From an uncultured Chloroflexia bacterium (lineage in GTDB: Bacteria; Chloroflexota; Limnocylindria; Limnocylindrales; CSP1-4), in assembly GCA_963722105.1 (NCBI GenBank), contig CAVRKQ010000001.1, positions 13,686 to 77,685 of the forward strand: a stretch of DNA of 64,000 nucleotides, given 5' to 3'. The position numbers and the translations under genes are program-made. Below are positions 1 to 64,000 of this stretch, in pieces. Below the pieces are notes generated by a model, which was not told the DNA's origin, ran no database searches, and was given only the letters and a program-made list of their open reading frames with translations. Each line of letters starts with the position of its first letter. The stretch's first letter is position 1.

Positions 1-120
1 TGATGGACCTGGCCGAGAAGGTCCTCGACGGCGAGGAGGTCCCCGAGCGGGTCGTCACCGAGGAGACCACCTTCACCCAGGAGCAGGCCGCCGAGGTCGC
101 TTCCCGACCGCCAGTACTGA
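1..120 (+). CDS. 3' end of sugar ABC transporter substrate-binding protein (YtfQ-like), partial, 1 indel
   Basis: [32 protein letters not shown] resembles the YtfQ-family C-terminus; TGA at 118-120; followed by ATPase and permeases. Confidence 0.7.
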
Positions 121-215
121 GCCGACCGCAGCCACGCCTCCGCGCGGCGTCCCGAGACCGCCGCGGGCCCGGGCCGCGTCCGGCCGACGGCGAGCACTCC
201 ACCGAGGAGGAAGCG

Positions 216-1814
216 ATGACCCAGATCGAGGAGCAGCCGCGGTCGGTCGCCCGAGCCCGGGACGACCGACCGCAGCCGATGATCGAGATGCGCGACATCT
301 CGATCACCTTCGGCGCGGTGCGTGCGCTGAGCAGGACGTCGGCCTGCGGCTGTTCCCCGGTGAGGTGCACGCCCTGATGGGCGAGAACGGCGCCGGCAAG
401 TCGACGCTGATCAAGGCGCTGACCGGCGTCTACACGATCGACGCCGGCACCATCACTGGTCGGCGGCGAGCAGCACGAGTTCGCCTCGCCGGCCGCCTCC
501 CAGGCGGCGGGGATCAGCACCGTCTACCAAGAGGTCAACCTGCTCCCCAACCTCACCGTCGCCGAGAACATGCTGCTGGGCCGCGAGCCCCGGCGCTTCG
601 GCGCGCATCAACGTCCGCGGCGATGAACCGCCGGGCCCGGGCGACCCTCGAGCGGCTCGGCCTCGACATCGACCCCGCGCTCCGTCCTCGGGGAGCACCC
701 GATCGCCGTCCAGCAGCTGGTCGCGATCGCCCGCGCGGTCGACGTCGAGGCCCGCGTCCTGATCCTCGACGAGCCGACCTCGAGCCTGGACGCCGACGAG
801 GTGGCGAAGCTGTTCGAGGTGATGCGCACGGCTCCGCGAGCACGGCGTCGCGATCGTCTTCGTCTCCCACTTCCTCGACCAGGTCTACGAGATCGCCGAC
901 CGGATGACGATCCTGCGCAACGGCACGCCTCGTCGAGCGAGCGGATGGTCGAGGACACCAGCCAGCTCGAGCTGGTCAAGCTGATGATCGGCCGCGAGCT
1001 CGAGGTCCTGGAGCGGCTCGACCGCGAGGCGGCCGACGACCGACGCCGACGAGCGGGACGCCGGTGCTCCGGGCCATCGGCCTGAGCCGCAAGGGCTCGC
1101 TGGAGGCCACCGACCTGACCTCTACGAGGGCGAGGTCGTCGGCATCGCCGGGCTGCTGGGCTCGGGGCGCACCGAGCTCGCCCGGCTGCTCTTCGGCGCC
1201 GACACCGCCGACACCGGCGAGGTCGAGCGTGCGCTCCGACGGCGCCGGCTGCGCAGCCCGCGGCACGCCATCGACCGCAAGATCGCGTTCTCCAGCGAGG
1301 ACCGCAAGCGCCGAGGGCGTCATCGAGCGACCTCACGGTCGCCGACAACATGCTGCTCGCGCTGCAGGCCGTCCGCGGCTGGCTGCGCCCGATCCCGCCG
1401 GCGACCCGGACGCGGCTCGTCGCGGAGTACATCGAGGCGCTCGACATCCGTCCGGCCGACCCGAACGCGCTGATGCGCAACCTCTCCGGCGGCAACCAGC
1501 AGAAGGTGCTGCTCGCCCGCTGGCTGATCACCGAGCCGGAGGTGCTGATCCTCGACGAGCCGACCCGCGGCATCGACATCGGCGCCAAGGCCCAGATCCA
1601 GGTGATGGTCGCCGAGCTCGCCCGCCAAGGGCATGTCGGTGCTGTTCATCTCCGCGGAGCTCGAGGAGGTGCTGCGCCTCAGCCACCGCGTCGTCGTGAT
1701 GCGCGACCGCCGCAAGATCCACGAGCGCGCAACGACGACCTGAGCGTCGCGACGTCCTCGAGACCATCGCGGGCGAGGCCCGCGCCGAGCGGAGGACCCG
1801 GACCGACGTCCTGA
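216..1814 (+). CDS. Sugar ABC transporter ATP-binding protein (YtfR/MglA-like, two ABC domains), multiple frameshifts
   Basis: SD GAGGAGG before ATG 216; [55 protein letters not shown] spread over several frames; 3' end approximate. Confidence 0.9.
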
Positions 1815-2890
1815 GCCCCGCCCCGAACGCCGACGAGACCCGCCCGGAGCGGCGCCCCGTCAGCGCGCTGCTCGGCCACCAGCTGCTGTGGCCGATCCTC
1901 GCCCTGGTCGTGCTGCTGGTCGTCGACGTCCTGGCGAACCCGGACTTCCTCGACATCCGGATCGTGGACGGGCACCTCTACGGCAACCCGATCGACATCG
2001 TCCGCAACAGCGCGCCGGTGCTGCTGGTCGCGCTCGGCATGACACTGGTCATCGCGACCCGCGGCATCGACCTCTCGGTCGGCGCGGTCGCCGCGATCGC
2101 CGCCGCGGTGGCGTGCGCCCGGATCGTCGAGGCATCCGACGAGGGCGCGGCTCGGCCGCGATCGTGGCGTGCACGACGGCGCTCGCGGTCTGCGTCCTGC
2201 TCGGCGTGTGGAACGGCTTCCTGGTCTCCGTGCTCGGGCATCCAGCCGATCATCGCCACACTGGTGCTGATGGTCGCCGGCCGCGGCATCGCGCTGCTGG
2301 TCACCGACGGTCAGATCACCACCCCGACCAACGAGACGTTCAGCAACCTCGCCTCCGGCTACGTGCTCACCCTGCCGATCGCGTTCCTGATCGCGATCGC
2401 GATGTTCGTGCTGACCGCCCTGCTCACCCGGCGTACGGCGCTCGGCATGCTGATCGAGGCGGTCGGCATCAACCCGGACGCCAGCCGGCTCGCCGGCGTG
2501 CGGGCGCGCACGATCACCTGGACCGTCTACGTGTTCGCGGCCGTCTGCGCAGGCATCGCCGGGCTCATCATCGCCGCCAACACCAACTCCGTGAACGCAG
2601 AGAGCCTGGGCCTCTGGATCGAGCTGGACGCGATCCTCGCCGTCGTCATCGGCGGCACCTCGCTGGCCGGCGGGCGGTTCTCGCTGGCCGGCACGGTCGT
2701 GGGTGCGCTGCTGATCGCCACCCTCGCCCGCACCATCCCCAACATCGGCATCCCGTCGGAGGCCAACTACGTGTTCAAGGCGCGTCGTGGTCGTCGCGGT
2801 GTGCCTGCTCCAGTCGCCGCGAGGCGCCGGCGCCGCGCTCCGCGTGCGCGTACGCCGCCCCCCTTCCGCGCGAAGGCGGTCGCCGCATGA
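1811..2890 (+). CDS. Sugar ABC transporter permease (YtfT-like), frameshifted
   Basis: [56 protein letters not shown]; start approximate. Confidence 0.9.
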
Positions 2891-3901
2891 GCACCGCCAC
2901 CGCTCCCGTCCGGCGCCTCCGCCTGTGGGACCGGGTCCGCACCTACTCGCCGCCGAGCCGCTACCTGCCGGTGATCGGTACGTTCGCGCTGTTCATCGGG
3001 ATGTTCGTGATCGGCGGCATCCAGTACGACTGGTTCGCCGACCCCCAGGAGTTCCTCAACCTGCTGCTGGACAACTCGTTCCTCATCGTCCTGGCCGTCG
3101 GGATGACGTTCGTGATCCTCACCGGCGGCATCGACCTCTCGGTCGGCTCGGTCGTCGCGATGTCGACGATGATCCCCGCCAAGACGCTGGAGATGGGCTG
3201 GTCGCCGTACGCCGCGATGGCCGCGGTGCTGGTCGTCGGGACGGTGTTCGGCGCGCTGATGGGGCTGCTGATCCACTACTTCGACATCCAGCCGTTCATC
3301 GCCACGCTGGCCGGCATGTTCCTGGCCCGCGGGCTCGCCTACCTGATCAGCGTCGAGGCGATCCCGATCACCGACGAGACGTTCTCCGAGCTCGCGTTCG
3401 AGCACCGGTCACGCTCCCCGGTGGCTACTACACGTACTGGACGGTCGTGGTCGCGCTGGTGACGCGTCGTCGTGGCGGCGTACGTCCTGGCCCGGACCCG
3501 GTTCGGCCGCACGGTCTACGCGATCGGCGGCAGCGAGAGCTCGGCGATGCTGATGGGCCTGCGGGTCGCCCGGTGAAGGTCGGCGTCTACGCGATCAGCG
3601 GGTTCTGCGCCGCCCTCGGCGGGCATGCTGTACGCGCTCTACATCGCTGTCCGGCAACAGCCTGACGCCGATCGGCATGGAGCTCGACGCGATCGCTGCG
3701 GTCGTGATCGGCGGCACCCTGCTGACCGGTGGCCGCGGCTTCGTCTTCGGCTCGCTCCTCGGCGTGCTGGTCCTCGGCACCATCCAGGCCCTCATCTACT
3801 TCGACGGCACGCTGGACTCGGCATGGATCCGGATCGCCACCGGTGCGCTGGTGCTCGTGTTCATCGTGATCCAGCGACTGATGACCCGGCGGCAGGCGTG
3901 A
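2887..3901 (+). CDS. Sugar ABC transporter permease (YjfF-like), frameshifted
   Basis: ATGA overlap at 2887; GMTFVILTGGIDLSVGSV, IQPFIATLAGMFLARG, ELDAIAAVVIGGTLLTGG. Confidence 0.9.
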
Positions 3902-4967
3902 CCGACACCGCCCGGCGGAGGCGTCCGACGGCACCCCCGCACCGGCCGGACGCCGGTGATGGCCGACGTCGCCCGGCTGGCGGGCGTGTCCCACCAGACC
4001 GTCTCCCGGGTGGTCAACGGCCAGAACAACCTCCGCCCCGCGACCCGGGAGCGGGTCCTGGAGGCGATCCGGCAGCTCGGCTACCGGCCGAACACCGCCG
4101 CCCGGGGCCTGGTCACCCGGCGCTCCGGGACGATCGGCGTGATCGGCTCGAAGAGCGGGTTCTGGGGTCCCAGCACGCGTGCACCGCACGCATCCAGGCG
4201 GCCGGCCGCGAGGCCGGCTACTTCGTCAGCTCGGCGAACCTGCAGAGCGTCACCCGCGAGGAGCTCAACGACGCCATCGAACCACCTCCGCGACCAGCAC
4301 GTCGAGGGGATCATCCTGATCGCCGCGAACGACGAGGCCGCTCGAGGTCGTCGCGCGCCCAGGAGACCGGCGGGGTGCCGGTCGTCGTCGTCGAGGGCGA
4401 CCTCGCGAAGGCCCGCTGGGCGGTCGGCGTCGACCAGGTCGCCGGCGCCCAGCTGGCCACCGAGCACCTGATCGAGCTCGGGCCACCGCGACGTCGCCCA
4501 CGTCGCCGGCCCGCAGGAGTGGACCGAGGCGCGGGCCCGCATGCGGGCTGGCAGCAGGCGATGTACGACGCGGGGTTGCGGCCCCAGCAGCACCTGCAGG
4601 GCGACTGGACCGCCGCGAGCGGCTACGAGGCCGGCCGCGAGCTGGCCGCGAGCCCGAGGTGACCGCGGTGTTCGCCGCCAACGACCAGATGGCGCTCGGT
4701 GTCCTGCGTGCGTTGTCCGAGGCCGGCCGGACGGTGCCCGCGGACGTCAGCGTCGTCGGCTTCGACGACATCCCGGAGGCGGCGTACCTCATCCCGCCGC
4801 TGACCACCGTCCGCCAGGACTTCGCCGCCGTGGGCCGCCTCGCCATCGACGTGCTGCGCCAGGCGATCGTCGCCGCGCATCCGGACGAGGACACCGTGCC
4901 CCACCTGATCGAACCCGAGCTGGTGCTGCGCGCCAGCTCCGCCGCCCGCTCCGAGAGGAACTCGTGA
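3898..4967 (+). CDS. LacI-family transcriptional regulator, frameshifted
   Basis: [29 protein letters not shown] hinge, [30 protein letters not shown]. Confidence 0.92.
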
Positions 4968-6666
4968 TGTCCGAGAGCCAGTACGTCGTCGGCGTGGACT
5001 TCGGGACGCTGTCCGGGCGGGCAGTCGTGGTCGCGTGTGTCGGACGGCGCCGAGCTGGGCTCCGCCGATCCACCCCTATCCCGCACGCCGTGATCGAGAA
5101 CGACGCTGCCCGGCTCGGACGTCCGCGCTGCCTCCGGACTGGGCGCTGCAGGTGCCCGAGGACTACCGCGAGGTGCTGCGCACCGCCGTGCCGGCGGCGG
5201 TCGCGCGCCGCCGGCATCGACCCGGCGCGACGTCATCGGCATCGCCACCGACTTCACCGCCTGCACGATGATCCCGACCCTCGCCGACGGCACGCCGCTG
5301 TGCGAGCTCGCCGACCTCGCCGACCGGCCGCACGCGTACGTCAAGCTGTGGAAGCACCACGCCGCGCAGGCCCAGGCCGACCGGATCAACGCGCTGGCCG
5401 AGCGCCGCGGGGCGAGGCCTGGCTGCCGCGCTACGGCGGCCTGATCTCCTCGGAGTGGGAGTTCGCCAAGGGGCTGCAGCTGTTCGAGGAGGACCGCGAG
5501 GTCTACGACCGGATGGAGCACTGGGTCGAGGCGGCCGACTGGATCGTCTGGCAGCTGTGCGGCACCTACGTCCGCAACGCCTGCACCGCCGGCTACAAGG
5601 GCATCTCCAGGACGGCGACTACCCGACGGCCGACTTCCTGGGCGAGCTGGCACCCGGCTTCGAGGGGTTCGTCGACGGACAAGCTCGGCACCGGATCGGC
5701 CAGCTCGGCGAGCGCGCCGGGCGGCTGACCGCCGAGGCGGCCGCGTGGACCGGGCTGCCCGAGGGCATCGCGGTCGCGGTGGGCAACGTCGACGCCCACG
5801 TCACCGCGCCGGCCGCGCAGGCGACCGGCCCCGGCCAGATGGTCGCGATCATGGGCACCTCGACCTGCCACGTCATGAGCGCCGACGTCCTCGCCGAGGT
5901 GCCGGGCATGTGCGGCGTCGTCGACGGCGGCATCGTCGCCGGCAGCTGGGGCTACGAGGCCGGGCAGAGCGGCGTCGGCGACATCTTCGGCTGGTTACGT
6001 CGACCGTCGGTCCCCGCGGCGTACGCCGACCGGGCGGCCGCGGCGGGCGAGTCCGTGCACGAGCTGCCTCACCGCGCCTGGCCGCCGAGCAGGAGGTCGG
6101 CGAGCACGGCCTGGTCGCGCTCGACTGGCACAGCGGCAACCGCTCGGTGCTGGTCGACCACGAGCTGTCCGGGCTGGTCGTGGGGCTGACGCTGGCGACC
6201 CGGCCCGAGGACGTCTACCGGGCGCTGCTCGAGGCCACCGCGTTCGGCACCCGGGTGATCGTCGAGACGTTCCGCGACAGCGGCGTGCCGGTGGAGGAGT
6301 TCGTCGTCGCCGGCGGGCTGGCCGAAGAACCGCCTGCTCATGCAGATCTACGCCGACGTGACCCGGCTGCCGCTGTCGGTCATCGGCTCCGAGCAGGGCC
6401 GGCGCTCGGCTCGGCCATCCACGCCGCGGTCGCCGCCGGCGCCTACGCCGACGTGCCGCCGGCCGCCAAGGCGATGGGCAAGGTCCGCGCCGGCGGCGTA
6501 CCTGCCCGACGCGGCGCGGGCCGCGGCCTACGACGCGCTGTTCGCGGAGTACCTCGCGCTGCACGACCACTTCGGCCGCGACCGACGGCGCGATGCGCCG
6601 GCTCAAGGCCCTCCGGCGCGACGCCGTCGCGCCGACGACTCGCGCGGCGACGGGAGCAGGCCATGA
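4967..6666 (+). CDS. araB: L-ribulokinase, frameshifted
   Basis: VGVDFGTLSGRA, YGGLISSEW, GNVDAHV, MGTSTCH, YEAGQSGVGDIF, LDWHSGNRSVL, MQIYADVT. Confidence 0.93.
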
Positions 6667-7358
6667 CCGCCGTCAGCCGACGTCGCGAGGCCATCGATCA
6701 GCGAGCTGCGCCGCGAGGTCTGCGCCCTGCACGCCGAGCTGACCCGCTACCAGCTGGTGGTGTGGACGGCCGGCAACGTCTCCGCCCGGGTGCCCGGCCA
6801 GGACCTGCTGGTCATCAAGCCGCAGCGGCGTCTCCTACGACGAGCTGACGCCCGGAGAACATGGTGGTCTGCGACCTCGACGGCCGCGTCGTCGAGGGCG
6901 AGCACGCGCCGTCCTCGGACACCGCGGCGCAGGCCTACGTCTACCGGCACCTGCCCGAGGTCGGCGGCGTCGTGCACACCCACTCGACGTACGCCACCGC
7001 CTGGGCCGCCCGCGGCGAGCCGATCCCGTGCGTGCTGACCATGATGCGCCGACGAGTTCGGCGGCGAGATCCCGGTCGGCCCGTTCGCGCTCATCGGCGA
7101 CGACTCCATCGGCCGGGGCATCGTCGAGACCCTGCGCGGGCACCGCTCGCCGGCGGTGCTGATGCAGAACCACGGCGTCTTCACCATCGGCGCCGACCGC
7201 CAGGGCCGCGGTCAAGGCCGCGGTGATGTGCGAGGACGTCGCCCGCACCGTGCACATCGCCCGCCAGCTCGGCGAGCCGGTCCCCATCGCGCCAGCAGCA
7301 CATCGACGCGCTCTACGACCGCTACCAGAACGTCTACGGCCAGCAGCCGACAGGATGA
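6663..7358 (+). CDS. araD: L-ribulose-5-phosphate 4-epimerase, frameshifted
   Basis: [53 protein letters not shown]; between araB and araA. Confidence 0.92.
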
Positions 7359-7361
7359 CCC

Positions 7362-8881
7362 ATGTCCGATCGAACTGCCGCGAGGTCTGGTTCCTCACCG
7401 GCAGCCAGGGGCTCTACGGCCAGGAGACGCTCGACCAGGTCGCCGCGCAGTCGCAGGAGATCGCCGCCGCGCTCGACGACGTCTCCGGACGCTGCCGGTC
7501 CGCGTCGTGTGGAAGCCGGTGCTGCATCGACGCCGGCGGCGATCCACCGGCAGCATGCTCGACGCCAACGCCGCGCCGGCGTGCGTCGGCGTGATCGCCT
7601 GGATGCACACCTTCTCGCCGGCGAAGATGTGGATCGCCGGCCTCGACGCGCTGCGCAAGCCGCTGCTGCACCTGCACACGCAGGCCGACGTGGAGCTGCC
7701 GTGGTCGCACGATCGACATGGACTTCATGAACCTCAACCAGGCCGCGCACGGCGACCGGGAGTTCGGCTACATCCAGTCCCGGCTCGGGGTGGCCCGCAA
7801 GACCGTGGCCGGCCACGTCGAGCGACCCGCTCGGTCCGGCAGCGGGTCGGCGCGTGGGCGCGGGCGGCGGTCGGGCGCGCCGAGCTGCGCACACCTGCGG
7901 CTGGCCCGGTTCGGCGACAACATGCGCGACGTCGCGGTCACCGAGGGCGACAAGGTCGAGGCCCAGCTGCGGTTCGGCGTCTCGGTCAACACCTACGGCG
8001 TCAACGACCTGGTCGCCGTCGTCGACGCGGTCGCCGACGCCGACATCGACGAGCTGGTCGGCGAGTACGCCGACCTCTACCAGGTCGCCCCCGAGCTGCT
8101 GCCCGGCGGCGACCGGCACGACGTCGCTGCGCTACGGCGCCCGGATCGAGCTGGGCCTGCGGCACGTTCCTCGACGACGGCGGCTTCGGCGCCTTCACCA
8201 CGAACTTCGAGGACCTCGGCGGGCTGCGCCAGCTCCCCGGCCTGGCCGTGCAGCGGCTGATGGCCGACGGCTACGGCTTCGGCGGCGAGGGCGACTGGAA
8301 GACCTCGGTGCTGCTGCGCACGATGAAGGTGATGGCCGGCGGGCTGCCCGGCGGCACGTCGCTTCATGGAGGACTACACCTACCACCTGGTGCCGGGCGA
8401 GGAGAAGATCCTCGGCGCGCACATGCTCGAGGTCTGCCCGACGCATCACGCGCAGGCAGCCCTCGCTCGAGATCCACCCGCTGGGCATCGGCGGCCGGGA
8501 GGACCCGGTCCGGCTGCGCTTCACGCCGACCCCGGGCCCGGCGTGGTCGCCGGGCTGTCCGACCTGGGCGACCGGTTCCGGCTGACCGTCAACGAGATCG
8601 ACGTGGTCGAGCCCGACGAGCCGACCTGCCGAAGCTGCCGGTGGCCTGCGCGGTCTGGAAGCCGCGACCCGTCCTGGCGCACCTCGGCCGAGGCCTGGCT
8701 GATGGCCGGCGGCCCGCACCACACGGTGCTCTCCACCGCGGTCGGCGTCGAGGTGCTCGAGGACTTCGCCGAGATGACTCGCGTCGAGCTGCTCGTCATC
8801 GACGCCGACACCACGCCGCGCGGCTTCCAGCGCGAGCTCCGCTGGAACGCGGCCTACTACCGGCTGGCGGCCCGCTTGTAG
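7362..8881 (+). CDS. araA: L-arabinose isomerase, frameshifted
   Basis: [86 protein letters not shown]. Confidence 0.95.
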
Positions 8882-8926
8882 GCACGCGCTAGGAAAGAGT
8901 CCGGCAGTCGACGAGAGGAACCACCA

Positions 8927-9925
8927 GTGGAGCAGCGCGAGCTCGGCAGGACCGGACGGAAGGTGTCGGTGGTCGGCCTGGGCACCTGGCAGCTGGGCGC
9001 GGACTGGGGTGACGTCTCCGAGGAGGCCGCCCGCGACGTGCTGGAGGCCTCGGCCGAGGAGGGCGTGACCTTCTTCGACACCGCCGACGTCTACGGCGAC
9101 GGGCGCAGCGAGCAGCACGTCGGCCGCTTCCTGGCCGCGCACCCCGACGAGGGGATCGTCGTCGCCACCAAGATGGGCCGGCGGGTCGACCAGGTGCCGG
9201 AGAACTACGTGCTCGACAACTTCCGCGAGTGGACCGACCGGTCGCGGCGCAACCTCGGCGTCGAGCGCCTGGACCTGGTCCAGCTGCACTGCCCGCCGAC
9301 GGCGGTGGTCGACCGCGGACGCGACGTACGACGCGCTGGACACGCTGGTCGAGGACGGCGCCATCGCGGCGTACGGCCTGAGCGTCGAGACCGTCGACCA
9401 GGCCCTGGCCGCGATCGCGCGTCCGCACGTCGCGTCGATCCAGATCATCCTCAACGCGTTCCGGCTCAAGCCGCTCGAGCGGGTGCTGCCCGCGGCCGGC
9501 GGAGGCCGGCGTCGGCATCATCGCCCGGGTGCCGCTGGCCTCGGGCCTGCTGTCCGGGCGGTACGACGCGAGCACCACCTTCGCGAAGGACGACCACCGC
9601 AGCTACAACCGGGACGGCAGCGCGTTCGACGTCGGCGAGACGTTCTCCGGCGTCGGCTTCGAGACCGGGGTGGCCGCGGCCGGCGAGTTCACGGCTCTCG
9701 TCGACCGCGCCGCTCCGGAGGGGCTGACCCCGGCCCAGGCGGCGATCGCGTGGATCTGGCAGCAGCCGGGCGTCTCAGCGTGATCCCGGGCGCGCGCAAC
9801 GCCGAGCAGGCCCGCGCCAACGCCGCGGCCGGGCGTGCGGAACCCCTCGGCGACGCGTTCTTGGCCGGCGTGCAGCGGACCTCTACGACGCGAGGATCCG
9901 GGCGGCCGTGCACGACCGCTGGTGA
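8927..9925 (+). CDS. Aldo/keto reductase, frameshifted
   Basis: GLGTWQLG, FFDTADVYGDGRSE, ATKMGR, LDLVQLHCP, PLASGLLSG, VIPGARN; TGA at 9923-9925. Confidence 0.9.
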
Positions 9926-9938
9926 GCCCGGTCGTGGG

Positions 9939-10097
9939 TCAGTTCGACTGCGGGTCGAAGGCGTCGATGGGTGTCTGCCACGCGGCCGGTGCGACGTGCC
10001 GCGATCCGGAGAAGTCGCCCGCGTAGTAGCCGTTGTGGGAGTGCACTCGGCGCGCGAACACCCCGGATTCCTCTTCGATGGCGATCGATGCGGCCAC
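9939..10097 (-). CDS. Candidate 52-aa small protein MAASIAIEEESGVFARRVHSHNGYYAGDFSGSRHVAPAAWQTPIDAFDPQSN
   Basis: GAGGAGG SD (10112-10106) 8 nt before GTG 10097; fills the gap between AKR and ROK genes. Confidence 0.45.
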   Translation of the reverse strand: MAASIAIEEESGVFARRVHSHNGYYAGDFSGSRHVAPAAWQTPIDAFDPQSN

Positions 10098-10272
10098 GGT
10101 GTCCACCTCCTCTGTCGGCTGTTGCGGTGATGTAGATATGGACCGAGGGTCCCGGCGGAAGTCATCGCCGCCGCGGAGAATTTCTCGGGATCTTCTGTGA
10201 GTCGATAGTGCGCCGATCGGCACCGGGCGCGCATCCGTGGAGTCACCGGTACCCGTCCCCGTACGGCGGTCC

Positions 10273-11454
10273 TCAGGCCAGGGTGAGTCGCTGGTCGACG
10301 GCCCACGGGCTGAGCACCGCGTCGAGCGCCAGCGCCGCGCAGCCGACCAGGCCGGCGCGGTCGCCGTGCGCGGCCGGCAGGAACTGCAGGTCGCGGGTCG
10401 CCAGCGCGGAGCTGTGCGTGTAGACCGACTCGCGGATCCCGCCGGCCACGATGTCGAACGCCGCGGCCATGTCGCCGCCGACCACCACGGCCTGCGGGTT
10501 GAGCACGTTGACCACCACGGCCAGCAGCTCGCCGAGCCGGCGGCCGCTCTCGCGCAGCAGGCCGCGCGCGGTCGGCGTCACCGGCCAGGGCCGCGGCGAC
10601 CAGGTCGCGCACGTGGCTGGATCGCGTCGTCCGTCGGCCTGCCCGACCAGCGCCCAGCCGCCGGCGACCGCCTCGAGGCAGCCGGTCTTGCCGCAGCGGC
10701 AGGCGAGGCCCTCGGCGGCCGTGGAGCGGGAGTGGCCGATCTCGCCGGCCGCGCCGACGTGCCCTTGACCAGCCGGCCGTCGGAGATGATGCCGAGCCCG
10801 AGCCCGGTCGAGGCCTTGACGACCAGGGCGTCGCGGAGCATCGCGCCGCGGGCCAGCAGCTCGGACTGGGCGAGCACGTCGGCGTCGTTGGCCATCACCA
10901 GCGGCGCGTCGGTGAGCGGGGCGAAGAACGGGCCGAGCTCGACGCCGTCCCAGCCGGGGATGACGGGGGAGTCGACGCTGGCTCCGCGCGACCTCGTCGA
11001 CGGTGCCGGGGAGGCCGAGCCCGACGCGAGCAGCGGCGCCGCGGCGGGCCGCGAGCTGGGCCGAGGCTCGCGCCACGATCCGCGGCATCAGCTCGTCGGG
11101 CCCGGTGCCGGCGGCGTGGTCGACGGAGTCGCTCGCCAGCTCCTGGCCGCGCGAGGTCGAACACGCCGACCTGGCTGCGGGAGCGGCCGACGGCGACCGC
11201 CAGCACCACGCCCGCGTCGGGGTTGACCGCCAGTGAGGCCGGCGGGCCGGCCGCCGGTCGAGGCGAGCTCGTCGCCGGCCAGCAGCAGACCGCTGGAGAC
11301 GAGCGCGGAGACCCGGGCGGTGACGGCGGTGCGCGAGAGGCCGGTCAGCCGGCGCAGGTCGGCGCGGGTGCTGGCCCGGCCGCTGCGGACCAGGTCGAGG
11401 ACCACGCCGGCGGTCGAACGCGCCGGTGCGCCGAGGCTCGCTGTCGGGCTGCAT
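10273..11454 (-). CDS. ROK-family transcriptional regulator, frameshifted
   Basis: N-terminal HTH (TRADLRRLTGLSRTAV..GGRP), MANDAD, KASTGLGLG, GAAGEIGH, CRCGKTGCLEAVAGG, LNPQAVVVGG. Confidence 0.9.
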   Translation of the reverse strand: MQPDSEPRRTGAFDRRRGPRPGPQRPGQHPRRPAPADRPLAHRRHRPGLRARLQRSAAGRRRARLDRRPARRPHWRSTPTRAWCWRSPSAAPAARSACSTSRGQELASDSVDHAAGTGPDELMPRIVARASAQLAARRGAAARVGLGLPGTVDEVARSQRRLPRHPRLGRRRARPVLRPAHRRAAGDGQRRRRARPVRAAGPRRDAPRRPGRQGLDRARARHHLRRPAGQGHVGAAGEIGHSRSTAAEGLACRCGKTGCLEAVAGGWALVGQADGRRDPATCATWSPRPWPVTPTARGLLRESGRRLGELLAVVVNVLNPQAVVVGGDMAAAFDIVAGGIRESVYTHSSALATRDLQFLPAAHGDRAGLVGCAALALDAVLSPWAVDQRLTLA

Positions 11455-11532
11455 GCGGTGTGTTCTCCTCTCGTCGTACGTCGTCGCAGGATACGGTCAC
11501 TCAACTTTAACCCAAAAAAAACCTAATAGTGC

Positions 11533-11561
11533 TTGCTGTTAGTCCGAACTGTCCTTACCGT
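11533..11561 (+). promoter_or_regulatory. Putative sigma70-type promoter of zwf
   Basis: TTGCTG (11533-38), 17-nt spacer, TACCGT (11556-61), 8 nt before ATG 11570, in an AT-rich divergent gap. Confidence 0.55.
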
Positions 11562-11569
11562 GGCTGATC

Positions 11570-13050
<1,481 letters not shown>

Positions 13051-13061
<11 letters not shown>

Positions 13062-13081
13062 CCCCACTGAGCTACGGGCCC
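13051..13081 (-). pseudogene. Truncated tRNA gene (5' acceptor strand and D-arm only)
   Basis: Minus strand GGGCCCG-TA-GCTC-AGTGG-GGCTAGC-AGGGGG; GCCCGTAGCTCAGTGG is identical to the tRNA at 45028; TGG-TAGCGT extended -10 lies 7 nt upstream; no anticodon loop or T-arm. Confidence 0.65.
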
Positions 13082-13159
13082 GGCGGCGACGCTACCACGT
13101 TGCGATCGGGCGCCCGTCGGCCCGACCGGAGTCGGGCGGCAGGTGCGTTCCCCGGCGTC

Positions 13160-14302
13160 CTAGCGATAGGGGATGAACTGCGCCCCCTGCTCCGACCTCG
13201 CGAGGTCGCGAAGGATCACGAGGATGCCTTCCTTGCCGATGATGAAGCTATCGCTGACCAGCTTCGCGGTGTCGACGATCCCGATGGGCGCCCACGTCAA
13301 GCCGTCCAGCGACGCCTGCATGGGCCCTGGTCCGGCGAAGCTGAAGTCGTCGGAGGTGCGATCCCAGGCGACGACCCTAGTGCCGTCGGAGGCGAAGACC
13401 TCCATGACGCTCCGGTCCTCCTGGACGAGGGTCCATGAGCGCCCATCCCCAGACTGCCAATAGCCGTGCTGCGTGACCTCGAACCCGCAACCCGACGGCA
13501 TCCCTGACGCGAAGAGCCCGTCCGCCAGCGGGTAGGCAACATACAGTTCGGCCCCCTTGTCGACCGGTGCTGCCTGCCATGTGATCGCGTCCGCCGACCA
13601 CCACGCCCGCGCCGGCTCGAAGTCGCTGACGGTGCAATCGTCGCCGGTCCCGCTCGACCCGACCGCGACATACCCGTCCGGCGCACGGACGATGTCTCGG
13701 ATGGTTCCCCCTCCGAACGCCGCGGCCTTGGCCTGCCGCCACTCGATCGCGTCCTGCGAGACGAGAACCTGCGGGGCATCCGCGCCGTTGGTCCCCCAGG
13801 CAACGAAACCGCTCGGGTCTGCCGCGATGCCCGACACCATCAGCGCCTGCAGGTCCGGATCGAGCGGCACGATGCGCTCCCATTCGCGCCCATCGCTCGA
13901 GCGCCAGATGAGCGGAGAGCCAGCGTCATCATCGTGATCCGTTCGGCCGTTCCCGAACGCGACGAAGATTTCGCCATTAGTAACCACTTCGCTGACGAGG
14001 GCCAGGTCGAACCCGCCGTCCGGCGACGTCGCCAGCTCCCCGGTTCGGGTGCCGTCAGGCGACGTCCAGATGACCGCCGACGCGAGAGCGCCAGGCGCGC
14101 CGATCCGCTCGCCACCGACGATAAACAAGGAACCGACGGCGAGCCCCGCGAAGAGCCGCGTGGAGCCGGGACCGCCAAAGACGCCGCCAACGATCGGATC
14201 GCGTCCATCGGCGAGCTCGAACGGTCGAGGCGACGGGGCAAGGCTCTCGCACCCTGTGAAGACCATCGCCACGACGACCGCAAGGCACCATCGGCGAGCC
14301 AT
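13160..14302 (-). CDS. Putative lipoprotein with repeated Asp-box/BNR-like SxDGxxW motifs (beta-propeller)
   Basis: MARRWCLAVVVAMVFTG-C lipobox-like; WTSPDG, WRSSDGREW, VSQDAIEW, WSADAITW, WQSGDGRSW, ASLDGLTW; TAGCGT 7 nt before ATG. Confidence 0.7.
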   Translation of the reverse strand: MARRWCLAVVVAMVFTGCESLAPSPRPFELADGRDPIVGGVFGGPGSTRLFAGLAVGSLFIVGGERIGAPGALASAVIWTSPDGTRTGELATSPDGGFDLALVSEVVTNGEIFVAFGNGRTDHDDDAGSPLIWRSSDGREWERIVPLDPDLQALMVSGIAADPSGFVAWGTNGADAPQVLVSQDAIEWRQAKAAAFGGGTIRDIVRAPDGYVAVGSSGTGDDCTVSDFEPARAWWSADAITWQAAPVDKGAELYVAYPLADGLFASGMPSGCGFEVTQHGYWQSGDGRSWTLVQEDRSVMEVFASDGTRVVAWDRTSDDFSFAGPGPMQASLDGLTWAPIGIVDTAKLVSDSFIIGKEGILVILRDLARSEQGAQFIPYR

Positions 14303-14417
14303 GGCCCAAACGCTAGCGCCGAGGATCGGGCGCGCGATCGCCTGTTTCCCGCGCGGCGGCCGGGGGTGCACCGGTGCAGGAGGCTCGATCGAACCGAGCC
14401 GCGCACCGATCAACGCG

Positions 14418-14896
14418 TCAGCCGGCGGCCTTCTTCACCAGCTCGGCGATGAGCTTCTCGCCGGCGGGGGTCAGCTTCTCCAGCGCCCACGACGTCGGCC
14501 ACATCTCGCCGTCGTCGAGGGCGGCCTGCTCCTCGAAGCCGAAGGTCGGTAGCGCCCGTTGAACTTGGACGCGGCCTTGAAGAAGCAGACGACCTTGCCG
14601 CCCTTGGTGTAAGCGGGCATCCCGTACCAGGTTCGTGAAGCGAGCCCCGGAGCGCTCGACTTCACGATCGCGTGGATCCGCTCGGCAAGCACGCGATCCG
14701 GTCCCGGCATCTCCTTGATCTTCGCGAGAACGTCCGCCTCGCCCTCCGCCGCCGCGTCGGCGGCCGCGGCGCTCCGCCGCTTGGCGGTCTTCAGCTCCTT
14801 GGCGTGCTCCTTCATCGCGTCGATCTCGTCATCCGTCCACTTGCCGGACGCGTCGTTGAGGTCGATCTGGGTGCTCGTCGCGGTCTTCGTTGCCAT
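14418..14896 (-). CDS. DUF1801/YdhG-like protein, one frameshift near 14545
   Basis: [25 protein letters not shown], continuing in another frame as [27 protein letters not shown]. Confidence 0.8.
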
Positions 14897-15028
14897 CGGA
14901 AGGTTCTCCCCTGGGTCGATTTCTTGACTGGTTCGATCCCATCGTAGGCACGCATCGCCCCAGTGGCTTCTCCGAAACTGCTCGAATTCGGGTGCGGTAG
15001 CGCTTGCGTGCCGGACTAGGATCGCGAC

Positions 15029-15315
15029 GTGGCGACGAGGCTTCCGCGCGCGATGTGGGCCGTGCTCTTCGCGGCGTACGCGATCCTGGCGACGGGCCTT
15101 TTCGTCGTTGGTCGAACGCAGGTCCGCCGTCCATCGCCGGGTCCGGGACCGCCCCCGACATCCAGCAGCGGTGCTACGAGAGCTGGCTCCAGACCCGCGG
15201 GCTCGGGCTCCAGCTGCTCAATTCGCCAATCCCCGCGGTCGCGCTCCTGGTCGCGCTCGTGGCGATCACGGCCTGGATTACCCGCGTTCGAATCGGGACC
15301 GCGCCTCAGCCATAG
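15029..15315 (+). CDS. Small hypothetical membrane protein, probable frameshift near 15125
   Basis: TAGGAT 6 nt before GTG; two hydrophobic segments in two frames ([20 protein letters not shown]; [17 protein letters not shown]). Confidence 0.45.
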
Positions 15316-16289
15316 ACCTCGGGGTTGACCGGCGTCGGGAGGCGGTCGCCGCGGATGCCGGCGAGCAGGTTCGCCGCGGCCATCGAGGCCATCTTGCCGC
15401 GGGTCGCGCGCGAGGCCGAGGCGATGTGCGGCACGACGAGGCAGTTGTCGAGGCCGACGAGCGGATGGTCGACCGGCAGCGGCTCGGGGTCGGTGACGTC
15501 GAGCGCGGCCGCGGCGATGGTGCCGTCCCGCAGGGCGTCGACGAGCGCCATCGAATCGACGACCGGGCCACGCGACGTGTTCACGAGCACGGCGGTCGGC
15601 TTCATCCAGCCGAGGCGCTCGGCGTTGATGAGGCCCTTCGTCTCGGGGCTGAGGACCGTGTGCAGCGAGACGAAGTCCGACTCGGCCAGCAGCCCCTCGA
15701 GGGTCATGTAGGTGGCGTCGAACTCCGCCTCGACGGACTTCGGCACGCGCTGGAGGTCGTGGTAGACGATCCGCATCCCGAAGCCCTTCGCGCGCCTCGC
15801 CACCGCCTGCCCGATCCGCCCGAACCCGACGATCCCGATCGTCGCGCCATGGACGTCCGGGCCCATCAGGAGCATCGGTCCCCAGGTCTTCCACTTGCCG
15901 TCGCGGACATACCGGTCGCCCTCCACGAGCCGCCGCGCGGCGGCCATCAGGAGCGCCCAGGCGAGGTCCGCGGTCGTCTCCGTGAGGACGCCCGGCGTGT
16001 TGCCGACGGGGAGCTTCCTGCGCGTGCAGGCAGGGACATCGATGTTGTCGAACCCGACCGCGAAGTTCGAGACGACCTTCAGCTGCGGGCCGGCCGCATC
16101 AAGGAGCTCGTCGTCGACCCGATCGGTGAGGAGGGTCAGGATCCCCTCGCAGCCCTGGACGGCGCGGAGGAGGTCGTCGCGCGGAGGCGGCAGGTCGCCC
16201 TCCCAGACCGTCGCGTCGGTGGCCTCGCGGACGCGCGCGAGACCCTCCTCCGGGATGATGCGCGAGACGAAGACCTTCGGCTTGGCCAT
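15306..16289 (-). CDS. D-2-hydroxyacid dehydrogenase (glyoxylate/hydroxypyruvate reductase-like)
   Basis: [54 protein letters not shown]. Confidence 0.93.
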
Positions 16290-16309
16290 GTCGTCGCGCG
16301 ACCGCCGGG

Positions 16310-17491
16310 TCAGGCGGGCGTCGCGGCGCCGGACGCCACGAACGAGCGGATGCGGCGCAGGGCCTCGGTGAGATTCTCGCGGGAGTTGGCGTACGAGATC
16401 CGGATGTGGTTGCCACCGACCCCGCCGAAGGCCGTGCCCGCGAGCACGCAGACGCCGGCCTCGTAGAGCAGCTTGTCGGCGAGCTCCGCGCCCGTCATGC
16501 CCGTCTCGGAGATGTCCGGGAAGACGTAGAACGCGCCCTGCGGCCGGAGGCAGTCGAAGCCCGGGATCTCGTTCAGCCCGTCGACGATGAGGTCCCGGCG
16601 CGCGCGGAACTCCGCGACCATCGCGTCGACCTCGTCCTGCGGCCCGCGCAGCGCCTCGATCGCGCCGGCCTGGGCGAACGCCGTCACCCCGGAGATCGTG
16701 TTGATGATCAGCTGACCGTACGCCTTGACCAGCCAGTCGGGCACCACCGCGTAGCCCATCCGCCAGCCGGTCATCGCGTAGGTCTTCGAGAAGCCGTCGA
16801 GGGTGATCGTCCGGTCGGCCATGCCGTCGAGCGAGGCGATCGAGACGTGCTCCGCGCCGTCGTACAGGATCCGCGCGTAGATCTCGTCGGACAGCACGAC
16901 GAGGTCGTGGCGCTGCGCGAGCTCGGCGATCCGCTCGATGTCGCTCCGGGTCAGGACGCCGCCCGTCGGGTTCGCCGGCGAGTTGAGCAGAGCAGCTTCG
17001 TCCGCGGCGTGATCAGGGAGGCCAGCTCGTCGACGTCGAGCCGGAAGTCGTTCGCCTGGCGGATCGGGATCGGGACGGGCGTGCCGCCGACGAAGCGGGT
17101 GATCGACTCGTAGATCGGGTAGCCCGGGTCCGGCACGATCACCTCGTCGCCGGGGTCGACCAGGGCCATGATCGCGTAGACCATCACGCCCTTGCCGCCG
17201 ACGGTCACGAAGACGTTCTCCGGCTTGACGGCGAACCCGCGCCGGGCCGTCGTGTCGTCGGCGATCGCCGCGCGCAGGTCGGGCAGGCCCGGCGTAGGGC
17301 GGGTAGTGGGTCAGGCCCTCGTCGAGGGCCTTCTTGGCCGCCTCGCGGACGTTCGCCGGGGTGTCGAAGTCGGGCTCGCCGATCTGGAGGTAGACGATGT
17401 CCTTGCCGGTGGCTGCGAGCGCCCGCGCGCGGGCGGAGACCTCGAAGGCGGTTTCCGTGCCGATCGAATCCATCCGGGCGGCCGTTTTCAT
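16310..17491 (-). CDS. Class I/II PLP-dependent aminotransferase (aspartate aminotransferase-like), two compensating indels
   Basis: [55 protein letters not shown]. Confidence 0.92.
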
Positions 17492-17523
17492 GGCCTACAG
17501 CATAGGGTCGCCTAAAATGGCGG

Positions 17524-17967
17524 GTGACGCGCTACTACGCGATCGACGAGGCCAACGCCGCCGTGCCCGAGGTCGAGCGAATCCTCGCCGCGCTGCGCGA
17601 CCAGCGGGAGGAGCTGATCGCGCTCCGCGACCGCGTGGTCGCCGCCTCCCCGCCGGACGACGAGACACCGACGCCCGGCGCCGCCGAGAAGGTCCGACTG
17701 CTGCGCCTCGGGATGCAGGGCCTCATCGACCAGATGCAGGCGGGCGTGGCCCGCCTGGTCGAGATGGACATCACGCTGCGCGACATCTCGTCGGGGCTGA
17801 TCGACTTCCCGGCGCTGTTCAGCGGCCGCCCGATCTGGCTGTGCTGGCGGCTGGGCGAGGGGGCGGTCGAGCACTGGCATCCGCACGACGAGGGCTTCGA
17901 CACTCGCCGCCCGCTGGGCGAGCTCCCCACCGGCCTCGGCCGCGGCTCCGGCACGCCCGCGGCCTGA
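17524..17967 (+). CDS. DUF2203-like protein
   Basis: YAIDEANAAVP..LRDISSGLIDFP..IWLCWRLGE..HWH..EGFDTRRP. Confidence 0.8.
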   Translation: MTRYYAIDEANAAVPEVERILAALRDQREELIALRDRVVAASPPDDETPTPGAAEKVRLLRLGMQGLIDQMQAGVARLVEMDITLRDISSGLIDFPALFSGRPIWLCWRLGEGAVEHWHPHDEGFDTRRPLGELPTGLGRGSGTPAA

Positions 17968-18178
17968 CCGGCCCCGGGCCGTGGCCGCGCTCGCGGCCCG
18001 CACGCAAGGGCCGGCGGCCAATCTCCATCCAATGTTCGATGGGACCGGCGAGCACCCTCGATGGTCGCTCCTCGGTCCCGTCGAACGTGGCATGCACGGC
18101 AGGACCGGCAAAGGCGTCGATCGGCAGCTGTCCGGGCTCTACGAGGGCGCGATCGAACGTGCCGTGCACGATTCACCG

Positions 18179-18599
18179 ATGAGTGAGCCCAAATCCAGGT
18201 GGGGTCCGCGAGGACGATCCTCCAGGGCGGGCGCGCGAAGGCCTACCGACCGATCCCGGCTGCGAAGCGGCAGGCGGCCCTCGCGCGGGGCTCGACGCCT
18301 ACGACCGCGGCGACTGGTTCCTCGCCCACGAGCTGCTCGAGCCGGCGTGGATGGGGACGGAGGACCTCGCCGAGCGCGAGCTGCTCCAGGGACTGATCAA
18401 GCTGGCCGCGGCGTTCGTCCACGGCGCCCGATCGAATCCCGCGGGCGTGGCCAAGAACCTCCGCGGCGCGCGGGACCGGCTCGTCGCGGGTCGGGCCGCC
18501 GGCGCGAAGCTGGGCGTCGACGCGGAGGAGCTGATCGAGCGCGTGGATGGGTGGCTTGCGGCGCCGGGCGGCCCGGCGATCGAGATCCCGCGGCGTTAG
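18179..18599 (+). CDS. DUF309-like protein, frameshifted N-terminus
   Basis: GLDAYDRGDWFLAHELLEPAW..LQGLIKLAAAFVH. Confidence 0.8.
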
Positions 18600-18894
18600 A
18601 CCCTGCGCTGCACGCCGTATGTGCAAATTCGAGGCGAGGCCGACCGCCAGGGCAATCCAACGACCTACCGAAGGGATCCTGCACGCCTATCGCGTGCTCG
18701 GGTCGCGCCTCACGAGCTCGACCTGCCGGCACTGCGGCGGCGCCGAGGTGCTCGGAGGACGCTTGAGGCCATCTTTGTGCCGGAAATGATCATGGGGCGT
18801 GCAGCCCGAGCGCCAAGGGCAGCAATGGGGCGATGGGGCCGGAAATCGGGCGCCGCACGACCGCGGGCACCACGCGGTGCCCCAAGAAGAGGAG

Positions 18895-19045
18895 GGCTAG
18901 GCCGGAGGCGGCGCCGGCGAGAAGCCGGCTAGGCCGGAGGCGGCGCCTGCGAGAAGCCGGCTAGGCCGGAGGCGGCGCCGGCGAGAGCCGGCTAGGCGAG
19001 GCGGAGGCGGCGCCGGCGAGAAGCCGGCTAGGCCGGAGGCGGGGC
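18895..19045. repeat. Tandem repeat, about 4.5 copies of 32-nt GGCTAGGCCGGAGGCGGCGCCGGCGAGAAGCC
   Basis: Units start at 18895, 18927, 18959, 18990 and 19026 (partial); no spacers; last copy contains the Kelch gene stop. Confidence 0.95.
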
Positions 19046-20582
19046 CTGCGCTTCCTTGCGTGCCTTGCGGCGCTCCCACCAGCCGCGGATCAATTCCTTG
19101 TGGTTGAACGCCCAGCCGATCGCGACGAGGACCACGAAGTTGCCCGTGCCGACGCCCGCGGCGGCCAGGTAGCCGAGCTGCTGGCCGATCTCCCCGCCGA
19201 TCTGGAGCGCCGGGCACGACCACGCCGACGAGGCCGAGCCGGAAGAACGGCTCCTCGGGCGCGAGGCTGGCCCGGTACGACGTCGCGAGCGCGCCGGATC
19301 CCGCGTCTCCACCGAGGAGGAAGACGGTCGAGCCGCTGACCACGACCGCCGCGTTCTCCGAGCCCTTGCGGGAGGTCGGTCGCGTCGAGGTGGTGCCACC
19401 CGCCGGGCAGGTCGCCCGTCGCGTCCGGGAGGGCCCAGTAGAGCTCGCGCTTCGGCGACGTGCCGTCCGAGCCGCCGACGAGGTAGAGGGCGCCATTGGC
19501 CGCGAACCCGGCGCCGCGGTGCGCGCCCCGGGGAGGTTGAGCGCGTCGCTGACCGTCCACTTGACGACGCCCTGGGGCGCCTCGCCGCTCGCGGCGGGCG
19601 GGGTGCGGCCGGCGAGGGTGCCGCGCTCGTACCGGGCGCCGGGCTGCCCGTCGCGCGGAAGCGCGCCGTAGTCGGCGCGCTGGACCGCCACCGACCGCGC
19701 CGTTGGCGTCGGAGCCGCCGTAGACCCAGAGGAACGTGCCCTCGAGCGCGATGTCCGCGTCGGCGACCGGGAACGCGAGGGCGGGCTGCTCCTTGAACTC
19801 CTGAGGAAGCCCGCGTCGTCGAGGGTCGACTTCCACACGGTGGAGGTCGGCTGGCCGTCGGGTCCGCGCCCGCCGGCGACGATGATCCCGTCGGTCACCG
19901 CGACCACCGCCGCACCGGAGCGAGGCTCGGGCAGCGTGACGTGGCCGCGTCTTCGCCATCCCCGTCCTCGAGCTCGGCCCAGGTCCCGAGCGCGCTCGTG
20001 TCCGGGTCGAGCCCGATGAACCAGACGGTGTCGGTCGGGGCGCCGTCGGGGCCGAGGCCGCCGACCAGGTAGGCCGTGCCGCTGAGCGTCGTGATCCCGG
20101 CGTCGGCGCGGCCCTCGGGCAGCGCCGGGCCCTCGGCCCACGCGCCGAGGGTGCCCGACGTCGATCGTGGCCACGTAGGTCGTCGCGGACGGAGCGGCGC
20201 CGTCGGTGCTGTCCGTCCCGCCGATGTAGAGCAGGTTCTTGCCGAGCTGGGCGGCGGCGCCGTTCGTCCGCGGCTGCGGCAGGGACACCTCGGTCGGCGA
20301 CGCCTGCCACGGGACGACGCCGCCGACCGGGACCGGGCAGGGCATCGCCGTGCCGTTCTCCGGCGGGCAGAGGTTGACCGGCGACCAGCCGAGGATCCCG
20401 AGATCGATCGTCCGCGAGACGACGAAGTAGTAGGCGCGGTCCGGGACGTAGCCGAGGGCCATGATGATCACGAGCAGCCAGAAGAAGGCCTTCGTGAACG
20501 CCCAGCCCCAGCCCTCGCTGTCGAACAGCCCGAACAGCGAGCGGCGATGGACCGGTCGACCTGCGGGCAGCGCCTTGGCCAT
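19028..20582 (-). CDS. Membrane-anchored Kelch-repeat protein, several frameshifts
   Basis: N- and C-terminal TM segments; Kelch-like units LPQPR..LLYIGG, AYLVGG, LPEPR..IIVAGG, LWVYGG, LYLVGG, VFLLGG with W spacers; starts 2 nt after the cyt c stop. Confidence 0.75.
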
Positions 20583-20584
20583 CG

Positions 20585-21649
20585 CTACTTGACCGTCAGC
20601 GTGCCGGTCATCGCCGGGATCGGGTGGACCGAGCAGATGAACGTGTACGTCCCCGGCTCCAGGGCCGTGAACTGGTAGTTGGCCTCGGCCGGCGCGGTGA
20701 TCGGGGTCTGATCCTGCAGCGGTGGCGTCGTCGCCGGATCCGATCGGATGTCGACGTCGTGGGACTGGCCGTCGTCGGTGTTGTTGAAGTGGATGACGAA
20801 GGGCGTGTCGGCGTCGACCGTCAGCTCGGTCTTGTCGAAGGCGAGGACGCCGCCGGTCCCGAGCTCGAGGACGGGCGCGCTCGGGTCAATCGAAGCGGGC
20901 GGCGCGGGCGTCCCGGCGGGGCCGCTGTGGCAGTCCGGTACGGGCGTCGCGCTCGGCTCGGGCTTGAACTCTGTGTCGCGCCAGCCCTTGAACGTCTCGA
21001 CGTTGCCGTCGGCATCGAGGACCGGCTCGTTCAGCTCCGGGTCGCGCTTCTGGTACTCCTGCGTGGAGGGCGCGCGGATGAACGCGATCAGGTCCTCGAT
21101 CTGGACATAGTTCAGCGGGCCGCCGTTCTCCTCGGCCCAGACAGGCATGAGGCTCTTGGGGTTGCCGCAGACGTACCGGCCGCCGGCGACGAGGACGTTG
21201 TGGATGTACTGCTCGTTGAGGTGCTGGAAGAGCTTCATCTGGTCGTTCAGGACCGGGCCGACGCCGCCCTCGCCGTTGACCCCGTGGCAGCGCGCGCAGT
21301 TGGCCTGGTAGAGGTTGTAGCCGCGCTCGACGGCGGTCACCTGCTGGAGCTCGTCCTGGGCCTCCAGGCGAGGCTTGCTGAGGTCGAGGGGCAGGCCCAG
21401 CTCGTAGAAGTAGTAGATGATCACGAACAGGGCGACGACGACGAGCCCGAGGAACGCCACCCACCGCGCGTCACCCGACTGGCGGACGATCTTGGCGGCG
21501 CGCTCCGAGGTCAGGCCTGCGATGGCCCGGGTCTGGCGGGGCGCGGTGAAGCGCTCAACAGGGCGAGTGGGAACCTCCCCTTCCGGTCGGCGCGCGGGGA
21601 GCGGCCGCTCCGGCCGGCCGCCGGGCCGGTCGCCTGGTTGGTCGGTCAT
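20585..21649 (-). CDS. Membrane-anchored monoheme cytochrome c fused to a C-terminal cupredoxin
   Basis: TM helix, CARCH, distal LMP Met; type-1 Cu ligands HDVDI..YTFICSVHPIPAM; ATG 21649 overlaps the Rieske TGA. Confidence 0.88.
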   Translation of the reverse strand: MTDQPGDRPGGRPERPLPARRPEGEVPTRPVERFTAPRQTRAIAGLTSERAAKIVRQSGDARWVAFLGLVVVALFVIIYYFYELGLPLDLSKPRLEAQDELQQVTAVERGYNLYQANCARCHGVNGEGGVGPVLNDQMKLFQHLNEQYIHNVLVAGGRYVCGNPKSLMPVWAEENGGPLNYVQIEDLIAFIRAPSTQEYQKRDPELNEPVLDADGNVETFKGWRDTEFKPEPSATPVPDCHSGPAGTPAPPASIDPSAPVLELGTGGVLAFDKTELTVDADTPFVIHFNNTDDGQSHDVDIRSDPATTPPLQDQTPITAPAEANYQFTALEPGTYTFICSVHPIPAMTGTLTVK

Positions 21650-22321
21650 ATGCAGCCGACAGGGCTCTTCGGGGGGATGATCCCGGGCTGGCCGACCGCC
21701 ACCGGGAGCGGGCCGAGGGTGATCTGCGACGTATCGATCGTCAGCTTCCCGTCGGCCGCGACCTTGATCGCGAAGCGGTCCATGCTCCGCGGCGCAGGGC
21801 CGTACTGGGCGCCCTGGGCCTTGATCCCGAGCCGGTCGTAGCGCGATCCGTGGCAGGGGCACTCCAGCCAGTAGTTCTTGAGGCACGGGTTCGGCTTGCA
21901 GCCGAGGTGCGGGCAGCGCTGGTACAGCGCGCGCACGTTCAGCGCGGTCCCGTCGCCCTCGGTGTCCTCGCCCGGGACGAACTCCTGGCGGGACGGTATC
22001 GACCAGCACGACGTACGCGCGGGCCTGCTGGTAGTAGGCGGGGAAACCACTGGCAAACGGGATCGACGTGTTCTGGGCCTTGATGTCGTCGATCGTCCCG
22101 ATCTCGATCTCGCTGCCGAAGCCGCCCTTCTGGTTCGGCCACAGGAAGCCGATGGAGCCGAAGGTCACCTCCGTGATCCAGAGGAGGGCCGCGCCGCCGA
22201 TGGAGCGGCGGAGGAGCGTCCTGCGCGAGATCCCCTGGACCGGGTCCTGGCGCAGCGAGCGCAGGGCCTGCGGCGTCAGGGCCTGGGGCTTGTCGGCGGG
22301 CGCGAGGTGGTAGTTGCTCAT
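21646..22321 (-). CDS. petC: Rieske [2Fe-2S] protein of Rieske/cytochrome b complex, one frameshift near 21995
   Basis: Tat-like SRRTLL plus TM helix; CPHLGC and CPCHGSRY. Confidence 0.9.
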
Positions 22322-22340
22322 CGGTCGATCACAGGCTGCA

Positions 22341-22967
22341 TCACAGGGCGAAGTGGAGGCCGTTGGTGAAGTTGTCGAAGAACGGCAGGTATGGCGTCAC
22401 CAGGGAGTACCCGGGTCCGCGGAAGAACACGGCCACGAAGGTGACCATGAGGCCGAGGCCGCACAGGAGCGTGAACAGCAGCACGGCGGTCTTGCGCTCG
22501 GCGGGGCGCCTCGCCTCGGGGTTCGAGCGGTCGATGTACGGCAGGACCATCGCGCCGACGAGGATGTACAGGAACGGCACGAGCACGCCGGAGATCACCG
22601 GGTGGAAGTAGGCCAGCAGCTCCTGGAGCCCCAGCAGGTACCACGGCGCCTTCGCCACCGGCGGGGTCACGTTGCCGTTCGCCAGCTCCTCGAGCGGCGC
22701 ATTGATGAACAGCCCCATGAGCAGCAGGAAGATGCTCATGACGATCGCCGCGAGGAACTCGATCGACAGGAGGTGCGGCCAGGTCATGACCGTGTCGTCG
22801 GGCTCCTTCTGGACCCGGACGACGGCGTCCTGCTTGACCATCGCGAGCAGCCGGTACGGCCGCGCGGACATCGGGACGCGCTGCTTGTCGATCTCCGTCC
22901 GCCGCGTCGGATCGACGGGCAGGACGACGCGCGACTCCAGCTTCTCGTCGGTCGGTCGGTCAGCCAT
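22341..22967 (-). CDS. petD: Cytochrome b6f subunit IV-like protein (C-terminal half of a split cytochrome b)
   Basis: TWPHLLSIE, APLEELAN..TP..AKAPWYLLGLQELL, LPYIDR; three TM helices. Confidence 0.82.
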   Translation of the reverse strand: MADRPTDEKLESRVVLPVDPTRRTEIDKQRVPMSARPYRLLAMVKQDAVVRVQKEPDDTVMTWPHLLSIEFLAAIVMSIFLLLMGLFINAPLEELANGNVTPPVAKAPWYLLGLQELLAYFHPVISGVLVPFLYILVGAMVLPYIDRSNPEARRPAERKTAVLLFTLLCGLGLMVTFVAVFFRGPGYSLVTPYLPFFDNFTNGLHFAL

Positions 22968-22970
22968 GGC

Positions 22971-23699
22971 TCACAGGGGTCCCGAGATCCCGCCATCCTT
23001 CCTGATCCGCCAGAAATGGACGGCCAGGAAGATCGCGGTCACGAGCGGGAGCAGCATGATGTGGAGCACGTAGAAGCGGAGCAGCGTGTTCTGCCCAACT
23101 TCGAAGCCGCCGAAGATCAGCGCCTGGATCGGGGTGTTGATCACGGGCGTGTAGCTGGCCATGTTCAGGCCGATCGTGATGGCCCAGTAGCTGATCTGGT
23201 CCCACGGCAGCAGGTAGCCGGTGAACGACAGGGCGATCGTCATCAGCAGGAGGATCACGCCGACGACCCAGTTGAACTCGCGCGGCGGCTTGTAGGCCCC
23301 GTGGTAGAAGACCCGCATCATGTGGAGGAAGACGAAAAAGACCATCAGGTGGGCGCCCCACCGATGGACGTTCCGCGTCAGCAGGCCGAACGCCACGCTC
23401 GCCTGGATGTTCAGGATGTCCGTGTAGGCGTTCGTGGTCGACGGGATGTAGAAGAACATCAGGTACACGCCCGTCACGGTCAGGACGAGGAACAGGAAGA
23501 ACGACAGCCCGCCGAGGCAGAAGGTGTAGGCGAACTTGACGGCGTGCTGCCGGACCCGCACCGGGTGGAGGTGCAGGAAGACGTTGTTCATGACCGCGTA
23601 CGCGCGCGAGCGCTCGTCCGTCGGGTAGGGGTTCCGGAACAGCGACCGCCAGGCGGAACTCCGGCGGATGGCCTGGTCCACCCGCTCCAGGAAGCTCAA
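22971..23699 (-). CDS. petB: Cytochrome b6-like protein (N-terminal four-helix half)
   Basis: YTFCLGGLSF, TGVYLMFFYIP, RNVHRWGAHLM..LHMMRVFYHGAYKPPREFNW, FTGYLLPWDQ, RFYVLHI..AVHF..IRKDG.ISGPL; AGGAGG then TTG 23699 overlapping the upstream TGA. Confidence 0.92.
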   Translation of the reverse strand: MSFLERVDQAIRRSSAWRSLFRNPYPTDERSRAYAVMNNVFLHLHPVRVRQHAVKFAYTFCLGGLSFFLFLVLTVTGVYLMFFYIPSTTNAYTDILNIQASVAFGLLTRNVHRWGAHLMVFFVFLHMMRVFYHGAYKPPREFNWVVGVILLLMTIALSFTGYLLPWDQISYWAITIGLNMASYTPVINTPIQALIFGGFEVGQNTLLRFYVLHIMLLPLVTAIFLAVHFWRIRKDGGISGPL

Positions 23700-25534
23700 C
23701 GGGCCATTCCTCCTGCGACGCCGGTCGTCCCGGCCAGCTGCGCGTCGCGGTACGACTCCTTGTAGAGCCGCCCGTCGGTCGAGATCTCCTGCAGCTCGAA
23801 CCGCTCCATCGTAATGGCGTCGAACGGGCAACGCTTGACGCACAGCGCGCAGCGGATGCAGCGCTCCTCGTCGAGGATCATCGCGGCCCCGTCCTGCCAG
23901 CCGTAGGCCTCGTCGAGCTCCGTGAGGAGGCCCTCGGACTTCAGCTGGTTGACGTCGACCATGTGGATGACGCCCTCGGGGCAGACATCCGCGCAAGCGC
24001 CGCAGAGGACGCAGCGGAACGGGTCGAACCAGATGTTGTAGTTGCACATCAGGCAGCGGGTCGACTCGGCGACCGCGCCCGTCGCGTCGTAGCCCTGCTC
24101 GACCTGGGTCGTGAAGTTGACGTCAGGATCCGTCGACGGCATCCGGTCCACGAGCGGCGTCATCGGGATGTGCTGGCGCGGCAGGACGTCGTAGAACTCC
24201 GGCATCTCGAAGGTCCACGAGCTCGTCATCTTGACGTTCGCCGCGACGGTCACATCGGTGCGGCCGGCGAGGTACCGATCGATGGCGTAGGCGCACTTCT
24301 TGCCGTGGCCGGCGGCCTCGATGAGGGTCGTGGGACCGGTCACGAAGTCGCCGCAGGCGAAGACGCCCCGGACGTTCGTCGCGTACGTCGCCGGATCGAC
24401 CTTGACGCGGCCGCGGTTGACCTCGAAGTCCGCCTCGACCGGCAGGAACGTCAGGTCCGCGGCCTGCGACACCGCCGGGATCACGGTGTCGGCCTTGATG
24501 ACGAACTCCGAGCCGGGGATCGGCACGGGCGAGCGGCGGCCGGAGGCGTCCGGCTCGCCGAGCTTGTTGCGGATGAACTTCACGCCGGTGACGTGGCCGT
24601 TCTCGCCGAGGACCTCGATCGGGCTGGCGAGGAACTCCATCCGAACGCCCTCGCGCTCGGTCTCGCCGAGCTCCTCCTCGTCCACGACCAGCTCGGAGCG
24701 CGTCCGGCGGTAGACGATCGCGACGTTCTCGGCGCCGTGGCGAAGGGACGTCCGCGAGCAGTCCATCGCGGTGTAGCCACCGCCGATCACCACGACGTCC
24801 TTGCCGACCTCGATCGGCTCGCCGAGGTTGGCCTTCTTCATGAAGTCGACGCCGTACTGGACGCCCTCGAGCTCCGCGCCCGGCACGTCGAGGGCCACGG
24901 CGTTCATCGCGCCGGCGGTGATCGCGACCGAGTCGTGGGTCCGCTGGAGCTCGTCGAAGGTCAGGTCGACCCCGATGTTGGTGTTGTAGTGGAACGTGAC
25001 CCCGAGGCGCTCGACGAGGCGGATGTCCATCTCGATCGCCTCGCGCGGGAGGCGGAACGCCGGGACGCCGATGAGCATCGTCCCGCCGCCGTACGGCAGC
25101 GAGTCGTAGACGTCGACCCCGTAGCCCTTCATCGCCAGCTCGCGGGCCACGGAGATGCCGGCGGGACCTGCGCCGACGACCGCGACGCTCTCGGCGCGGC
25201 GCTCGATGTGGGGCATGACATCCGGGATGCCAGAGGCCTCGTGCCACTCGACCAGGAAGCGCTTCATCGCGCGGATCGCGAGGGGGCGATCGATGTCGCC
25301 ACGGCGGCAGGCCCGCTCGCACGGCGCCGAGCAAACGTAGGAGCACATCGCGGCCACGGGGTTGGGCTCGCGGGAGAGGATGTAGCCCTCCTCGAACCGA
25401 CCCTCGGCGGCCAGGTTGAGGTAGCCGCGGCAGTTCGTGCCGACCGGGCAGGCCTCCTGGCACTCGATGTTGCACTGGAGCCAGGAAGCGTCGACCGGCT
25501 GGACGAGGAACTCCGGGCGGACGTCGAGGGTCAA
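23696..25534 (-). CDS. GltD/DsrL-like FAD- and Fe-S-containing NAD(P)H oxidoreductase with C-terminal 2x[4Fe-4S] ferredoxin
   Basis: CNIECQEACP, CSYVCSAPCERACRRG, GAGPAG, GGGYTAMD, YRR, GDFVTG, RCLMC, CVLCGACADVCP, CIRCALCVKRCP. Confidence 0.9.
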   Translation of the reverse strand: MTLDVRPEFLVQPVDASWLQCNIECQEACPVGTNCRGYLNLAAEGRFEEGYILSREPNPVAAMCSYVCSAPCERACRRGDIDRPLAIRAMKRFLVEWHEASGIPDVMPHIERRAESVAVVGAGPAGISVARELAMKGYGVDVYDSLPYGGGTMLIGVPAFRLPREAIEMDIRLVERLGVTFHYNTNIGVDLTFDELQRTHDSVAITAGAMNAVALDVPGAELEGVQYGVDFMKKANLGEPIEVGKDVVVIGGGYTAMDCSRTSLRHGAENVAIVYRRTRSELVVDEEELGETEREGVRMEFLASPIEVLGENGHVTGVKFIRNKLGEPDASGRRSPVPIPGSEFVIKADTVIPAVSQAADLTFLPVEADFEVNRGRVKVDPATYATNVRGVFACGDFVTGPTTLIEAAGHGKKCAYAIDRYLAGRTDVTVAANVKMTSSWTFEMPEFYDVLPRQHIPMTPLVDRMPSTDPDVNFTTQVEQGYDATGAVAESTRCLMCNYNIWFDPFRCVLCGACADVCPEGVIHMVDVNQLKSEGLLTELDEAYGWQDGAAMILDEERCIRCALCVKRCPFDAITMERFELQEISTDGRLYKESYRDAQLAGTTGVAGGMAR

Positions 25535-25755
25535 GGCGAGGCTGAACCTCTCTGCGCAGTGCGGACGGTCGACACGAGCGGGGCCGGATCGCCGGATCGG
25601 CCCGCGCGGTCAATCTACCATCCGCACCCCTCGCACGCTCGGCGTTGACCTGCGCGAAGCCCCTCGGGCGATTTGACTCGCGCTGGGCTCGCAGCTACGC
25701 TCGGCCCGGCGACGGCGCCCCGGGAGGCGCTGGACAGCGAGGACCCAAACCCCGC

Positions 25756-26877
25756 GTGACCGTGAGCGAGCTGGCCTTCATGGCCCTCGGGCTCCTCCTC
25801 GGCGCCGCCGGGGGTGCGGCCATCATCGTGTTCTTCGGGACCCGGCTTCCGCGACGCGAGATTCGGGTCACCGTGACCCGCGATGCGCTTCCCCGCCGTT
25901 CGGAAACGCTGTCCCAGGACGCGTTCATGACGACGCCGGGCGCACCCGCTCCGGGCGGTCCCGGCGACCGCCGGACGGCCGACCGCGAGGACGCCGCGAA
26001 CCCTCCGGCCATGCCTGCGACCGCCCCCGCGGCTCCGATCGCGATCCCGATCGCACCGTCGCCAGGCGCCACCCCGCATCCGCCCCCGGATCGAACGATC
26101 GTTCCAATCGGACCGGGCCGATCTCCCTCTCGAGGCTTCCCGCCGAGCCCGCCGCGGCCGCGGGTTTCGACGACGGTCCCGATCGGGCAGGCGACCGCGG
26201 ACGTGGGGCCGGTCGCGAGCCCGACCCCGCAGCCATTCCGGAGCCCGATCGCGAGCCAGATCGCGGTCGAGGAGGACGCCGATCGCGATCTCGAGGGGGC
26301 CCGGCACGGGAGCGCCCGGGGCTCGGCGCTGGAGCGGATGCTCCGGGGCGAGCACCGCGCGATGGCCGAAGTGCTCGACAAGGTCGCGGGGCCGGACAGC
26401 CAGCAGCGGCGCGAGTGGGAGCGCCTGCTCCGCGGGCTGGTCGAGGCCATGGCCGAGAACGCGGTCCGCGAAGCCGTGATCGACTTCCCGATGGGCACCG
26501 CGTTCTGGGACAGCTTCACGATCGAGCAATGCCGCCGCGTCGTGGGCGCACTCGCATCCATGGGCTACGCCTACGACGGCCACGCCGGCTGGGTCGACAG
26601 CCGGACCCCTGCCTACCGCGACCTTTCGACGGCCCTCGCCGACGTCGGCATCGACCCGCGACGGATCCGCGCCTGGCCGAACTCGTCGGACATCGCGGGC
26701 CTGTTCGCTGGCGCGCGGCCAGCGCCCGAGGAGCTGCTCGCGGCCGCGGGGCCGGCCTACGAGATGACCGACGTTCGCGAGCTGGTCGGCGAGCGCGCCG
26801 ACGAGCTGCGGGACCTGTGGCTGGCGTGGGACGCGGTCAAGCCCGCGTTGCTCGACGAACACCTGACGACGGCCTGA
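25756..26877 (+). CDS. Hypothetical protein, N-terminal TM anchor, Pro-rich linker, globular C-domain
   Basis: ELAFMALGLLLGAAGGAAIIVFF; Pro/Ala-rich middle; intact ORF divergent from the oxidoreductase. Confidence 0.7.
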   Translation: MTVSELAFMALGLLLGAAGGAAIIVFFGTRLPRREIRVTVTRDALPRRSETLSQDAFMTTPGAPAPGGPGDRRTADREDAANPPAMPATAPAAPIAIPIAPSPGATPHPPPDRTIVPIGPGRSPSRGFPPSPPRPRVSTTVPIGQATADVGPVASPTPQPFRSPIASQIAVEEDADRDLEGARHGSARGSALERMLRGEHRAMAEVLDKVAGPDSQQRREWERLLRGLVEAMAENAVREAVIDFPMGTAFWDSFTIEQCRRVVGALASMGYAYDGHAGWVDSRTPAYRDLSTALADVGIDPRRIRAWPNSSDIAGLFAGARPAPEELLAAAGPAYEMTDVRELVGERADELRDLWLAWDAVKPALLDEHLTTA

Positions 26878-26883
26878 CCTCGG

Positions 26884-27690
26884 CTAGCTCTCGGTCGTCG
26901 AGCCTTCTTCCGCCGCCTCGCCCGGCTCCGGCGATTCGTCGTCGTCATCGATCACGATGACGTGGAAGCCGTCGGCCGCGGTCACCCCGATCCGCTTCCC
27001 GAGCTCCGCCGACCACTCGCGGGTCCACTTCTCGACCGAGGCGAAGTCCTTCAGCTGGCTCTCGTGGCAGCGGAGCGCGTCGAGCTTGCGCCCGACCGTC
27101 GCCGAGGTGTCGACGAAGGCCGTGGGGTTGTCGGACCAGAAGAGGTAGAGGCGCCGGACCCGGTGCGCGGCCAGCCCACCGCGCGCGAGCCACGGGAAGG
27201 CCATCGGGTTGCGCGACGCCGGGTAGACCGCGTCCACGGCGGCGAAGCCCGAAGCGCGATGGTCGGTGTGGTTCACGCCGCTGTCGCGGTAGAAGAGCGT
27301 CTCGGGGTCGGTGGCCAGGACCGCGTCCGGGCGGAAGGTGCGAATCTCGCGCACGAGGTGCTCGCGGAGGACCAGGTCGTTGACCAGCGCGCCGTCCGGC
27401 ATGTGCAGGAACGTCACGCCCGCGTAGCCGACGACGTCGGCTGCGGCGCGCTGCTCTCGCTCCCGGATCGCCGCGAGCTCGAGGGGGTCCATGTCCGGGT
27501 CCTCGCCGCCCTGGTCGCCGCTCGTGCAGCAGACGAGCCAGCCCTCCGAGCCGTCGTCGATCCAACGCGCGGCGGTCGCGGCCGGCCCGAAGTCGGCGTC
27601 ATCCGGGTGCGCCGCGATCACCATGAATTGCTCCGGTCGCCAGGCGTGCGGCTCCTGGACGGGAGCCCCGGGCAGCGCCTCGTCGGTCAT
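26884..27690 (-). CDS. PIG-L/LmbE-family deacetylase
   Basis: AAHPDDADFG, TSGDQG, IREREQRAAA, HTDHR, CHESQ. Confidence 0.9.
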   Translation of the reverse strand: MTDEALPGAPVQEPHAWRPEQFMVIAAHPDDADFGPAATAARWIDDGSEGWLVCCTSGDQGGEDPDMDPLELAAIREREQRAAADVVGYAGVTFLHMPDGALVNDLVLREHLVREIRTFRPDAVLATDPETLFYRDSGVNHTDHRASGFAAVDAVYPASRNPMAFPWLARGGLAAHRVRRLYLFWSDNPTAFVDTSATVGRKLDALRCHESQLKDFASVEKWTREWSAELGKRIGVTAADGFHVIVIDDDDESPEPGEAAEEGSTTES

Positions 27691-28190
27691 CCCGCCGCGC
27701 GAGCGGCCCGCTCCTCGCCGAGCGCCTCGAGCACCTCGGCCGCGTGCCCGTCGGCCTTGACCTTCGGCCAGGCGCGCGCGACGCGGCCGTCCGGGTCGAT
27801 GAGGAAGGTCGAGCGGATGACGCCCATGTAGGTCTTGCCCAGGGCGGTCTTCTCGCCCCAGGCGCCGTAGCGCTCGATGACCTCGCGCTGCGGATCGGTG
27901 AGGAGCGTGAACGGCAGGTCGAACTTCTCGCGGAAGCGCTGGTGGCTCGCGGCGCTGTCCTTGCTCACGCCCCAGACGTCGGCATCGGTCGCGGCGTACT
28001 CGGCGTCGAGGTCGCGGAACTGGCAGGCCTCGGTGTTGCAGCCGGGGGTGTCGTCCTTGGGGTAGAAGTACAGGACGGTCCAGCGGCCGCGCTGCGTGGC
28101 GAGGTCATGCACCGCACCGGTCTCGTCGGGGAGGACGACGGCCGGTGCGACCTGTCCGACCTCGGGGGCGGTCGGGGTCTCGGCGGTCAT
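27687..28190 (-). CDS. bcp: Peroxiredoxin BCP/PrxQ
   Basis: LYFYPKDDTPGCNTEACQFRD, RSTFLIDPDG. Confidence 0.93.
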   Translation of the reverse strand: MTAETPTAPEVGQVAPAVVLPDETGAVHDLATQRGRWTVLYFYPKDDTPGCNTEACQFRDLDAEYAATDADVWGVSKDSAASHQRFREKFDLPFTLLTDPQREVIERYGAWGEKTALGKTYMGVIRSTFLIDPDGRVARAWPKVKADGHAAEVLEALGEERAARAAG

Positions 28191-28891
28191 GGCCGGAATT
28201 TAGCAGGGGTCTCGATCACGAGGAGCCGGCCGGACCCGACGCTGACGCGGGCCACCGGGACGAGCCGCACGTTCGACAGGCCGCGGGCGCGACCGATGTC
28301 CAGCGGCTCATCGCGGAGGGGGTAGCGGAGACCCTCGGTCGCGACACCCTCGGCCGTGTCGCCCAGTGGCAGGAGCGAGACGAGGTCCCCGACCCGGCCC
28401 GCCAGGTCGCGGGACGCGGGCAGCCCGCGGTCGGCGGGACCGACGAGGAGCGAGAGCCGGGCGCCGTGCTCGTCGTAGAGGACGGTGGGCCGGCTTTCCA
28501 GGCCCGGGTGCTGCAGGAGCGCGACGTTGGCGAGTGCGTGATCGACTCGCGCGCCGCCCAGGGCCCCGATGACGACGATCGTGCCGGCGCCGGCCTTGAT
28601 GGCGGCGAGGAGCGCGAGCTCGGTGTCCGACTCGTCCTTGTCGACCGAAGAGCGCTCGATCGCTGCGCCGGCAGCAGCCAGGGCATCGAGCTCGGCCGGC
28701 GACGTCGAGTCGCCGTCGCCGACCCAGCGGTCGACCCGCAGGCCGAGCGCCGGCGCGTGGCGGGCACCGCCGTCGGCGGCCACCACCAACGAGACGCCCT
28801 CGTCCCAGCCAGGCCAGGCCTCGTCCAGGATCGCTCGTTCGGGGGCCGCCCCGTCCGCGAGAACGATCGCCTTGCGGAGGTCAGGCGGCAT
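28187..28891 (-). CDS. thiN: Thiamine pyrophosphokinase
   Basis: AADGGA, GDGDS, DKDESDTELAL, GALGGARVDHALAN, GLRYPL, GLSN. Confidence 0.9.
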   Translation of the reverse strand: MPPDLRKAIVLADGAAPERAILDEAWPGWDEGVSLVVAADGGARHAPALGLRVDRWVGDGDSTSPAELDALAAAGAAIERSSVDKDESDTELALLAAIKAGAGTIVVIGALGGARVDHALANVALLQHPGLESRPTVLYDEHGARLSLLVGPADRGLPASRDLAGRVGDLVSLLPLGDTAEGVATEGLRYPLRDEPLDIGRARGLSNVRLVPVARVSVGSGRLLVIETPAKFRP

Positions 28892-29552
28892 CGCTCGCCT
28901 CGCCGACGGCGCTCAACGGCCCGAGGAGGTCGTCGACGAAGTCGGCGACGAGCGGGAACACCGCGCTCGCCCCGGCCTCGAGCATCACCTCGCGCCGCCC
29001 GATCGTGGACTCGATCCCGATCCCCACGGCGCCCACCGCCCGCGCCATCCGCATGTCGTCCGGGACGTCGCCGACGTAGCGAGCGGTCGCGATCCGCTCT
29101 GCGCGGTTCAGGTCCGTCAGGACCCGCAGGAGCGGCTCGGGATGCGGCTTCGAGGCGATGTCGTCGCTCCCGAAGACCCGCGCCGGGATCAGGTCGCCGA
29201 TCCCGAAGCGCTCGAGCTGCGCGCCCACGATGTCTCGATCGCCGGCGGTCACGAGGCCGAGGACGAAGCCCGCCGCGACGAGCCGCTCCAGCGATTCCCG
29301 CACGCGCGGCAGCAAACCGGCCTCCGCGGCTTCGGCGTAGAGCGAGATCCAGCGCCGACCGGCGTCCTCGAGCCCCTCGTCCGGGACGCCGAGGCGCTGG
29401 TACATCAGGCGCCAGTCGGGGACGTAGGCCGCGCGGTAGCGGTCGTCGTCGAACGGCAGCCCCAGCTCCTCGAGGACCTGCCGGTTGGCCTCGTAGATCG
29501 CGGCCAGGGAGTCGCACAGCGTGCCGTCCCAGTCGAACACGATGGCATCCAT
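28881..29552 (-). CDS. HAD-family hydrolase
   Basis: FDWDGTLCDS, KPHPEP, YVGDVPDD. Confidence 0.9.
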   Translation of the reverse strand: MDAIVFDWDGTLCDSLAAIYEANRQVLEELGLPFDDDRYRAAYVPDWRLMYQRLGVPDEGLEDAGRRWISLYAEAAEAGLLPRVRESLERLVAAGFVLGLVTAGDRDIVGAQLERFGIGDLIPARVFGSDDIASKPHPEPLLRVLTDLNRAERIATARYVGDVPDDMRMARAVGAVGIGIESTIGRREVMLEAGASAVFPLVADFVDDLLGPLSAVGEASDAA

Positions 29553-29608
29553 GGATGGCGATCGTATCGGGCCCGATCGGCGCCGTCCCCGATGCTATCC
29601 TCGCCGCC

Positions 29609-30130
29609 GTGCCGACCGCCCTCGAGCACCCCGCGATCCAACGGGTGCTGGACGTCGCCGCCAGGAAGGGCGTGACCCTCGAGGTCACCGCGTTCCCGGA
29701 GACCACCCACACCGCGGCCGATGCCGCGCGCGTCGTGGGCGCCGAGATCGGCCAGATCGTCAAGTCACTGGTGTTCGTCCTCGCGGGCGACGACGGCGAG
29801 CTCGAGCCGGTCGTGTGCCTCGTCTCCGGCTCGGACCGCGTCGACCTCGAGCGGCTCGCCGCGGTCGTGGGCCGCCGCGACGTCCGGCGCGCGACCGCCC
29901 GCGAAGCGAACGACCTGACCGGCTTCACGATCGGCGGGATCCCGCCGTTCGGCCACGAGCGCCGGACGCGAGTGATCATGGATCCGGCCCTCACCAGCTA
30001 CGAGACCGTCTGGGCCGCCGCGGGGCTGCCGACGGCCGTCTTTCCCGTCGCGCCCGGCATCCTGCGGATGCTCGCGGACGCGCACGTGGCCCCGATCGCC
30101 GAGGAGCCGCCGGTCCAGCAGGCCTCCTAG
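29609..30130 (+). CDS. YbaK/EbsC aminoacyl-tRNA deacylase family protein
   Basis: THTAADAA, GQIVKSLVF, TGFTIGGIPPFGH, VWAAAG; TATCCT 7 nt before GTG. Confidence 0.88.
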   Translation: MPTALEHPAIQRVLDVAARKGVTLEVTAFPETTHTAADAARVVGAEIGQIVKSLVFVLAGDDGELEPVVCLVSGSDRVDLERLAAVVGRRDVRRATAREANDLTGFTIGGIPPFGHERRTRVIMDPALTSYETVWAAAGLPTAVFPVAPGILRMLADAHVAPIAEEPPVQQAS

Positions 30131-30703
30131 GTGGCCGCCGAGCCGCACGACGCCACGATCTCGTACCCGGGCGGCCTTCGCGCCCGCTGGCGCTGGGGCG
30201 GCACCGGGCAGGCACGGGAGGTCTTCGCGCTCTCCGAGGCGGGCGGGAGCCTCGTCGATCTCGGCGCGGAGGTCTCCGAGGCGCCGGACGAGCTCTGCCG
30301 CGCCGAGCTCCGGGTCGACGGGCCGGCTGGTGCGTGGTCCGTGCGCCTCGCCTCAACGATCAACGACGACCCGGCGGCCCAGCTCTGGGACACCGCGGGA
30401 CAGCTCGTCGTGAAGTACGGGTTCCACACGTTCGGGCTGGATTCCCGGACCGGCACGCGGGCATGGAGCCACCGCTCAGGAACCCCGATCCTCGCGGTCT
30501 TTGCGTCGTCGCGGCTGCGGCACGTCATCGTCCAGGCCGAGCTGGAGACCTTCGCGATCGAAGCCGACGGCACGGTCGCGTGGCGGGTCGCGCATTCCGA
30601 CGTCGTCACCGAGGCCTCGATGGTCGGTGGGCGCCTCGTCCTGACCGCGTACGGCGGCGGCGTGAACGCGCTCGATCCCGCGACGGGTCGCTCGACCGGC
30701 TGA
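30131..30703 (+). CDS. Hypothetical protein (PQQ-like beta-rich repeats)
   Basis: Abuts ybaK; FGLDSRTGTRAW, FAIEADGTVAW, ALDPATG. Confidence 0.6.
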   Translation: MAAEPHDATISYPGGLRARWRWGGTGQAREVFALSEAGGSLVDLGAEVSEAPDELCRAELRVDGPAGAWSVRLASTINDDPAAQLWDTAGQLVVKYGFHTFGLDSRTGTRAWSHRSGTPILAVFASSRLRHVIVQAELETFAIEADGTVAWRVAHSDVVTEASMVGGRLVLTAYGGGVNALDPATGRSTG

Positions 30704-30849
30704 CGGCCGGGCCACGTCTGGCCGACGCTGACGGACGAACCGGCACCCGGTCGTTTGTGGACCGACCGTGGACAAGCCCCCGCTCCCGGCCGAATCTCGT
30801 GGACAGGTGCCATTGACCCGGCCCGGTCCAGCCCCCAATGTTGTACCCA

Positions 30850-30922
30850 GCCCGGAGGGGCCGAGCGACACTAACGGCTGAGATCGCATCAAGGCCCACG
30901 TGTCGGGTAGGTTCCTCCGGGC
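30850..30922 (+). ncRNA. Candidate structured small RNA
   Basis: TTGACC-17-CAATGT promoter (30813-30841), then nested stems GCCCGGAGG/CCTCCGGGC and CGACAC/GTGTCG. Confidence 0.35.
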
Positions 30923-30951
30923 CCTTCGATTCCCGCCCTATCCTCATGGGC

Positions 30952-31896
30952 GTGGGTCCCCTCCTCCTCGGTGCCGCGGGCGTGCTTGCCCTGGGCGTTG
31001 CCGTGGCGATCCTGCGCAGCTTCGGCCCGCGCTACCGGGTCGGGCGGCTGCTCGCCGTCGTCAAGCAGGTTTCGATCGCCGATGCCGTTCGTCTCGCCGA
31101 GGCCGGCGAGACGCGCTACGTCCGGATCGACGGGCGGATCGACAGCGACGCGGAGTTCGAGGACGACGCGCATCGACCCCTCGTCCTCCGTCGGACGACG
31201 ATCCAGTGGCGGCCACGCCAGGGCGCGGGAGGCCACGGTGGGGCCGACGACAGCTGGCGCCCGGCGGGTCCGCCCGCGATGGAGCTCGCGCCGTTCGTGG
31301 TCCGCGAGGGCATGGACGAGATCGATGTCGACGCCGCGGCCCTTGAGGCCGGGCTGATCACGGTCCCCCGGGTGAGCGTCGGCACGGTCGCGGATCTCGG
31401 CGACCGGGCGCCGGAGGGAGTCACGGGCGATGCCGACGCGCGCCTCGTCGTCGAGCAGGTCTCGAGCGTCGAGCACGCCACGATCCTTGGGGTTCCGAGG
31501 CGAGCCGACGACGGCCGAGTCGTGATCGGCGCGGGGCTCGGGCGACCGCTCATCCTCACGACCCTCGAGCGCGACGAGGCCATGCGCATCCTCACCGGCG
31601 GGGCAGCCGGCCGATCCCGCATCGCCATCGCCTGCTTCACGGCCGGCGCGATCCTCGTCGGCGCCGCCGCGGTCTGGTGGCTCCTCGACGCGATCTTGGG
31701 TGGTGGCGTCGCGTCCGCGCTCGCAGCCTCGCCGGACCCGACGCTCCGCACGGGTACCGACACCCGTGGCGGTAACACGCCAGGCTTCGTCGGCAATCCA
31801 CTCGTCGCGATCCTCGGCGTCGCGGGCGTCGGCCTGGCCAGCCTCCTGGCCACGCTCGCCTGGATCAGGCTCACCGGCGGTCGCGCCCGCCGCTGA
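30952..31896 (+). CDS. Hypothetical membrane protein
   Basis: TATCCT 7 nt before GTG 30952 (alternative ATG 30946); N-terminal TM, soluble domain, two C-terminal TM segments. Confidence 0.7.
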   Translation: MGPLLLGAAGVLALGVAVAILRSFGPRYRVGRLLAVVKQVSIADAVRLAEAGETRYVRIDGRIDSDAEFEDDAHRPLVLRRTTIQWRPRQGAGGHGGADDSWRPAGPPAMELAPFVVREGMDEIDVDAAALEAGLITVPRVSVGTVADLGDRAPEGVTGDADARLVVEQVSSVEHATILGVPRRADDGRVVIGAGLGRPLILTTLERDEAMRILTGGAAGRSRIAIACFTAGAILVGAAAVWWLLDAILGGGVASALAASPDPTLRTGTDTRGGNTPGFVGNPLVAILGVAGVGLASLLATLAWIRLTGGRARR

Positions 31897-31966
31897 GCCG
31901 CGGGGACCGGACCGATCGCAGGCCCCTCCAACGTTTCCAGGCGCATCGCGCCTCGTCCGGCCCTGC

Positions 31967-31982
31967 TGGTACTTTCGAACCA
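31967..31982. promoter_or_regulatory. Imperfect palindrome TGGTAC-TTTC-GAACCA, candidate operator
   Basis: About 65 nt upstream of the GGDEF gene; related to 41467-41482 and 40323-40338. Confidence 0.4.
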
Positions 31983-32046
31983 TTGGCAAGAAATGTGGGG
32001 TACGCGAGGCTGACCGCCTAACTTCACAAAATCTTCCGGGGGACGA

Positions 32047-34929
32047 TTGGCGAAGGTCGACCTGCAGCATCCGCGACCGCTCGACGCAACCCTGACCGTG
32101 ACGCGGGCCGCCGAGGTCCTCGGCGTGCATGCGAACACGATCCGGGCGTGGAGCGACGCCGGCAGGCTCCGGTACTACCGAATCAATCCCCGCGGCGACC
32201 GGCGGTATCGGCTGGGCGACCTCCAGCGCTTCCTTGCCGGACTCGACGCCACCGGCCTCGCGAGCCAGCCGGTCCAGGCAGACGACCGAACGAACGGAGC
32301 GCGGCGCCGGGGCGGCGCGGTGGTGCCCCTCGAGGAGCACCTGGCGATGCTCGAGCTCGTGGGCGACCTGTCCGCCCTCAGCGGCTCGGCGATCCGGGAC
32401 GCCCTCGCGAGCCCGGGCGCGCCTTTGCAGCAGGCGATCCGCACGATCCGCGAGACCCTCGGCGTGGTCCACGTGTCCGCCTGGCGGTTGGACGACCACC
32501 GGCTCACGCCGATCACCACCGCAGGACCGCCGTACTCGGGGCTTGTCGCGCTGCCCGGCACCTACGGCGTCCTCGCCGCCGCGCTCGCCGAGCCGGCGGC
32601 CGTGATCGAGGCCGACCCCGGCGTTCATCCGTCGGCGACGAACCACCCCGGCCGCGAGGTCGCGTGCGCCATCCCTGGGACCGGCGAGCCATGGGGCGTC
32701 CTGCTCCTGCTCCGCGAGACGGCCGATCCCCTTCCGGAGCGTGACCGCGAGCTGATCCGGGTCGCGGCGAAGGCCGTCGGCAACATCCTCCGGGCGACGT
32801 CCTCGGCGACCGAGGTCGCGCACCAGCTCCAGCGGGCCGATGCCCTGCGCCGCGTCACGAGCGACATCGGCAGCCGGCTGGACCTCGACGAGATCCTCGA
32901 GCGGCTCGCGGATCACGCCGCCGTGCTCTTCTCGGCGGATCGCGTCGCGGCCTTCCTGTTCGAGGAGGACGGCGGCCGCCGGATGGCCGCCTCTCGCGGC
33001 CTCTCGCAGTCGTGGATCAACGCGGTCACGGCCGTCGAGGGCGTGACCTTGGGCGCGGCCGCGATCGCCGCACGCCGCCCGATGTTCTCCCTCCACTACA
33101 GCGAGGACCCGCGCGCCGGGGAGCTCCGCGCCGCGGTCATCCAGGAGGGGTTCGACACCGCCTGCATCGCGCCGCTGCTCGACTTCGATCGCACCGAGGC
33201 ACTCGGGATCCTCGGTGTCTACCACGACGTCGCGCACCCCTGGTCGGACGACGAGCTCGACACGATGGCCGCCCTCGCGACCCAGGCGTCGGTCGCGATC
33301 AAGGCGGCCCGCAACTACGCCCAGCTCGCGACGTGGGCGGCCCAGCTCCAGTCGATCCAGGCGCTCGGGTCGCGCCTGAACCGGCTCACCACCGTGCAGG
33401 AGATCGGCGAGGCGATCGCGACGGAGCTGCGCCAGCTGATCGACTATCACAACGTCCGCGTCTACCGGCTCTACGGCGAGGATCTCGTGCCGGTCGCCAT
33501 GCAGGGTCGCGTGGGCGAGTACGAGGAAGAGACGTTCGACAGCCTCAAGCTGAAATACGGGCAGGGCATCACCGGCTGGGTCGCGGAGCACCGCGAGGCC
33601 GTCCTCCTCGACGACGCGGCGAACGAGCCGCGGGCCCAGACGATCGCCGGCACCGAGGACGACCTCGACGAGTCGATGCTCCTCGCGCCGATGCTCTTCG
33701 AGGACGAGGTCATCGGGGTCCTCGTGCTCTCGAAGCTCGGCCTCCGCCAGTTCAAGGCCGACGACCTGCGGCTCCTCGAGATCTACGCGAGCTTCGCCGC
33801 ACAGGCGATGGCCAACGCCGACGCGACGGAGCGGCTACGCGAGCAGTCCGAGGCGCTCGAGCAGAAGGTCCGAGGGCAGCGCGAGCTGCTCAAGATCACC
33901 GAGTCGATCCTGACGACGCTCGATCCCCCGGTCCTCCTTGGCACGATCGCCGACCGCCTCGGCGAGCTCATCGGCTCGGACAACGTCTCGATCGAGCTGG
34001 TCGACCAGGAGCGTGGGGTCCTCTCTCCTGTCGTGGCTCGCGGCATGGACGCGGACTACTACCTCGAGCCGTGGCACCCCGGCGAGACCGGCCTCGCGAC
34101 CTGGGTCCTCGACCACAACGAGCCGGTCAACGTCATCGACGAGTGGGATGACCCTCGCGTGCTCCAGCCGTCATCCGGCCCGATCCACGGGAGCCTCGTC
34201 TGCGTCCCGCTCCGTGGCCGCGACGGCGCGATCGGCGTCGTGACCCTCGAGCGCATCGGCGAGGGCCGGGTCTTCACCGAGGACGAGTTCGAGCTGATCC
34301 AGCTCTTCGCGGCCCAGGCCTCGATCGCCCTCCAGAACGCCGAGGTCCACCTCGCCGTGCGGCAGCGCGCGCAGACGGACGTCCTGACCGGGCTGCTCAA
34401 TCACGGCACGTTCGGCCAGCAGCTCGACGGCATGATCGTCGCTGGTGAGCCGTTCAGCCTCGTCATGCTCGACCTGGACCACTTCAAGCCGGTCAACGAC
34501 GGCATGGGCCACCAGGCCGGCGACCGGCTGCTGCGCGAGGTCGCCGACGCGATCGTCGCGGCGAGCCGCGACACGGACCGGATCTTCCGCTACGGCGGCG
34601 ACGAGTTCGCCGTGCTCCTGCCACGAACGACGGGCGAGGAGGTCGGACCGATCGCCGAGCGCGTGCGAGCCGCCGTGAAGAGCGTCGTCGGGCCCGGGTC
34701 GACGTGGCGGGGCCGGGCGCGGTCACTCGAGGCCTCGGCCGGCACCGCGTCGTTTCCCGCCGATGGCGGCACGGCAGAGGAAGTCCTCCTCGCCGCCGAT
34801 CGGGCGCTATTCGTCGCGAAGCGTTCCGGCGGCGGCCGCGTGGCCAGCTCGGCCGAGGGCCTGGCGCTTGCCGGCGAGCTGAACCTCCAGGTCCCGACCC
34901 CGATCGACCCGCTCGCGAAGACGGCCTGA
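32047..34929 (+). CDS. Diguanylate cyclase with N-terminal BldC/excisionase-like HTH and multiple GAF domains
   Basis: LTVTRAAEVLGVHANTIRAWSDAGRL..PRGDRRY; GAF motifs (CIAPL, GQGITGWVA..SMLLAPM, SLVCVPL); DVLTGLLN, DLDHFKPVND..GH.AGD, RDTD I-site, YGGDEF. Confidence 0.92.
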   Translation: MAKVDLQHPRPLDATLTVTRAAEVLGVHANTIRAWSDAGRLRYYRINPRGDRRYRLGDLQRFLAGLDATGLASQPVQADDRTNGARRRGGAVVPLEEHLAMLELVGDLSALSGSAIRDALASPGAPLQQAIRTIRETLGVVHVSAWRLDDHRLTPITTAGPPYSGLVALPGTYGVLAAALAEPAAVIEADPGVHPSATNHPGREVACAIPGTGEPWGVLLLLRETADPLPERDRELIRVAAKAVGNILRATSSATEVAHQLQRADALRRVTSDIGSRLDLDEILERLADHAAVLFSADRVAAFLFEEDGGRRMAASRGLSQSWINAVTAVEGVTLGAAAIAARRPMFSLHYSEDPRAGELRAAVIQEGFDTACIAPLLDFDRTEALGILGVYHDVAHPWSDDELDTMAALATQASVAIKAARNYAQLATWAAQLQSIQALGSRLNRLTTVQEIGEAIATELRQLIDYHNVRVYRLYGEDLVPVAMQGRVGEYEEETFDSLKLKYGQGITGWVAEHREAVLLDDAANEPRAQTIAGTEDDLDESMLLAPMLFEDEVIGVLVLSKLGLRQFKADDLRLLEIYASFAAQAMANADATERLREQSEALEQKVRGQRELLKITESILTTLDPPVLLGTIADRLGELIGSDNVSIELVDQERGVLSPVVARGMDADYYLEPWHPGETGLATWVLDHNEPVNVIDEWDDPRVLQPSSGPIHGSLVCVPLRGRDGAIGVVTLERIGEGRVFTEDEFELIQLFAAQASIALQNAEVHLAVRQRAQTDVLTGLLNHGTFGQQLDGMIVAGEPFSLVMLDLDHFKPVNDGMGHQAGDRLLREVADAIVAASRDTDRIFRYGGDEFAVLLPRTTGEEVGPIAERVRAAVKSVVGPGSTWRGRARSLEASAGTASFPADGGTAEEVLLAADRALFVAKRSGGGRVASSAEGLALAGELNLQVPTPIDPLAKTA

Positions 34930-35014
34930 GCGCGGCGCGCCTCCCGCGGGCGCGGTTGCCGCAGTGTTACGGGGACCGTCGCGGAGCGTTACCGTCGAAC
35001 GTCAGAGTCCGGCC

Positions 35015-36211
35015 ATGACCCAACCGCGCAGCGCACGCGAACGCTCGATCCTGGAATCGCCCCTGCTCGCCGCGGGCCTCATCATCGTCGTGCTCGCGCT
35101 TGCGGCTGTGCTCCTGCTCCCCTCCCTGCTCGGCTCGCCCGGACCCGGCGCGTCGCCGACGGCACCGTCAGGCTCCGGTCAGCCATCGTCGGCACCGACC
35201 GCTCCCGGCCCGACCTTCCTCCGGCCGACGCCGAGCCCTCAGCCCACGTTCCTGAGCTACGTCGTGAAATCCGGCGACACCCTGAGCTCGATCGCGCGGA
35301 AGCACGGCACCACTGCCTTTTCGATCGCCTGGTGGAACCGCGACAGCCATCCCAGCCTCGATCCCGAGTCGGACAGCTACGACCCGAACCGCCTGGACAT
35401 CGGCTGGGTGCTCCAGATCCTCACGGATACCGTCGTCGACGAGAACAACCCGCCCCAATCGAGCGCTGCGCCCGACCCGACGCAGGGCGGCGCCATCCCG
35501 ACCCCGGCGACCACGAAGCCGACGACCGGACCGCAACCGACCGGGACGCAGCCCCCCACGCCCGCCGGCCCGGCGACGGTCATCTCCCACGGGCCGCGGA
35601 CGGCCAGGAACATCGCGCTGACGTTCGACATGGGCGGGCGGCTCGACCCGGCCGTCGACGTCGTCCGCTGGCTGATCGACCACGAGGTCCACGCGACCCT
35701 CTTCCCGACCGGCAAGTCCGGCACCCAGACGGCCCAGGGCCTGGCGGCGATGCAGCTGGCCGCGACCCGGCCGGACCTCTTCGACTTCGCCAACCACTCG
35801 TGGGATCACCCCGACTTCCGCAACATCACGCGGGCCCAAATGGCCTCGCAGCTGCACCAGACCGAGGCGGCGCTCTCGTCGACCGTTGGGACGACCAAGC
35901 CCTGGTTCCGCCCGCCGTTCGGGGGCTGGAACGACGAGGTCCGCGCCGGGGTCGGCGCGGCTGGCTGGCGGTACATGGTCATGTGGGACATCGACACGAT
36001 CGACTGGCGCCCCGAGGACAACGGCGACGGACCGGCAGGGCCGACCACCTCGCAGATCGTGTCCAAGGTCGCAACCAACGCACGCGGCGGCTCGATCGTG
36101 CTCATGCACCTCGGGGGCTGGCACACGCTCGAGGCGCTCCCGGGGATCCTCGCGGCGTGCGAGAACCTCGGCCTCGAGCCCGTGACGCTGACGGAGATGC
36201 TCGCGGCGTAG
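35015..36211 (+). CDS. Membrane-anchored LysM + polysaccharide deacetylase (CE4)
   Basis: TM helix; YVVKSGDTLSSIA LysM; ALTFDMG, NHSWDH, FRPPFG, WDIDTIDW, VLMH. Confidence 0.9.
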   Translation: MTQPRSARERSILESPLLAAGLIIVVLALAAVLLLPSLLGSPGPGASPTAPSGSGQPSSAPTAPGPTFLRPTPSPQPTFLSYVVKSGDTLSSIARKHGTTAFSIAWWNRDSHPSLDPESDSYDPNRLDIGWVLQILTDTVVDENNPPQSSAAPDPTQGGAIPTPATTKPTTGPQPTGTQPPTPAGPATVISHGPRTARNIALTFDMGGRLDPAVDVVRWLIDHEVHATLFPTGKSGTQTAQGLAAMQLAATRPDLFDFANHSWDHPDFRNITRAQMASQLHQTEAALSSTVGTTKPWFRPPFGGWNDEVRAGVGAAGWRYMVMWDIDTIDWRPEDNGDGPAGPTTSQIVSKVATNARGGSIVLMHLGGWHTLEALPGILAACENLGLEPVTLTEMLAA

Positions 36212-36216
36212 CGGGG

Positions 36217-36978
36217 CTAGAGCCGCCCTGCCGCGATGACTCGCTGCAGGAACTGCCGGGTCCGCGCCTCACGGGGCTCCGACAGGATCTGCACCGGCGG
36301 ACCGATCTCGAGGATCCGGCCGGCGTCGAGGAACGCGATCCGGTCCGCGACGTCGCGCGCGAAGCCCATCTCGTGGGTGGCGATGAGCATCGTCATGCCG
36401 CCCTTCGCGAGCTCCCGGACCACGTCGAGGACCTCGGCGATGAGCTCCGGGTCGAGCGCGCTCGTGATCTCGTCGAGGAGCAGGAGCTGGGGCTGCATCG
36501 CGAGCGCCCGGACGATCGCGACCCGCTGCTGCTGGCCCCCGGACAGGCGATCCGGGTACTCGCGCTGCTTGTCCTCGAGCCCGAACCGCCGCAGCAGCTC
36601 GATGGCCGCCGCCTCGGCCTCCTCGCGCGGTCGCCCGAGGACCCGCCTCGGCGCGAGGGTCACGTTGTCGATGACCCGCAGGTGCGGGAACAGGTTGAAC
36701 GCCTGGAACACGATCCCGATTCCGCGCCGCAGGCGGTCGACGTCGACGCCGCGCGCCGTGATGTCCTCACCGCCAACGCTGATCCGGCCCGCATCGACCG
36801 GCTCGAGGAGGTTCACGCAGCGCAGCAGCGTGGACTTGCCCGAGCCCGACGCGCCGATCAGGCACACGACCTCGTGCTGGGCCAGCTCGAGGTCGATCCC
36901 ATCGAGGACGACGAGGTGCTCGAACGACTTCCGGATCCCCTCGATCCGAAGCGCGGGCGCGGCCTGGACGGCGGTCAT
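36217..36978 (-). CDS. Polar amino-acid ABC transporter ATP-binding protein
   Basis: GASGSGKSTLLRC, LSGGQQQRVAI, LLDEITSALDPE, THEMGFA. Confidence 0.93.
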   Translation of the reverse strand: MTAVQAAPALRIEGIRKSFEHLVVLDGIDLELAQHEVVCLIGASGSGKSTLLRCVNLLEPVDAGRISVGGEDITARGVDVDRLRRGIGIVFQAFNLFPHLRVIDNVTLAPRRVLGRPREEAEAAAIELLRRFGLEDKQREYPDRLSGGQQQRVAIVRALAMQPQLLLLDEITSALDPELIAEVLDVVRELAKGGMTMLIATHEMGFARDVADRIAFLDAGRILEIGPPVQILSEPREARTRQFLQRVIAAGRL

Positions 36979-37883
36979 CGGGGCGGCGCGCCGCTTCCTT
37001 CCACCCGGACGACGACGGGCCCGCCACGCCCTCGGCGCTGCTCGCGTCGGACGAGCCAGTCCACGAAGCGGGCCATGGGGATCGTGAGGAGCAGGAAGAT
37101 GACCGCGGTGATCACGTAGGGCGTCGAGTTGAACGTCGCGGACTGCCGGATCTGTGCCGCCCGGAAGACCTCGACCACCCCGAGCACGCTGACGAGGGCC
37201 GTGTCCTTCTGGAGGCCGATGAAGTCGTTGAGGAGGGGCGGGATGACCCGCCGCACGGCCTGCGGCACGACGACGAACCGCATGGCCTGGAGCTGGCTGA
37301 GCCCGAGCGACCGTGCCGCCGCCGCCTGGCTCGGGTGGATGGACTCGATGCCCGCGCGGTAGACCTCCGAGACGTAGGCCGAGTAGAGGAGTGACAGCGC
37401 GACGACGGCCCAGAAGAAGTCGTCCGATGGCAGGCCCTCGATCCTGAGGGCCGGGATGCCGAACCCGAGCATCGAGATCACGAGGATCCCCGGCAGCGCC
37501 CGGAAGAGGTCGACGTAGGCGGTCGCGAGCAGGCGAATGGGCGCCAGCGCGGCGCCGGGGAGGGTTCGGAGCACCGCGAGCACGAGCCCGAAGACCAGGA
37601 CGAGGACCTCCGCGACCAGGAACAGCTGGACGTTGACCCAGAACGCGCGCGTCACGCGCGGCCACGACTCGTCCCAGGTCTCGGGGTCGAAGAACGACTG
37701 CTGGACCCGGGGCCATCCGGCCGAGCTGACGATGACCCACGCCAGCACGGCGAACACCACGATCGTCGACGCGATCGCGATGAAGAATCCCCGCCGGTCG
37801 CTGGGCGCCGGGAGCAGCCGCGACCGCCGACCGGACAGGACCGGCGGGATCGACCCCGAGTCGGCCGGACCGGAGCCGATCAC
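36975..37883 (-). CDS. Polar amino-acid ABC transporter permease
   Basis: YVDLFRALP, YSAYVSEVYRAGIESI..Q..AARSLG, PQAVRRVIPPLLNDFI..KDTAL. Confidence 0.92.
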   Translation of the reverse strand: MIGSGPADSGSIPPVLSGRRSRLLPAPSDRRGFFIAIASTIVVFAVLAWVIVSSAGWPRVQQSFFDPETWDESWPRVTRAFWVNVQLFLVAEVLVLVFGLVLAVLRTLPGAALAPIRLLATAYVDLFRALPGILVISMLGFGIPALRIEGLPSDDFFWAVVALSLLYSAYVSEVYRAGIESIHPSQAAAARSLGLSQLQAMRFVVVPQAVRRVIPPLLNDFIGLQKDTALVSVLGVVEVFRAAQIRQSATFNSTPYVITAVIFLLLTIPMARFVDWLVRREQRRGRGGPVVVRVEGSGAPPR

Positions 37884-37905
37884 GCCGTTCGGTTCGCGGT
37901 TCGCG

Positions 37906-38847
37906 CTAGGGCAGGAGCTCCGGCGCGGTGTTGAACGGCAGCCACTCGTCGCTCAGGACGTCGAGCGTGCCGTCGTCCTTGAGGGCTGTGATCGCCTGGT
38001 TGACGCAAGCGGTGACCGGGCTGCCCTGCTCCAGCACGACGCTGAAGTGCTCGGGCTCAGCGCCGGCCTCGAGGCCGATCTGCCCGACGATCTTGCTGTT
38101 CTCCACCTGGACACCGGTGATGAATCCGGCGGTCGGCAAGTCGACCACGATCCCGTCGATGTCGCCGGACTTCATGTCCTCGATCGCGTCGTCCGTCGAG
38201 TTGTAGACGGCGGCCTCGGCGGTCGGCTGGATCACCTCCTCGATCGTCGCGAGGCTGGTCGTACCAACCTGCGCGCCCAGCTCGGCGCCCTTGAGCTCCG
38301 TGATCGTCGTCGCGTTGGCGAACTCGTTGTCGGCCAGCGTCACGACGGTCTGGTTGCCGAAGTAGTACCCCTCGGAGAGGTCGGCGTTCTCGCCGCGCTC
38401 CTCGTTGAAGGTCACCTGGCCGATGAAGAAGTCGAAGTCCTTGGGACCCGGGGCGAACGAGGTTCCGAACGCGATCGGGATCCACGTCACGGCGTCACGG
38501 GTGAAGCCCATCTGCTCGGCGATCGCGTAGGCCATCGCGCTCTCGAAGCCCTTGCCCGTGTTCGGGTCGCCCCACTCTGGATCCCAGGGCTCGGCGTTGT
38601 TGTCCGTGCCTTCGAAGTACGGCGGGAACGCCGGGTTGTCGGTACCGACGGTGAGCTTGCCGGCGGCCTTCGTGGCGAGCCCATCGGTCGCGCAGGCATC
38701 CGCGGTCGGGGCCGCGGTGACCGGTTCTGTTGTGGGACCCGTCGTGGCTGCACCGTTCGTGGGAGCGGTGCTGGCGCTGCCGCCCGGGCCGCAGGCCGCT
38801 GCGAAGAGAGCAACGAATCCGAGCGTGACGAGACGAAGGCGCGCCAT
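37906..38847 (-). CDS. Amino-acid ABC transporter substrate-binding lipoprotein
   Basis: SD AGGAGG; lipobox FAAA-C; LTVGTDNPAFPPY, GAQVGTT. Confidence 0.88.
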   Translation of the reverse strand: MARLRLVTLGFVALFAAACGPGGSASTAPTNGAATTGPTTEPVTAAPTADACATDGLATKAAGKLTVGTDNPAFPPYFEGTDNNAEPWDPEWGDPNTGKGFESAMAYAIAEQMGFTRDAVTWIPIAFGTSFAPGPKDFDFFIGQVTFNEERGENADLSEGYYFGNQTVVTLADNEFANATTITELKGAELGAQVGTTSLATIEEVIQPTAEAAVYNSTDDAIEDMKSGDIDGIVVDLPTAGFITGVQVENSKIVGQIGLEAGAEPEHFSVVLEQGSPVTACVNQAITALKDDGTLDVLSDEWLPFNTAPELLP

Positions 38848-38879
38848 GGGTCCTCCTCCTTGGTCGGCGGAGTGTAGCG

Positions 38880-39797
38880 TCAGGCTCGGCGGATGCCGAT
38901 TCGCGCTCCCGTGCCCGCGCCGAGCCGCGTGGTCGCGGAGCCGTTCGAGACGGCGATCGCGATGTTGCCAGAGGAATCCTCGTAGGCGAGGAGGTCGCCG
39001 GGCGAGGCCTCGCCGAACGTCCGGCGCCAGGTGAGCCGCTCCCAGCGGTCGCCACGCCGCGAGCTCGTGGAGCCACCGCCGCTGGAGCTCGCGCCCGTCG
39101 AGCTCGCCACGGCGCCTGCTGCGCCCGCACCCGCCGAGCGCGACGCCGAGTAGTCGACCATGAGGGTGGTGCCGGGCTCGACGGTCCCGAGCGCCTCCCG
39201 CAGCTCCGCGACACCGCCGGCGAGCCGAAGGTTGCCGAACGAATCGACGTAGACCACGCCGGTCGAGAGGCGGCCCTGGAGGGCCTCGGCCTCCGGGAGA
39301 TCCAGGCGGACGAGGCTGTCGGCGTCGATCGCGCTCCCGACCTCGTCGTACGGCGCGCCCATCGCGAGGTGCGCCCCGATCGGCGAGAAGATGTCGCGGC
39401 CGTGGAACGTCGCGCTCGTGGCCGGCAGCATCCAGGCGCGGTTCTCGAGGAGGCGGGCATCCGCGATGCCGCCGAGCCGCTCGGTCGCCGGCAGGAGCAA
39501 CCCGTTGTCCGGGCCCACCAGGATGTCGCCCCGGGACGTCCGGATCGCGACGGGTCGCCGGTCGGTGCCGACGCCCGGATCGACCACCGCCACGTGGACC
39601 CCGACGGGCAGCCACGGAACGGCCGACCGGAGAAGGTAGGCACCGTCGGCGATCGCGAACTTCCGAACCGCGTGGGAGATGTCGACGATCTGGGCGTCGC
39701 GGGCGATGCCGAGCATCACGCCGCGGCAGATCGCTGCTGCACCGTCGTAGCCGAAGTCCGACAGGAAGCCGATGACCGGACGCTGCTCGGCTGGCAT
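38880..39797 (-). CDS. SAM hydroxide adenosyltransferase (DUF62; chlorinase/fluorinase superfamily)
   Basis: FLSDFG, VDISH, VVDPGVGTDRR, GPDNG, TFHGRDIF, VDSFGN. Confidence 0.9.
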   Translation of the reverse strand: MPAEQRPVIGFLSDFGYDGAAAICRGVMLGIARDAQIVDISHAVRKFAIADGAYLLRSAVPWLPVGVHVAVVDPGVGTDRRPVAIRTSRGDILVGPDNGLLLPATERLGGIADARLLENRAWMLPATSATFHGRDIFSPIGAHLAMGAPYDEVGSAIDADSLVRLDLPEAEALQGRLSTGVVYVDSFGNLRLAGGVAELREALGTVEPGTTLMVDYSASRSAGAGAAGAVASSTGASSSGGGSTSSRRGDRWERLTWRRTFGEASPGDLLAYEDSSGNIAIAVSNGSATTRLGAGTGARIGIRRA

Positions 39798-39905
39798 GTG
39801 CCGATCCTATGCCGTCCCGGGAATCGAGACGGCGCCCGGAGGAGGTCGGGCGCCGTCTCGGGTAGCGCGAGCGGAGGGGAGGAGATCCTCGCTCGCTGGA
39901 TGTAG

Positions 39906-40229
39906 TCAGGCGGTCGGTGGATCGATCACGTGCGTGGTGCCGCGGCGGGTTCCGCGACGATCGTGGATGGTCGACCTGGATCTGCCGTTGTCTCGCGGAT
40001 TTGCAGCGACCGCCGCCTGTCGAACCTCGGCGGCGTGCTGGATCCGGCGGTGGAGAACCGCCTCGATCTCCGCGAGCGTCCAGTGGAAGCCGTCGCTCGG
40101 AAGACCGTGGAGGAACCCCGTGAGATTCGCGGCTTCCCCGGTCTCGAGGCCCCGCGCAAGGAGGGCGCGGTAGGTCGACTTGAGGCTGGCCCCGATCGAC
40201 CCGTCCCTGGACTCGCCCTGGCGCTGCAT
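39906..40229 (-). CDS. Small hypothetical protein divergent from the WYL regulator
   Basis: 107-aa ORF (YRALLARGLETGEAANLTGFLHGL..HWTLAEIE) filling the gap. Confidence 0.55.
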   Translation of the reverse strand: MQRQGESRDGSIGASLKSTYRALLARGLETGEAANLTGFLHGLPSDGFHWTLAEIEAVLHRRIQHAAEVRQAAVAANPRDNGRSRSTIHDRRGTRRGTTHVIDPPTA

Positions 40230-40276
40230 CGACTCCAGCTCTCGCGTTCGAACCCGAGTCCCGGCCGGCCCATGCC

Positions 40277-40308
40277 GTCGGTTCGGTCAGTGGATGGTCG
40301 GTTCGGTC
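40277..40308. repeat. Direct repeat GTCGGTTCGGTC x2, 20-nt period
   Basis: Exact copies at 40277-88 and 40297-308 in the divergent intergenic region. Confidence 0.8.
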
Positions 40309-40389
40309 CGGTGCGGTGGCGATGACCCTTCCGTACCAGTGGGACCAGTACTTTCCCCGCGGTCCCAGCGCGGGCCTATCCTCCGCGCC

Positions 40390-41397
40390 GTGGACGACGA
40401 AGAGCTGCTCGAGCGCGAGCCTTCAAAGCGCGACCGGACCGCGCGGCTGATGCGCGTGGCCCGGTTGCTCGAGGGCAACCCGGGGGGCATGCGCCCGAAG
40501 GACATCGCCGAGCGGCTCGGGATGTCCGTGCGCAACGTCTACCGCGACCTCAAGGCCCTCGAGTCCGAGGTGGGCCTCCCGATCTGGTCGGCGGACGGCC
40601 GCTGGGGCGTCGACGCGGAGGCCTTCCTCCCGCCCCTCAAGCTGACGCTCCAGGAGGCCATGGCCGTCTTCCTCGGCGCCCGCCTCATGGTTCGCTACGC
40701 GGACAAGTACGACCCCGATCTCGCGTCGGCGTTCGAGAAGCTTGCGGCGGCGCTCCCGGAGGCCCTTCGCGATCACGTGGCCAGGAGCCTGGAGGTCCTC
40801 CAGGAGGCGCCGCGCGACGCCACGTTCAGCGACAACGTCCGCCAGCTCACGCGCGCCTGGGCGGAGCACAAGGTCGTCGAGATCGACTACGAGGGCGCGG
40901 CCTTCGAGGGACGGTCCGGCGAGCGATCCCGTCGGACGATCCGGCCGTTCCTCATCGAGCCGTCGCTCCAGACTCACGCGCTCTATCTGATCGGCTGGGA
41001 CGAGGACCGGGAGGGGATGCGGACCTTCAAGATCGAGCGCATCCGGGAGGTCCGGGTGACGCCGCGGACGTTCGAGCCGCCGGAGGGCGCGACGCTGGAG
41101 CGGGACCTCCGGCGAGGCTGGGACATCATCGCCGACCAGCCGGCGACGGAGGTCGTCCTGCGGTTCTCCCCCGCCGTCGCCGACCGGGTCCTCGAAACGA
41201 CGTGGCATCCGCTGCAGCAGACGGAGCGGGCTACGGATGGCGGGATGATCTGGCGCTCCACGGTGAGCGGCGTCATCGAGATCCGACTGTGGATCCTGTC
41301 CTGGGGCGAGGACGTCGAAGTCCTCGAGCCCGCCGACCTGCGATCGCAGGTCGCGGCAATCCTGGCCCGGGCTGCGGAGCAGTATCCTGCGGGGTGA
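40390..41397 (+). CDS. HTH-WYL-WCX transcriptional regulator (PafB/PafC/YafY-like)
   Basis: IAERLGMSVRNVYRDLKAL, LYLIGWD..RTFKIERI, WILSWGEDVEVLEPADLR; TATCCT 7 nt before GTG. Confidence 0.92.
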   Translation: MDDEELLEREPSKRDRTARLMRVARLLEGNPGGMRPKDIAERLGMSVRNVYRDLKALESEVGLPIWSADGRWGVDAEAFLPPLKLTLQEAMAVFLGARLMVRYADKYDPDLASAFEKLAAALPEALRDHVARSLEVLQEAPRDATFSDNVRQLTRAWAEHKVVEIDYEGAAFEGRSGERSRRTIRPFLIEPSLQTHALYLIGWDEDREGMRTFKIERIREVRVTPRTFEPPEGATLERDLRRGWDIIADQPATEVVLRFSPAVADRVLETTWHPLQQTERATDGGMIWRSTVSGVIEIRLWILSWGEDVEVLEPADLRSQVAAILARAAEQYPAG

Positions 41398-41466
41398 GCG
41401 GGTGCCGACCGGGGAGGTCCGGTGCGCTGCATCCCCGCACCGCGAAGTCGCCAGGCGGGCAGGGTT

Positions 41467-41482
41467 TAGTACTTCCGTACTA
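41467..41482. promoter_or_regulatory. Palindrome TAGTAC-TTCC-GTACTA, candidate operator
   Basis: Perfect 6-bp arms, 36 nt upstream of the CAP gene. Confidence 0.5.
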
Positions 41483-41518
41483 CCACACGCGCCAGAAGGT
41501 TAGGTCGAGCATCAGCGC

Positions 41519-42046
41519 ATGACATCGAACCCAGCCACGCGCCTCCCGCGGCCGGCGAGAATCCTCGCCCGCCTCGCGATCGCCTCCTTCCTCCTGGCGA
41601 CGGTCGCCACGGTCGTCGGACCAGTCGCCCATCCCGCGCCCGCGAGCGCGAGCACGGCCAGCTACATGGAGGGCCTGCTCGTCAAGTGGATCAACGAGGC
41701 CCGTGCCGACCGCGGCATCCCGAAGCTCACGGTCGGCACGAAGCTGACGACCTACGCGGGTGATCGCGCCGCGACGATGGCCTCGAACAACAAGCTCGCG
41801 CACCCGAGCTGTCTCGGCTGTTCGCTCAACGCCCGGGACATCGACTGGAACACCTGCGGCGAGGTCATCGCCATGAACACGTACCCGTATGGCTACGACG
41901 CCGCGCGGTCCCTCTACAACCAGTGGAAGGGCAGCTCCGGCCACTGGACCATCCTGATGAGCCGCAGCTTCAAGCGGTTCGGGGTCGGGATCGCGTACCG
42001 GAGCAGCAATCACGCCACGTACGGCGCGGCGGTTCTCGCCGGCTGA
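41519..42046 (+). CDS. Secreted CAP (SCP-like) domain protein
   Basis: Signal peptide; INEAR..G, LAH, GEVIA, WKGSSGHWTILM, FGVG. Confidence 0.88.
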   Translation: MTSNPATRLPRPARILARLAIASFLLATVATVVGPVAHPAPASASTASYMEGLLVKWINEARADRGIPKLTVGTKLTTYAGDRAATMASNNKLAHPSCLGCSLNARDIDWNTCGEVIAMNTYPYGYDAARSLYNQWKGSSGHWTILMSRSFKRFGVGIAYRSSNHATYGAAVLAG

Positions 42047-42100
42047 CGCGGACACTGGAGCCTCGCGGCTCAGCACCTTCCGCGCCCGTATCCTGAGCAG

Positions 42101-43504
42101 GTGGCGCGCCACCCCTTCGCCGCCGTCAACCTGATCAGCGACCCCATCCACGGCTACGTCGAGCTGACGAAGCGGCTGTCACGCGCCGAGTCTGCCGCCG
42201 CCGGCCTGCCGGACGAGGATGCGGCCGAGGGCGACCTCCTCGACACCGCGTGGCTCCAGCGCCTCCGCCGGATCAGCCAGCTCCAGAGCGCCCGCTGGGT
42301 CTTCCCGACCGCGGAGCACTCGCGGTTCACCCACGGGCTCGGCGTCATGCACGAAGCAGGGCTGTGGGCCCGGGCGCTGCTGCCATCGCTGCGGTCCGAG
42401 CTGCCGTCCCTGGCGCCCGATGAGCCGATGCCCTCCGAGGGGCTGGTGGTCGAGACGCTCCGGATCGCGGGGCTCCTGCACGACGTCGGGCACGGGCCGT
42501 TCGCCCACTTCTTCGACGATCGGGTGCTCGAGGCCTTCCCCGCTCCCGAGGATGCCCGCCGCGGCGCCGGCAAGCGCCTCTCCCACGAGGACCTCTCCCA
42601 GCTGATCATCGAGCGGGAGCTCGGCTCCATGATCCGGGCGCTGCGACGCGCGCCCGGCGCGACGCCGGAGCACGACGCCTTGGGCGATGCCGAGGCGATC
42701 GATCCGCGGTGGGTGTCGTTCCTCGTCTCGAAGCCGGCGCTGGTGGACGCTTCAATGCCGGCCTGGGTCCGGCTCCTCCAGCCGCTCCTCTCCGGGGTCT
42801 TCACGGTCGACAACCTGGACTATGTCCGGCGCGACGCGTTCTTCACGGGGGTGCGGGTCGGGATCGACGTCGAGCGGCTCCGGCGGTACGCGTTCGTCTC
42901 GGAGCGCGGCCTGACGCTCTACGAGCCGGGTGTCGCGGCGCTCGAGGGGTTCCTGAACGCCCGGCTGCTGCTCCACCAGGCGGTCTACTTCCATCGGACC
43001 GTCCGCGCGATCGACCTGGATCTCGGCAAGGTGTTCCAGCCCGCGATCGCCGCGCTGTTCGGCGACGACTCTCCAGCCGCCCGTCTCTCCGACTACGTGG
43101 ACCTCGACGAGTACGCGCTGCTCCACCAGGCCGCCCGCTGGGCGCGCGGCGAGGATGTCCTGGCCGACAACGCCCCGGCGGAGCCCGGAAGCGGGCGCGT
43201 CTCGCGCGCCGTGGCCGACGGCTGGCGCGGCATCCTGCTTCGGCGACCCGGCTGGCGCGCGGACGCGGAGATGCGGGCGTCGTATGAGGCCGGCGGCGAG
43301 CCGGCGGCCGACATCGCACGGTTGGGAGCGGCAGAGCCGGGCCGTGTCGCGATCGACCTTGCGGTAGTCGATGCCCGGCCGAATGGCGGCGGGAGGCTCG
43401 CCATCGAGGGCCGCGACGGCGGGGAGATCGGTCTGAAGGAGGCGCTCGGCCGGGTGCCGGGGTTCGCGCTCATCGGACGACGCTACCGACGGGTCGAGAG
43501 CTAG
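42101..43504 (+). CDS. HD-domain phosphohydrolase (SAMHD1/dNTPase-like)
   Basis: DPIHG, QRLRRISQL, EHSRFTHGLG, LLHDVGHGPFAH, SHE, DNLDYVRRD, VYFH. Confidence 0.9.
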   Translation: MARHPFAAVNLISDPIHGYVELTKRLSRAESAAAGLPDEDAAEGDLLDTAWLQRLRRISQLQSARWVFPTAEHSRFTHGLGVMHEAGLWARALLPSLRSELPSLAPDEPMPSEGLVVETLRIAGLLHDVGHGPFAHFFDDRVLEAFPAPEDARRGAGKRLSHEDLSQLIIERELGSMIRALRRAPGATPEHDALGDAEAIDPRWVSFLVSKPALVDASMPAWVRLLQPLLSGVFTVDNLDYVRRDAFFTGVRVGIDVERLRRYAFVSERGLTLYEPGVAALEGFLNARLLLHQAVYFHRTVRAIDLDLGKVFQPAIAALFGDDSPAARLSDYVDLDEYALLHQAARWARGEDVLADNAPAEPGSGRVSRAVADGWRGILLRRPGWRADAEMRASYEAGGEPAADIARLGAAEPGRVAIDLAVVDARPNGGGRLAIEGRDGGEIGLKEALGRVPGFALIGRRYRRVES

Positions 43505-43524
43505 CGAGTCCAGGCCCCGCAGGG

Positions 43525-44472
43525 CTACCGGGCGCCCCAGCCCCAGGCGATGTCCGCGGTTGCGGGCGGCGGCAGCACGAGCAGCGGCTCGATGCGGGCG
43601 ATCTCGAATGGCGGCAGCTTGTTCTTCTTGGCGATCTTCGGATCGAGCGCCAGCACCGACGTCTCGTTCGGGTTGAACAGCGCGTAATGGAGGTGGCAGC
43701 CGGTCGCATTGCCGCTGGCGCCCTCCCAGCCGATGAGGTCGCCGACCTCGACCGTGTCGCCCTTCTGGACCGTTGCCACCCCGAGATGCGCGTAGATGCT
43801 CCGATAGCCGTTGCCGTCGTCGATCACCACGGTGATCGCCTGCGTTCCCCAGGCGTCGTCGGCGTCGAGCTTCGCGCGGAACGCCGTGAGATCCCCGACC
43901 CAGCCCAGGAGGCCCTGCGTTCGGCGACCGGCGCCGAGGACCACGCCGTCATGTGCCGCGGTGATCCGCGCGCCGCAGAACGACGCGATGTCGATCCCGT
44001 CGTGGAACGGTTTCCCGTCGAGCGAGAAGCTGGACGGCCTGCCCGAACCGTAGCCGTTGGTGATGCGTGCGCTGCGCAGCGGCCATTGGTAGCCGTCGAG
44101 CAGCGGCGCCGGAAGCGGATCCTCCGCGCTCGGACCAGCGTCGTCGCTCGGTGCCGGCGTGGCCCCGACGCTGGGCTCGGGGCCCGTGACGCCGTCGCCG
44201 TGCGGACCGATCGATGCGGGCGCGGCGGTGGCTACGGCGACCGGCACCAGCCTGGTCGTGGCTGCGGCGGCGGCCGTCGACGCGGGCGCGCTCGAGGAAC
44301 CCAGCCCGTCCCACGGCCGGAGGACAAGCGCGAGCAGCGCGATCGCGACGATCGAGAGGATTGAGCCCGGGCCGGGGCGCGCCCGGCGCGGAGAGTGTTC
44401 GCTTGGTGGTGGGAGGCGGTGGGCGTGCTCGAACCGGCGGCGCGAGCCGCGTGTCGGGTCGCCGGCCGGCAC
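43525..44472 (-). CDS. M23-family metallopeptidase
   Basis: FHDGIDIA, YAHL, TGCHLHY; N-terminal anchor; start uncertain. Confidence 0.88.
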   Translation of the reverse strand: MPAGDPTRGSRRRFEHAHRLPPPSEHSPRRARPGPGSILSIVAIALLALVLRPWDGLGSSSAPASTAAAAATTRLVPVAVATAAPASIGPHGDGVTGPEPSVGATPAPSDDAGPSAEDPLPAPLLDGYQWPLRSARITNGYGSGRPSSFSLDGKPFHDGIDIASFCGARITAAHDGVVLGAGRRTQGLLGWVGDLTAFRAKLDADDAWGTQAITVVIDDGNGYRSIYAHLGVATVQKGDTVEVGDLIGWEGASGNATGCHLHYALFNPNETSVLALDPKIAKKNKLPPFEIARIEPLLVLPPPATADIAWGWGAR

Positions 44473-44478
44473 TCCTGT

Positions 44479-44889
44479 CTAGCCCTTGGCCCGCATGCGG
44501 TTGTTCTTGGCGTCGTGCGTCAGCTCGGCCAGCCCGAGGGCCTCCATGAGCGGCGGCATGTACATCCCGAATCGCCCGCGGTAGCCCTTGCGCAGCCCGT
44601 ACCAGCCGCCGACCGGGTTCGAGGCGGCGCGACCCCAGGCCTCGACCGTGCCGTCCTTGGCGTCCTTCTGCTCGTCGGCGGCGCCGAGATCCACCCAGTC
44701 CCCGTGGGCCTTGAGCATGGCGTGCAGGTCGTCGATCGCGCGGCGGTCGTACTTCAGGGTCGTCGACCCGACCTGGCAGACGATCGCGGGTGGGTCGCCC
44801 GCCTCATCGATGAACATCGTGTAGTCGCTCGTGCCCGGGGGCGTTTTCAGAACCCAGGGGTCTGCCTTCGTGCCGCTGCCTGTCGCCAT
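44479..44889 (-). CDS. Conserved hypothetical protein (DUF6855-like, recalled from memory)
   Basis: SD GGAGG; GTKADPWVLKTPPGTS..NPVGGWYGLRKGYRGRFGMY. Confidence 0.75.
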   Translation of the reverse strand: MATGSGTKADPWVLKTPPGTSDYTMFIDEAGDPPAIVCQVGSTTLKYDRRAIDDLHAMLKAHGDWVDLGAADEQKDAKDGTVEAWGRAASNPVGGWYGLRKGYRGRFGMYMPPLMEALGLAELTHDAKNNRMRAKG

Positions 44890-44929
44890 GTCGGTGTCTC
44901 CTCCAGCGTCGCTCGCCATCCGGCGCAAC

Positions 44930-44947
44930 GGTAACCGCGAGGTTACC
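44930..44947. promoter_or_regulatory. Palindrome GGTAACC-GCGA-GGTTACC
   Basis: Perfect 7-bp arms between the divergent CDS and tRNA. Confidence 0.45.
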
Positions 44948-45027
44948 AAGTTCCTCCCGACGCCGGCTGCGCGTTCGACCACGGCGAGCGTAGCCCACGG
45001 GTCGGCTGCGCTACGCTGCCCCGGCGC

Positions 45028-45104
45028 GCGCCCGTAGCTCAGTGGACCAGAGCATGTGGCTTCGGACCACAGGGTCGGGGGTTCGAATCCCTCCGGGCGC
45101 GCCA
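45028..45104 (+). tRNA. tRNA-Arg (anticodon TCG)
   Basis: Acceptor GCGCCCG/CGGGCGC, D-stem GCTC/GAGC, anticodon arm TGTGG-CTTCGGA-CCACA, T-arm GGGGG-TTCGAAT-CCCTC, G-CCA end; TACGCT upstream. Confidence 0.96.
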
Positions 45105-45224
45105 CCCTCCTCGAGATCGCTCGGAGGCGCTTGCTCCGGACCAGTCGGAACACCAGGGGACCGTACTTGTCGAGGTGGGTCATCTCGAACGAGAGCGCGG
45201 CGCCCATGAGCCGGGTGAGGCCGG

Positions 45225-46367
45225 TCAGGCTGCGGCCCGCGGCGATGTCCGTCGAAAGAGCAGTCCGGGTAGCCCCGCCGCGGCGGCGACGGCGATGACC
45301 GCGAGGGGGAGTGCGACCAGGGCGAGCGACAGCCCGACGATCGCGGGGGCGCCGAGGAGGGCCAGCGATCGAAAGGTGCCAGAAAGCGCGAGGGCGTCGC
45401 CGTGCTCCTGCTCGCCCGCCGCCAGCGCGACGAGCGCGGGAGCGAGACCCGTCACGCATCCGGCCGCGCCGCCACCCAGGATGAGGAAGCCCGCGTACGC
45501 CACCGCGGTGTGCGGCGCGAGGGCGATCCCGACCAGCGCCACCATCTCGATGAACGCTCCGGCTCGGACGATCCGCGGGACCCGGCCGACCGGCGTCCGC
45601 CGGAGCACGACGAGCATCGCTGCTCCGGCGCCCTCGGACAGTGTCACGAGCAGCCCGATGACGGACGGCACGAGTCCGGCTCCGACGAGGATCACCGGCA
45701 CGTACGAGCCGATCATCGACCACCACACCCCGCCGACGACGTTCGCCCAGCAGGCCATGTCGACGCCCGGACGTCGCAGGAGCCGCAGCGCGCCACCGGA
45801 CTGGCGCCGGTCGTAGGGCGGGAAGGCCCGCATGAAGGGCGCCCCGACGAGCGTGATCGAGACGGCCAGCACGGCCCCGGCAAGCGCCACCGGCAGGCCG
45901 ATCGTCGCGAGCACCCCGGCGAGCACCGGGCCGGTCAGTGTCCCGGCGTTGCCGGCGAGGTTGAGATCGACGAGCCGCTTGACCGGCTCACCGCCCGACC
46001 TGAGTGCGTGCGTCTGGCTCGCCGTCCAGAAGAGGGCCCGCGAGGCGCCAAGAACGGCCTGGGCAACGAGGAAGCCGGGCAGCTCGGTCGTCACGAGGAG
46101 GATTCCCAGCCCGGCGAGCATGCACGCGCCCGCGAGCGCGATGAGCAACCGGTCGGCGAACCGCCCGAGCAGCCAGGGAAGCGCGAATCTCGCGACCAGC
46201 TGCGAACCCGCGGACACGGCGACCAGGAACCCGATGGTCGCCGGCTCGTAGCCGGCATCGAGGGCCACGAGCGGGATCGCCACGATCGCGATCCCGAGCG
46301 ACAGCGCGAAGGCAAAGGCAACCGTCAGCGCGAGCGGCCGGTCGCTCCGCTGCATCTCCGCGCTCAT
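45225..46367 (-). CDS. MFS transporter
   Basis: 380 aa, many TM helices, loop motif LLGRFADR; TAGGCT 6 nt before ATG. Confidence 0.82.
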   Translation of the reverse strand: MSAEMQRSDRPLALTVAFAFALSLGIAIVAIPLVALDAGYEPATIGFLVAVSAGSQLVARFALPWLLGRFADRLLIALAGACMLAGLGILLVTTELPGFLVAQAVLGASRALFWTASQTHALRSGGEPVKRLVDLNLAGNAGTLTGPVLAGVLATIGLPVALAGAVLAVSITLVGAPFMRAFPPYDRRQSGGALRLLRRPGVDMACWANVVGGVWWSMIGSYVPVILVGAGLVPSVIGLLVTLSEGAGAAMLVVLRRTPVGRVPRIVRAGAFIEMVALVGIALAPHTAVAYAGFLILGGGAAGCVTGLAPALVALAAGEQEHGDALALSGTFRSLALLGAPAIVGLSLALVALPLAVIAVAAAAGLPGLLFRRTSPRAAA

Positions 46368-46443
46368 GCCCGGAGCCTACGTGGGAACCGAGCTTGCGGC
46401 GGACGTCGTAGAGCCCGTCGCCCGCCGTTCCCGATGCGCGAAC

Positions 46444-49098
46444 CTAGAACTGCGGCGCGCCCGCCCGGAGGAATGAGTCGAAATCGACCCTCGGCCGCCC
46501 GGACGTTCCGAGCACCTTGACCATGATCGTGTGACTCGCGAGGTCGGTCCACGACGTCTGGTAGGCGAGCACGCGGTACTTCGTCGAAGAGGCGTAGAGG
46601 TCGACCGTCGCCATCTTCACCCCGTCGATCCAGATCTCGGCCTTGCCACGGCTCGGACCCTTCGTCGAGACGAACCCGATCGCGCGGCCGGTGAACGTGT
46701 AGGTCGCCGTCGCTCCCGCGGCGGTCGCGTACTTCGTCGACCCGCCGAGATACTTCGAATTCGAGGATGTCGACCACGTCTTGACGTAGGCGATGTTCAC
46801 CGAGCTCGGCACGGAGAAGAAGCTCACCGGTACGTGCACGGCCTGCCCGGTGTTGCCGGCGCGGTCCGTGCCGTACAGGTTCATGTCCCACGCGTACGAC
46901 GAGTCGAGGTTGAACGACCGCGTGAAGTTCGTCGTCGCGGCCGTCGTGACCTTCGTGTAGAACGCCTCGGTCGGCTCCACGCGGGCTTCGTCATAGGTGA
47001 AGCTCGCGAGGCCGCTGCTGGCGTCGGACGCCGTCCACGAGATCCTGATCGGCACCTTGAGACCGATCGTGCCGGTCGTGAACGCAACCCGAATGGGCCC
47101 GACGGTTGGCTCGACGGTATCGATGGTGATGGTCTGGCTTGTCGGCGTGGACCAGGTGCCGTCCCAGGCCTGCCACTGGCCGTAGACGGTCATGGTTTCA
47201 CCGTCCGGGGTGCCGCCGAGCTCGGCGCTGCCGAAGTCGTCCCACAGGTCGCTGAGGGAGGGAACGGTCTTGCCATTCGTGAGGAACGGGCCGTCGGCGG
47301 TGTCGTCGACGGTCGCCGACGCGGAATACCGGAACGCCCTGATCGGGCTCGTTGACGTCGGGCGGAGGACGAGCCCGAGGGTTCGGGTGTTCGAGAAGCC
47401 GGTGCCGTTCCCGACCTTGGACAGGCTGCCACCCGGGTCGCCGGTCTGGCCGCCCCGGAGCTGCGTGGTCCATGTCCCCCAGTGCTGCTCGTCGCGCTCG
47501 CGCAGGGCGACCGCCGAGTAGACGCCGACCACCGCTCGGCTGTCGTTGGGAACGGCGATGACCGAGCCGACGGTGCCGAAGTAGTCGTCGCCGATCGTGG
47601 TCGCTCCCTCGAGGATCGTCACCTCGAGATCACCCGTCAGGAGGCTCCCGCCGGACGGGCGATACGTCGCCATCTCGTCGATCGGCTCCTGGGCAAGCGC
47701 GGACGACGTGGCCATCAGGTAGTAGGCACCGCCATCGCGCGAGAAGCCGACGAGGGGCAGGAAGGTGTCCCGGCCCACGTCGGTGAGGTAGACGCTCTCC
47801 GTTTCGGTCGCCGGCGTGTTCGCGGTGTTCAACAGGGTGTAGCGGGCGCAGGCGCGGGGATCCGTGTCCTCCACGAGCTGGCAGCTGCCGGTGCTCGAGA
47901 AGTAGAGCTTCCCGCTCCGCCACGTCGACGACACGACCCGCTCGTCCTGGAAGCCGTTGCCCGAGGAGAAGGCCGCGATCGCCTCCGGCGGCCCGTTGAG
48001 CAGCGAGACCTCGCCCGAGGTCGTGAGGTTCTCGTTCCGGGCGAGCTTCGCGGTCCCGGACTTGGCGCCGCCGGTGACCGTCATGAGGACGACGTTGCCC
48101 CAGGTCCCGGAAGCGAACTTGTCGCCAGCGATGTAGATCGTGGTGCTGGACGTCGTCGACGACGACGTCGGAACGTTCGTCGCGGGCGCGAGCGCGAAGT
48201 AGTTGGTGCTGGTCGACGGGGAGACATCCCGCGAGGTCACGGTGCCGCCGTCGAGCAGGTCCGTCCAGTCGGCGACCCGAAGGCGCGAGCCTTCGTACGG
48301 CTCACCGAGGCAGTTGGAGGCTTCGTCGTCGAGGTCCCAACGATCGGTGGCGAGGACGACCTTGTTGTCCGAGACGCCGATCCGGATGTGATCCGACCAG
48401 GCGTCGCCCATGGAGATCCGGAATCGTCGCCACGTGCCAAGCGGGTCCGTGGAGGTCGAGACCGCGACATTCATGTACCCGGTCGCGCAATCGGCCTTGA
48501 AGCTCGGCAACGCCGCGACGAACCGACCCTTGTAGATCGATGCGCTGACGGTGACGCCGAAGTAGAACTCGTTGTTGGGCAGGTTGAAGAAGTCCTCGAC
48601 GTTCCACTGCTCGTTCATGGTGCCGTTCGGCAGATGCGGCGCCGCCACGATCCGGTCGAAGACGCCGTACAGCGCACGACTGCCGACGATGCCGCCCGTC
48701 GCGTCGTAGTTGTTGAGCGCGGCGTAGGGCGTATGGAGCAGCGCGATGCCCGCCGCGACCGAATCGATTCCGGCGCCGGCGGACGCGCCGCCGCCCTTTC
48801 CGCCGGTCGAGGATCGCACCTGCGCACCCGCGGCCGGCCGGCCATCGGGACGCGCCCCGTCCGGATGGCGACCGAGCGGACGCAGCAAGAAGGGCTTTGT
48901 ACGGGCGTTCGATGCGCCCTCGGGGACCGTCGGGAGGTCGCTCGCGTTGAACGCCTCGCCGTCGACGACGGCCGAGCCGTGTCCCCCGGCGGAGACGTTC
49001 GGGCGCGCGGCGCCTTGCACGGGCACCGCAATACCGGCGATGAGCAGGCCCGCGGCCAGGGCCGCCACGAAGCGCGATCGAGAAGCGTGCGCGGCCAT
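46444..49098 (-). CDS. Large secreted beta-rich protein with FN3-like and conserved C-terminal beta-sandwich domains
   Basis: SD GGGAGGG; signal peptide; AVSTSTDPLGTW; Ser/Thr/Gly-rich; ISWTASD..TDRAGN; C-terminal TKGPSRGKA domain. Confidence 0.8.
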   Translation of the reverse strand: MAAHASRSRFVAALAAGLLIAGIAVPVQGAARPNVSAGGHGSAVVDGEAFNASDLPTVPEGASNARTKPFLLRPLGRHPDGARPDGRPAAGAQVRSSTGGKGGGASAGAGIDSVAAGIALLHTPYAALNNYDATGGIVGSRALYGVFDRIVAAPHLPNGTMNEQWNVEDFFNLPNNEFYFGVTVSASIYKGRFVAALPSFKADCATGYMNVAVSTSTDPLGTWRRFRISMGDAWSDHIRIGVSDNKVVLATDRWDLDDEASNCLGEPYEGSRLRVADWTDLLDGGTVTSRDVSPSTSTNYFALAPATNVPTSSSTTSSTTIYIAGDKFASGTWGNVVLMTVTGGAKSGTAKLARNENLTTSGEVSLLNGPPEAIAAFSSGNGFQDERVVSSTWRSGKLYFSSTGSCQLVEDTDPRACARYTLLNTANTPATETESVYLTDVGRDTFLPLVGFSRDGGAYYLMATSSALAQEPIDEMATYRPSGGSLLTGDLEVTILEGATTIGDDYFGTVGSVIAVPNDSRAVVGVYSAVALRERDEQHWGTWTTQLRGGQTGDPGGSLSKVGNGTGFSNTRTLGLVLRPTSTSPIRAFRYSASATVDDTADGPFLTNGKTVPSLSDLWDDFGSAELGGTPDGETMTVYGQWQAWDGTWSTPTSQTITIDTVEPTVGPIRVAFTTGTIGLKVPIRISWTASDASSGLASFTYDEARVEPTEAFYTKVTTAATTNFTRSFNLDSSYAWDMNLYGTDRAGNTGQAVHVPVSFFSVPSSVNIAYVKTWSTSSNSKYLGGSTKYATAAGATATYTFTGRAIGFVSTKGPSRGKAEIWIDGVKMATVDLYASSTKYRVLAYQTSWTDLASHTIMVKVLGTSGRPRVDFDSFLRAGAPQF

Positions 49099-49239
49099 CG
49101 AACCCTCCCAGCGACCCGCTCGGACCGGCGCGTCCTCCACGCGACGAGGTCCGGGCGCGAGGCTACGGCACGACGCCCGCGCAGTCCATCGCGATTTTTC
49201 CCGGGCTCAGCGCGCCCGAGGCGGAAATCGAAGTCGGGA

Positions 49240-50097
49240 TCAGGCCGGAACGGCCACCTTCACGTCCTTCTCGATCGGGACGCCGACGAGGCTGCCGTAC
49301 TCGGTCCAGGAGCCGTCGTAGTTGCGAACCCGGTCGAAGCCGAGGAGCTCGTGCAGGACGAACCAGGTGTGGCTCGACCGCTCGCCGATGCGGCAGTACG
49401 CGATCACGTCCTTGTCGGCCGTGATGCCCTTCGCGCCGTAGAGCTCGCGGAGCTCATCCGCGGACTTGAACGTGCCGTCGTCGTTCACGGCCTGGGCCCA
49501 CGGAATGTTCGCGGCGCCGGGAACGTGCCCGCCGCGCTGCGCGCCCTCCTGCGGGAGCGCAGCGGGAGCGAGGAGCTCGCCGGAGAACTCCGCCGGGGAG
49601 CGAACGTCCACCAGCGCTCCGGAATCGATCTGCGCGAGGACGTCGTCCCGGAACGCCCGGTGGCTGAAGTCCGGCTCGCCGAGGGTGATCCCGGTGCTGG
49701 GATAGCTCGCGACTTCCGTCGAGCTCGGGCGGCCCTGGGCGACCCAGAGCTTCCGGCCGCCGTCGAGGATCCTGACGTCGTCGATCCCGAAGAGCTTCAG
49801 CTGCCAGTACGCCCAGGCGGCGAACCAGTTGTTGTTATCGCCGTACAGGACGATGGTCGTGTCCGGCCCGATTCCCGAAGCGCCCAGGAGCTTCTCGAGC
49901 TCCTCGCGGCTGACGATGTCGCGCCGGATCCCGTCCGAGAGCTGGCTCGTCCAGTTCCACCCGATCGCGCCGGGGATGTGGGCCTCGTCGTAGGCCGCGG
50001 TGTCGACGTCGACCTCGACGAAGCGGACGTACGGATCATCGATGTGCTGCTGCGCCCAGTCGGCGTCGACCAGGACGTCCTTGGCATACGCGGTCAT
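49240..50097 (-). CDS. Tandem-rhodanese sulfurtransferase (CysA/SseA-like)
   Basis: SD AAGGGGAGG; YDEAHIPGA, YGDNNNWFAA, LDGG, DVRS..EFSG, GHVPGA, YCRIGERS, NYDGSWTEYG. Confidence 0.93.
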   Translation of the reverse strand: MTAYAKDVLVDADWAQQHIDDPYVRFVEVDVDTAAYDEAHIPGAIGWNWTSQLSDGIRRDIVSREELEKLLGASGIGPDTTIVLYGDNNNWFAAWAYWQLKLFGIDDVRILDGGRKLWVAQGRPSSTEVASYPSTGITLGEPDFSHRAFRDDVLAQIDSGALVDVRSPAEFSGELLAPAALPQEGAQRGGHVPGAANIPWAQAVNDDGTFKSADELRELYGAKGITADKDVIAYCRIGERSSHTWFVLHELLGFDRVRNYDGSWTEYGSLVGVPIEKDVKVAVPA

Positions 50098-50131
50098 GTT
50101 CCTCCCCTTCCTTGGTGCTGCGGTTTGGAGC

Positions 50132-50644
50132 CTATCGAGCGATGGCGATGGCCTCGGTCGCGGGCGTGCTCGGCGTACCCGAACGGCCGCCGACGAGGCG
50201 ATCGAAGAGCGCGGGCACGTACCACCGGAGCCCGTAGAGGCGGCAGCCAAGGCAGTAGCCCGTGGCGGCGAGCAGTGTCTGGAGCGCGGCGACGGCGCCC
50301 GCGAGCAGCCAGCCGCCGGCGCCGAGGCCGACCGCGAACAGCCCGGTTGCGAGCGTCAGCCCGACAAAGCCAAGCAGCTGCGCGAACCGCGGCGGGAACT
50401 CGGACTCGAGCTCCGCCGGCGCGCCGAGACGCAGCGCATGGCGGACGATCGGCCACGGCCTGCCGAGGATCGACCAGCGCGTCCCGAAGAAGGCGCTGAC
50501 GCCGAGCGCGACGCCGATGAGCGGGACCACGATCGGGAGGCCGGCCACGAAGCCGGCGACGAGGATGACGACGGACAGACCCGCGCCGAAGCGGTGGCCG
50601 CGGGGGTCGATCCGTCGGGGTGGGTTCGATGGTGCAGGGGTCAT
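50132..50644 (-). CDS. DUF4395-like membrane protein
   Basis: IDPRGHRFGA, PPRFAQLLG, TGYCLGCRLY. Confidence 0.85.
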   Translation of the reverse strand: MTPAPSNPPRRIDPRGHRFGAGLSVVILVAGFVAGLPIVVPLIGVALGVSAFFGTRWSILGRPWPIVRHALRLGAPAELESEFPPRFAQLLGFVGLTLATGLFAVGLGAGGWLLAGAVAALQTLLAATGYCLGCRLYGLRWYVPALFDRLVGGRSGTPSTPATEAIAIAR

Positions 50645-50763
50645 GCGAGAAGGACCTCGGTCACGAGCGGAACGCGAGGCGGCAGGACCCGGGCTTCGGA
50701 GTTCGCGGCGCCTCGCGATGGCTGGAGTCGGCGAGGCCGGACCGGATGGGTGGAGGGCGTCCC

Positions 50764-50841
50764 CTAGACGCGCCGCGACCCGACCGCAGCCGACACTCGC
50801 CGGCTACACGCGCAGGTCAGGATCGGGGTGGGCACGCGCAT
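50764..50841 (-). CDS. Candidate Cys-containing leader peptide MRVPTPILTCACSRRVSAAVGSRRV
   Basis: TAGCAT (50857-52) 10 nt before ATG, no SD; upstream of DUF4395-sulfurtransferase; followed by inverted repeats. Confidence 0.5.
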   Translation of the reverse strand: MRVPTPILTCACSRRVSAAVGSRRV

Positions 50842-50906
50842 CAGGCGCCGAATGCTAGGCGGGCTTGCCGGATCCGTCCACACCGAGCTGCGGCCGTTGC
50901 GCGCGC

Positions 50907-51647
50907 TCATGCGCCGGCGCCCCCGGGAAACCGCGGCCCGGTCTCGAGCGGCCCGGATGGCGCCTCGCGCCAGATGCCGATGGGCGTCTGCTCGTCGGTC
51001 TGGCCGAGCGGGTTGTCGTCGAAGCTCCGTTCGAGGAGCCGGACCCGGTCCTTCGGGAGGGTGCTCGCGACGCACCATGCGGGCGCGATGTCGTTGATGT
51101 CGCAGATCGCGATGTCGTAACCGGTCTGGGCCTTGAGCTTCCGCGCCGTACCCCGCGGATCGGCGGGAGCCGGGATGCACATCTCGTAGAACTCGGCGAT
51201 GCCCATGGTGTGCTCGGCATCCATCATCCGGGCGTTGAGCCCGGCCACGAGATAGAACCAGCCCTTCTTCCCGAGGAGGCGGCCGACGAGGTGGGCCACG
51301 CCTCCGAGCAGGATCCGCCAGGCGCCAGTGAGCTCGATGGCGTACTCCATCGCGTAGGGGCTCCGGAGGCCGGTGCCCCAGGTCGTCTTGACGACCCGCT
51401 CCGACATCCACCTGGCGAGACGGCCCGGATGGATCGTCCGCCAGTCGCGGGCGCGGCCCTGCATGATCGCGACGGCCGACTCGGACATGACGACGGCGTC
51501 GCCGGGCCGCAGGAACTCGCCCGCGTGCTCGCGGATGACGCCGGCCATGTCGTCACCCGGCATCAGCACGGGGGTGCGAATCGGCACGCGCTCGAAGGTT
51601 CGGCCGTCGACGACCACGGTGCGCGGCGCCGGCCCGGGGTCGCCCAT
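50907..51647 (-). CDS. CofE-like (F420:gamma-glutamyl ligase family) protein
   Basis: PIRTPVLMPGDD, VVMSESAVAIMQGR, AICDIND, DNPLGQTDEQTP; TACCAT 7 nt before ATG. Confidence 0.78.
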   Translation of the reverse strand: MGDPGPAPRTVVVDGRTFERVPIRTPVLMPGDDMAGVIREHAGEFLRPGDAVVMSESAVAIMQGRARDWRTIHPGRLARWMSERVVKTTWGTGLRSPYAMEYAIELTGAWRILLGGVAHLVGRLLGKKGWFYLVAGLNARMMDAEHTMGIAEFYEMCIPAPADPRGTARKLKAQTGYDIAICDINDIAPAWCVASTLPKDRVRLLERSFDDNPLGQTDEQTPIGIWREAPSGPLETGPRFPGGAGA

Positions 51648-51724
51648 CGAACCGATGGTACCGGGACGTGCCTGTCGGCCCGGTGGTTGCCGCTTGCACC
51701 GCATGCCCATACGCTCCCGGTCCC

Positions 51725-52819
51725 ATGCAGGCCCTCGCCTCCGCGGCCACGCTCGCCCGCCTCGCCGCCCTGGCCGCGGTCCTGGCGCTCGTCGGGCTGC
51801 TCGGCGTTCGGCCCGTTGTCGAGGCTGACGGGCTCGACGTCCGCGCCGCCGGCCCGCTCCCGGCGTGTCGGTACGACGACATCATGACGTCCCCGCGGGG
51901 CTACGACGACTGGGATGTCACGCTCGTCGACACGATCCTCCGCCTCCCCAGGACGTACGCGCCGCCGGACCTCGTCCGGGTCGCCAACCTCGGCGTGGCG
52001 GGGACCGGCAAGGTGCGCGCGGTCATGTCCGAGGACCTCAAGGCGATGAGCGACGCCGCGACGGCCGCCGGCAATCCGATCGGGGTCCACAGCCCGTACC
52101 GCTCCTACGCGACGCAGGTCTCCGTGTTCGCGCACTGGGTGGACGTCCACGGCTACAACCGGGCGCTGCAGCTCTCCGCGCGGCCCGGCCACTCGGAGCA
52201 CCAGCTGGGTCTGAGCATCGACTTCCGCAGCGACCCGCCGGTCGACACGCTCAAGGGCTCGTGGGGCGCGACGCCGGCTGGAAAGTGGATGCGCAACCAC
52301 GCCTGGGAATACGGCTTCGTGATGAGCTACCCGAAGGGCAAGATCGCGACGGTCTGCTACGACTACGAGCCGTGGCACTTCCGGTATCTCGGACGCGCGC
52401 TCGCAGCCAAGGTCCACGCGTCGGGGCTGACGATCCGCCAATACCTCTGGGCGCACTACACGAAAACGGTCGTGCCGCCGCCCACCCCCAAGCCGACGAA
52501 GAAGCCGGCCCCCGCGGCGACGGCCAGGCCTACGCGAACGGTCGAGCCGAGCGCGACCGCGCTGCCGATTGCGAGCCCGACGGTCGCGGCGCCATCGGCC
52601 GGCCCGACCCTGGCACCGGCACCGACGCTCGGGCCTTCGGCGGTCAACGCGACGTCGCCCCTGCCGCCGGCGCCCGCAGCTTCCCAGGTGACGGCGGGAC
52701 CAGGTTCCTTCGATCCCGCGACGGTCGCGTCCGTCGCCCTCGCCGGCGCCGGCCTCGCCCTCGGGACCATCGTCCTGGGAGGCCTCCTGCTGATCCGGCG
52801 GCGGGGCGAATCCAGGTAG
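51725..52819 (+). CDS. M15B D,D-carboxypeptidase (VanY-like) with Pro/Thr linker and C-terminal TM anchor
   Basis: SPYRSY..Q, SARPGHSEHQLGLSID, AWEYGF, YEPWHFRY; hydrophobic tail ending RRR. Confidence 0.9.
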   Translation: MQALASAATLARLAALAAVLALVGLLGVRPVVEADGLDVRAAGPLPACRYDDIMTSPRGYDDWDVTLVDTILRLPRTYAPPDLVRVANLGVAGTGKVRAVMSEDLKAMSDAATAAGNPIGVHSPYRSYATQVSVFAHWVDVHGYNRALQLSARPGHSEHQLGLSIDFRSDPPVDTLKGSWGATPAGKWMRNHAWEYGFVMSYPKGKIATVCYDYEPWHFRYLGRALAAKVHASGLTIRQYLWAHYTKTVVPPPTPKPTKKPAPAATARPTRTVEPSATALPIASPTVAAPSAGPTLAPAPTLGPSAVNATSPLPPAPAASQVTAGPGSFDPATVASVALAGAGLALGTIVLGGLLLIRRRGESR

Positions 52820-53001
52820 GACTGTAGGGCTAGAGACACTCCCGGGGCCCGTTTCTATGGTGCTCCCGTAACGCTGGGTCGCCGCGTTCACGCCCTTGTC
52901 GTCGCCCACCGGCGCGAGGGTCCGTACATCCGGTGTCGGGCCACAGCCGACGCGGATCGCCGCCTCCGGAAATGAGCCCAGACGAACCGGGAGGGACTCC
53001 A

Positions 53002-54270
53002 ATGCGCCGTGCCCATCGATCGTTGCTGCCCTTCGTCACGGCGGCCCTCGCCGTCGTCGTGCTGCTGCCGAGCCTCGCCGCCCCGACAGACGCCGCGACC
53101 AGCAACTGGACCTCGAACTGCGAGGCGCGCGTCCGAAGCGGGGCGAAGCTGTCTTCGGCGACCGTGAAGATCATCAAGAAGGGCACCGTCGTGAAGGCGA
53201 CCGGCACGGTCAGTGGCGGCCGGTATCGCGCCAACTGCGGCGGGTGGGTGAGCGGCAGCACCTGGCTGCGAGTCGTGGCGATCAACGGCAAGAGCACGAC
53301 CTCGCTCTTCAACCGGAGCGCGGTCTACGTGGCCTACAAGCTCTTCAAGTCGGGTCCCAACCCGACCCCGAAGCCCGTCGTCACGACCACCAACTACCTC
53401 TCGAACTGTGACGTCCGGCTGCGCTCCTCGGCGTCGACCTCGGCCGGCACCAAGACGATCATCGACACCAACATGGTCGTCACCGCCTCCGCCAAGGTGA
53501 CCGGCGGCTCGTGGACCGCCGCCTGCAAGTCCGATGTCTCGGGCAGCAGCTGGTACAAGATCACCGCCGTCGGCGGGAAGAGCGTCTCGTCGCTCTACGG
53601 GGTGAGCGCCGTCTACGCGGCGACGGGCCTGTTCCGGGCCGTGACCACGACCGGCTTCAGGGAAGGCATCGACGTTTCGCACTGGCAAGGCACGATCGAC
53701 TGGACCAGGGTCGCGGGCGCCGGCAAGACCTTCGCCATCGCCAAGGCGACCGAGGGCATCGGGTTCAAGGACGACAAGTACGACCGGAACAAGGCCGGCG
53801 CGATGGGCAACGGGATGAAGTTCGGGGCCTACCACTTCGGCCGCCCGAAGAACAACCCCGTCCAGGAGGCCGACTGGTTCGTCTCCCAGATGGACCTCGA
53901 GCGCGGGATGCTCATCCCGACCCTGGACATCGAGGTGACTGACGGTCGCGGACCGACCGCGATGACCAACTGGACGAAGGCGTTCCTCCAGCGGGTCTAC
54001 GAGCGGACCGGCGCCAAGCCGATGATCTACACCAGCCCGGCGTTCTGGCGGAACAACTTCAACGACACTCGCTGGTTTGCCGACAACGGCTACAAGGTCC
54101 TCTGGGTAGCCCACTGGGGCGTCTCCAGCCCCTCCGTGATGGCCAGCAACTGGGGCGGCAAGTCGTGGACGTTCTGGCAGTACACGAGCAGCGGCTCCGT
54201 CCCAGGGATCTCCGGGCGGGTCGACCTGAATCGCTACCGCCTGTCGAGCTTCGAGGCGGTCACGTACTGA
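53002..54270 (+). CDS. GH25 lysozyme/muramidase with two N-terminal SH3b-like repeats
   Basis: SD GGAGGG; signal peptide; GIDVSHWQG, KATEG, GAYHF, LDIE, IYT, WQYTS. Confidence 0.92.
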   Translation: MRRAHRSLLPFVTAALAVVVLLPSLAAPTDAATSNWTSNCEARVRSGAKLSSATVKIIKKGTVVKATGTVSGGRYRANCGGWVSGSTWLRVVAINGKSTTSLFNRSAVYVAYKLFKSGPNPTPKPVVTTTNYLSNCDVRLRSSASTSAGTKTIIDTNMVVTASAKVTGGSWTAACKSDVSGSSWYKITAVGGKSVSSLYGVSAVYAATGLFRAVTTTGFREGIDVSHWQGTIDWTRVAGAGKTFAIAKATEGIGFKDDKYDRNKAGAMGNGMKFGAYHFGRPKNNPVQEADWFVSQMDLERGMLIPTLDIEVTDGRGPTAMTNWTKAFLQRVYERTGAKPMIYTSPAFWRNNFNDTRWFADNGYKVLWVAHWGVSSPSVMASNWGGKSWTFWQYTSSGSVPGISGRVDLNRYRLSSFEAVTY

Positions 54271-54273
54271 CGG

Positions 54274-54705
54274 TCACGGATCCGTGCGATGGCTCCGCGC
54301 CGTTCGGACCCGCAGCGGCGGGGACGGGCGGCGCAGCCGTTGGTGGGCCCCGGTCACATTCGATGTCCAGGCACGCGGCGGAATCCTTCGGCCGCTCGGC
54401 CTCACGGTCGCATCCTGATGCTCGCCGTCGAGGCGTCGCACCACGATCCGGCCCCCGTTCGCATGGAGGATGCCGATGACCTTCTCGACATCACCAGGCT
54501 CGAAACGCCCGGCAACGACGAACTCCTCGGTGGGGGTCTCGTAGCGCGTGGCTGCCAGCGGGCGCACGCCCACATCGCCGGGCGGCACGCCGACGGAGGT
54601 CCGGACGGCGCGGAGCGCGGCACGCGCTCCGGCGAGCGCACGGAACCGAGCCCCGACGAGAACCATGCCCCGAGGGTCGGGGGTCGCGGTGCCGGGTGGC
54701 GTCAC
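54274..54705 (-). CDS. Hypothetical protein
   Basis: 143-aa ORF filling the gap between GH25 and GT2 genes. Confidence 0.5.
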   Translation of the reverse strand: MTPPGTATPDPRGMVLVGARFRALAGARAALRAVRTSVGVPPGDVGVRPLAATRYETPTEEFVVAGRFEPGDVEKVIGILHANGGRIVVRRLDGEHQDATVRPSGRRIPPRAWTSNVTGAHQRLRRPSPPLRVRTARSHRTDP

Positions 54706-54760
54706 GCGAACGGTGCTGAGGCTTTCGGGTCCGTGTCAGGCGGCGCGTAGCATCGGGGGC

Positions 54761-55495
54761 GTGACGACGGTCGGTTCCGGACTGCGCGGTCGAGTGGTGG
54801 CCTTGATTCCGGCCCACGACGAGGGCGCTCGGATTGGACGGGTCGTTGCTGCGGCGAGCCGCCACCTGCCGGTGCTCGTGGTTGACGACGGCTCCGCGGA
54901 CGACACCGCGGCGGTCGCGGAGGCCGCGGGTGCGGAGGTCCTGCGCCACGCATCGAACCAGGGCAAGGGCGCGGCGCTCCGAGCCGGGTTCGCGGCGGCC
55001 CTCAACGAGGGTGCGGAGGCCGTGATCACCCTCGACGGCGACGGCCAGCACGATCCGACGGAGATCGCCGCGTTCCTCGGGCTGTACGCCCGGCGCTCGA
55101 TCGGCGGGCTGCCCACGGAGCTCATCGTCGGCCGCCGGAGCTTCCGGCGGATGCCGCCGGTACGGCGGCTCGCGAACTGGCTCGGGACGGTCACGCTGTC
55201 CGCGGCGGTGGGCCGCTGGGTCCACGACAACCAGTCGGGCTACCGCCTGATCGGGCGCCGGCTCATGCGCGCGATGCTCGACAGCGACGAATCGGGATTC
55301 GGCTTCGAGGTCGAGATGATCGCGGTCTGCCTCCGCGAGGGCTGGTCGATCGGCTGGGTTCCCGTCCGCACGATCTACGGCGACGAGACGAGCCACATCC
55401 GGCCCGGCCAGCACCTCCGCGAGTTCCTCGGCGTGACCGGGCGAGCCCGGCGGATCGCGCGCTCGCCGGCGGAGGCCGCCGAACCCGGGGCCTGA
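54761..55495 (+). CDS. GT2 glycosyltransferase (DPM/DPG-synthase-like)
   Basis: IPAHDE, VVDDGSADDT, NQGKGAAL, LDGDGQHDP, DNQSGYR; TAGCAT 7 nt before GTG. Confidence 0.9.
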   Translation: MTTVGSGLRGRVVALIPAHDEGARIGRVVAAASRHLPVLVVDDGSADDTAAVAEAAGAEVLRHASNQGKGAALRAGFAAALNEGAEAVITLDGDGQHDPTEIAAFLGLYARRSIGGLPTELIVGRRSFRRMPPVRRLANWLGTVTLSAAVGRWVHDNQSGYRLIGRRLMRAMLDSDESGFGFEVEMIAVCLREGWSIGWVPVRTIYGDETSHIRPGQHLREFLGVTGRARRIARSPAEAAEPGA

Positions 55496-55519
55496 CGCTG
55501 GATCAGCCCGCGGCCACCT

Positions 55520-57925
55520 CTCTCGGGATCGACGAATCACCCCGAAGGCGTCGATGTCCACCCGTGCCACGGGCGAGCCGACGGAGACGACCTTGATCGT
55601 GTGCGTCCCGACGGCCGACCAGGTCCTGGCAAAGGCAACGAAGCGATAGGTGGTGCCGGGCTCGTTCAGGTCGACCGTCGTCTGGAGCACGCCGTCGACG
55701 TAGATCCTCGCCTTGCCGCGACTGGGTCCCTTCGTGGTCACGAACGACAGGCTGCGCGCCGAGGTCGTGTACGTCGCCGAGGCGCCCGCGGCCCGGAGGG
55801 AGCGCTGCGACCCGCCCGAGTAGCTCGGATAGCTCGTTGCCTTCGTCGGGCCGGACCACTTGATCGCGCCGGTCGACTGCTGGGTCAGCGCGGGCCGCAG
55901 GGTCGGTCCCCGCTTCCAGTCGCCGACGTTGCCTGCCCGGTCGTGCGCCCGGGTCTCGAAGCGGTAGGTGTGCCCCGACGTCATGCTCCAGGGGAGCGAG
56001 CTACCGGTGACGGCGGTTCCGATCGTCTGGAACGACGAGCCGTCGAAGCTCCGGCGGACGTCGTACGAGCCGATCCCCGCCGGACCCGAGTCGGTGCCTG
56101 AGAACCCGACCGCCACCCGCAGAGCCGAGCCGCTCAGGGTCGTCGCGGCGCGGAGGCTGACCTTGGGGGTTCCGGTCGTCGGGTCCGTTCGATCGACCTT
56201 GAGGGTGACGACCGGCGAGGCAGGTGATGGATTGCCCGCGAGATCCGTGACAGCACCGGCGGGCAGCGAGACGGTGAACGTCCCGTTCTTCGGCGTCGGC
56301 TGCTTGGTCATGAACTCGAAGGATGCCCTGTGGCCAAGCAGCCAGTTCACGTACCACTCGTCGGCGTCGGGGCCGCCGAGCTCGATGTCGCCCGGGGTGA
56401 AGCCGAGGACCGGCTCGTTGAACGTGACCGTCCAGTCGAACGCCTCCGTGTTGCTCACCGTCCGGTGGGGGTCCTGGTACAGGAGCAGCTCTGGCGGGTC
56501 GTCGTCGTGGACGTAGTTGACGGTGCTGGTCGAGGCAGATCCCGGGCCGACGTTGGACGCCTTGTCCTCGACGATCGAGTCGAGGAGGGTCAGCTTCACG
56601 GTCCCTTCGTTCGGCCGCTCGTCGCCGGGCGGCGCGACCACCGTCACGGTGTACGCCGAGGCCTTGCCGGTGACCGACTCCACGGTCCAGCCAGATGACG
56701 TGCCGCCGACCTCGAAGTCGCCGGCGTCGAGCCCCTCGACCGGCTCCTCGAACAGCAGCCCGAAAGGCATCGTCGTTGCGCCGCTGGCCTCCGGGAACAT
56801 CGGGAGCAGCGAGAGGACGTCGGGGGCCGTGTGGTCTACATCGGATCCGGTCGTGGCCGCGATCCGGTCGGCGACCTTCTGGCGGAGCGTCGGGAACCAG
56901 TTGTAGAACGCCTCGCCCGGGCAGGCCGTCGCGCTCACGTTGCGATGGCCCGAGATGTTGTTGAGGTGCTTGGAGTTGCCGAGGGTCGGATTCGTATAGG
57001 TGCCCCCGCCGAGTGGGTTGATCCCGTGCCGCTCCAGCTTCCACGCGATCAGCTTCTCGAGCGAGGCCTCCTGCGCCGCCGGCGGCAGGCGCTTGGTGAA
57101 CGTACCCAGGAGCGCGATCCCGACCGTGCCGTCGTTGAAGTTGCTGGCGTGGGCCGCCCGGATCACGTTGCCGGCGAGGTCCTCGCCCGTGATCGGCTCG
57201 CCCGCGGCGTAGTCGCGAGCGTGGCGACCCTCGTAGATCCGGCCCTGCCAGTCGATGAGGAAGGTGTAGTCGATGTCGCGGTAGCCCCGGCTGTACGCGT
57301 GCAGGTAGTAGATCGCGCGGATCGTGGCCTCCGGGTCCGGATCGTTGTTCCGGCCGGCGGTGTGGTGGACGATCACCTTCTGGAGCGGGTGGAAGTTGGG
57401 CGCGAACATCTCGTAGCCGCCGCTGTTGAAGCGGTAGGACTCGTCGGCGCCCCAGTCGGCGCGGCTGATGATCGGGGGCATCGAGACGGCGGCTTCCGCG
57501 ACGGCGCCGCCAGGCCCGCCACGGGCGGGCCGATGCCCGGCGTCCATCGCCGTCAGCTTCAGCGCGCCGATGACCTTGTCCGTCGTGACGCGCGCGTACC
57601 GCGCGCCGCCCGTCCAAAGCACGCCGCTGAAGACCTCGCCCGGCTCGCCCTCGGCGTCCTCGTCGACGGCGACCTCGACCCGTTCGCCGAACGAGTCCGT
57701 GTCCCGCCCGAAGGCGATCGTCACGTGGGCATCGGGTGCACCGGCCCAGCGAAGCGCGACGTGGGATGCCTCGAACGGCAGCGCCAGGATCCGCTGGTGA
57801 GCGACGGCTGCCTCGATCTCCTGCCCCTGGACCTTCACCGGCCCGGCCGGGCCGACGCGAAGCGCCGGCAACAGCGCCGTGAGCAGCGCGCCGGTGAGGA
57901 GTGCGGCCGAGAGCCGGGTTCGCAT
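55520..57925 (-). CDS. Secreted N-acetylmuramoyl-L-alanine amidase (Amidase_2/PGRP-like) with Ig-like, FN3-like and conserved C-terminal domains; true stop probably lost near 55530
   Basis: ISRADWGADE, IVHHTAG, DIDYTFLID..GRIYEGR, SGHRNV.ATACPG; VTFNEPVLGF Ig-like units; ends RVDIDAFGVIR, then reads antisense through GT2. Confidence 0.85.
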
Positions 57926-58062
57926 GGGTGGGCCTCGTGGATGCCGCTGCTCCCCTGGCGCGGCCGATCCACCCTATGGGCCGGACTGCCCGGAATCTCA
58001 GCCAACGCGGCGCAGGGCCGTGGGACTTCCGTCGCCGCCGGGATCCTCCGACCCCGCCGAGA

Positions 58063-59106
58063 TCAGCCCGCGGGCGCGGGCTCCGGAGTCGTGTCGGGAT
58101 CCATCGGCGTGGCGTCCTCGTCGACGCGGAGGCGGAGGTTCGGCAGCACCTCCCGCCCGAAGACCTCGATGAACTCGGCCTGGTTGCGCCCGACGTTGTG
58201 CAGGTGGATCTCGTCGAAACCCATGTCGACGTAGCGCTGGACGTGGGCGGCGTGCTCCTCGAGGTCGGCGCTGATGAGGACCCGGTTCTTGAAGTCCTCC
58301 GGCCGGACGAGCTTGGCGATTGCCGCGAAGTCCTCGGGATTCTTGATGTCCTGCTTCGGGAACGGCATCCCGCCGTTCGGCCATTCCTTCATCGCGTTGT
58401 CGAGCGCCTCTTCCTGGGTCCGGGCCCAGCTGACGTGGAGCTGGAGGAGCTTCGGCACGGCGGACTTTCCGGCCTCCGCGCAGCCCTCGTCGCAGGCCAT
58501 CCAGAGGAGCTTGATCTTCTCGTCCGCCGCGCCGACGGTGATCATCCCCTGGGCGAACCGGCCGGTCTTCTTGGCGTTGATCGGCCCGGACGTCGCGACG
58601 TAGATCGGGACCGGCATGTCCGGGCGGGTGTAGAGCTTCGCGCTCTCGAGCTTGAAGTGCTTGCCGCGATGCTTGACGACGCCGCCCTCGAAGAGCTTCG
58701 AGATGATCTCGATCGACTCGAACATCATCTCGGAGCGGACGTTCACCTCCGGCCACTCGAGCCCCAGGATGTGCTCGTTGAGCGCCTCGCCGGCGCCGAG
58801 GCCGAGCCAGAACCGGCCCGGGTACATCGCCCCGAGCGTTGCCGCCGCGTGGGCGACGACCGCCGGGTGCATCCGGAAGCCCGGGAAGGTGACCGCCGTC
58901 CCGAATCGGAGCGACGTTCGCTGCCCGAGCGCGCCCATGAAGCTCCACGCGTACGCCGCTTGGCCCTGCTGGGGCGTCCACGGGTGGAAGTGCTCGGAGA
59001 CCATGAACCCGGCCTCGAACCCCGCTTCCTCGGCCTGGGTGCACCAGTCCAGGAGCTCCGTCGGGTGGAACTGCTCGAGCATCGCCGCGTATCCAATCTT
59101 GGCCAT
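58063..59106 (-). CDS. F420-dependent LLM-class oxidoreductase (Fgd-like family)
   Basis: AMLEQFHP, SEHFHPW, GTAVT, LGLGAGEALNE; TACCAT 7 nt before ATG. Confidence 0.88.
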   Translation of the reverse strand: MAKIGYAAMLEQFHPTELLDWCTQAEEAGFEAGFMVSEHFHPWTPQQGQAAYAWSFMGALGQRTSLRFGTAVTFPGFRMHPAVVAHAAATLGAMYPGRFWLGLGAGEALNEHILGLEWPEVNVRSEMMFESIEIISKLFEGGVVKHRGKHFKLESAKLYTRPDMPVPIYVATSGPINAKKTGRFAQGMITVGAADEKIKLLWMACDEGCAEAGKSAVPKLLQLHVSWARTQEEALDNAMKEWPNGGMPFPKQDIKNPEDFAAIAKLVRPEDFKNRVLISADLEEHAAHVQRYVDMGFDEIHLHNVGRNQAEFIEVFGREVLPNLRLRVDEDATPMDPDTTPEPAPAG

Positions 59107-59154
59107 GGTGGATATGGTATGTCGGCCAGGCAGCGGCGTGGCACGATGCTCGCG

Positions 59155-60584
59155 ATGGACCTCGAGGTATTCCAGACGCCCGGGCTGGGCGACGCCTCGT
59201 ACCTGCTCGCGAGCGGCGGGGAGGCGGTCCTCGTCGATCCGCAGCGGGATGCGTGGCGGTTCCTCGAAATCGCCGAGGCGCGCGGCTGGCGCGTCCGCCA
59301 TGTCCTGGAGACGCACGTCCACAACGACTACCTCTCGGGAGCGCTCGAGACGCAGGCCGCGACCGGCGCGGAGATCGTGGCGCCGGCCCGCGGCCAGTAC
59401 GAGTTCGAGCACCGGGCGGTCGACGACGGCGACGGCGTCGCGATCGGCGGCCTCCGCCTGACGGCCTGGGCGACGCCGGGGCACACGCCGAGCACCTCGC
59501 ATGGGTCGTGAGCTCGATCGATGGCCCGCCGCCCATGAACGGCACCGGGAACGCCGGTGTCGTGGCCGCGTTCACCGGCGGCAGCCTCCTGGTGGGTACG
59601 GCGGGGCGGACCGACCTGCTGGGGCCGGCCCTCACCGAGGCGCTCACCTCCGACCAGCAGAAGAGCCTCCGGCGCCTTGCCGGTCTGCCCGACGCGGCAG
59701 AGGTGCTCCCGACCCACGGCGCCGGGAGCTTCTGCAGTGCCGGGCCCGTGAGCGCGAATCGCGTCTCGAGCATCGCCGCGGAGCGGCTCGCCAACCCGAC
59801 GTTCCGCCTCGCGGACGGCGACCCGTCGCGGTTCCGAGCGGAGGCCCTCGACGGGCTGGGCCGGTACCCCGCCTACTACCGGCACATGGCAGCGATCAAC
59901 CGCCGCGGGCCCCGCGTCCTCGGTCGCCTGATCCTGCCGGACGCCCTCGATCCGGCCGCGTTCGAGGCGAAGGCCGCCGCCGGCGCGGCCATCGTCGACG
60001 CCCGGAATCGCGACGCCTACGCGAGCGGCCACATCCGCGGCTCGCTGAACATCGAGCTCGACAGCGCGTTTGCCGGGTACGTCGGCTGGCTGGTGCCGTT
60101 CGCCGCGCCGGTCCTGTTCGTCCTGCCGGACGAGGACGATGCGCTCGAGCACGCGACCACCGAGCTCCTCCGCATCGGCTACGAGCGCGTCCACGGCTGG
60201 CTCGAGGGCGGGGGCGAGGCTTGGGCCGCCTCCGGCCGCGAGCTCGCGAGCTACGGGACCACGACGATGGAGGCGATCCACGACGAGCGGGCGCAAGGCG
60301 AGAGCCGCGGCGTCCTGCTCGACGTCCGCCAGCCGATCGAATGGGCGGAGGGCGTCGTCGACGGCTCCGAGCAGGTCTTCGTGGCCGACCTCCCGGGTCG
60401 GCTCGACGCGTTGCCGAAGGACGACCCGGTCACGGTCTTCTGCCGAACGGGCCACCGGTCGTCGATGGCGGCGAGCATCCTCCAGAACGCGGGGCGCGAG
60501 GTCCGGCTCGTCGCAAAGGGCGGGGCGAGCAGCTGGCCGGATCCGCTGGTGCCGTACGAGCCCACGACACCCGGCGCGGAGTGA
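59155..60584 (+). CDS. MBL-fold hydrolase with two rhodanese domains (persulfide dioxygenase-like), frameshift near 59490
   Basis: ETHVHNDYLSG, TPGHT, FTGGSLLVG..GRTDL, PTHGAGSFC, GHIRGS, CRTGHRS. Confidence 0.88.
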
Positions 60585-61324
60585 CCGCCCTCCGGCGCCT
60601 CTGCGACCGGGCCGTCACCGGCCCCGACTACCCGCCCAACGCCGCCGATCTCGCCGACATCCGCCTGTTCGGGCTGGCGTTTCCGCGCCGCGCCGCCGTC
60701 GCGATCCTCGCCGTCACGGCGTTGATCGTCGCCGACCAGACCCGGCTCCTTCGACCCGGGGGTGAGGGGGCCGAGGGCCTCGCCGGGATCGTCGGCCCGG
60801 TGCCGTTGACGCGGTTCCTGCTCTTCCTCGTCGTGCCGCTGGCGATCGTGCTGCTCGGCTTCCGCGACGACCCGCGCCGCTACGGCCTCCGGCTCGGTGA
60901 CTGGCGCTGGGGCGCGGGGCTGCTCCTCGCGGGGCTGGCCGTGATGACGCCGATCATCCTCGGCCTCGCCCAACAGGAGTCCTTCCGCCTCTACTACGGC
61001 ACGAGCGACGGCGTCCGGGAGTCGTTTTCCCGGGCCCTTGCCGACAACCTCATCGAGCTCATCCCGGCGGAGTTCCTGCTGCGCGGCTTTCTGATGTTCG
61101 CGCTGTGGCGGCGGATCGGCCCGATGGCGCTGGTCGTGTCACTGGTGCCGTTCGTGCTCACCCACATCGGCAAGCCCGACATCGAGCTGTGGTCGACGTT
61201 CGTCGGTGGCTCGATCTTCGCCTGGCTCGACTGGCGGACGGGCTCGATCCTCTGGAGCGCCCTGGGGCACGTCTTCGTGCTGACGCTCATGACCGTGGCG
61301 GTCGGAGGCGCGACGCTCACCTGA
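60581..61324 (+). CDS. CPBP (CAAX/Abi) intramembrane metalloprotease
   Basis: AEFLLRG, FVLTHIGKP, WRTGSILWSALGH; multiple TM segments. Confidence 0.82.
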   Translation: MTALRRLCDRAVTGPDYPPNAADLADIRLFGLAFPRRAAVAILAVTALIVADQTRLLRPGGEGAEGLAGIVGPVPLTRFLLFLVVPLAIVLLGFRDDPRRYGLRLGDWRWGAGLLLAGLAVMTPIILGLAQQESFRLYYGTSDGVRESFSRALADNLIELIPAEFLLRGFLMFALWRRIGPMALVVSLVPFVLTHIGKPDIELWSTFVGGSIFAWLDWRTGSILWSALGHVFVLTLMTVAVGGATLT

Positions 61325-62128
61325 TGGCCGGGATCCGGGCCCCAGCCGGTCGGCGCCGCAGGACCGTGATCGCGCTCAACGTCCTCCTGTGGGGAGTCGT
61401 CCTCGGAGCCGGCGCGTGGTGGGCCATCGGCGCGATCCGCGATCGCGAGCAGACCGCTCGCACGACGCCGCGCTACGACCCACCGGTCTGGGCGGGGCAG
61501 AACGTCACGGCAGCCTGCTCGGGCGGCTTCTATGCGCGACGTCGACCAGACCATCGTCCTCACGCTCTCCGCGCACTGCTCTGAGCCGGGGCAGGAGCTC
61601 CGCGAGGCAGATGGCCGACTGATCGGCCTGCTCGGGCCGAGGGCGGAGCTTGACGACTGCCCGGAGCATTCGTTCTGCGCCCCGTCGGACTTCCTGACGC
61701 TGGCCCTCGCCGGCGACCGGATCCCGTGGGGCCACCTCAACCTGGTCGACATGGGTGCCGGCGGCTATCGGACGCTCACCCCGGGCACCACCGCGCTCGG
61801 CTGCGAGGACATCAAGGTCGGCGACCGCGTCGAGATCGACGGTCGGGAACGGTTCCGGACGGGCCGGGTCCTCGAGATCGGCCCGTACGAGCACGCGACC
61901 GACACGATGTTCCCGTGCATGGTCGCGGTCGACATCGAGGTCGGGGTCGCGGACAGCGGCGCTGCGGTGCTCGTCAACGGGCTGCCCGCGGGCGTCCTCG
62001 CCCGCAAGCTCGGCAACAGCATGGGGTTCACGCCGCTGGCGGAGGGCCTCGAGAACCTCGGGCTGACGCTCTGCACGACGCCCGACTGCGACCTCTCGCC
62101 GGCGCTGGCGGACCAGCCGGGCGACTGA
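61324..62128 (+). CDS. Membrane-anchored hypothetical protein, possible trypsin-like (S1) protease; frameshift near 61540
   Basis: TM helix; CSGGF, LTLSAHC, SDF, ADSGAAV resemble CxxGF / TAGHC / D / GDSG. Confidence 0.55.
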
Positions 62129-62141
62129 GGCCGGGCGCCAG

Positions 62142-62630
62142 CTAGTTCGGTGCCCCGGCGGCCGCGCCCCAGCGGCGAACCTCGGCGTCGAGGTCGAGGG
62201 GCATCACGGTCCCGCGCTGCTCGTACTCGCCCCACGCTTCGCGCGGAACTCGCCACATGATCTCGAACTCGTTCCCGTCCGGATCCGCGCCGTAGAGCGA
62301 CTTCGAGACGCCGTGGTCGCTCGCGCCGCCCAGCGCCCCGGCATCGGACAGCTGGCTCGCGGCTGCCGCGAGGTCCTCGATCGTCGGGACCTCCCAGGCG
62401 AGGTGGTAGAGGCCCGTGGAGCCACGAGGCGCCCGCGGCGCTTCCGGGCCGACCGAGAACAGACCGAGGTCGTGGTGGTTGTCGGTGCCCGCAGCGCGCA
62501 TGAACACGGCCCGGCCGTTGAACTCGCTCGAGACGACTTCGAACCCGAACACGCGGGCGTAGAAGTCGGCGGACGCCTCGGCGTCGCGGACATAGAGGAC
62601 GGCATGGTTGAGACGGGCGACGGGGATCAC
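62142..62630 (-). CDS. VOC/glyoxalase-family protein
   Basis: SD AGGAG; LNHAVLYVRD, HHDLGL, GLYHLAW, DHGVSKSLYGADPDGNEFE. Confidence 0.88.
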   Translation of the reverse strand: MIPVARLNHAVLYVRDAEASADFYARVFGFEVVSSEFNGRAVFMRAAGTDNHHDLGLFSVGPEAPRAPRGSTGLYHLAWEVPTIEDLAAAASQLSDAGALGGASDHGVSKSLYGADPDGNEFEIMWRVPREAWGEYEQRGTVMPLDLDAEVRRWGAAAGAPN

Positions 62631-62713
62631 GGTCAAGCTCCTGATTGGTTGATGACGCAACGATATCACCGAGCCACGCCGTGCCCATCCGACCCGATAG
62701 ACTTCCGCCTCGC

Positions 62714-63865
62714 ATGAAGATCGGAGTCGCACGCGAGACGGCACCAGGCGAGCGCCGCGTCGCGCTCGTCCCCGACGCGCTTGCGAAGCTGACCGCCACG
62801 GGCCTCGAGGTCCTGGTCGAGAAGGGCGCCGGCAGCGGCGCGCTCATCCCGGATTCGGCCTACGCGGACGCCGGCGCGACGGTCGTCGGGACCGCCGACC
62901 TTTACGAGCAGGCCGATGTGGTCCTGCGGGTCCAGAAGCCGTCGACGGACGAGGCCAAGCGACTCCGGAAGGGCCAGGCGGTGATCGGGCTCCTGCAGCC
63001 GCTCCTCGATCCCAAGCTGATGGCGACGCTCGCCGAGGGCGGCGTCACCGCGATCAGCCTCGACGCGATCCCGCGGACCCTCTCGCGAGCCCAGACGATG
63101 GACGCGCTGTCCTCGCAGGCCAACGTCGGCGGGTACAAGGCGGTCCTCACCGCCGCGGCGGAGTTCGGCCGCTACTTCCCGCTCCTGACCACCGCCGCCG
63201 GCACGGCGAAGCCCGCGAACGTCCTGATCCTCGGGATCGGTGTCGCCGGGCTCCAGGCGATCGGGACCGCGCGGCGGCTCGGCGCGGTGGTGAAGGCCTA
63301 CGACGTCCGGCCGGAGACCCGCGAGCAGGCCGAGTCGCTGGGCGCCCAGTTCGTCACCCTGAAGACCCAGATCGACGCCACCGGCGCCGGCGGCTACGCC
63401 CGCGAGCTCACGGCCGAGGAGCGCGCCGCCCAGCAGGCCGAGCTCAACGAGGTCATCGCGGGCATGGACGTCGTGATCACCACGGCCCAGGTGCCGGGGC
63501 GCAAGCCCCCGGTGCTCGTCACCGCGGAGGCGGTCGGGAAGATGAAGCCCGGCTCGGTGCTCCTGGACATGGCCGCGTCCGCGCTCGGCGGCAACGTCGA
63601 GCTCTCGAAGGCCGGCGAGACCGTCGTCACCGACAACCTCGTGACGATTCTCGCCCCCGAGAACATCCCCGCGACCATGCCGATCGGCGCGTCGCAGTTC
63701 TACGCCCGGAACATCAGCTCGCTGCTGCTGCAGCTCGTCAAGGACGGGGCCCTCGACGTGAGCCCGGGCGACGAGATCGCGGGGCCGGTCACGATCACCC
63801 ACGGGGGCGAGATTCGGAGCGAGGCCGTGAAGAAGCTGCTCCAGCCCGCGGAGGCCAAGGCATGA
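62714..63865 (+). CDS. pntA: NAD(P) transhydrogenase subunit alpha, part 1
   Basis: ERRVALVP, RTLSRAQTMDALSSQAN, GIGVAGLQA, GGYA, ITTAQVPG, GGNVE. Confidence 0.95.
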   Translation: MKIGVARETAPGERRVALVPDALAKLTATGLEVLVEKGAGSGALIPDSAYADAGATVVGTADLYEQADVVLRVQKPSTDEAKRLRKGQAVIGLLQPLLDPKLMATLAEGGVTAISLDAIPRTLSRAQTMDALSSQANVGGYKAVLTAAAEFGRYFPLLTTAAGTAKPANVLILGIGVAGLQAIGTARRLGAVVKAYDVRPETREQAESLGAQFVTLKTQIDATGAGGYARELTAEERAAQQAELNEVIAGMDVVITTAQVPGRKPPVLVTAEAVGKMKPGSVLLDMAASALGGNVELSKAGETVVTDNLVTILAPENIPATMPIGASQFYARNISSLLLQLVKDGALDVSPGDEIAGPVTITHGGEIRSEAVKKLLQPAEAKA

Positions 63866-64000
63866 GCGAGGCGCTGCTCGCCGCGCTGACGGTCTTCGTC
63901 CTCGCGATCCTGTGCGGCTTCGCGGTGATCTCGAAGGTCCCGGCGACGCTCCACACGCCACTGATGTCCGGCGCGAACTCGATCCACGGGATCGTCCTCG
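63862..64000 (+). CDS. NAD(P) transhydrogenase subunit alpha, part 2 (partial)
   Basis: ATGA overlap; FVLAILCGFAVISKVPATLHTPLMSGANSIHGIV. Confidence 0.9.
   Translation, partial: MSEALLAALTVFVLAILCGFAVISKVPATLHTPLMSGANSIHGIVL

Follow-up and report, generated by a model that had tools for sequence, protein, structure and literature searches.

Introduction

Short b6-type cytochromes b that co-occur with large NAD(P)-binding Fe-S oxidoreductases have been described as 'subfamily G' (PMC5600118), and an 'APWY clade' with Chloroflexi among its members has been described as well (PMC4122944, which also names SoxM). Two anammox complexes pair such a cytochrome b with an oxidoreductase (PMC12954380), and the presence of such oxidoreductase subunits in anammox complexes is stated in PMC5600118, citing de Almeida 2016; all of this refers to the available parts of the three papers. 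The locus presented here is a six-gene operon in a 64,000-nucleotide stretch of Limnocylindrales DNA (the window), which the initial annotation had taken for an undescribed respiratory complex. This went too far, since b6-type cytochromes b paired with an oxidoreductase are on record in the available parts of these papers. Its remark that the six-gene combination is not known from characterised systems agrees with our literature searches, which returned no description of the exact set, nor of a cytochrome c-cupredoxin exit, a Kelch subunit or a role as sole complex III in an aerobe. What appears to be undescribed are the copper-domain and Kelch-propeller subunits; the core with an NADPH-type flavoprotein is already known from anammox bacteria.

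Organisation of the locus

The minus strand carries all six genes where they had been annotated, downstream of a conserved element:

25612 to 25620, minus strand: conserved TGGTAGATT element resembling an extended -10, which lies about 86 nt ahead of the ox start
23696 to 25534, minus strand: flavoprotein oxidoreductase (ox), 612 aa
22971 to 23699, minus strand: cytochrome b6-type subunit, 242 aa
22341 to 22967, minus strand: subunit IV-like protein, 208 aa
21646 to 22321, minus strand: Rieske 2Fe-2S protein, 224 aa in relatives
20585 to 21649, minus strand: cytochrome c-cupredoxin protein, assigned by Pfam, PDB matches and motif counts
19028 to 20582, minus strand: Kelch-like propeller protein, 485-518 aa in intact copies

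The ox and cytochrome b genes overlap by 4 nt (TTGA) and the Rieske and cytochrome c genes share an ATGA overlap, while gaps of 3, 19 and 2 nt separate cytochrome b from subunit IV, subunit IV from Rieske, and cytochrome c from Kelch. All five junctions listed in the initial annotation are thus found exactly in the window sequence, and the tight coupling extends to the relatives, where the ox/cytochrome b overlap is the most conserved junction (67 of 72 loci). The claimed extended -10 fared less uniformly: TGGTAGATT is present at 25620-25612, and among relatives 53 of 61 distinct regions preceding ox contain TGnTA[AG]ATT at the equivalent position, compared with 0.02 per kb over all fetched loci, but a consensus promoter scan of 18500-26200 returned 0 sites. 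The conserved element may act as promoter, and the six genes would then be transcribed from it as one unit. A search of sequencing runs with the window sequence gave no matching run.

Subunits of the predicted complex

The domain assignments made earlier all hold in Pfam, for the window as well as for intact relatives. The cytochrome b matches PF00033 (2e-49), and its best PDB matches are cytochrome b6 chains (4.9e-53, vs 8e-32 for bc1 cytochrome b). It contains four conserved histidines (H112/H126 and H213/H228), the haem cn motif C61-L-G-G and an N-terminal extension with an invariant H43-x-H45-P. C-x-G-G was detected in 72/72 distinct cytochrome b sequences, which upholds the annotated haem-cn (heme-ci) motif on a b6-like cytochrome b, and H-x-H-P is likewise present in 72/72. 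Judging from these motifs and matches, the protein is of the split b6 type. Four cytochrome b paralogues unlinked to ox (G005, G330) are without CxGG, H-x-H-P and APWY; this was counted in favour of the main reading set out below. Subunit IV matches PF00032 (7.7e-5), has three hydrophobic stretches (counted by eye from the translation) and carries the Qo motif APWY in 81/81 distinct sequences. The Rieske protein (PF00355) has a twin-arginine signal and the motifs CPHLGC...CPCHGSRYD, the second being present in 76/86 distinct sequences.

The fifth protein consists of a membrane anchor, a monohaem cytochrome c (PF00034/PF13442) and, behind a linker rich in Pro and Ala, a C-terminal type-1 copper cupredoxin (PF13473/PF00127) with the ligand pattern His...Cys-x2-His-x4-Met. 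A single CxxCH was found in 85 of 88 sequences and the Cys-His-Met copper ligands in 82 of 84. Auracyanin A (2aan, 5.9e-6) is the best PDB match of the copper domain, and plastocyanins are matched as well. The oxidase operon encodes a COX2-cupredoxin fusion, a CtaF-like-cupredoxin fusion and a CtaF-type subunit IV (PF12270). With these ligands, oxidase fusions and the only PF13442 match in four genomes, the annotated exit from haem c to copper is plausible.

According to Pfam, ox starts with a Fer4_20 domain, followed by a Pyr_redox_2 domain for FAD and NAD(P)H that contains a YRR motif; its C-terminal domain contains two C-x2-C-x2-C-x3-C-P motifs. The two ferredoxin motifs and the YRR motif each occur in 62/63 distinct sequences, and PDB matches include 9n5u_A 'NfnA' (2.5e-104), 4ylf_B (6e-88) and GltD (5e-70). 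By sequence, ox is an FAD/NAD(P)H protein of the NfnB/GltD kind that carries Fe-S motifs, and its translation contains no membrane segment. Homologues with 41-45% identity in other Chloroflexota families stand alone beside unrelated genes in 15/20 loci; therefore the protein family is not intrinsically membrane-linked. One genome of another family (G394) has an ox-cytochrome b pair without Rieske or subunit IV, which fits an origin as membrane-anchored dehydrogenase as put forward in the available text of PMC5600118.

The Kelch protein is a membrane-anchored six-bladed propeller with an N-terminal helix, C-terminal helices, a conserved PDRAYYF and a Cys pair (alignment A1), and intact relatives match Pfam Kelch families. 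Its AlphaFold2 model (pLDDT 75.9 overall, about 90 in the propeller) matches the Kelch domains of KLHL12, NS1-BP and KEAP1 in Foldseek at about 1e-17. No catalytic signature was found in this protein.

Conservation and genome context

The six-gene order was found in 16/16 loci of relatives that reach the Kelch gene (20 fetched). Among 80 loci fetched via the Kelch protein, six genes in the same order on one strand are present in all 56 that are long enough (46/46 with at least 5.8 kb upstream, and 10 shorter ones); the remaining 24 end at contig edges and are consistent over the visible part. The neighbourhood survey thus shows ox and Kelch to be co-conserved with the core in 56/56 loci, an arrangement far beyond chance. 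Of the 80 loci, 74 are titled as Chloroflexota groups, in keeping with the phylum named in the initial annotation, and 22 of the 80 as Limnocylindria or Limnocylindrales. Six-gene loci come from two families, whose genomes measure 2-3 Mb and about 1.1 Mb, and in the sister families f3 and f4 the order ox-cytochrome b-subunit IV-Rieske-cytochrome c was found in 4/4 loci examined.

Two genera of the same family (g6 and g7) present a different picture: five genomes, 93-95% complete, are without cytochrome b orthologue, COX1 and Kelch, and in seven no close ox was detected, the best match having an E-value of about 1e-90. The six-gene set has been lost there together with the haem-copper oxidase. 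In G000, G017, G025 and G028, no PF00033 cytochrome b or PF13442 cytochrome c match was found outside the operon, and each genome has one COX1. The complex-III-type enzyme encoded by the operon is the only one found in these four genomes of aerobic Limnocylindria, which are Chloroflexota of soil and freshwater. NuoD and NuoF as well as PntB are present in 5/5 genomes; ordinary routes for NADH oxidation and NADPH supply therefore exist and a need for ox is not evident.

Proposed function

Our main reading, to which we give a probability of roughly 55%, is that the six genes encode a housekeeping quinol-oxidising Rieske/cytochrome b complex of aerobic Limnocylindrales with ox, copper and Kelch modules attached. 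The complex would be of the b6c type with an APWY Qo motif and haem cn. Quinol would be oxidised at Qo, the first electron passing via Rieske and the single haem c to the tethered blue copper and on to an aa3-type oxidase, so that the copper relay would take the place of a soluble cytochrome c; the second electron would travel via the b haems and haem cn to the Qi site. Ox, as a cytoplasmic NfnB/GltD-like NADPH-FAD module with four Fe-S cluster motifs, would bind cytochrome b at its N-terminal extension, with electrons passing between ox and haem cn. The most likely direction, at slightly less than even odds, is that ox feeds NAD(P)H electrons to the Qi side and thereby acts as a built-in NAD(P)H:quinone reductase. 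The Kelch propeller would sit on the outer face, anchored by helices at both ends, and is probably a scaffold or docking platform. We infer the physical binding of ox and Kelch to the core as well as the path and direction of the electrons. The ordinary NADH/NADPH routes (NuoD, NuoF, PntB) and the stand-alone ox homologues were counted against the main reading.

The opposite direction in ox would amount to bifurcation as proposed for anammox bacteria, with one Qo electron going to cytochrome c, copper and oxidase and NADP+ receiving the other through the b haems, haem cn and the Fe-S chain. In that case O2 would drive NADPH formation by the complex. The same module architecture prompted this proposal for Kuste4569-74 and Kustd1480-85, the Rieske motif CPCHGSRYD (76/86) has the potential-raising Ser and Tyr of other Rieske proteins, and H43, invariant here, has a putative equivalent in the anammox His43 on which AF3 places an extra haem b (the proposal, the effect of Ser and Tyr and the AF3 models are from the available text of PMC12954380). 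However, the step from haem bH/cn to Fe-S and FAD would be uphill for the electrons, for which the Qi quinone competes, PntB is present for NADPH supply in 5/5 genomes, and a sole complex III must sustain the Q cycle; we therefore consider bifurcation unlikely.

Less probable still is that ox is co-transcribed without being a subunit, as a soluble NADPH-dependent Fe-S flavoprotein, with Kelch as assembly factor or unrelated membrane protein. The stand-alone homologues and the missing membrane segment would agree with this, but it leaves the features specific to ox-linked cytochromes b hard to account for. The retained 4-nt overlap, the strict co-occurrence and joint loss, and the retention of the genes in genomes of about 1.1 Mb speak against it too, as does the complexome evidence for the anammox counterpart (cited in the available part of PMC5600118). 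Reverse operation, in which a high-potential donor would reduce quinone or NAD(P)+ via copper and haem c at the expense of proton-motive force, has been proposed for the uncharacterised APWY clade (PMC4122944, as far as available) but is highly improbable for the sole complex III of streamlined aerobic genomes that co-occurs and is co-lost with the haem-copper oxidase. That reverse running of APWY complexes has been speculated on in the available part of that paper was counted against the main reading.

Frameshifts in the window

All six genes are there, but the Rieske and Kelch frames are not intact in the window, which the initial annotation did not report. The Rieske gene, whose frame is unbroken in L032, L072 and other relatives, has one frame-breaking indel with a frame change near 21990-22000. 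The Kelch gene has eight compared with five intact relatives and nine compared with a second, unbroken copy from this assembly, each of 1-2 nt. Two larger features lie over this part of the window:

1 to about 22000, no strand: assembly stretch dense in errors, where the codon phase switches many times (GC3-phase Viterbi, segment density)
13064 to 21137, no strand: duplicated 8.1-kb block (blastn and tblastn against the same genome)

In a GC3-phase Viterbi analysis, the codon phase changes every 60-500 nt from position 1 to about 22000, and phase segments are gene-length from 22321 to 64000; the 10-40 kb bins of contig C1 contain 22-29 segments per 10 kb vs about 10 elsewhere. The GC bias by codon position is preserved inside each frame fragment. 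The duplicate of the 8.1-kb block (G000:C6:730300-738389) is 96.9% identical; its Kelch gene is intact and its cytochrome c-cupredoxin gene is reduced to codons 161-354. This truncated second copy on contig C6 was counted against the main reading. Kelch mismatches between the two copies fall on the codon positions as 8/4/48, mostly on the third, and therefore indicate purifying selection.

The indels in Rieske (one) and Kelch (eight to nine) could also mean that the locus is decaying here and both genes are pseudogenes. This is very unlikely, since the phase switches are equally dense across about 22 kb and affect many unrelated genes, the codon-position bias is intact in each fragment, the mismatch split indicates purifying selection and the genome is without any other cytochrome b. 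By these sequence features the frameshifts are assembly errors and not gene decay, the Rieske, Kelch and aminotransferase frames being broken because this stretch of the assembly is error-dense.

Comparison with known systems

The operons Kuste4569-4574 and Kustd1480-1485 of Kuenenia stuttgartiensis likewise encode a b6-like four-helix cytochrome b, a subunit IV-like protein, a Rieske protein and a putative NAD(P) oxidoreductase with Fe-S clusters (PMC12954380). Compared by description only, and within the available text, the cytochromes c of the anammox complexes are hexa- or octahaem proteins, whereas one CxxCH and a blue-copper domain are found here. Their subunit IV has five helices vs about three here, and one of them has an HAO-like subunit; the Limnocylindria operon adds a Kelch subunit. 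The host is, unlike anammox bacteria, aerobic with an aa3 oxidase. Members of 'subfamily G' (Dibrova et al. 2013/2017) and the 'APWY clade' (Kao & Hunte 2014), which are uncharacterised and come from mixed phyla including Chloroflexi, likewise have a short cytochrome b with CxGG and APWY and large NAD(P)-binding Fe-S proteins; the available parts of these descriptions (PMC5600118, PMC4122944) mention no cupredoxin fusion, Kelch or Limnocylindria.

The closest solved relative of the cytochrome b is cyanobacterial and chloroplast cytochrome b6f (4.9e-53), which likewise has split b6 and subunit IV, the haem cn motif and a plastocyanin-type blue-copper exit with the same Cys-x2-His-x4-Met spacing. 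Unlike b6f, the operon has no cytochrome f and instead a monohaem class-I-like cytochrome c joined to the cupredoxin; at Qo it has APWY where b6f has PEWY, and Kelch is extra. FNR associates with b6f, a loose analogy to ox, but the flavoprotein here is NfnB/GltD-like. NfnB, GltD and the N-terminal module of dihydropyrimidine dehydrogenase likewise combine Fer4_20 with an FAD/NADPH domain (E-values 1e-70 to 1e-108), to which ox adds a C-terminal domain with two 4Fe-4S motifs and a conserved tail; its gene overlaps that of cytochrome b, whereas NfnB and GltD are found beside NfnA or GltB.

In the actinobacterial bcc-aa3 and Sulfolobus SoxM supercomplexes, a tethered carrier (dihaem QcrC in actinobacteria, blue-copper sulfocyanin in SoxM) joins the bc-type complex to the oxidase without soluble cytochrome c. 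The likeness lies in this carrier and in the CtaF-type subunit IV (PF12270) of the oxidase operon; the difference is that haem c and cupredoxin are on the bc side and that further cupredoxins are fused to COX2 and the CtaF-like protein. Auracyanin of Chloroflexus, from the same phylum and the best PDB match of the copper domain, is the electron acceptor of alternative complex III. It is a separate protein there, whereas here the cupredoxin is fused to the cytochrome c subunit of a Rieske/cytochrome b complex.

The operon and its flanking regions

Six genes stand on the minus strand between positions 25534 and 19028 of the window, which has a GC content of about 72%. Read from 25534 downwards, and with domain assignments from Pfam, they are:

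Gene 1, minus strand: NfnB/GltD-like flavoprotein (ox), 612 aa; Fer4_20 and Pyr_redox_2 domains and two 4Fe-4S ferredoxin motifs
Gene 2, minus strand: cytochrome b, 242 aa; cytochrome b/b6 (PF00033, 2e-49)
Gene 3, minus strand: subunit IV, 208 aa; cytochrome b C-terminal/PetD-like (PF00032, 7.7e-5)
Gene 4, minus strand: Rieske protein; the domain is also found in the intact relatives
Gene 5, minus strand: cytochrome c-cupredoxin, 354 aa; a cytochrome c of class I, then a cupredoxin of plastocyanin/azurin type
Gene 6, minus strand: Kelch-repeat protein; identified on the intact relatives

The junctions described in the initial annotation (a TTGA overlap, gaps of 3 and 19 nt, an ATGA overlap and a gap of 2 nt) were found exactly as given there. 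The most constant of them among relatives is the 4-nt overlap between ox and the cytochrome b gene, which is present at 67 of 72 loci, with start codons chosen heuristically.

A scan of 18500-26200 with consensus promoter models returned no sites, and the upstream element was therefore assessed by its conservation. Of 61 distinct upstream regions, 53 carry the sequence TGnTA[AG]ATT at a distance of 73-103 nt upstream of ox, and in many of these regions a TTGC-type hexamer precedes it by about 17 nt. In the second family that carries the operon, which has genomes of 1.0-1.4 Mb and is taken to be Limnocylindraceae, the sequence upstream of ox differs. The 5´ leader (window 25535-25610 and its relatives) contains a short GCCGG...CCGGC hairpin a few bases downstream of the conserved TGGTAGATT; this hairpin has five pairs with little covariation, was the one structure found by alignment folding, and is followed in many relatives by a T-rich run. 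Within 18500-26200 a single terminator-like site was detected, at chance level and inside the cytochrome b gene. A search of sequencing runs returned nine, in none of which the share of sampled words exceeded 0.08. Further upstream, a Bcp-type peroxiredoxin gene is located in both families (window 26884-28190; loci L032 and L047), and CSP1-4, the family of the window, has in addition an LmbE/PIG-L-like gene there. Just downstream of the Kelch stop codon short direct repeats are present (window ~18895-19050), with blastn self-matches that are 93-121 nt long and about 91% identical.

Broken reading frames and a second copy

The Rieske gene of the window contains a single frame shift near 21990-22000, and comparison with five intact relatives revealed eight frame-breaking indels of 1-2 nt in the Kelch gene. 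Neither is a local peculiarity of the operon. A Viterbi analysis of codon phase showed that the phase switches every 60-500 nt from window position 1 to about 22000, while the sequence beyond is clean and has segments of gene length. On contig C1 of the window's assembly (G000) this error-dense stretch corresponds to about 10-36 kb, where 22-29 phase segments per 10 kb were counted in the bins from 10 to 40 kb versus about 10 elsewhere, and many genes in it are broken, including an aminotransferase gene at 16310-17491.

Part of this region, window 13064-21137, recurs at G000:C6:730300-738389 as a block of 8.1 kb with 96.9% identity. In the C6 copy the Kelch gene is intact (518 aa), and the cytochrome c-cupredoxin gene is truncated at its 5´ end, so that codons 161-354 remain. 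The two Kelch copies differ by 8, 4 and 48 substitutions at codon positions 1, 2 and 3 and by nine short indels, a pattern from which we conclude that real divergence under purifying selection is overlaid with indel noise in C1. Since the errors cluster across the whole stretch and the Kelch copies show this substitution pattern, we take the frame shifts in the Rieske and Kelch genes to be assembly errors; a reading of the two as pseudogenes was rejected. The block on C6 could have arisen by true duplication or by a misjoin, or could come from a co-binned strain. The tail of C6 beyond the block (8.6 kb) showed no codon periodicity, no Rfam match and no match in the other fetched sequences. The repeat downstream of the Kelch stop codon is found in the C6 copy as well.

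The gene order is strongly conserved

The operon is real and strongly conserved. Relatives of the Kelch protein are encoded at 525 loci in the species-level genome collection, and we inspected the best 80 of them. All 46 loci with at least 5.8 kb of upstream sequence, and ten more, carry ox, cytochrome b, subunit IV, Rieske, cytochrome c-cupredoxin and Kelch in this order on one strand; the remaining 24 are cut by contig ends and are consistent as far as they go. The gene-neighbourhood survey that had been proposed along with the initial annotation thus shows, at 56 of these best 80 loci out of 525, that ox and the Kelch gene are conserved together with the core genes. Record titles assign 74 of the best 80 to Chloroflexota or its subgroups (22 of them to Limnocylindria or Limnocylindrales), and the six that name other phyla all come from one MAG series, for which we suspect mislabelling. 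At 20 loci of relatives from both families the order is likewise kept up to the contig ends, with 16 reaching the Kelch gene and four stopping earlier. Among 41 related genomes, 39 have a match to the cytochrome b, and the completeness of the other two is 62% and 88%.

A sample of 401 genomes of the phylum contained close ox orthologues (81-95% identity) in 16 of the 23 members of the window's family and in all four Limnocylindraceae. The seven genomes without one belong to the genera g6 and g7, and five genomes of these genera (G190, G208, G217, G226 and G275), 93-95% complete, have no cytochrome b orthologue, no COX1, no Kelch gene and no close ox. The five genomes probably represent lineages that do not respire aerobically, within a family that otherwise does. 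A sample of 151 genomes of the class gave strong Kelch matches in 31 of 44 genomes of the window's family and in 6 of 6 Limnocylindraceae, with 0 of 11 in g6 and g7; in the sister families f3 and f4 the Kelch matches were weak and partial (3 of 50 and 5 of 49 genomes). Both tallies, from 401 and from 151 genomes, take in six unpublished genomes, on which no other claim made here rests. Four loci from f3 and f4 carry ox, cytochrome b, subunit IV, Rieske and a cytochrome c, the last with two CxxCH motifs in three of the four, and neither a cupredoxin domain nor a Kelch gene was found at these four loci. From this distribution across families we conclude that the core of oxidoreductase and b6c genes is at least class-wide, and that the copper fusion and the Kelch gene are additions of the order comprising CSP1-4 and Limnocylindraceae.

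The cytochrome b core

Cytochrome b and subunit IV are encoded by separate genes, which is the split b6-type arrangement. The nearest solved relatives of the cytochrome b in the PDB are b6 chains (4.9e-53), followed by bc1 (8e-32) and actinobacterial QcrB (~1e-24). Both histidine pairs, H112/H126 and H213/H228, are invariant in the alignment. A C-x-G-G motif, in the window C61-L-G-G, occurs in 72 of 72 distinct sequences and is the putative site of haem cn (ci). The N-terminal extension contains the invariant residues H43 and H45, and H-x-H-P is present in all 72 sequences. Four cytochrome b paralogues of relatives that are not located beside ox are long or fused and lack CxGG, H-x-H-P and APWY. 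All 81 distinct sequences of subunit IV contain APWY in the place of PEWY at the Qo site; judged by eye on the translation of 208 aa, subunit IV has three hydrophobic stretches.

The Rieske protein has the cluster motifs CPHLGC...CPCHGSRYD, with the CPHLGC box in 84 and a CPCHGS-type box in 79 of 86 distinct sequences, and a twin-arginine motif in 85 of the 86. A second Rieske gene is located outside the window at G000:C1:131000-131632 and is 60% identical to that of the operon over 213 residues; a tblastn search of G000 found no cytochrome b beside it.

Copper domains on the complex and on the oxidase

Of 88 distinct cytochrome c-cupredoxin sequences, 85 have one CxxCH motif and three have two, and the operon contains no further cytochrome c gene. 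The copper domain of the protein (PF13473/PF00127) has the ligand set of a type-1 copper site, with Cys-x2-His-x2-5-Met in 82 of 84 sequences and the upstream His in 82 of 84; the ligand spacing is that of plastocyanin and the best PDB match is auracyanin A. Cupredoxin fusions are also present in the oxidase operon of the same genome:

G000:C6, ~703.7-708.5 kb: oxidase operon with CtaG, COX2 with a C-terminal blue-copper domain, COX1, COX3 and a fusion of a CtaF-like protein (PF12270) with a cupredoxin
Locus L151 (G000:C6:700000-712000), 3773-4891 and 7439-8542: the cupredoxin-fused COX2 and CtaF-like genes

The COX2-cupredoxin fusion is full-length in the related genome G017 and in one f3 genome. 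Two COX2 genes of Limnocylindraceae are without the fusion, and the genomes in question carry separate cupredoxin genes. The oxidase operon is flanked by CtaG and a thioredoxin-like gene.

Because copper domains are fused to both the bc complex and the oxidase, the gene sequences point to a respiratory chain that may work without a shuttling cytochrome c, and in which copper domains would take the place of a soluble cytochrome c. Family searches in four genomes (G000, G017, G025 and G028) found one COX1, one cytochrome b and one PF13442 cytochrome c in each, the latter two being those of the operon. Given this single set per genome and the cupredoxin-fused oxidase operon, our reading is that the complex would be the housekeeping link from quinol to the oxidase, with the copper domains replacing soluble cytochrome c. 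NuoD, NuoF and PntB are present in the same four genomes.

The flavoprotein as a probable subunit of the complex

The two domains of ox, PF14691 (Fer4_20, 7e-16) and PF07992 (9e-29), and its PDB matches (NfnB 6e-88, GltD 5e-70) place its nearest solved relatives among the NfnB/GltD-type proteins. Its YRR motif would mark a preference for NADPH. The ox gene lies directly upstream of that for cytochrome b, as a neighbouring large NAD(P)-binding Fe-S oxidoreductase.

Homologues of ox can occur alone: at 15 of 20 loci from other Chloroflexota families that encode proteins of 41-45% identity there is no cytochrome b nearby, the scanned neighbours are unrelated (Fpg, PolA, GH3, amidohydrolase), and no common membrane partner was found in the loci scanned. 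One genome of another family (G394) has ox and cytochrome b next to each other, followed by unrelated genes. A complex prediction that combined a fragment, ox residues 420-612, with two copies of cytochrome b, leaving out the cofactors and subunit IV, a design that may have been poor, scored 0.01 against a mark of 0.32, a result that speaks neither for nor against binding. From the coupling of the genes, their co-occurrence and co-loss, the cytochrome b features of the ox-linked copies and the anammox precedent, we infer that ox is a subunit of the complex, with a probability of about 0.75. The idea that ox replaces the transhydrogenase was rejected, as PntB is present in five of five genomes. 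In G000, the gene for this proton-translocating transhydrogenase (C1:77891-79267) starts about 200 nt past the end of the window. The same genome has a paralogue of ox at C2:76753-78711, with 33% identity over about 560 residues, just downstream of a NuoF match (C2:75001-75516) in the complex I region.

The Kelch protein, a putative subunit

The structure model of the Kelch protein consists of a helix (residues 25-45), a six-bladed propeller (pLDDT ~90) and C-terminal helices. Foldseek matched it to Kelch domains with target-normalised TM-scores of 0.75-0.83, and these were protein-binding Kelch domains only. The alignment contains no invariant His, so that no metal site like that of galactose oxidase is evident. 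Basic residues precede the first helix and follow the last, which suggests a topology with both ends in the cytoplasm and the propeller facing outward. Most likely the protein is a subunit on the outer face that serves structure or docking; no accessory protein of this kind would have been known before for Rieske/cytochrome b enzymes.

Possible directions of electron flow

The direction that we favour, tentatively and at slightly less than even odds, is an input of NAD(P)H electrons: they would enter via ox at the haem cn/Qi side. This direction is downhill, fits a module of ox and cytochrome b without a Qo site, and matches that of GltS and DPD, which use an NfnB/GltD-type module in the NADPH-input direction.

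The opposite flow has a precedent in the two complexes of anammox bacteria, for which PMC12954380 describes the proposal of quinol-driven NAD(P)+ reduction by bifurcation. We consider a bifurcating reduction of NADP+ by the complex described here unlikely. It gains no strength from the presence of PntB or from the search for the type of quinone: MenB was above the cut-off in none of five genomes (G000, G017, G025, G028 and G330), MqnA/D are essentially absent from these, with a single PF02621 match of 36 residues, and MenA exceeded it in 9 of the 25 genomes searched from the order, none of them from the window's genus or from Limnocylindraceae.

Electron exchange with NADP(H) is also part of a more complete scheme which, taken with all its elements at once, we regard as rather improbable. 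In aerobic Limnocylindrales, cupredoxin domains tethered to the b6c complex and to the aa3 oxidase would replace soluble cytochrome c, a two-anchor Kelch propeller would scaffold the outer face, and a docked NfnB-like flavoprotein would exchange NADP(H) electrons directly at haem cn. If this were true, the only complex III of these cells would double as an NADPH dehydrogenase; run the other way, it would be an O2-driven NADP+ reductase with bifurcation at the Qo site.

Comparison with known Rieske/cytochrome b complexes

The initial annotation regarded the gene product as an undescribed respiratory complex, which is too broad. A core that links NAD(P) to Rieske and cytochrome b is already known from PMC5600118 and PMC12954380; what stands is that we found no published description of the six-gene operon in searches for Limnocylindria cytochromes, for Chloroflexi Rieske, b6 and cupredoxin proteins and for Kelch proteins with Rieske/cytochrome b, although supplements may hold one. 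The operon thus belongs, as a variant, to a type of Rieske/cytochrome b complex that is known but not yet characterised. As far as the accessible text goes, the short cytochromes b of subfamily G are found together with large Fe-S proteins that bind NAD(P), and such complexes, present in Kuenenia, are framed as descendants of membrane-anchored dehydrogenases (PMC5600118). The clade with APWY takes in Chloroflexi and Planctomycetes; according to PMC4122944 none of its members is characterised, and reverse operation is speculated upon there. AF3 models of the anammox cytochrome b place an extra haem b on His43 at the dimer interface (PMC12954380, in part).

The operon carries the marks of the APWY clade and of subfamily G, namely the APWY motif and the adjoining gene for an NAD(P) Fe-S oxidoreductase, and it shares with the anammox and subfamily-G complexes the NAD(P)-oxidoreductase together with a b6-type Rieske/cytochrome b core. 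It differs from the anammox complexes in having a Kelch subunit and an aerobic host, and perhaps also in subunit IV. The anammox subunit IV has five transmembrane helices; three hydrophobic stretches were counted by eye in that of the operon. The hexa- or octahaem cytochrome c of the anammox type, with or without an HAO-like subunit, contrasts with the exit through monohaem cytochrome c and copper found here.

So far, discussion of NAD(P)-linked Rieske/cytochrome b complexes has centred on anammox bacteria, whose metabolism is exotic and in which no function has yet been assigned to them. The operon places this core in an abundant group of aerobic bacteria from soil and freshwater, as their sole complex III. 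Even genomes of about 1.1 Mb retain it, and its loss goes along with that of the oxidase. This moves the question of the flavoprotein to a simpler physiology, with one oxidase, one cytochrome c and no rival bc complex. In addition, a complex that is the sole complex III of aerobes and is co-lost with their oxidase argues against the view that APWY complexes are specialised for reverse flow.
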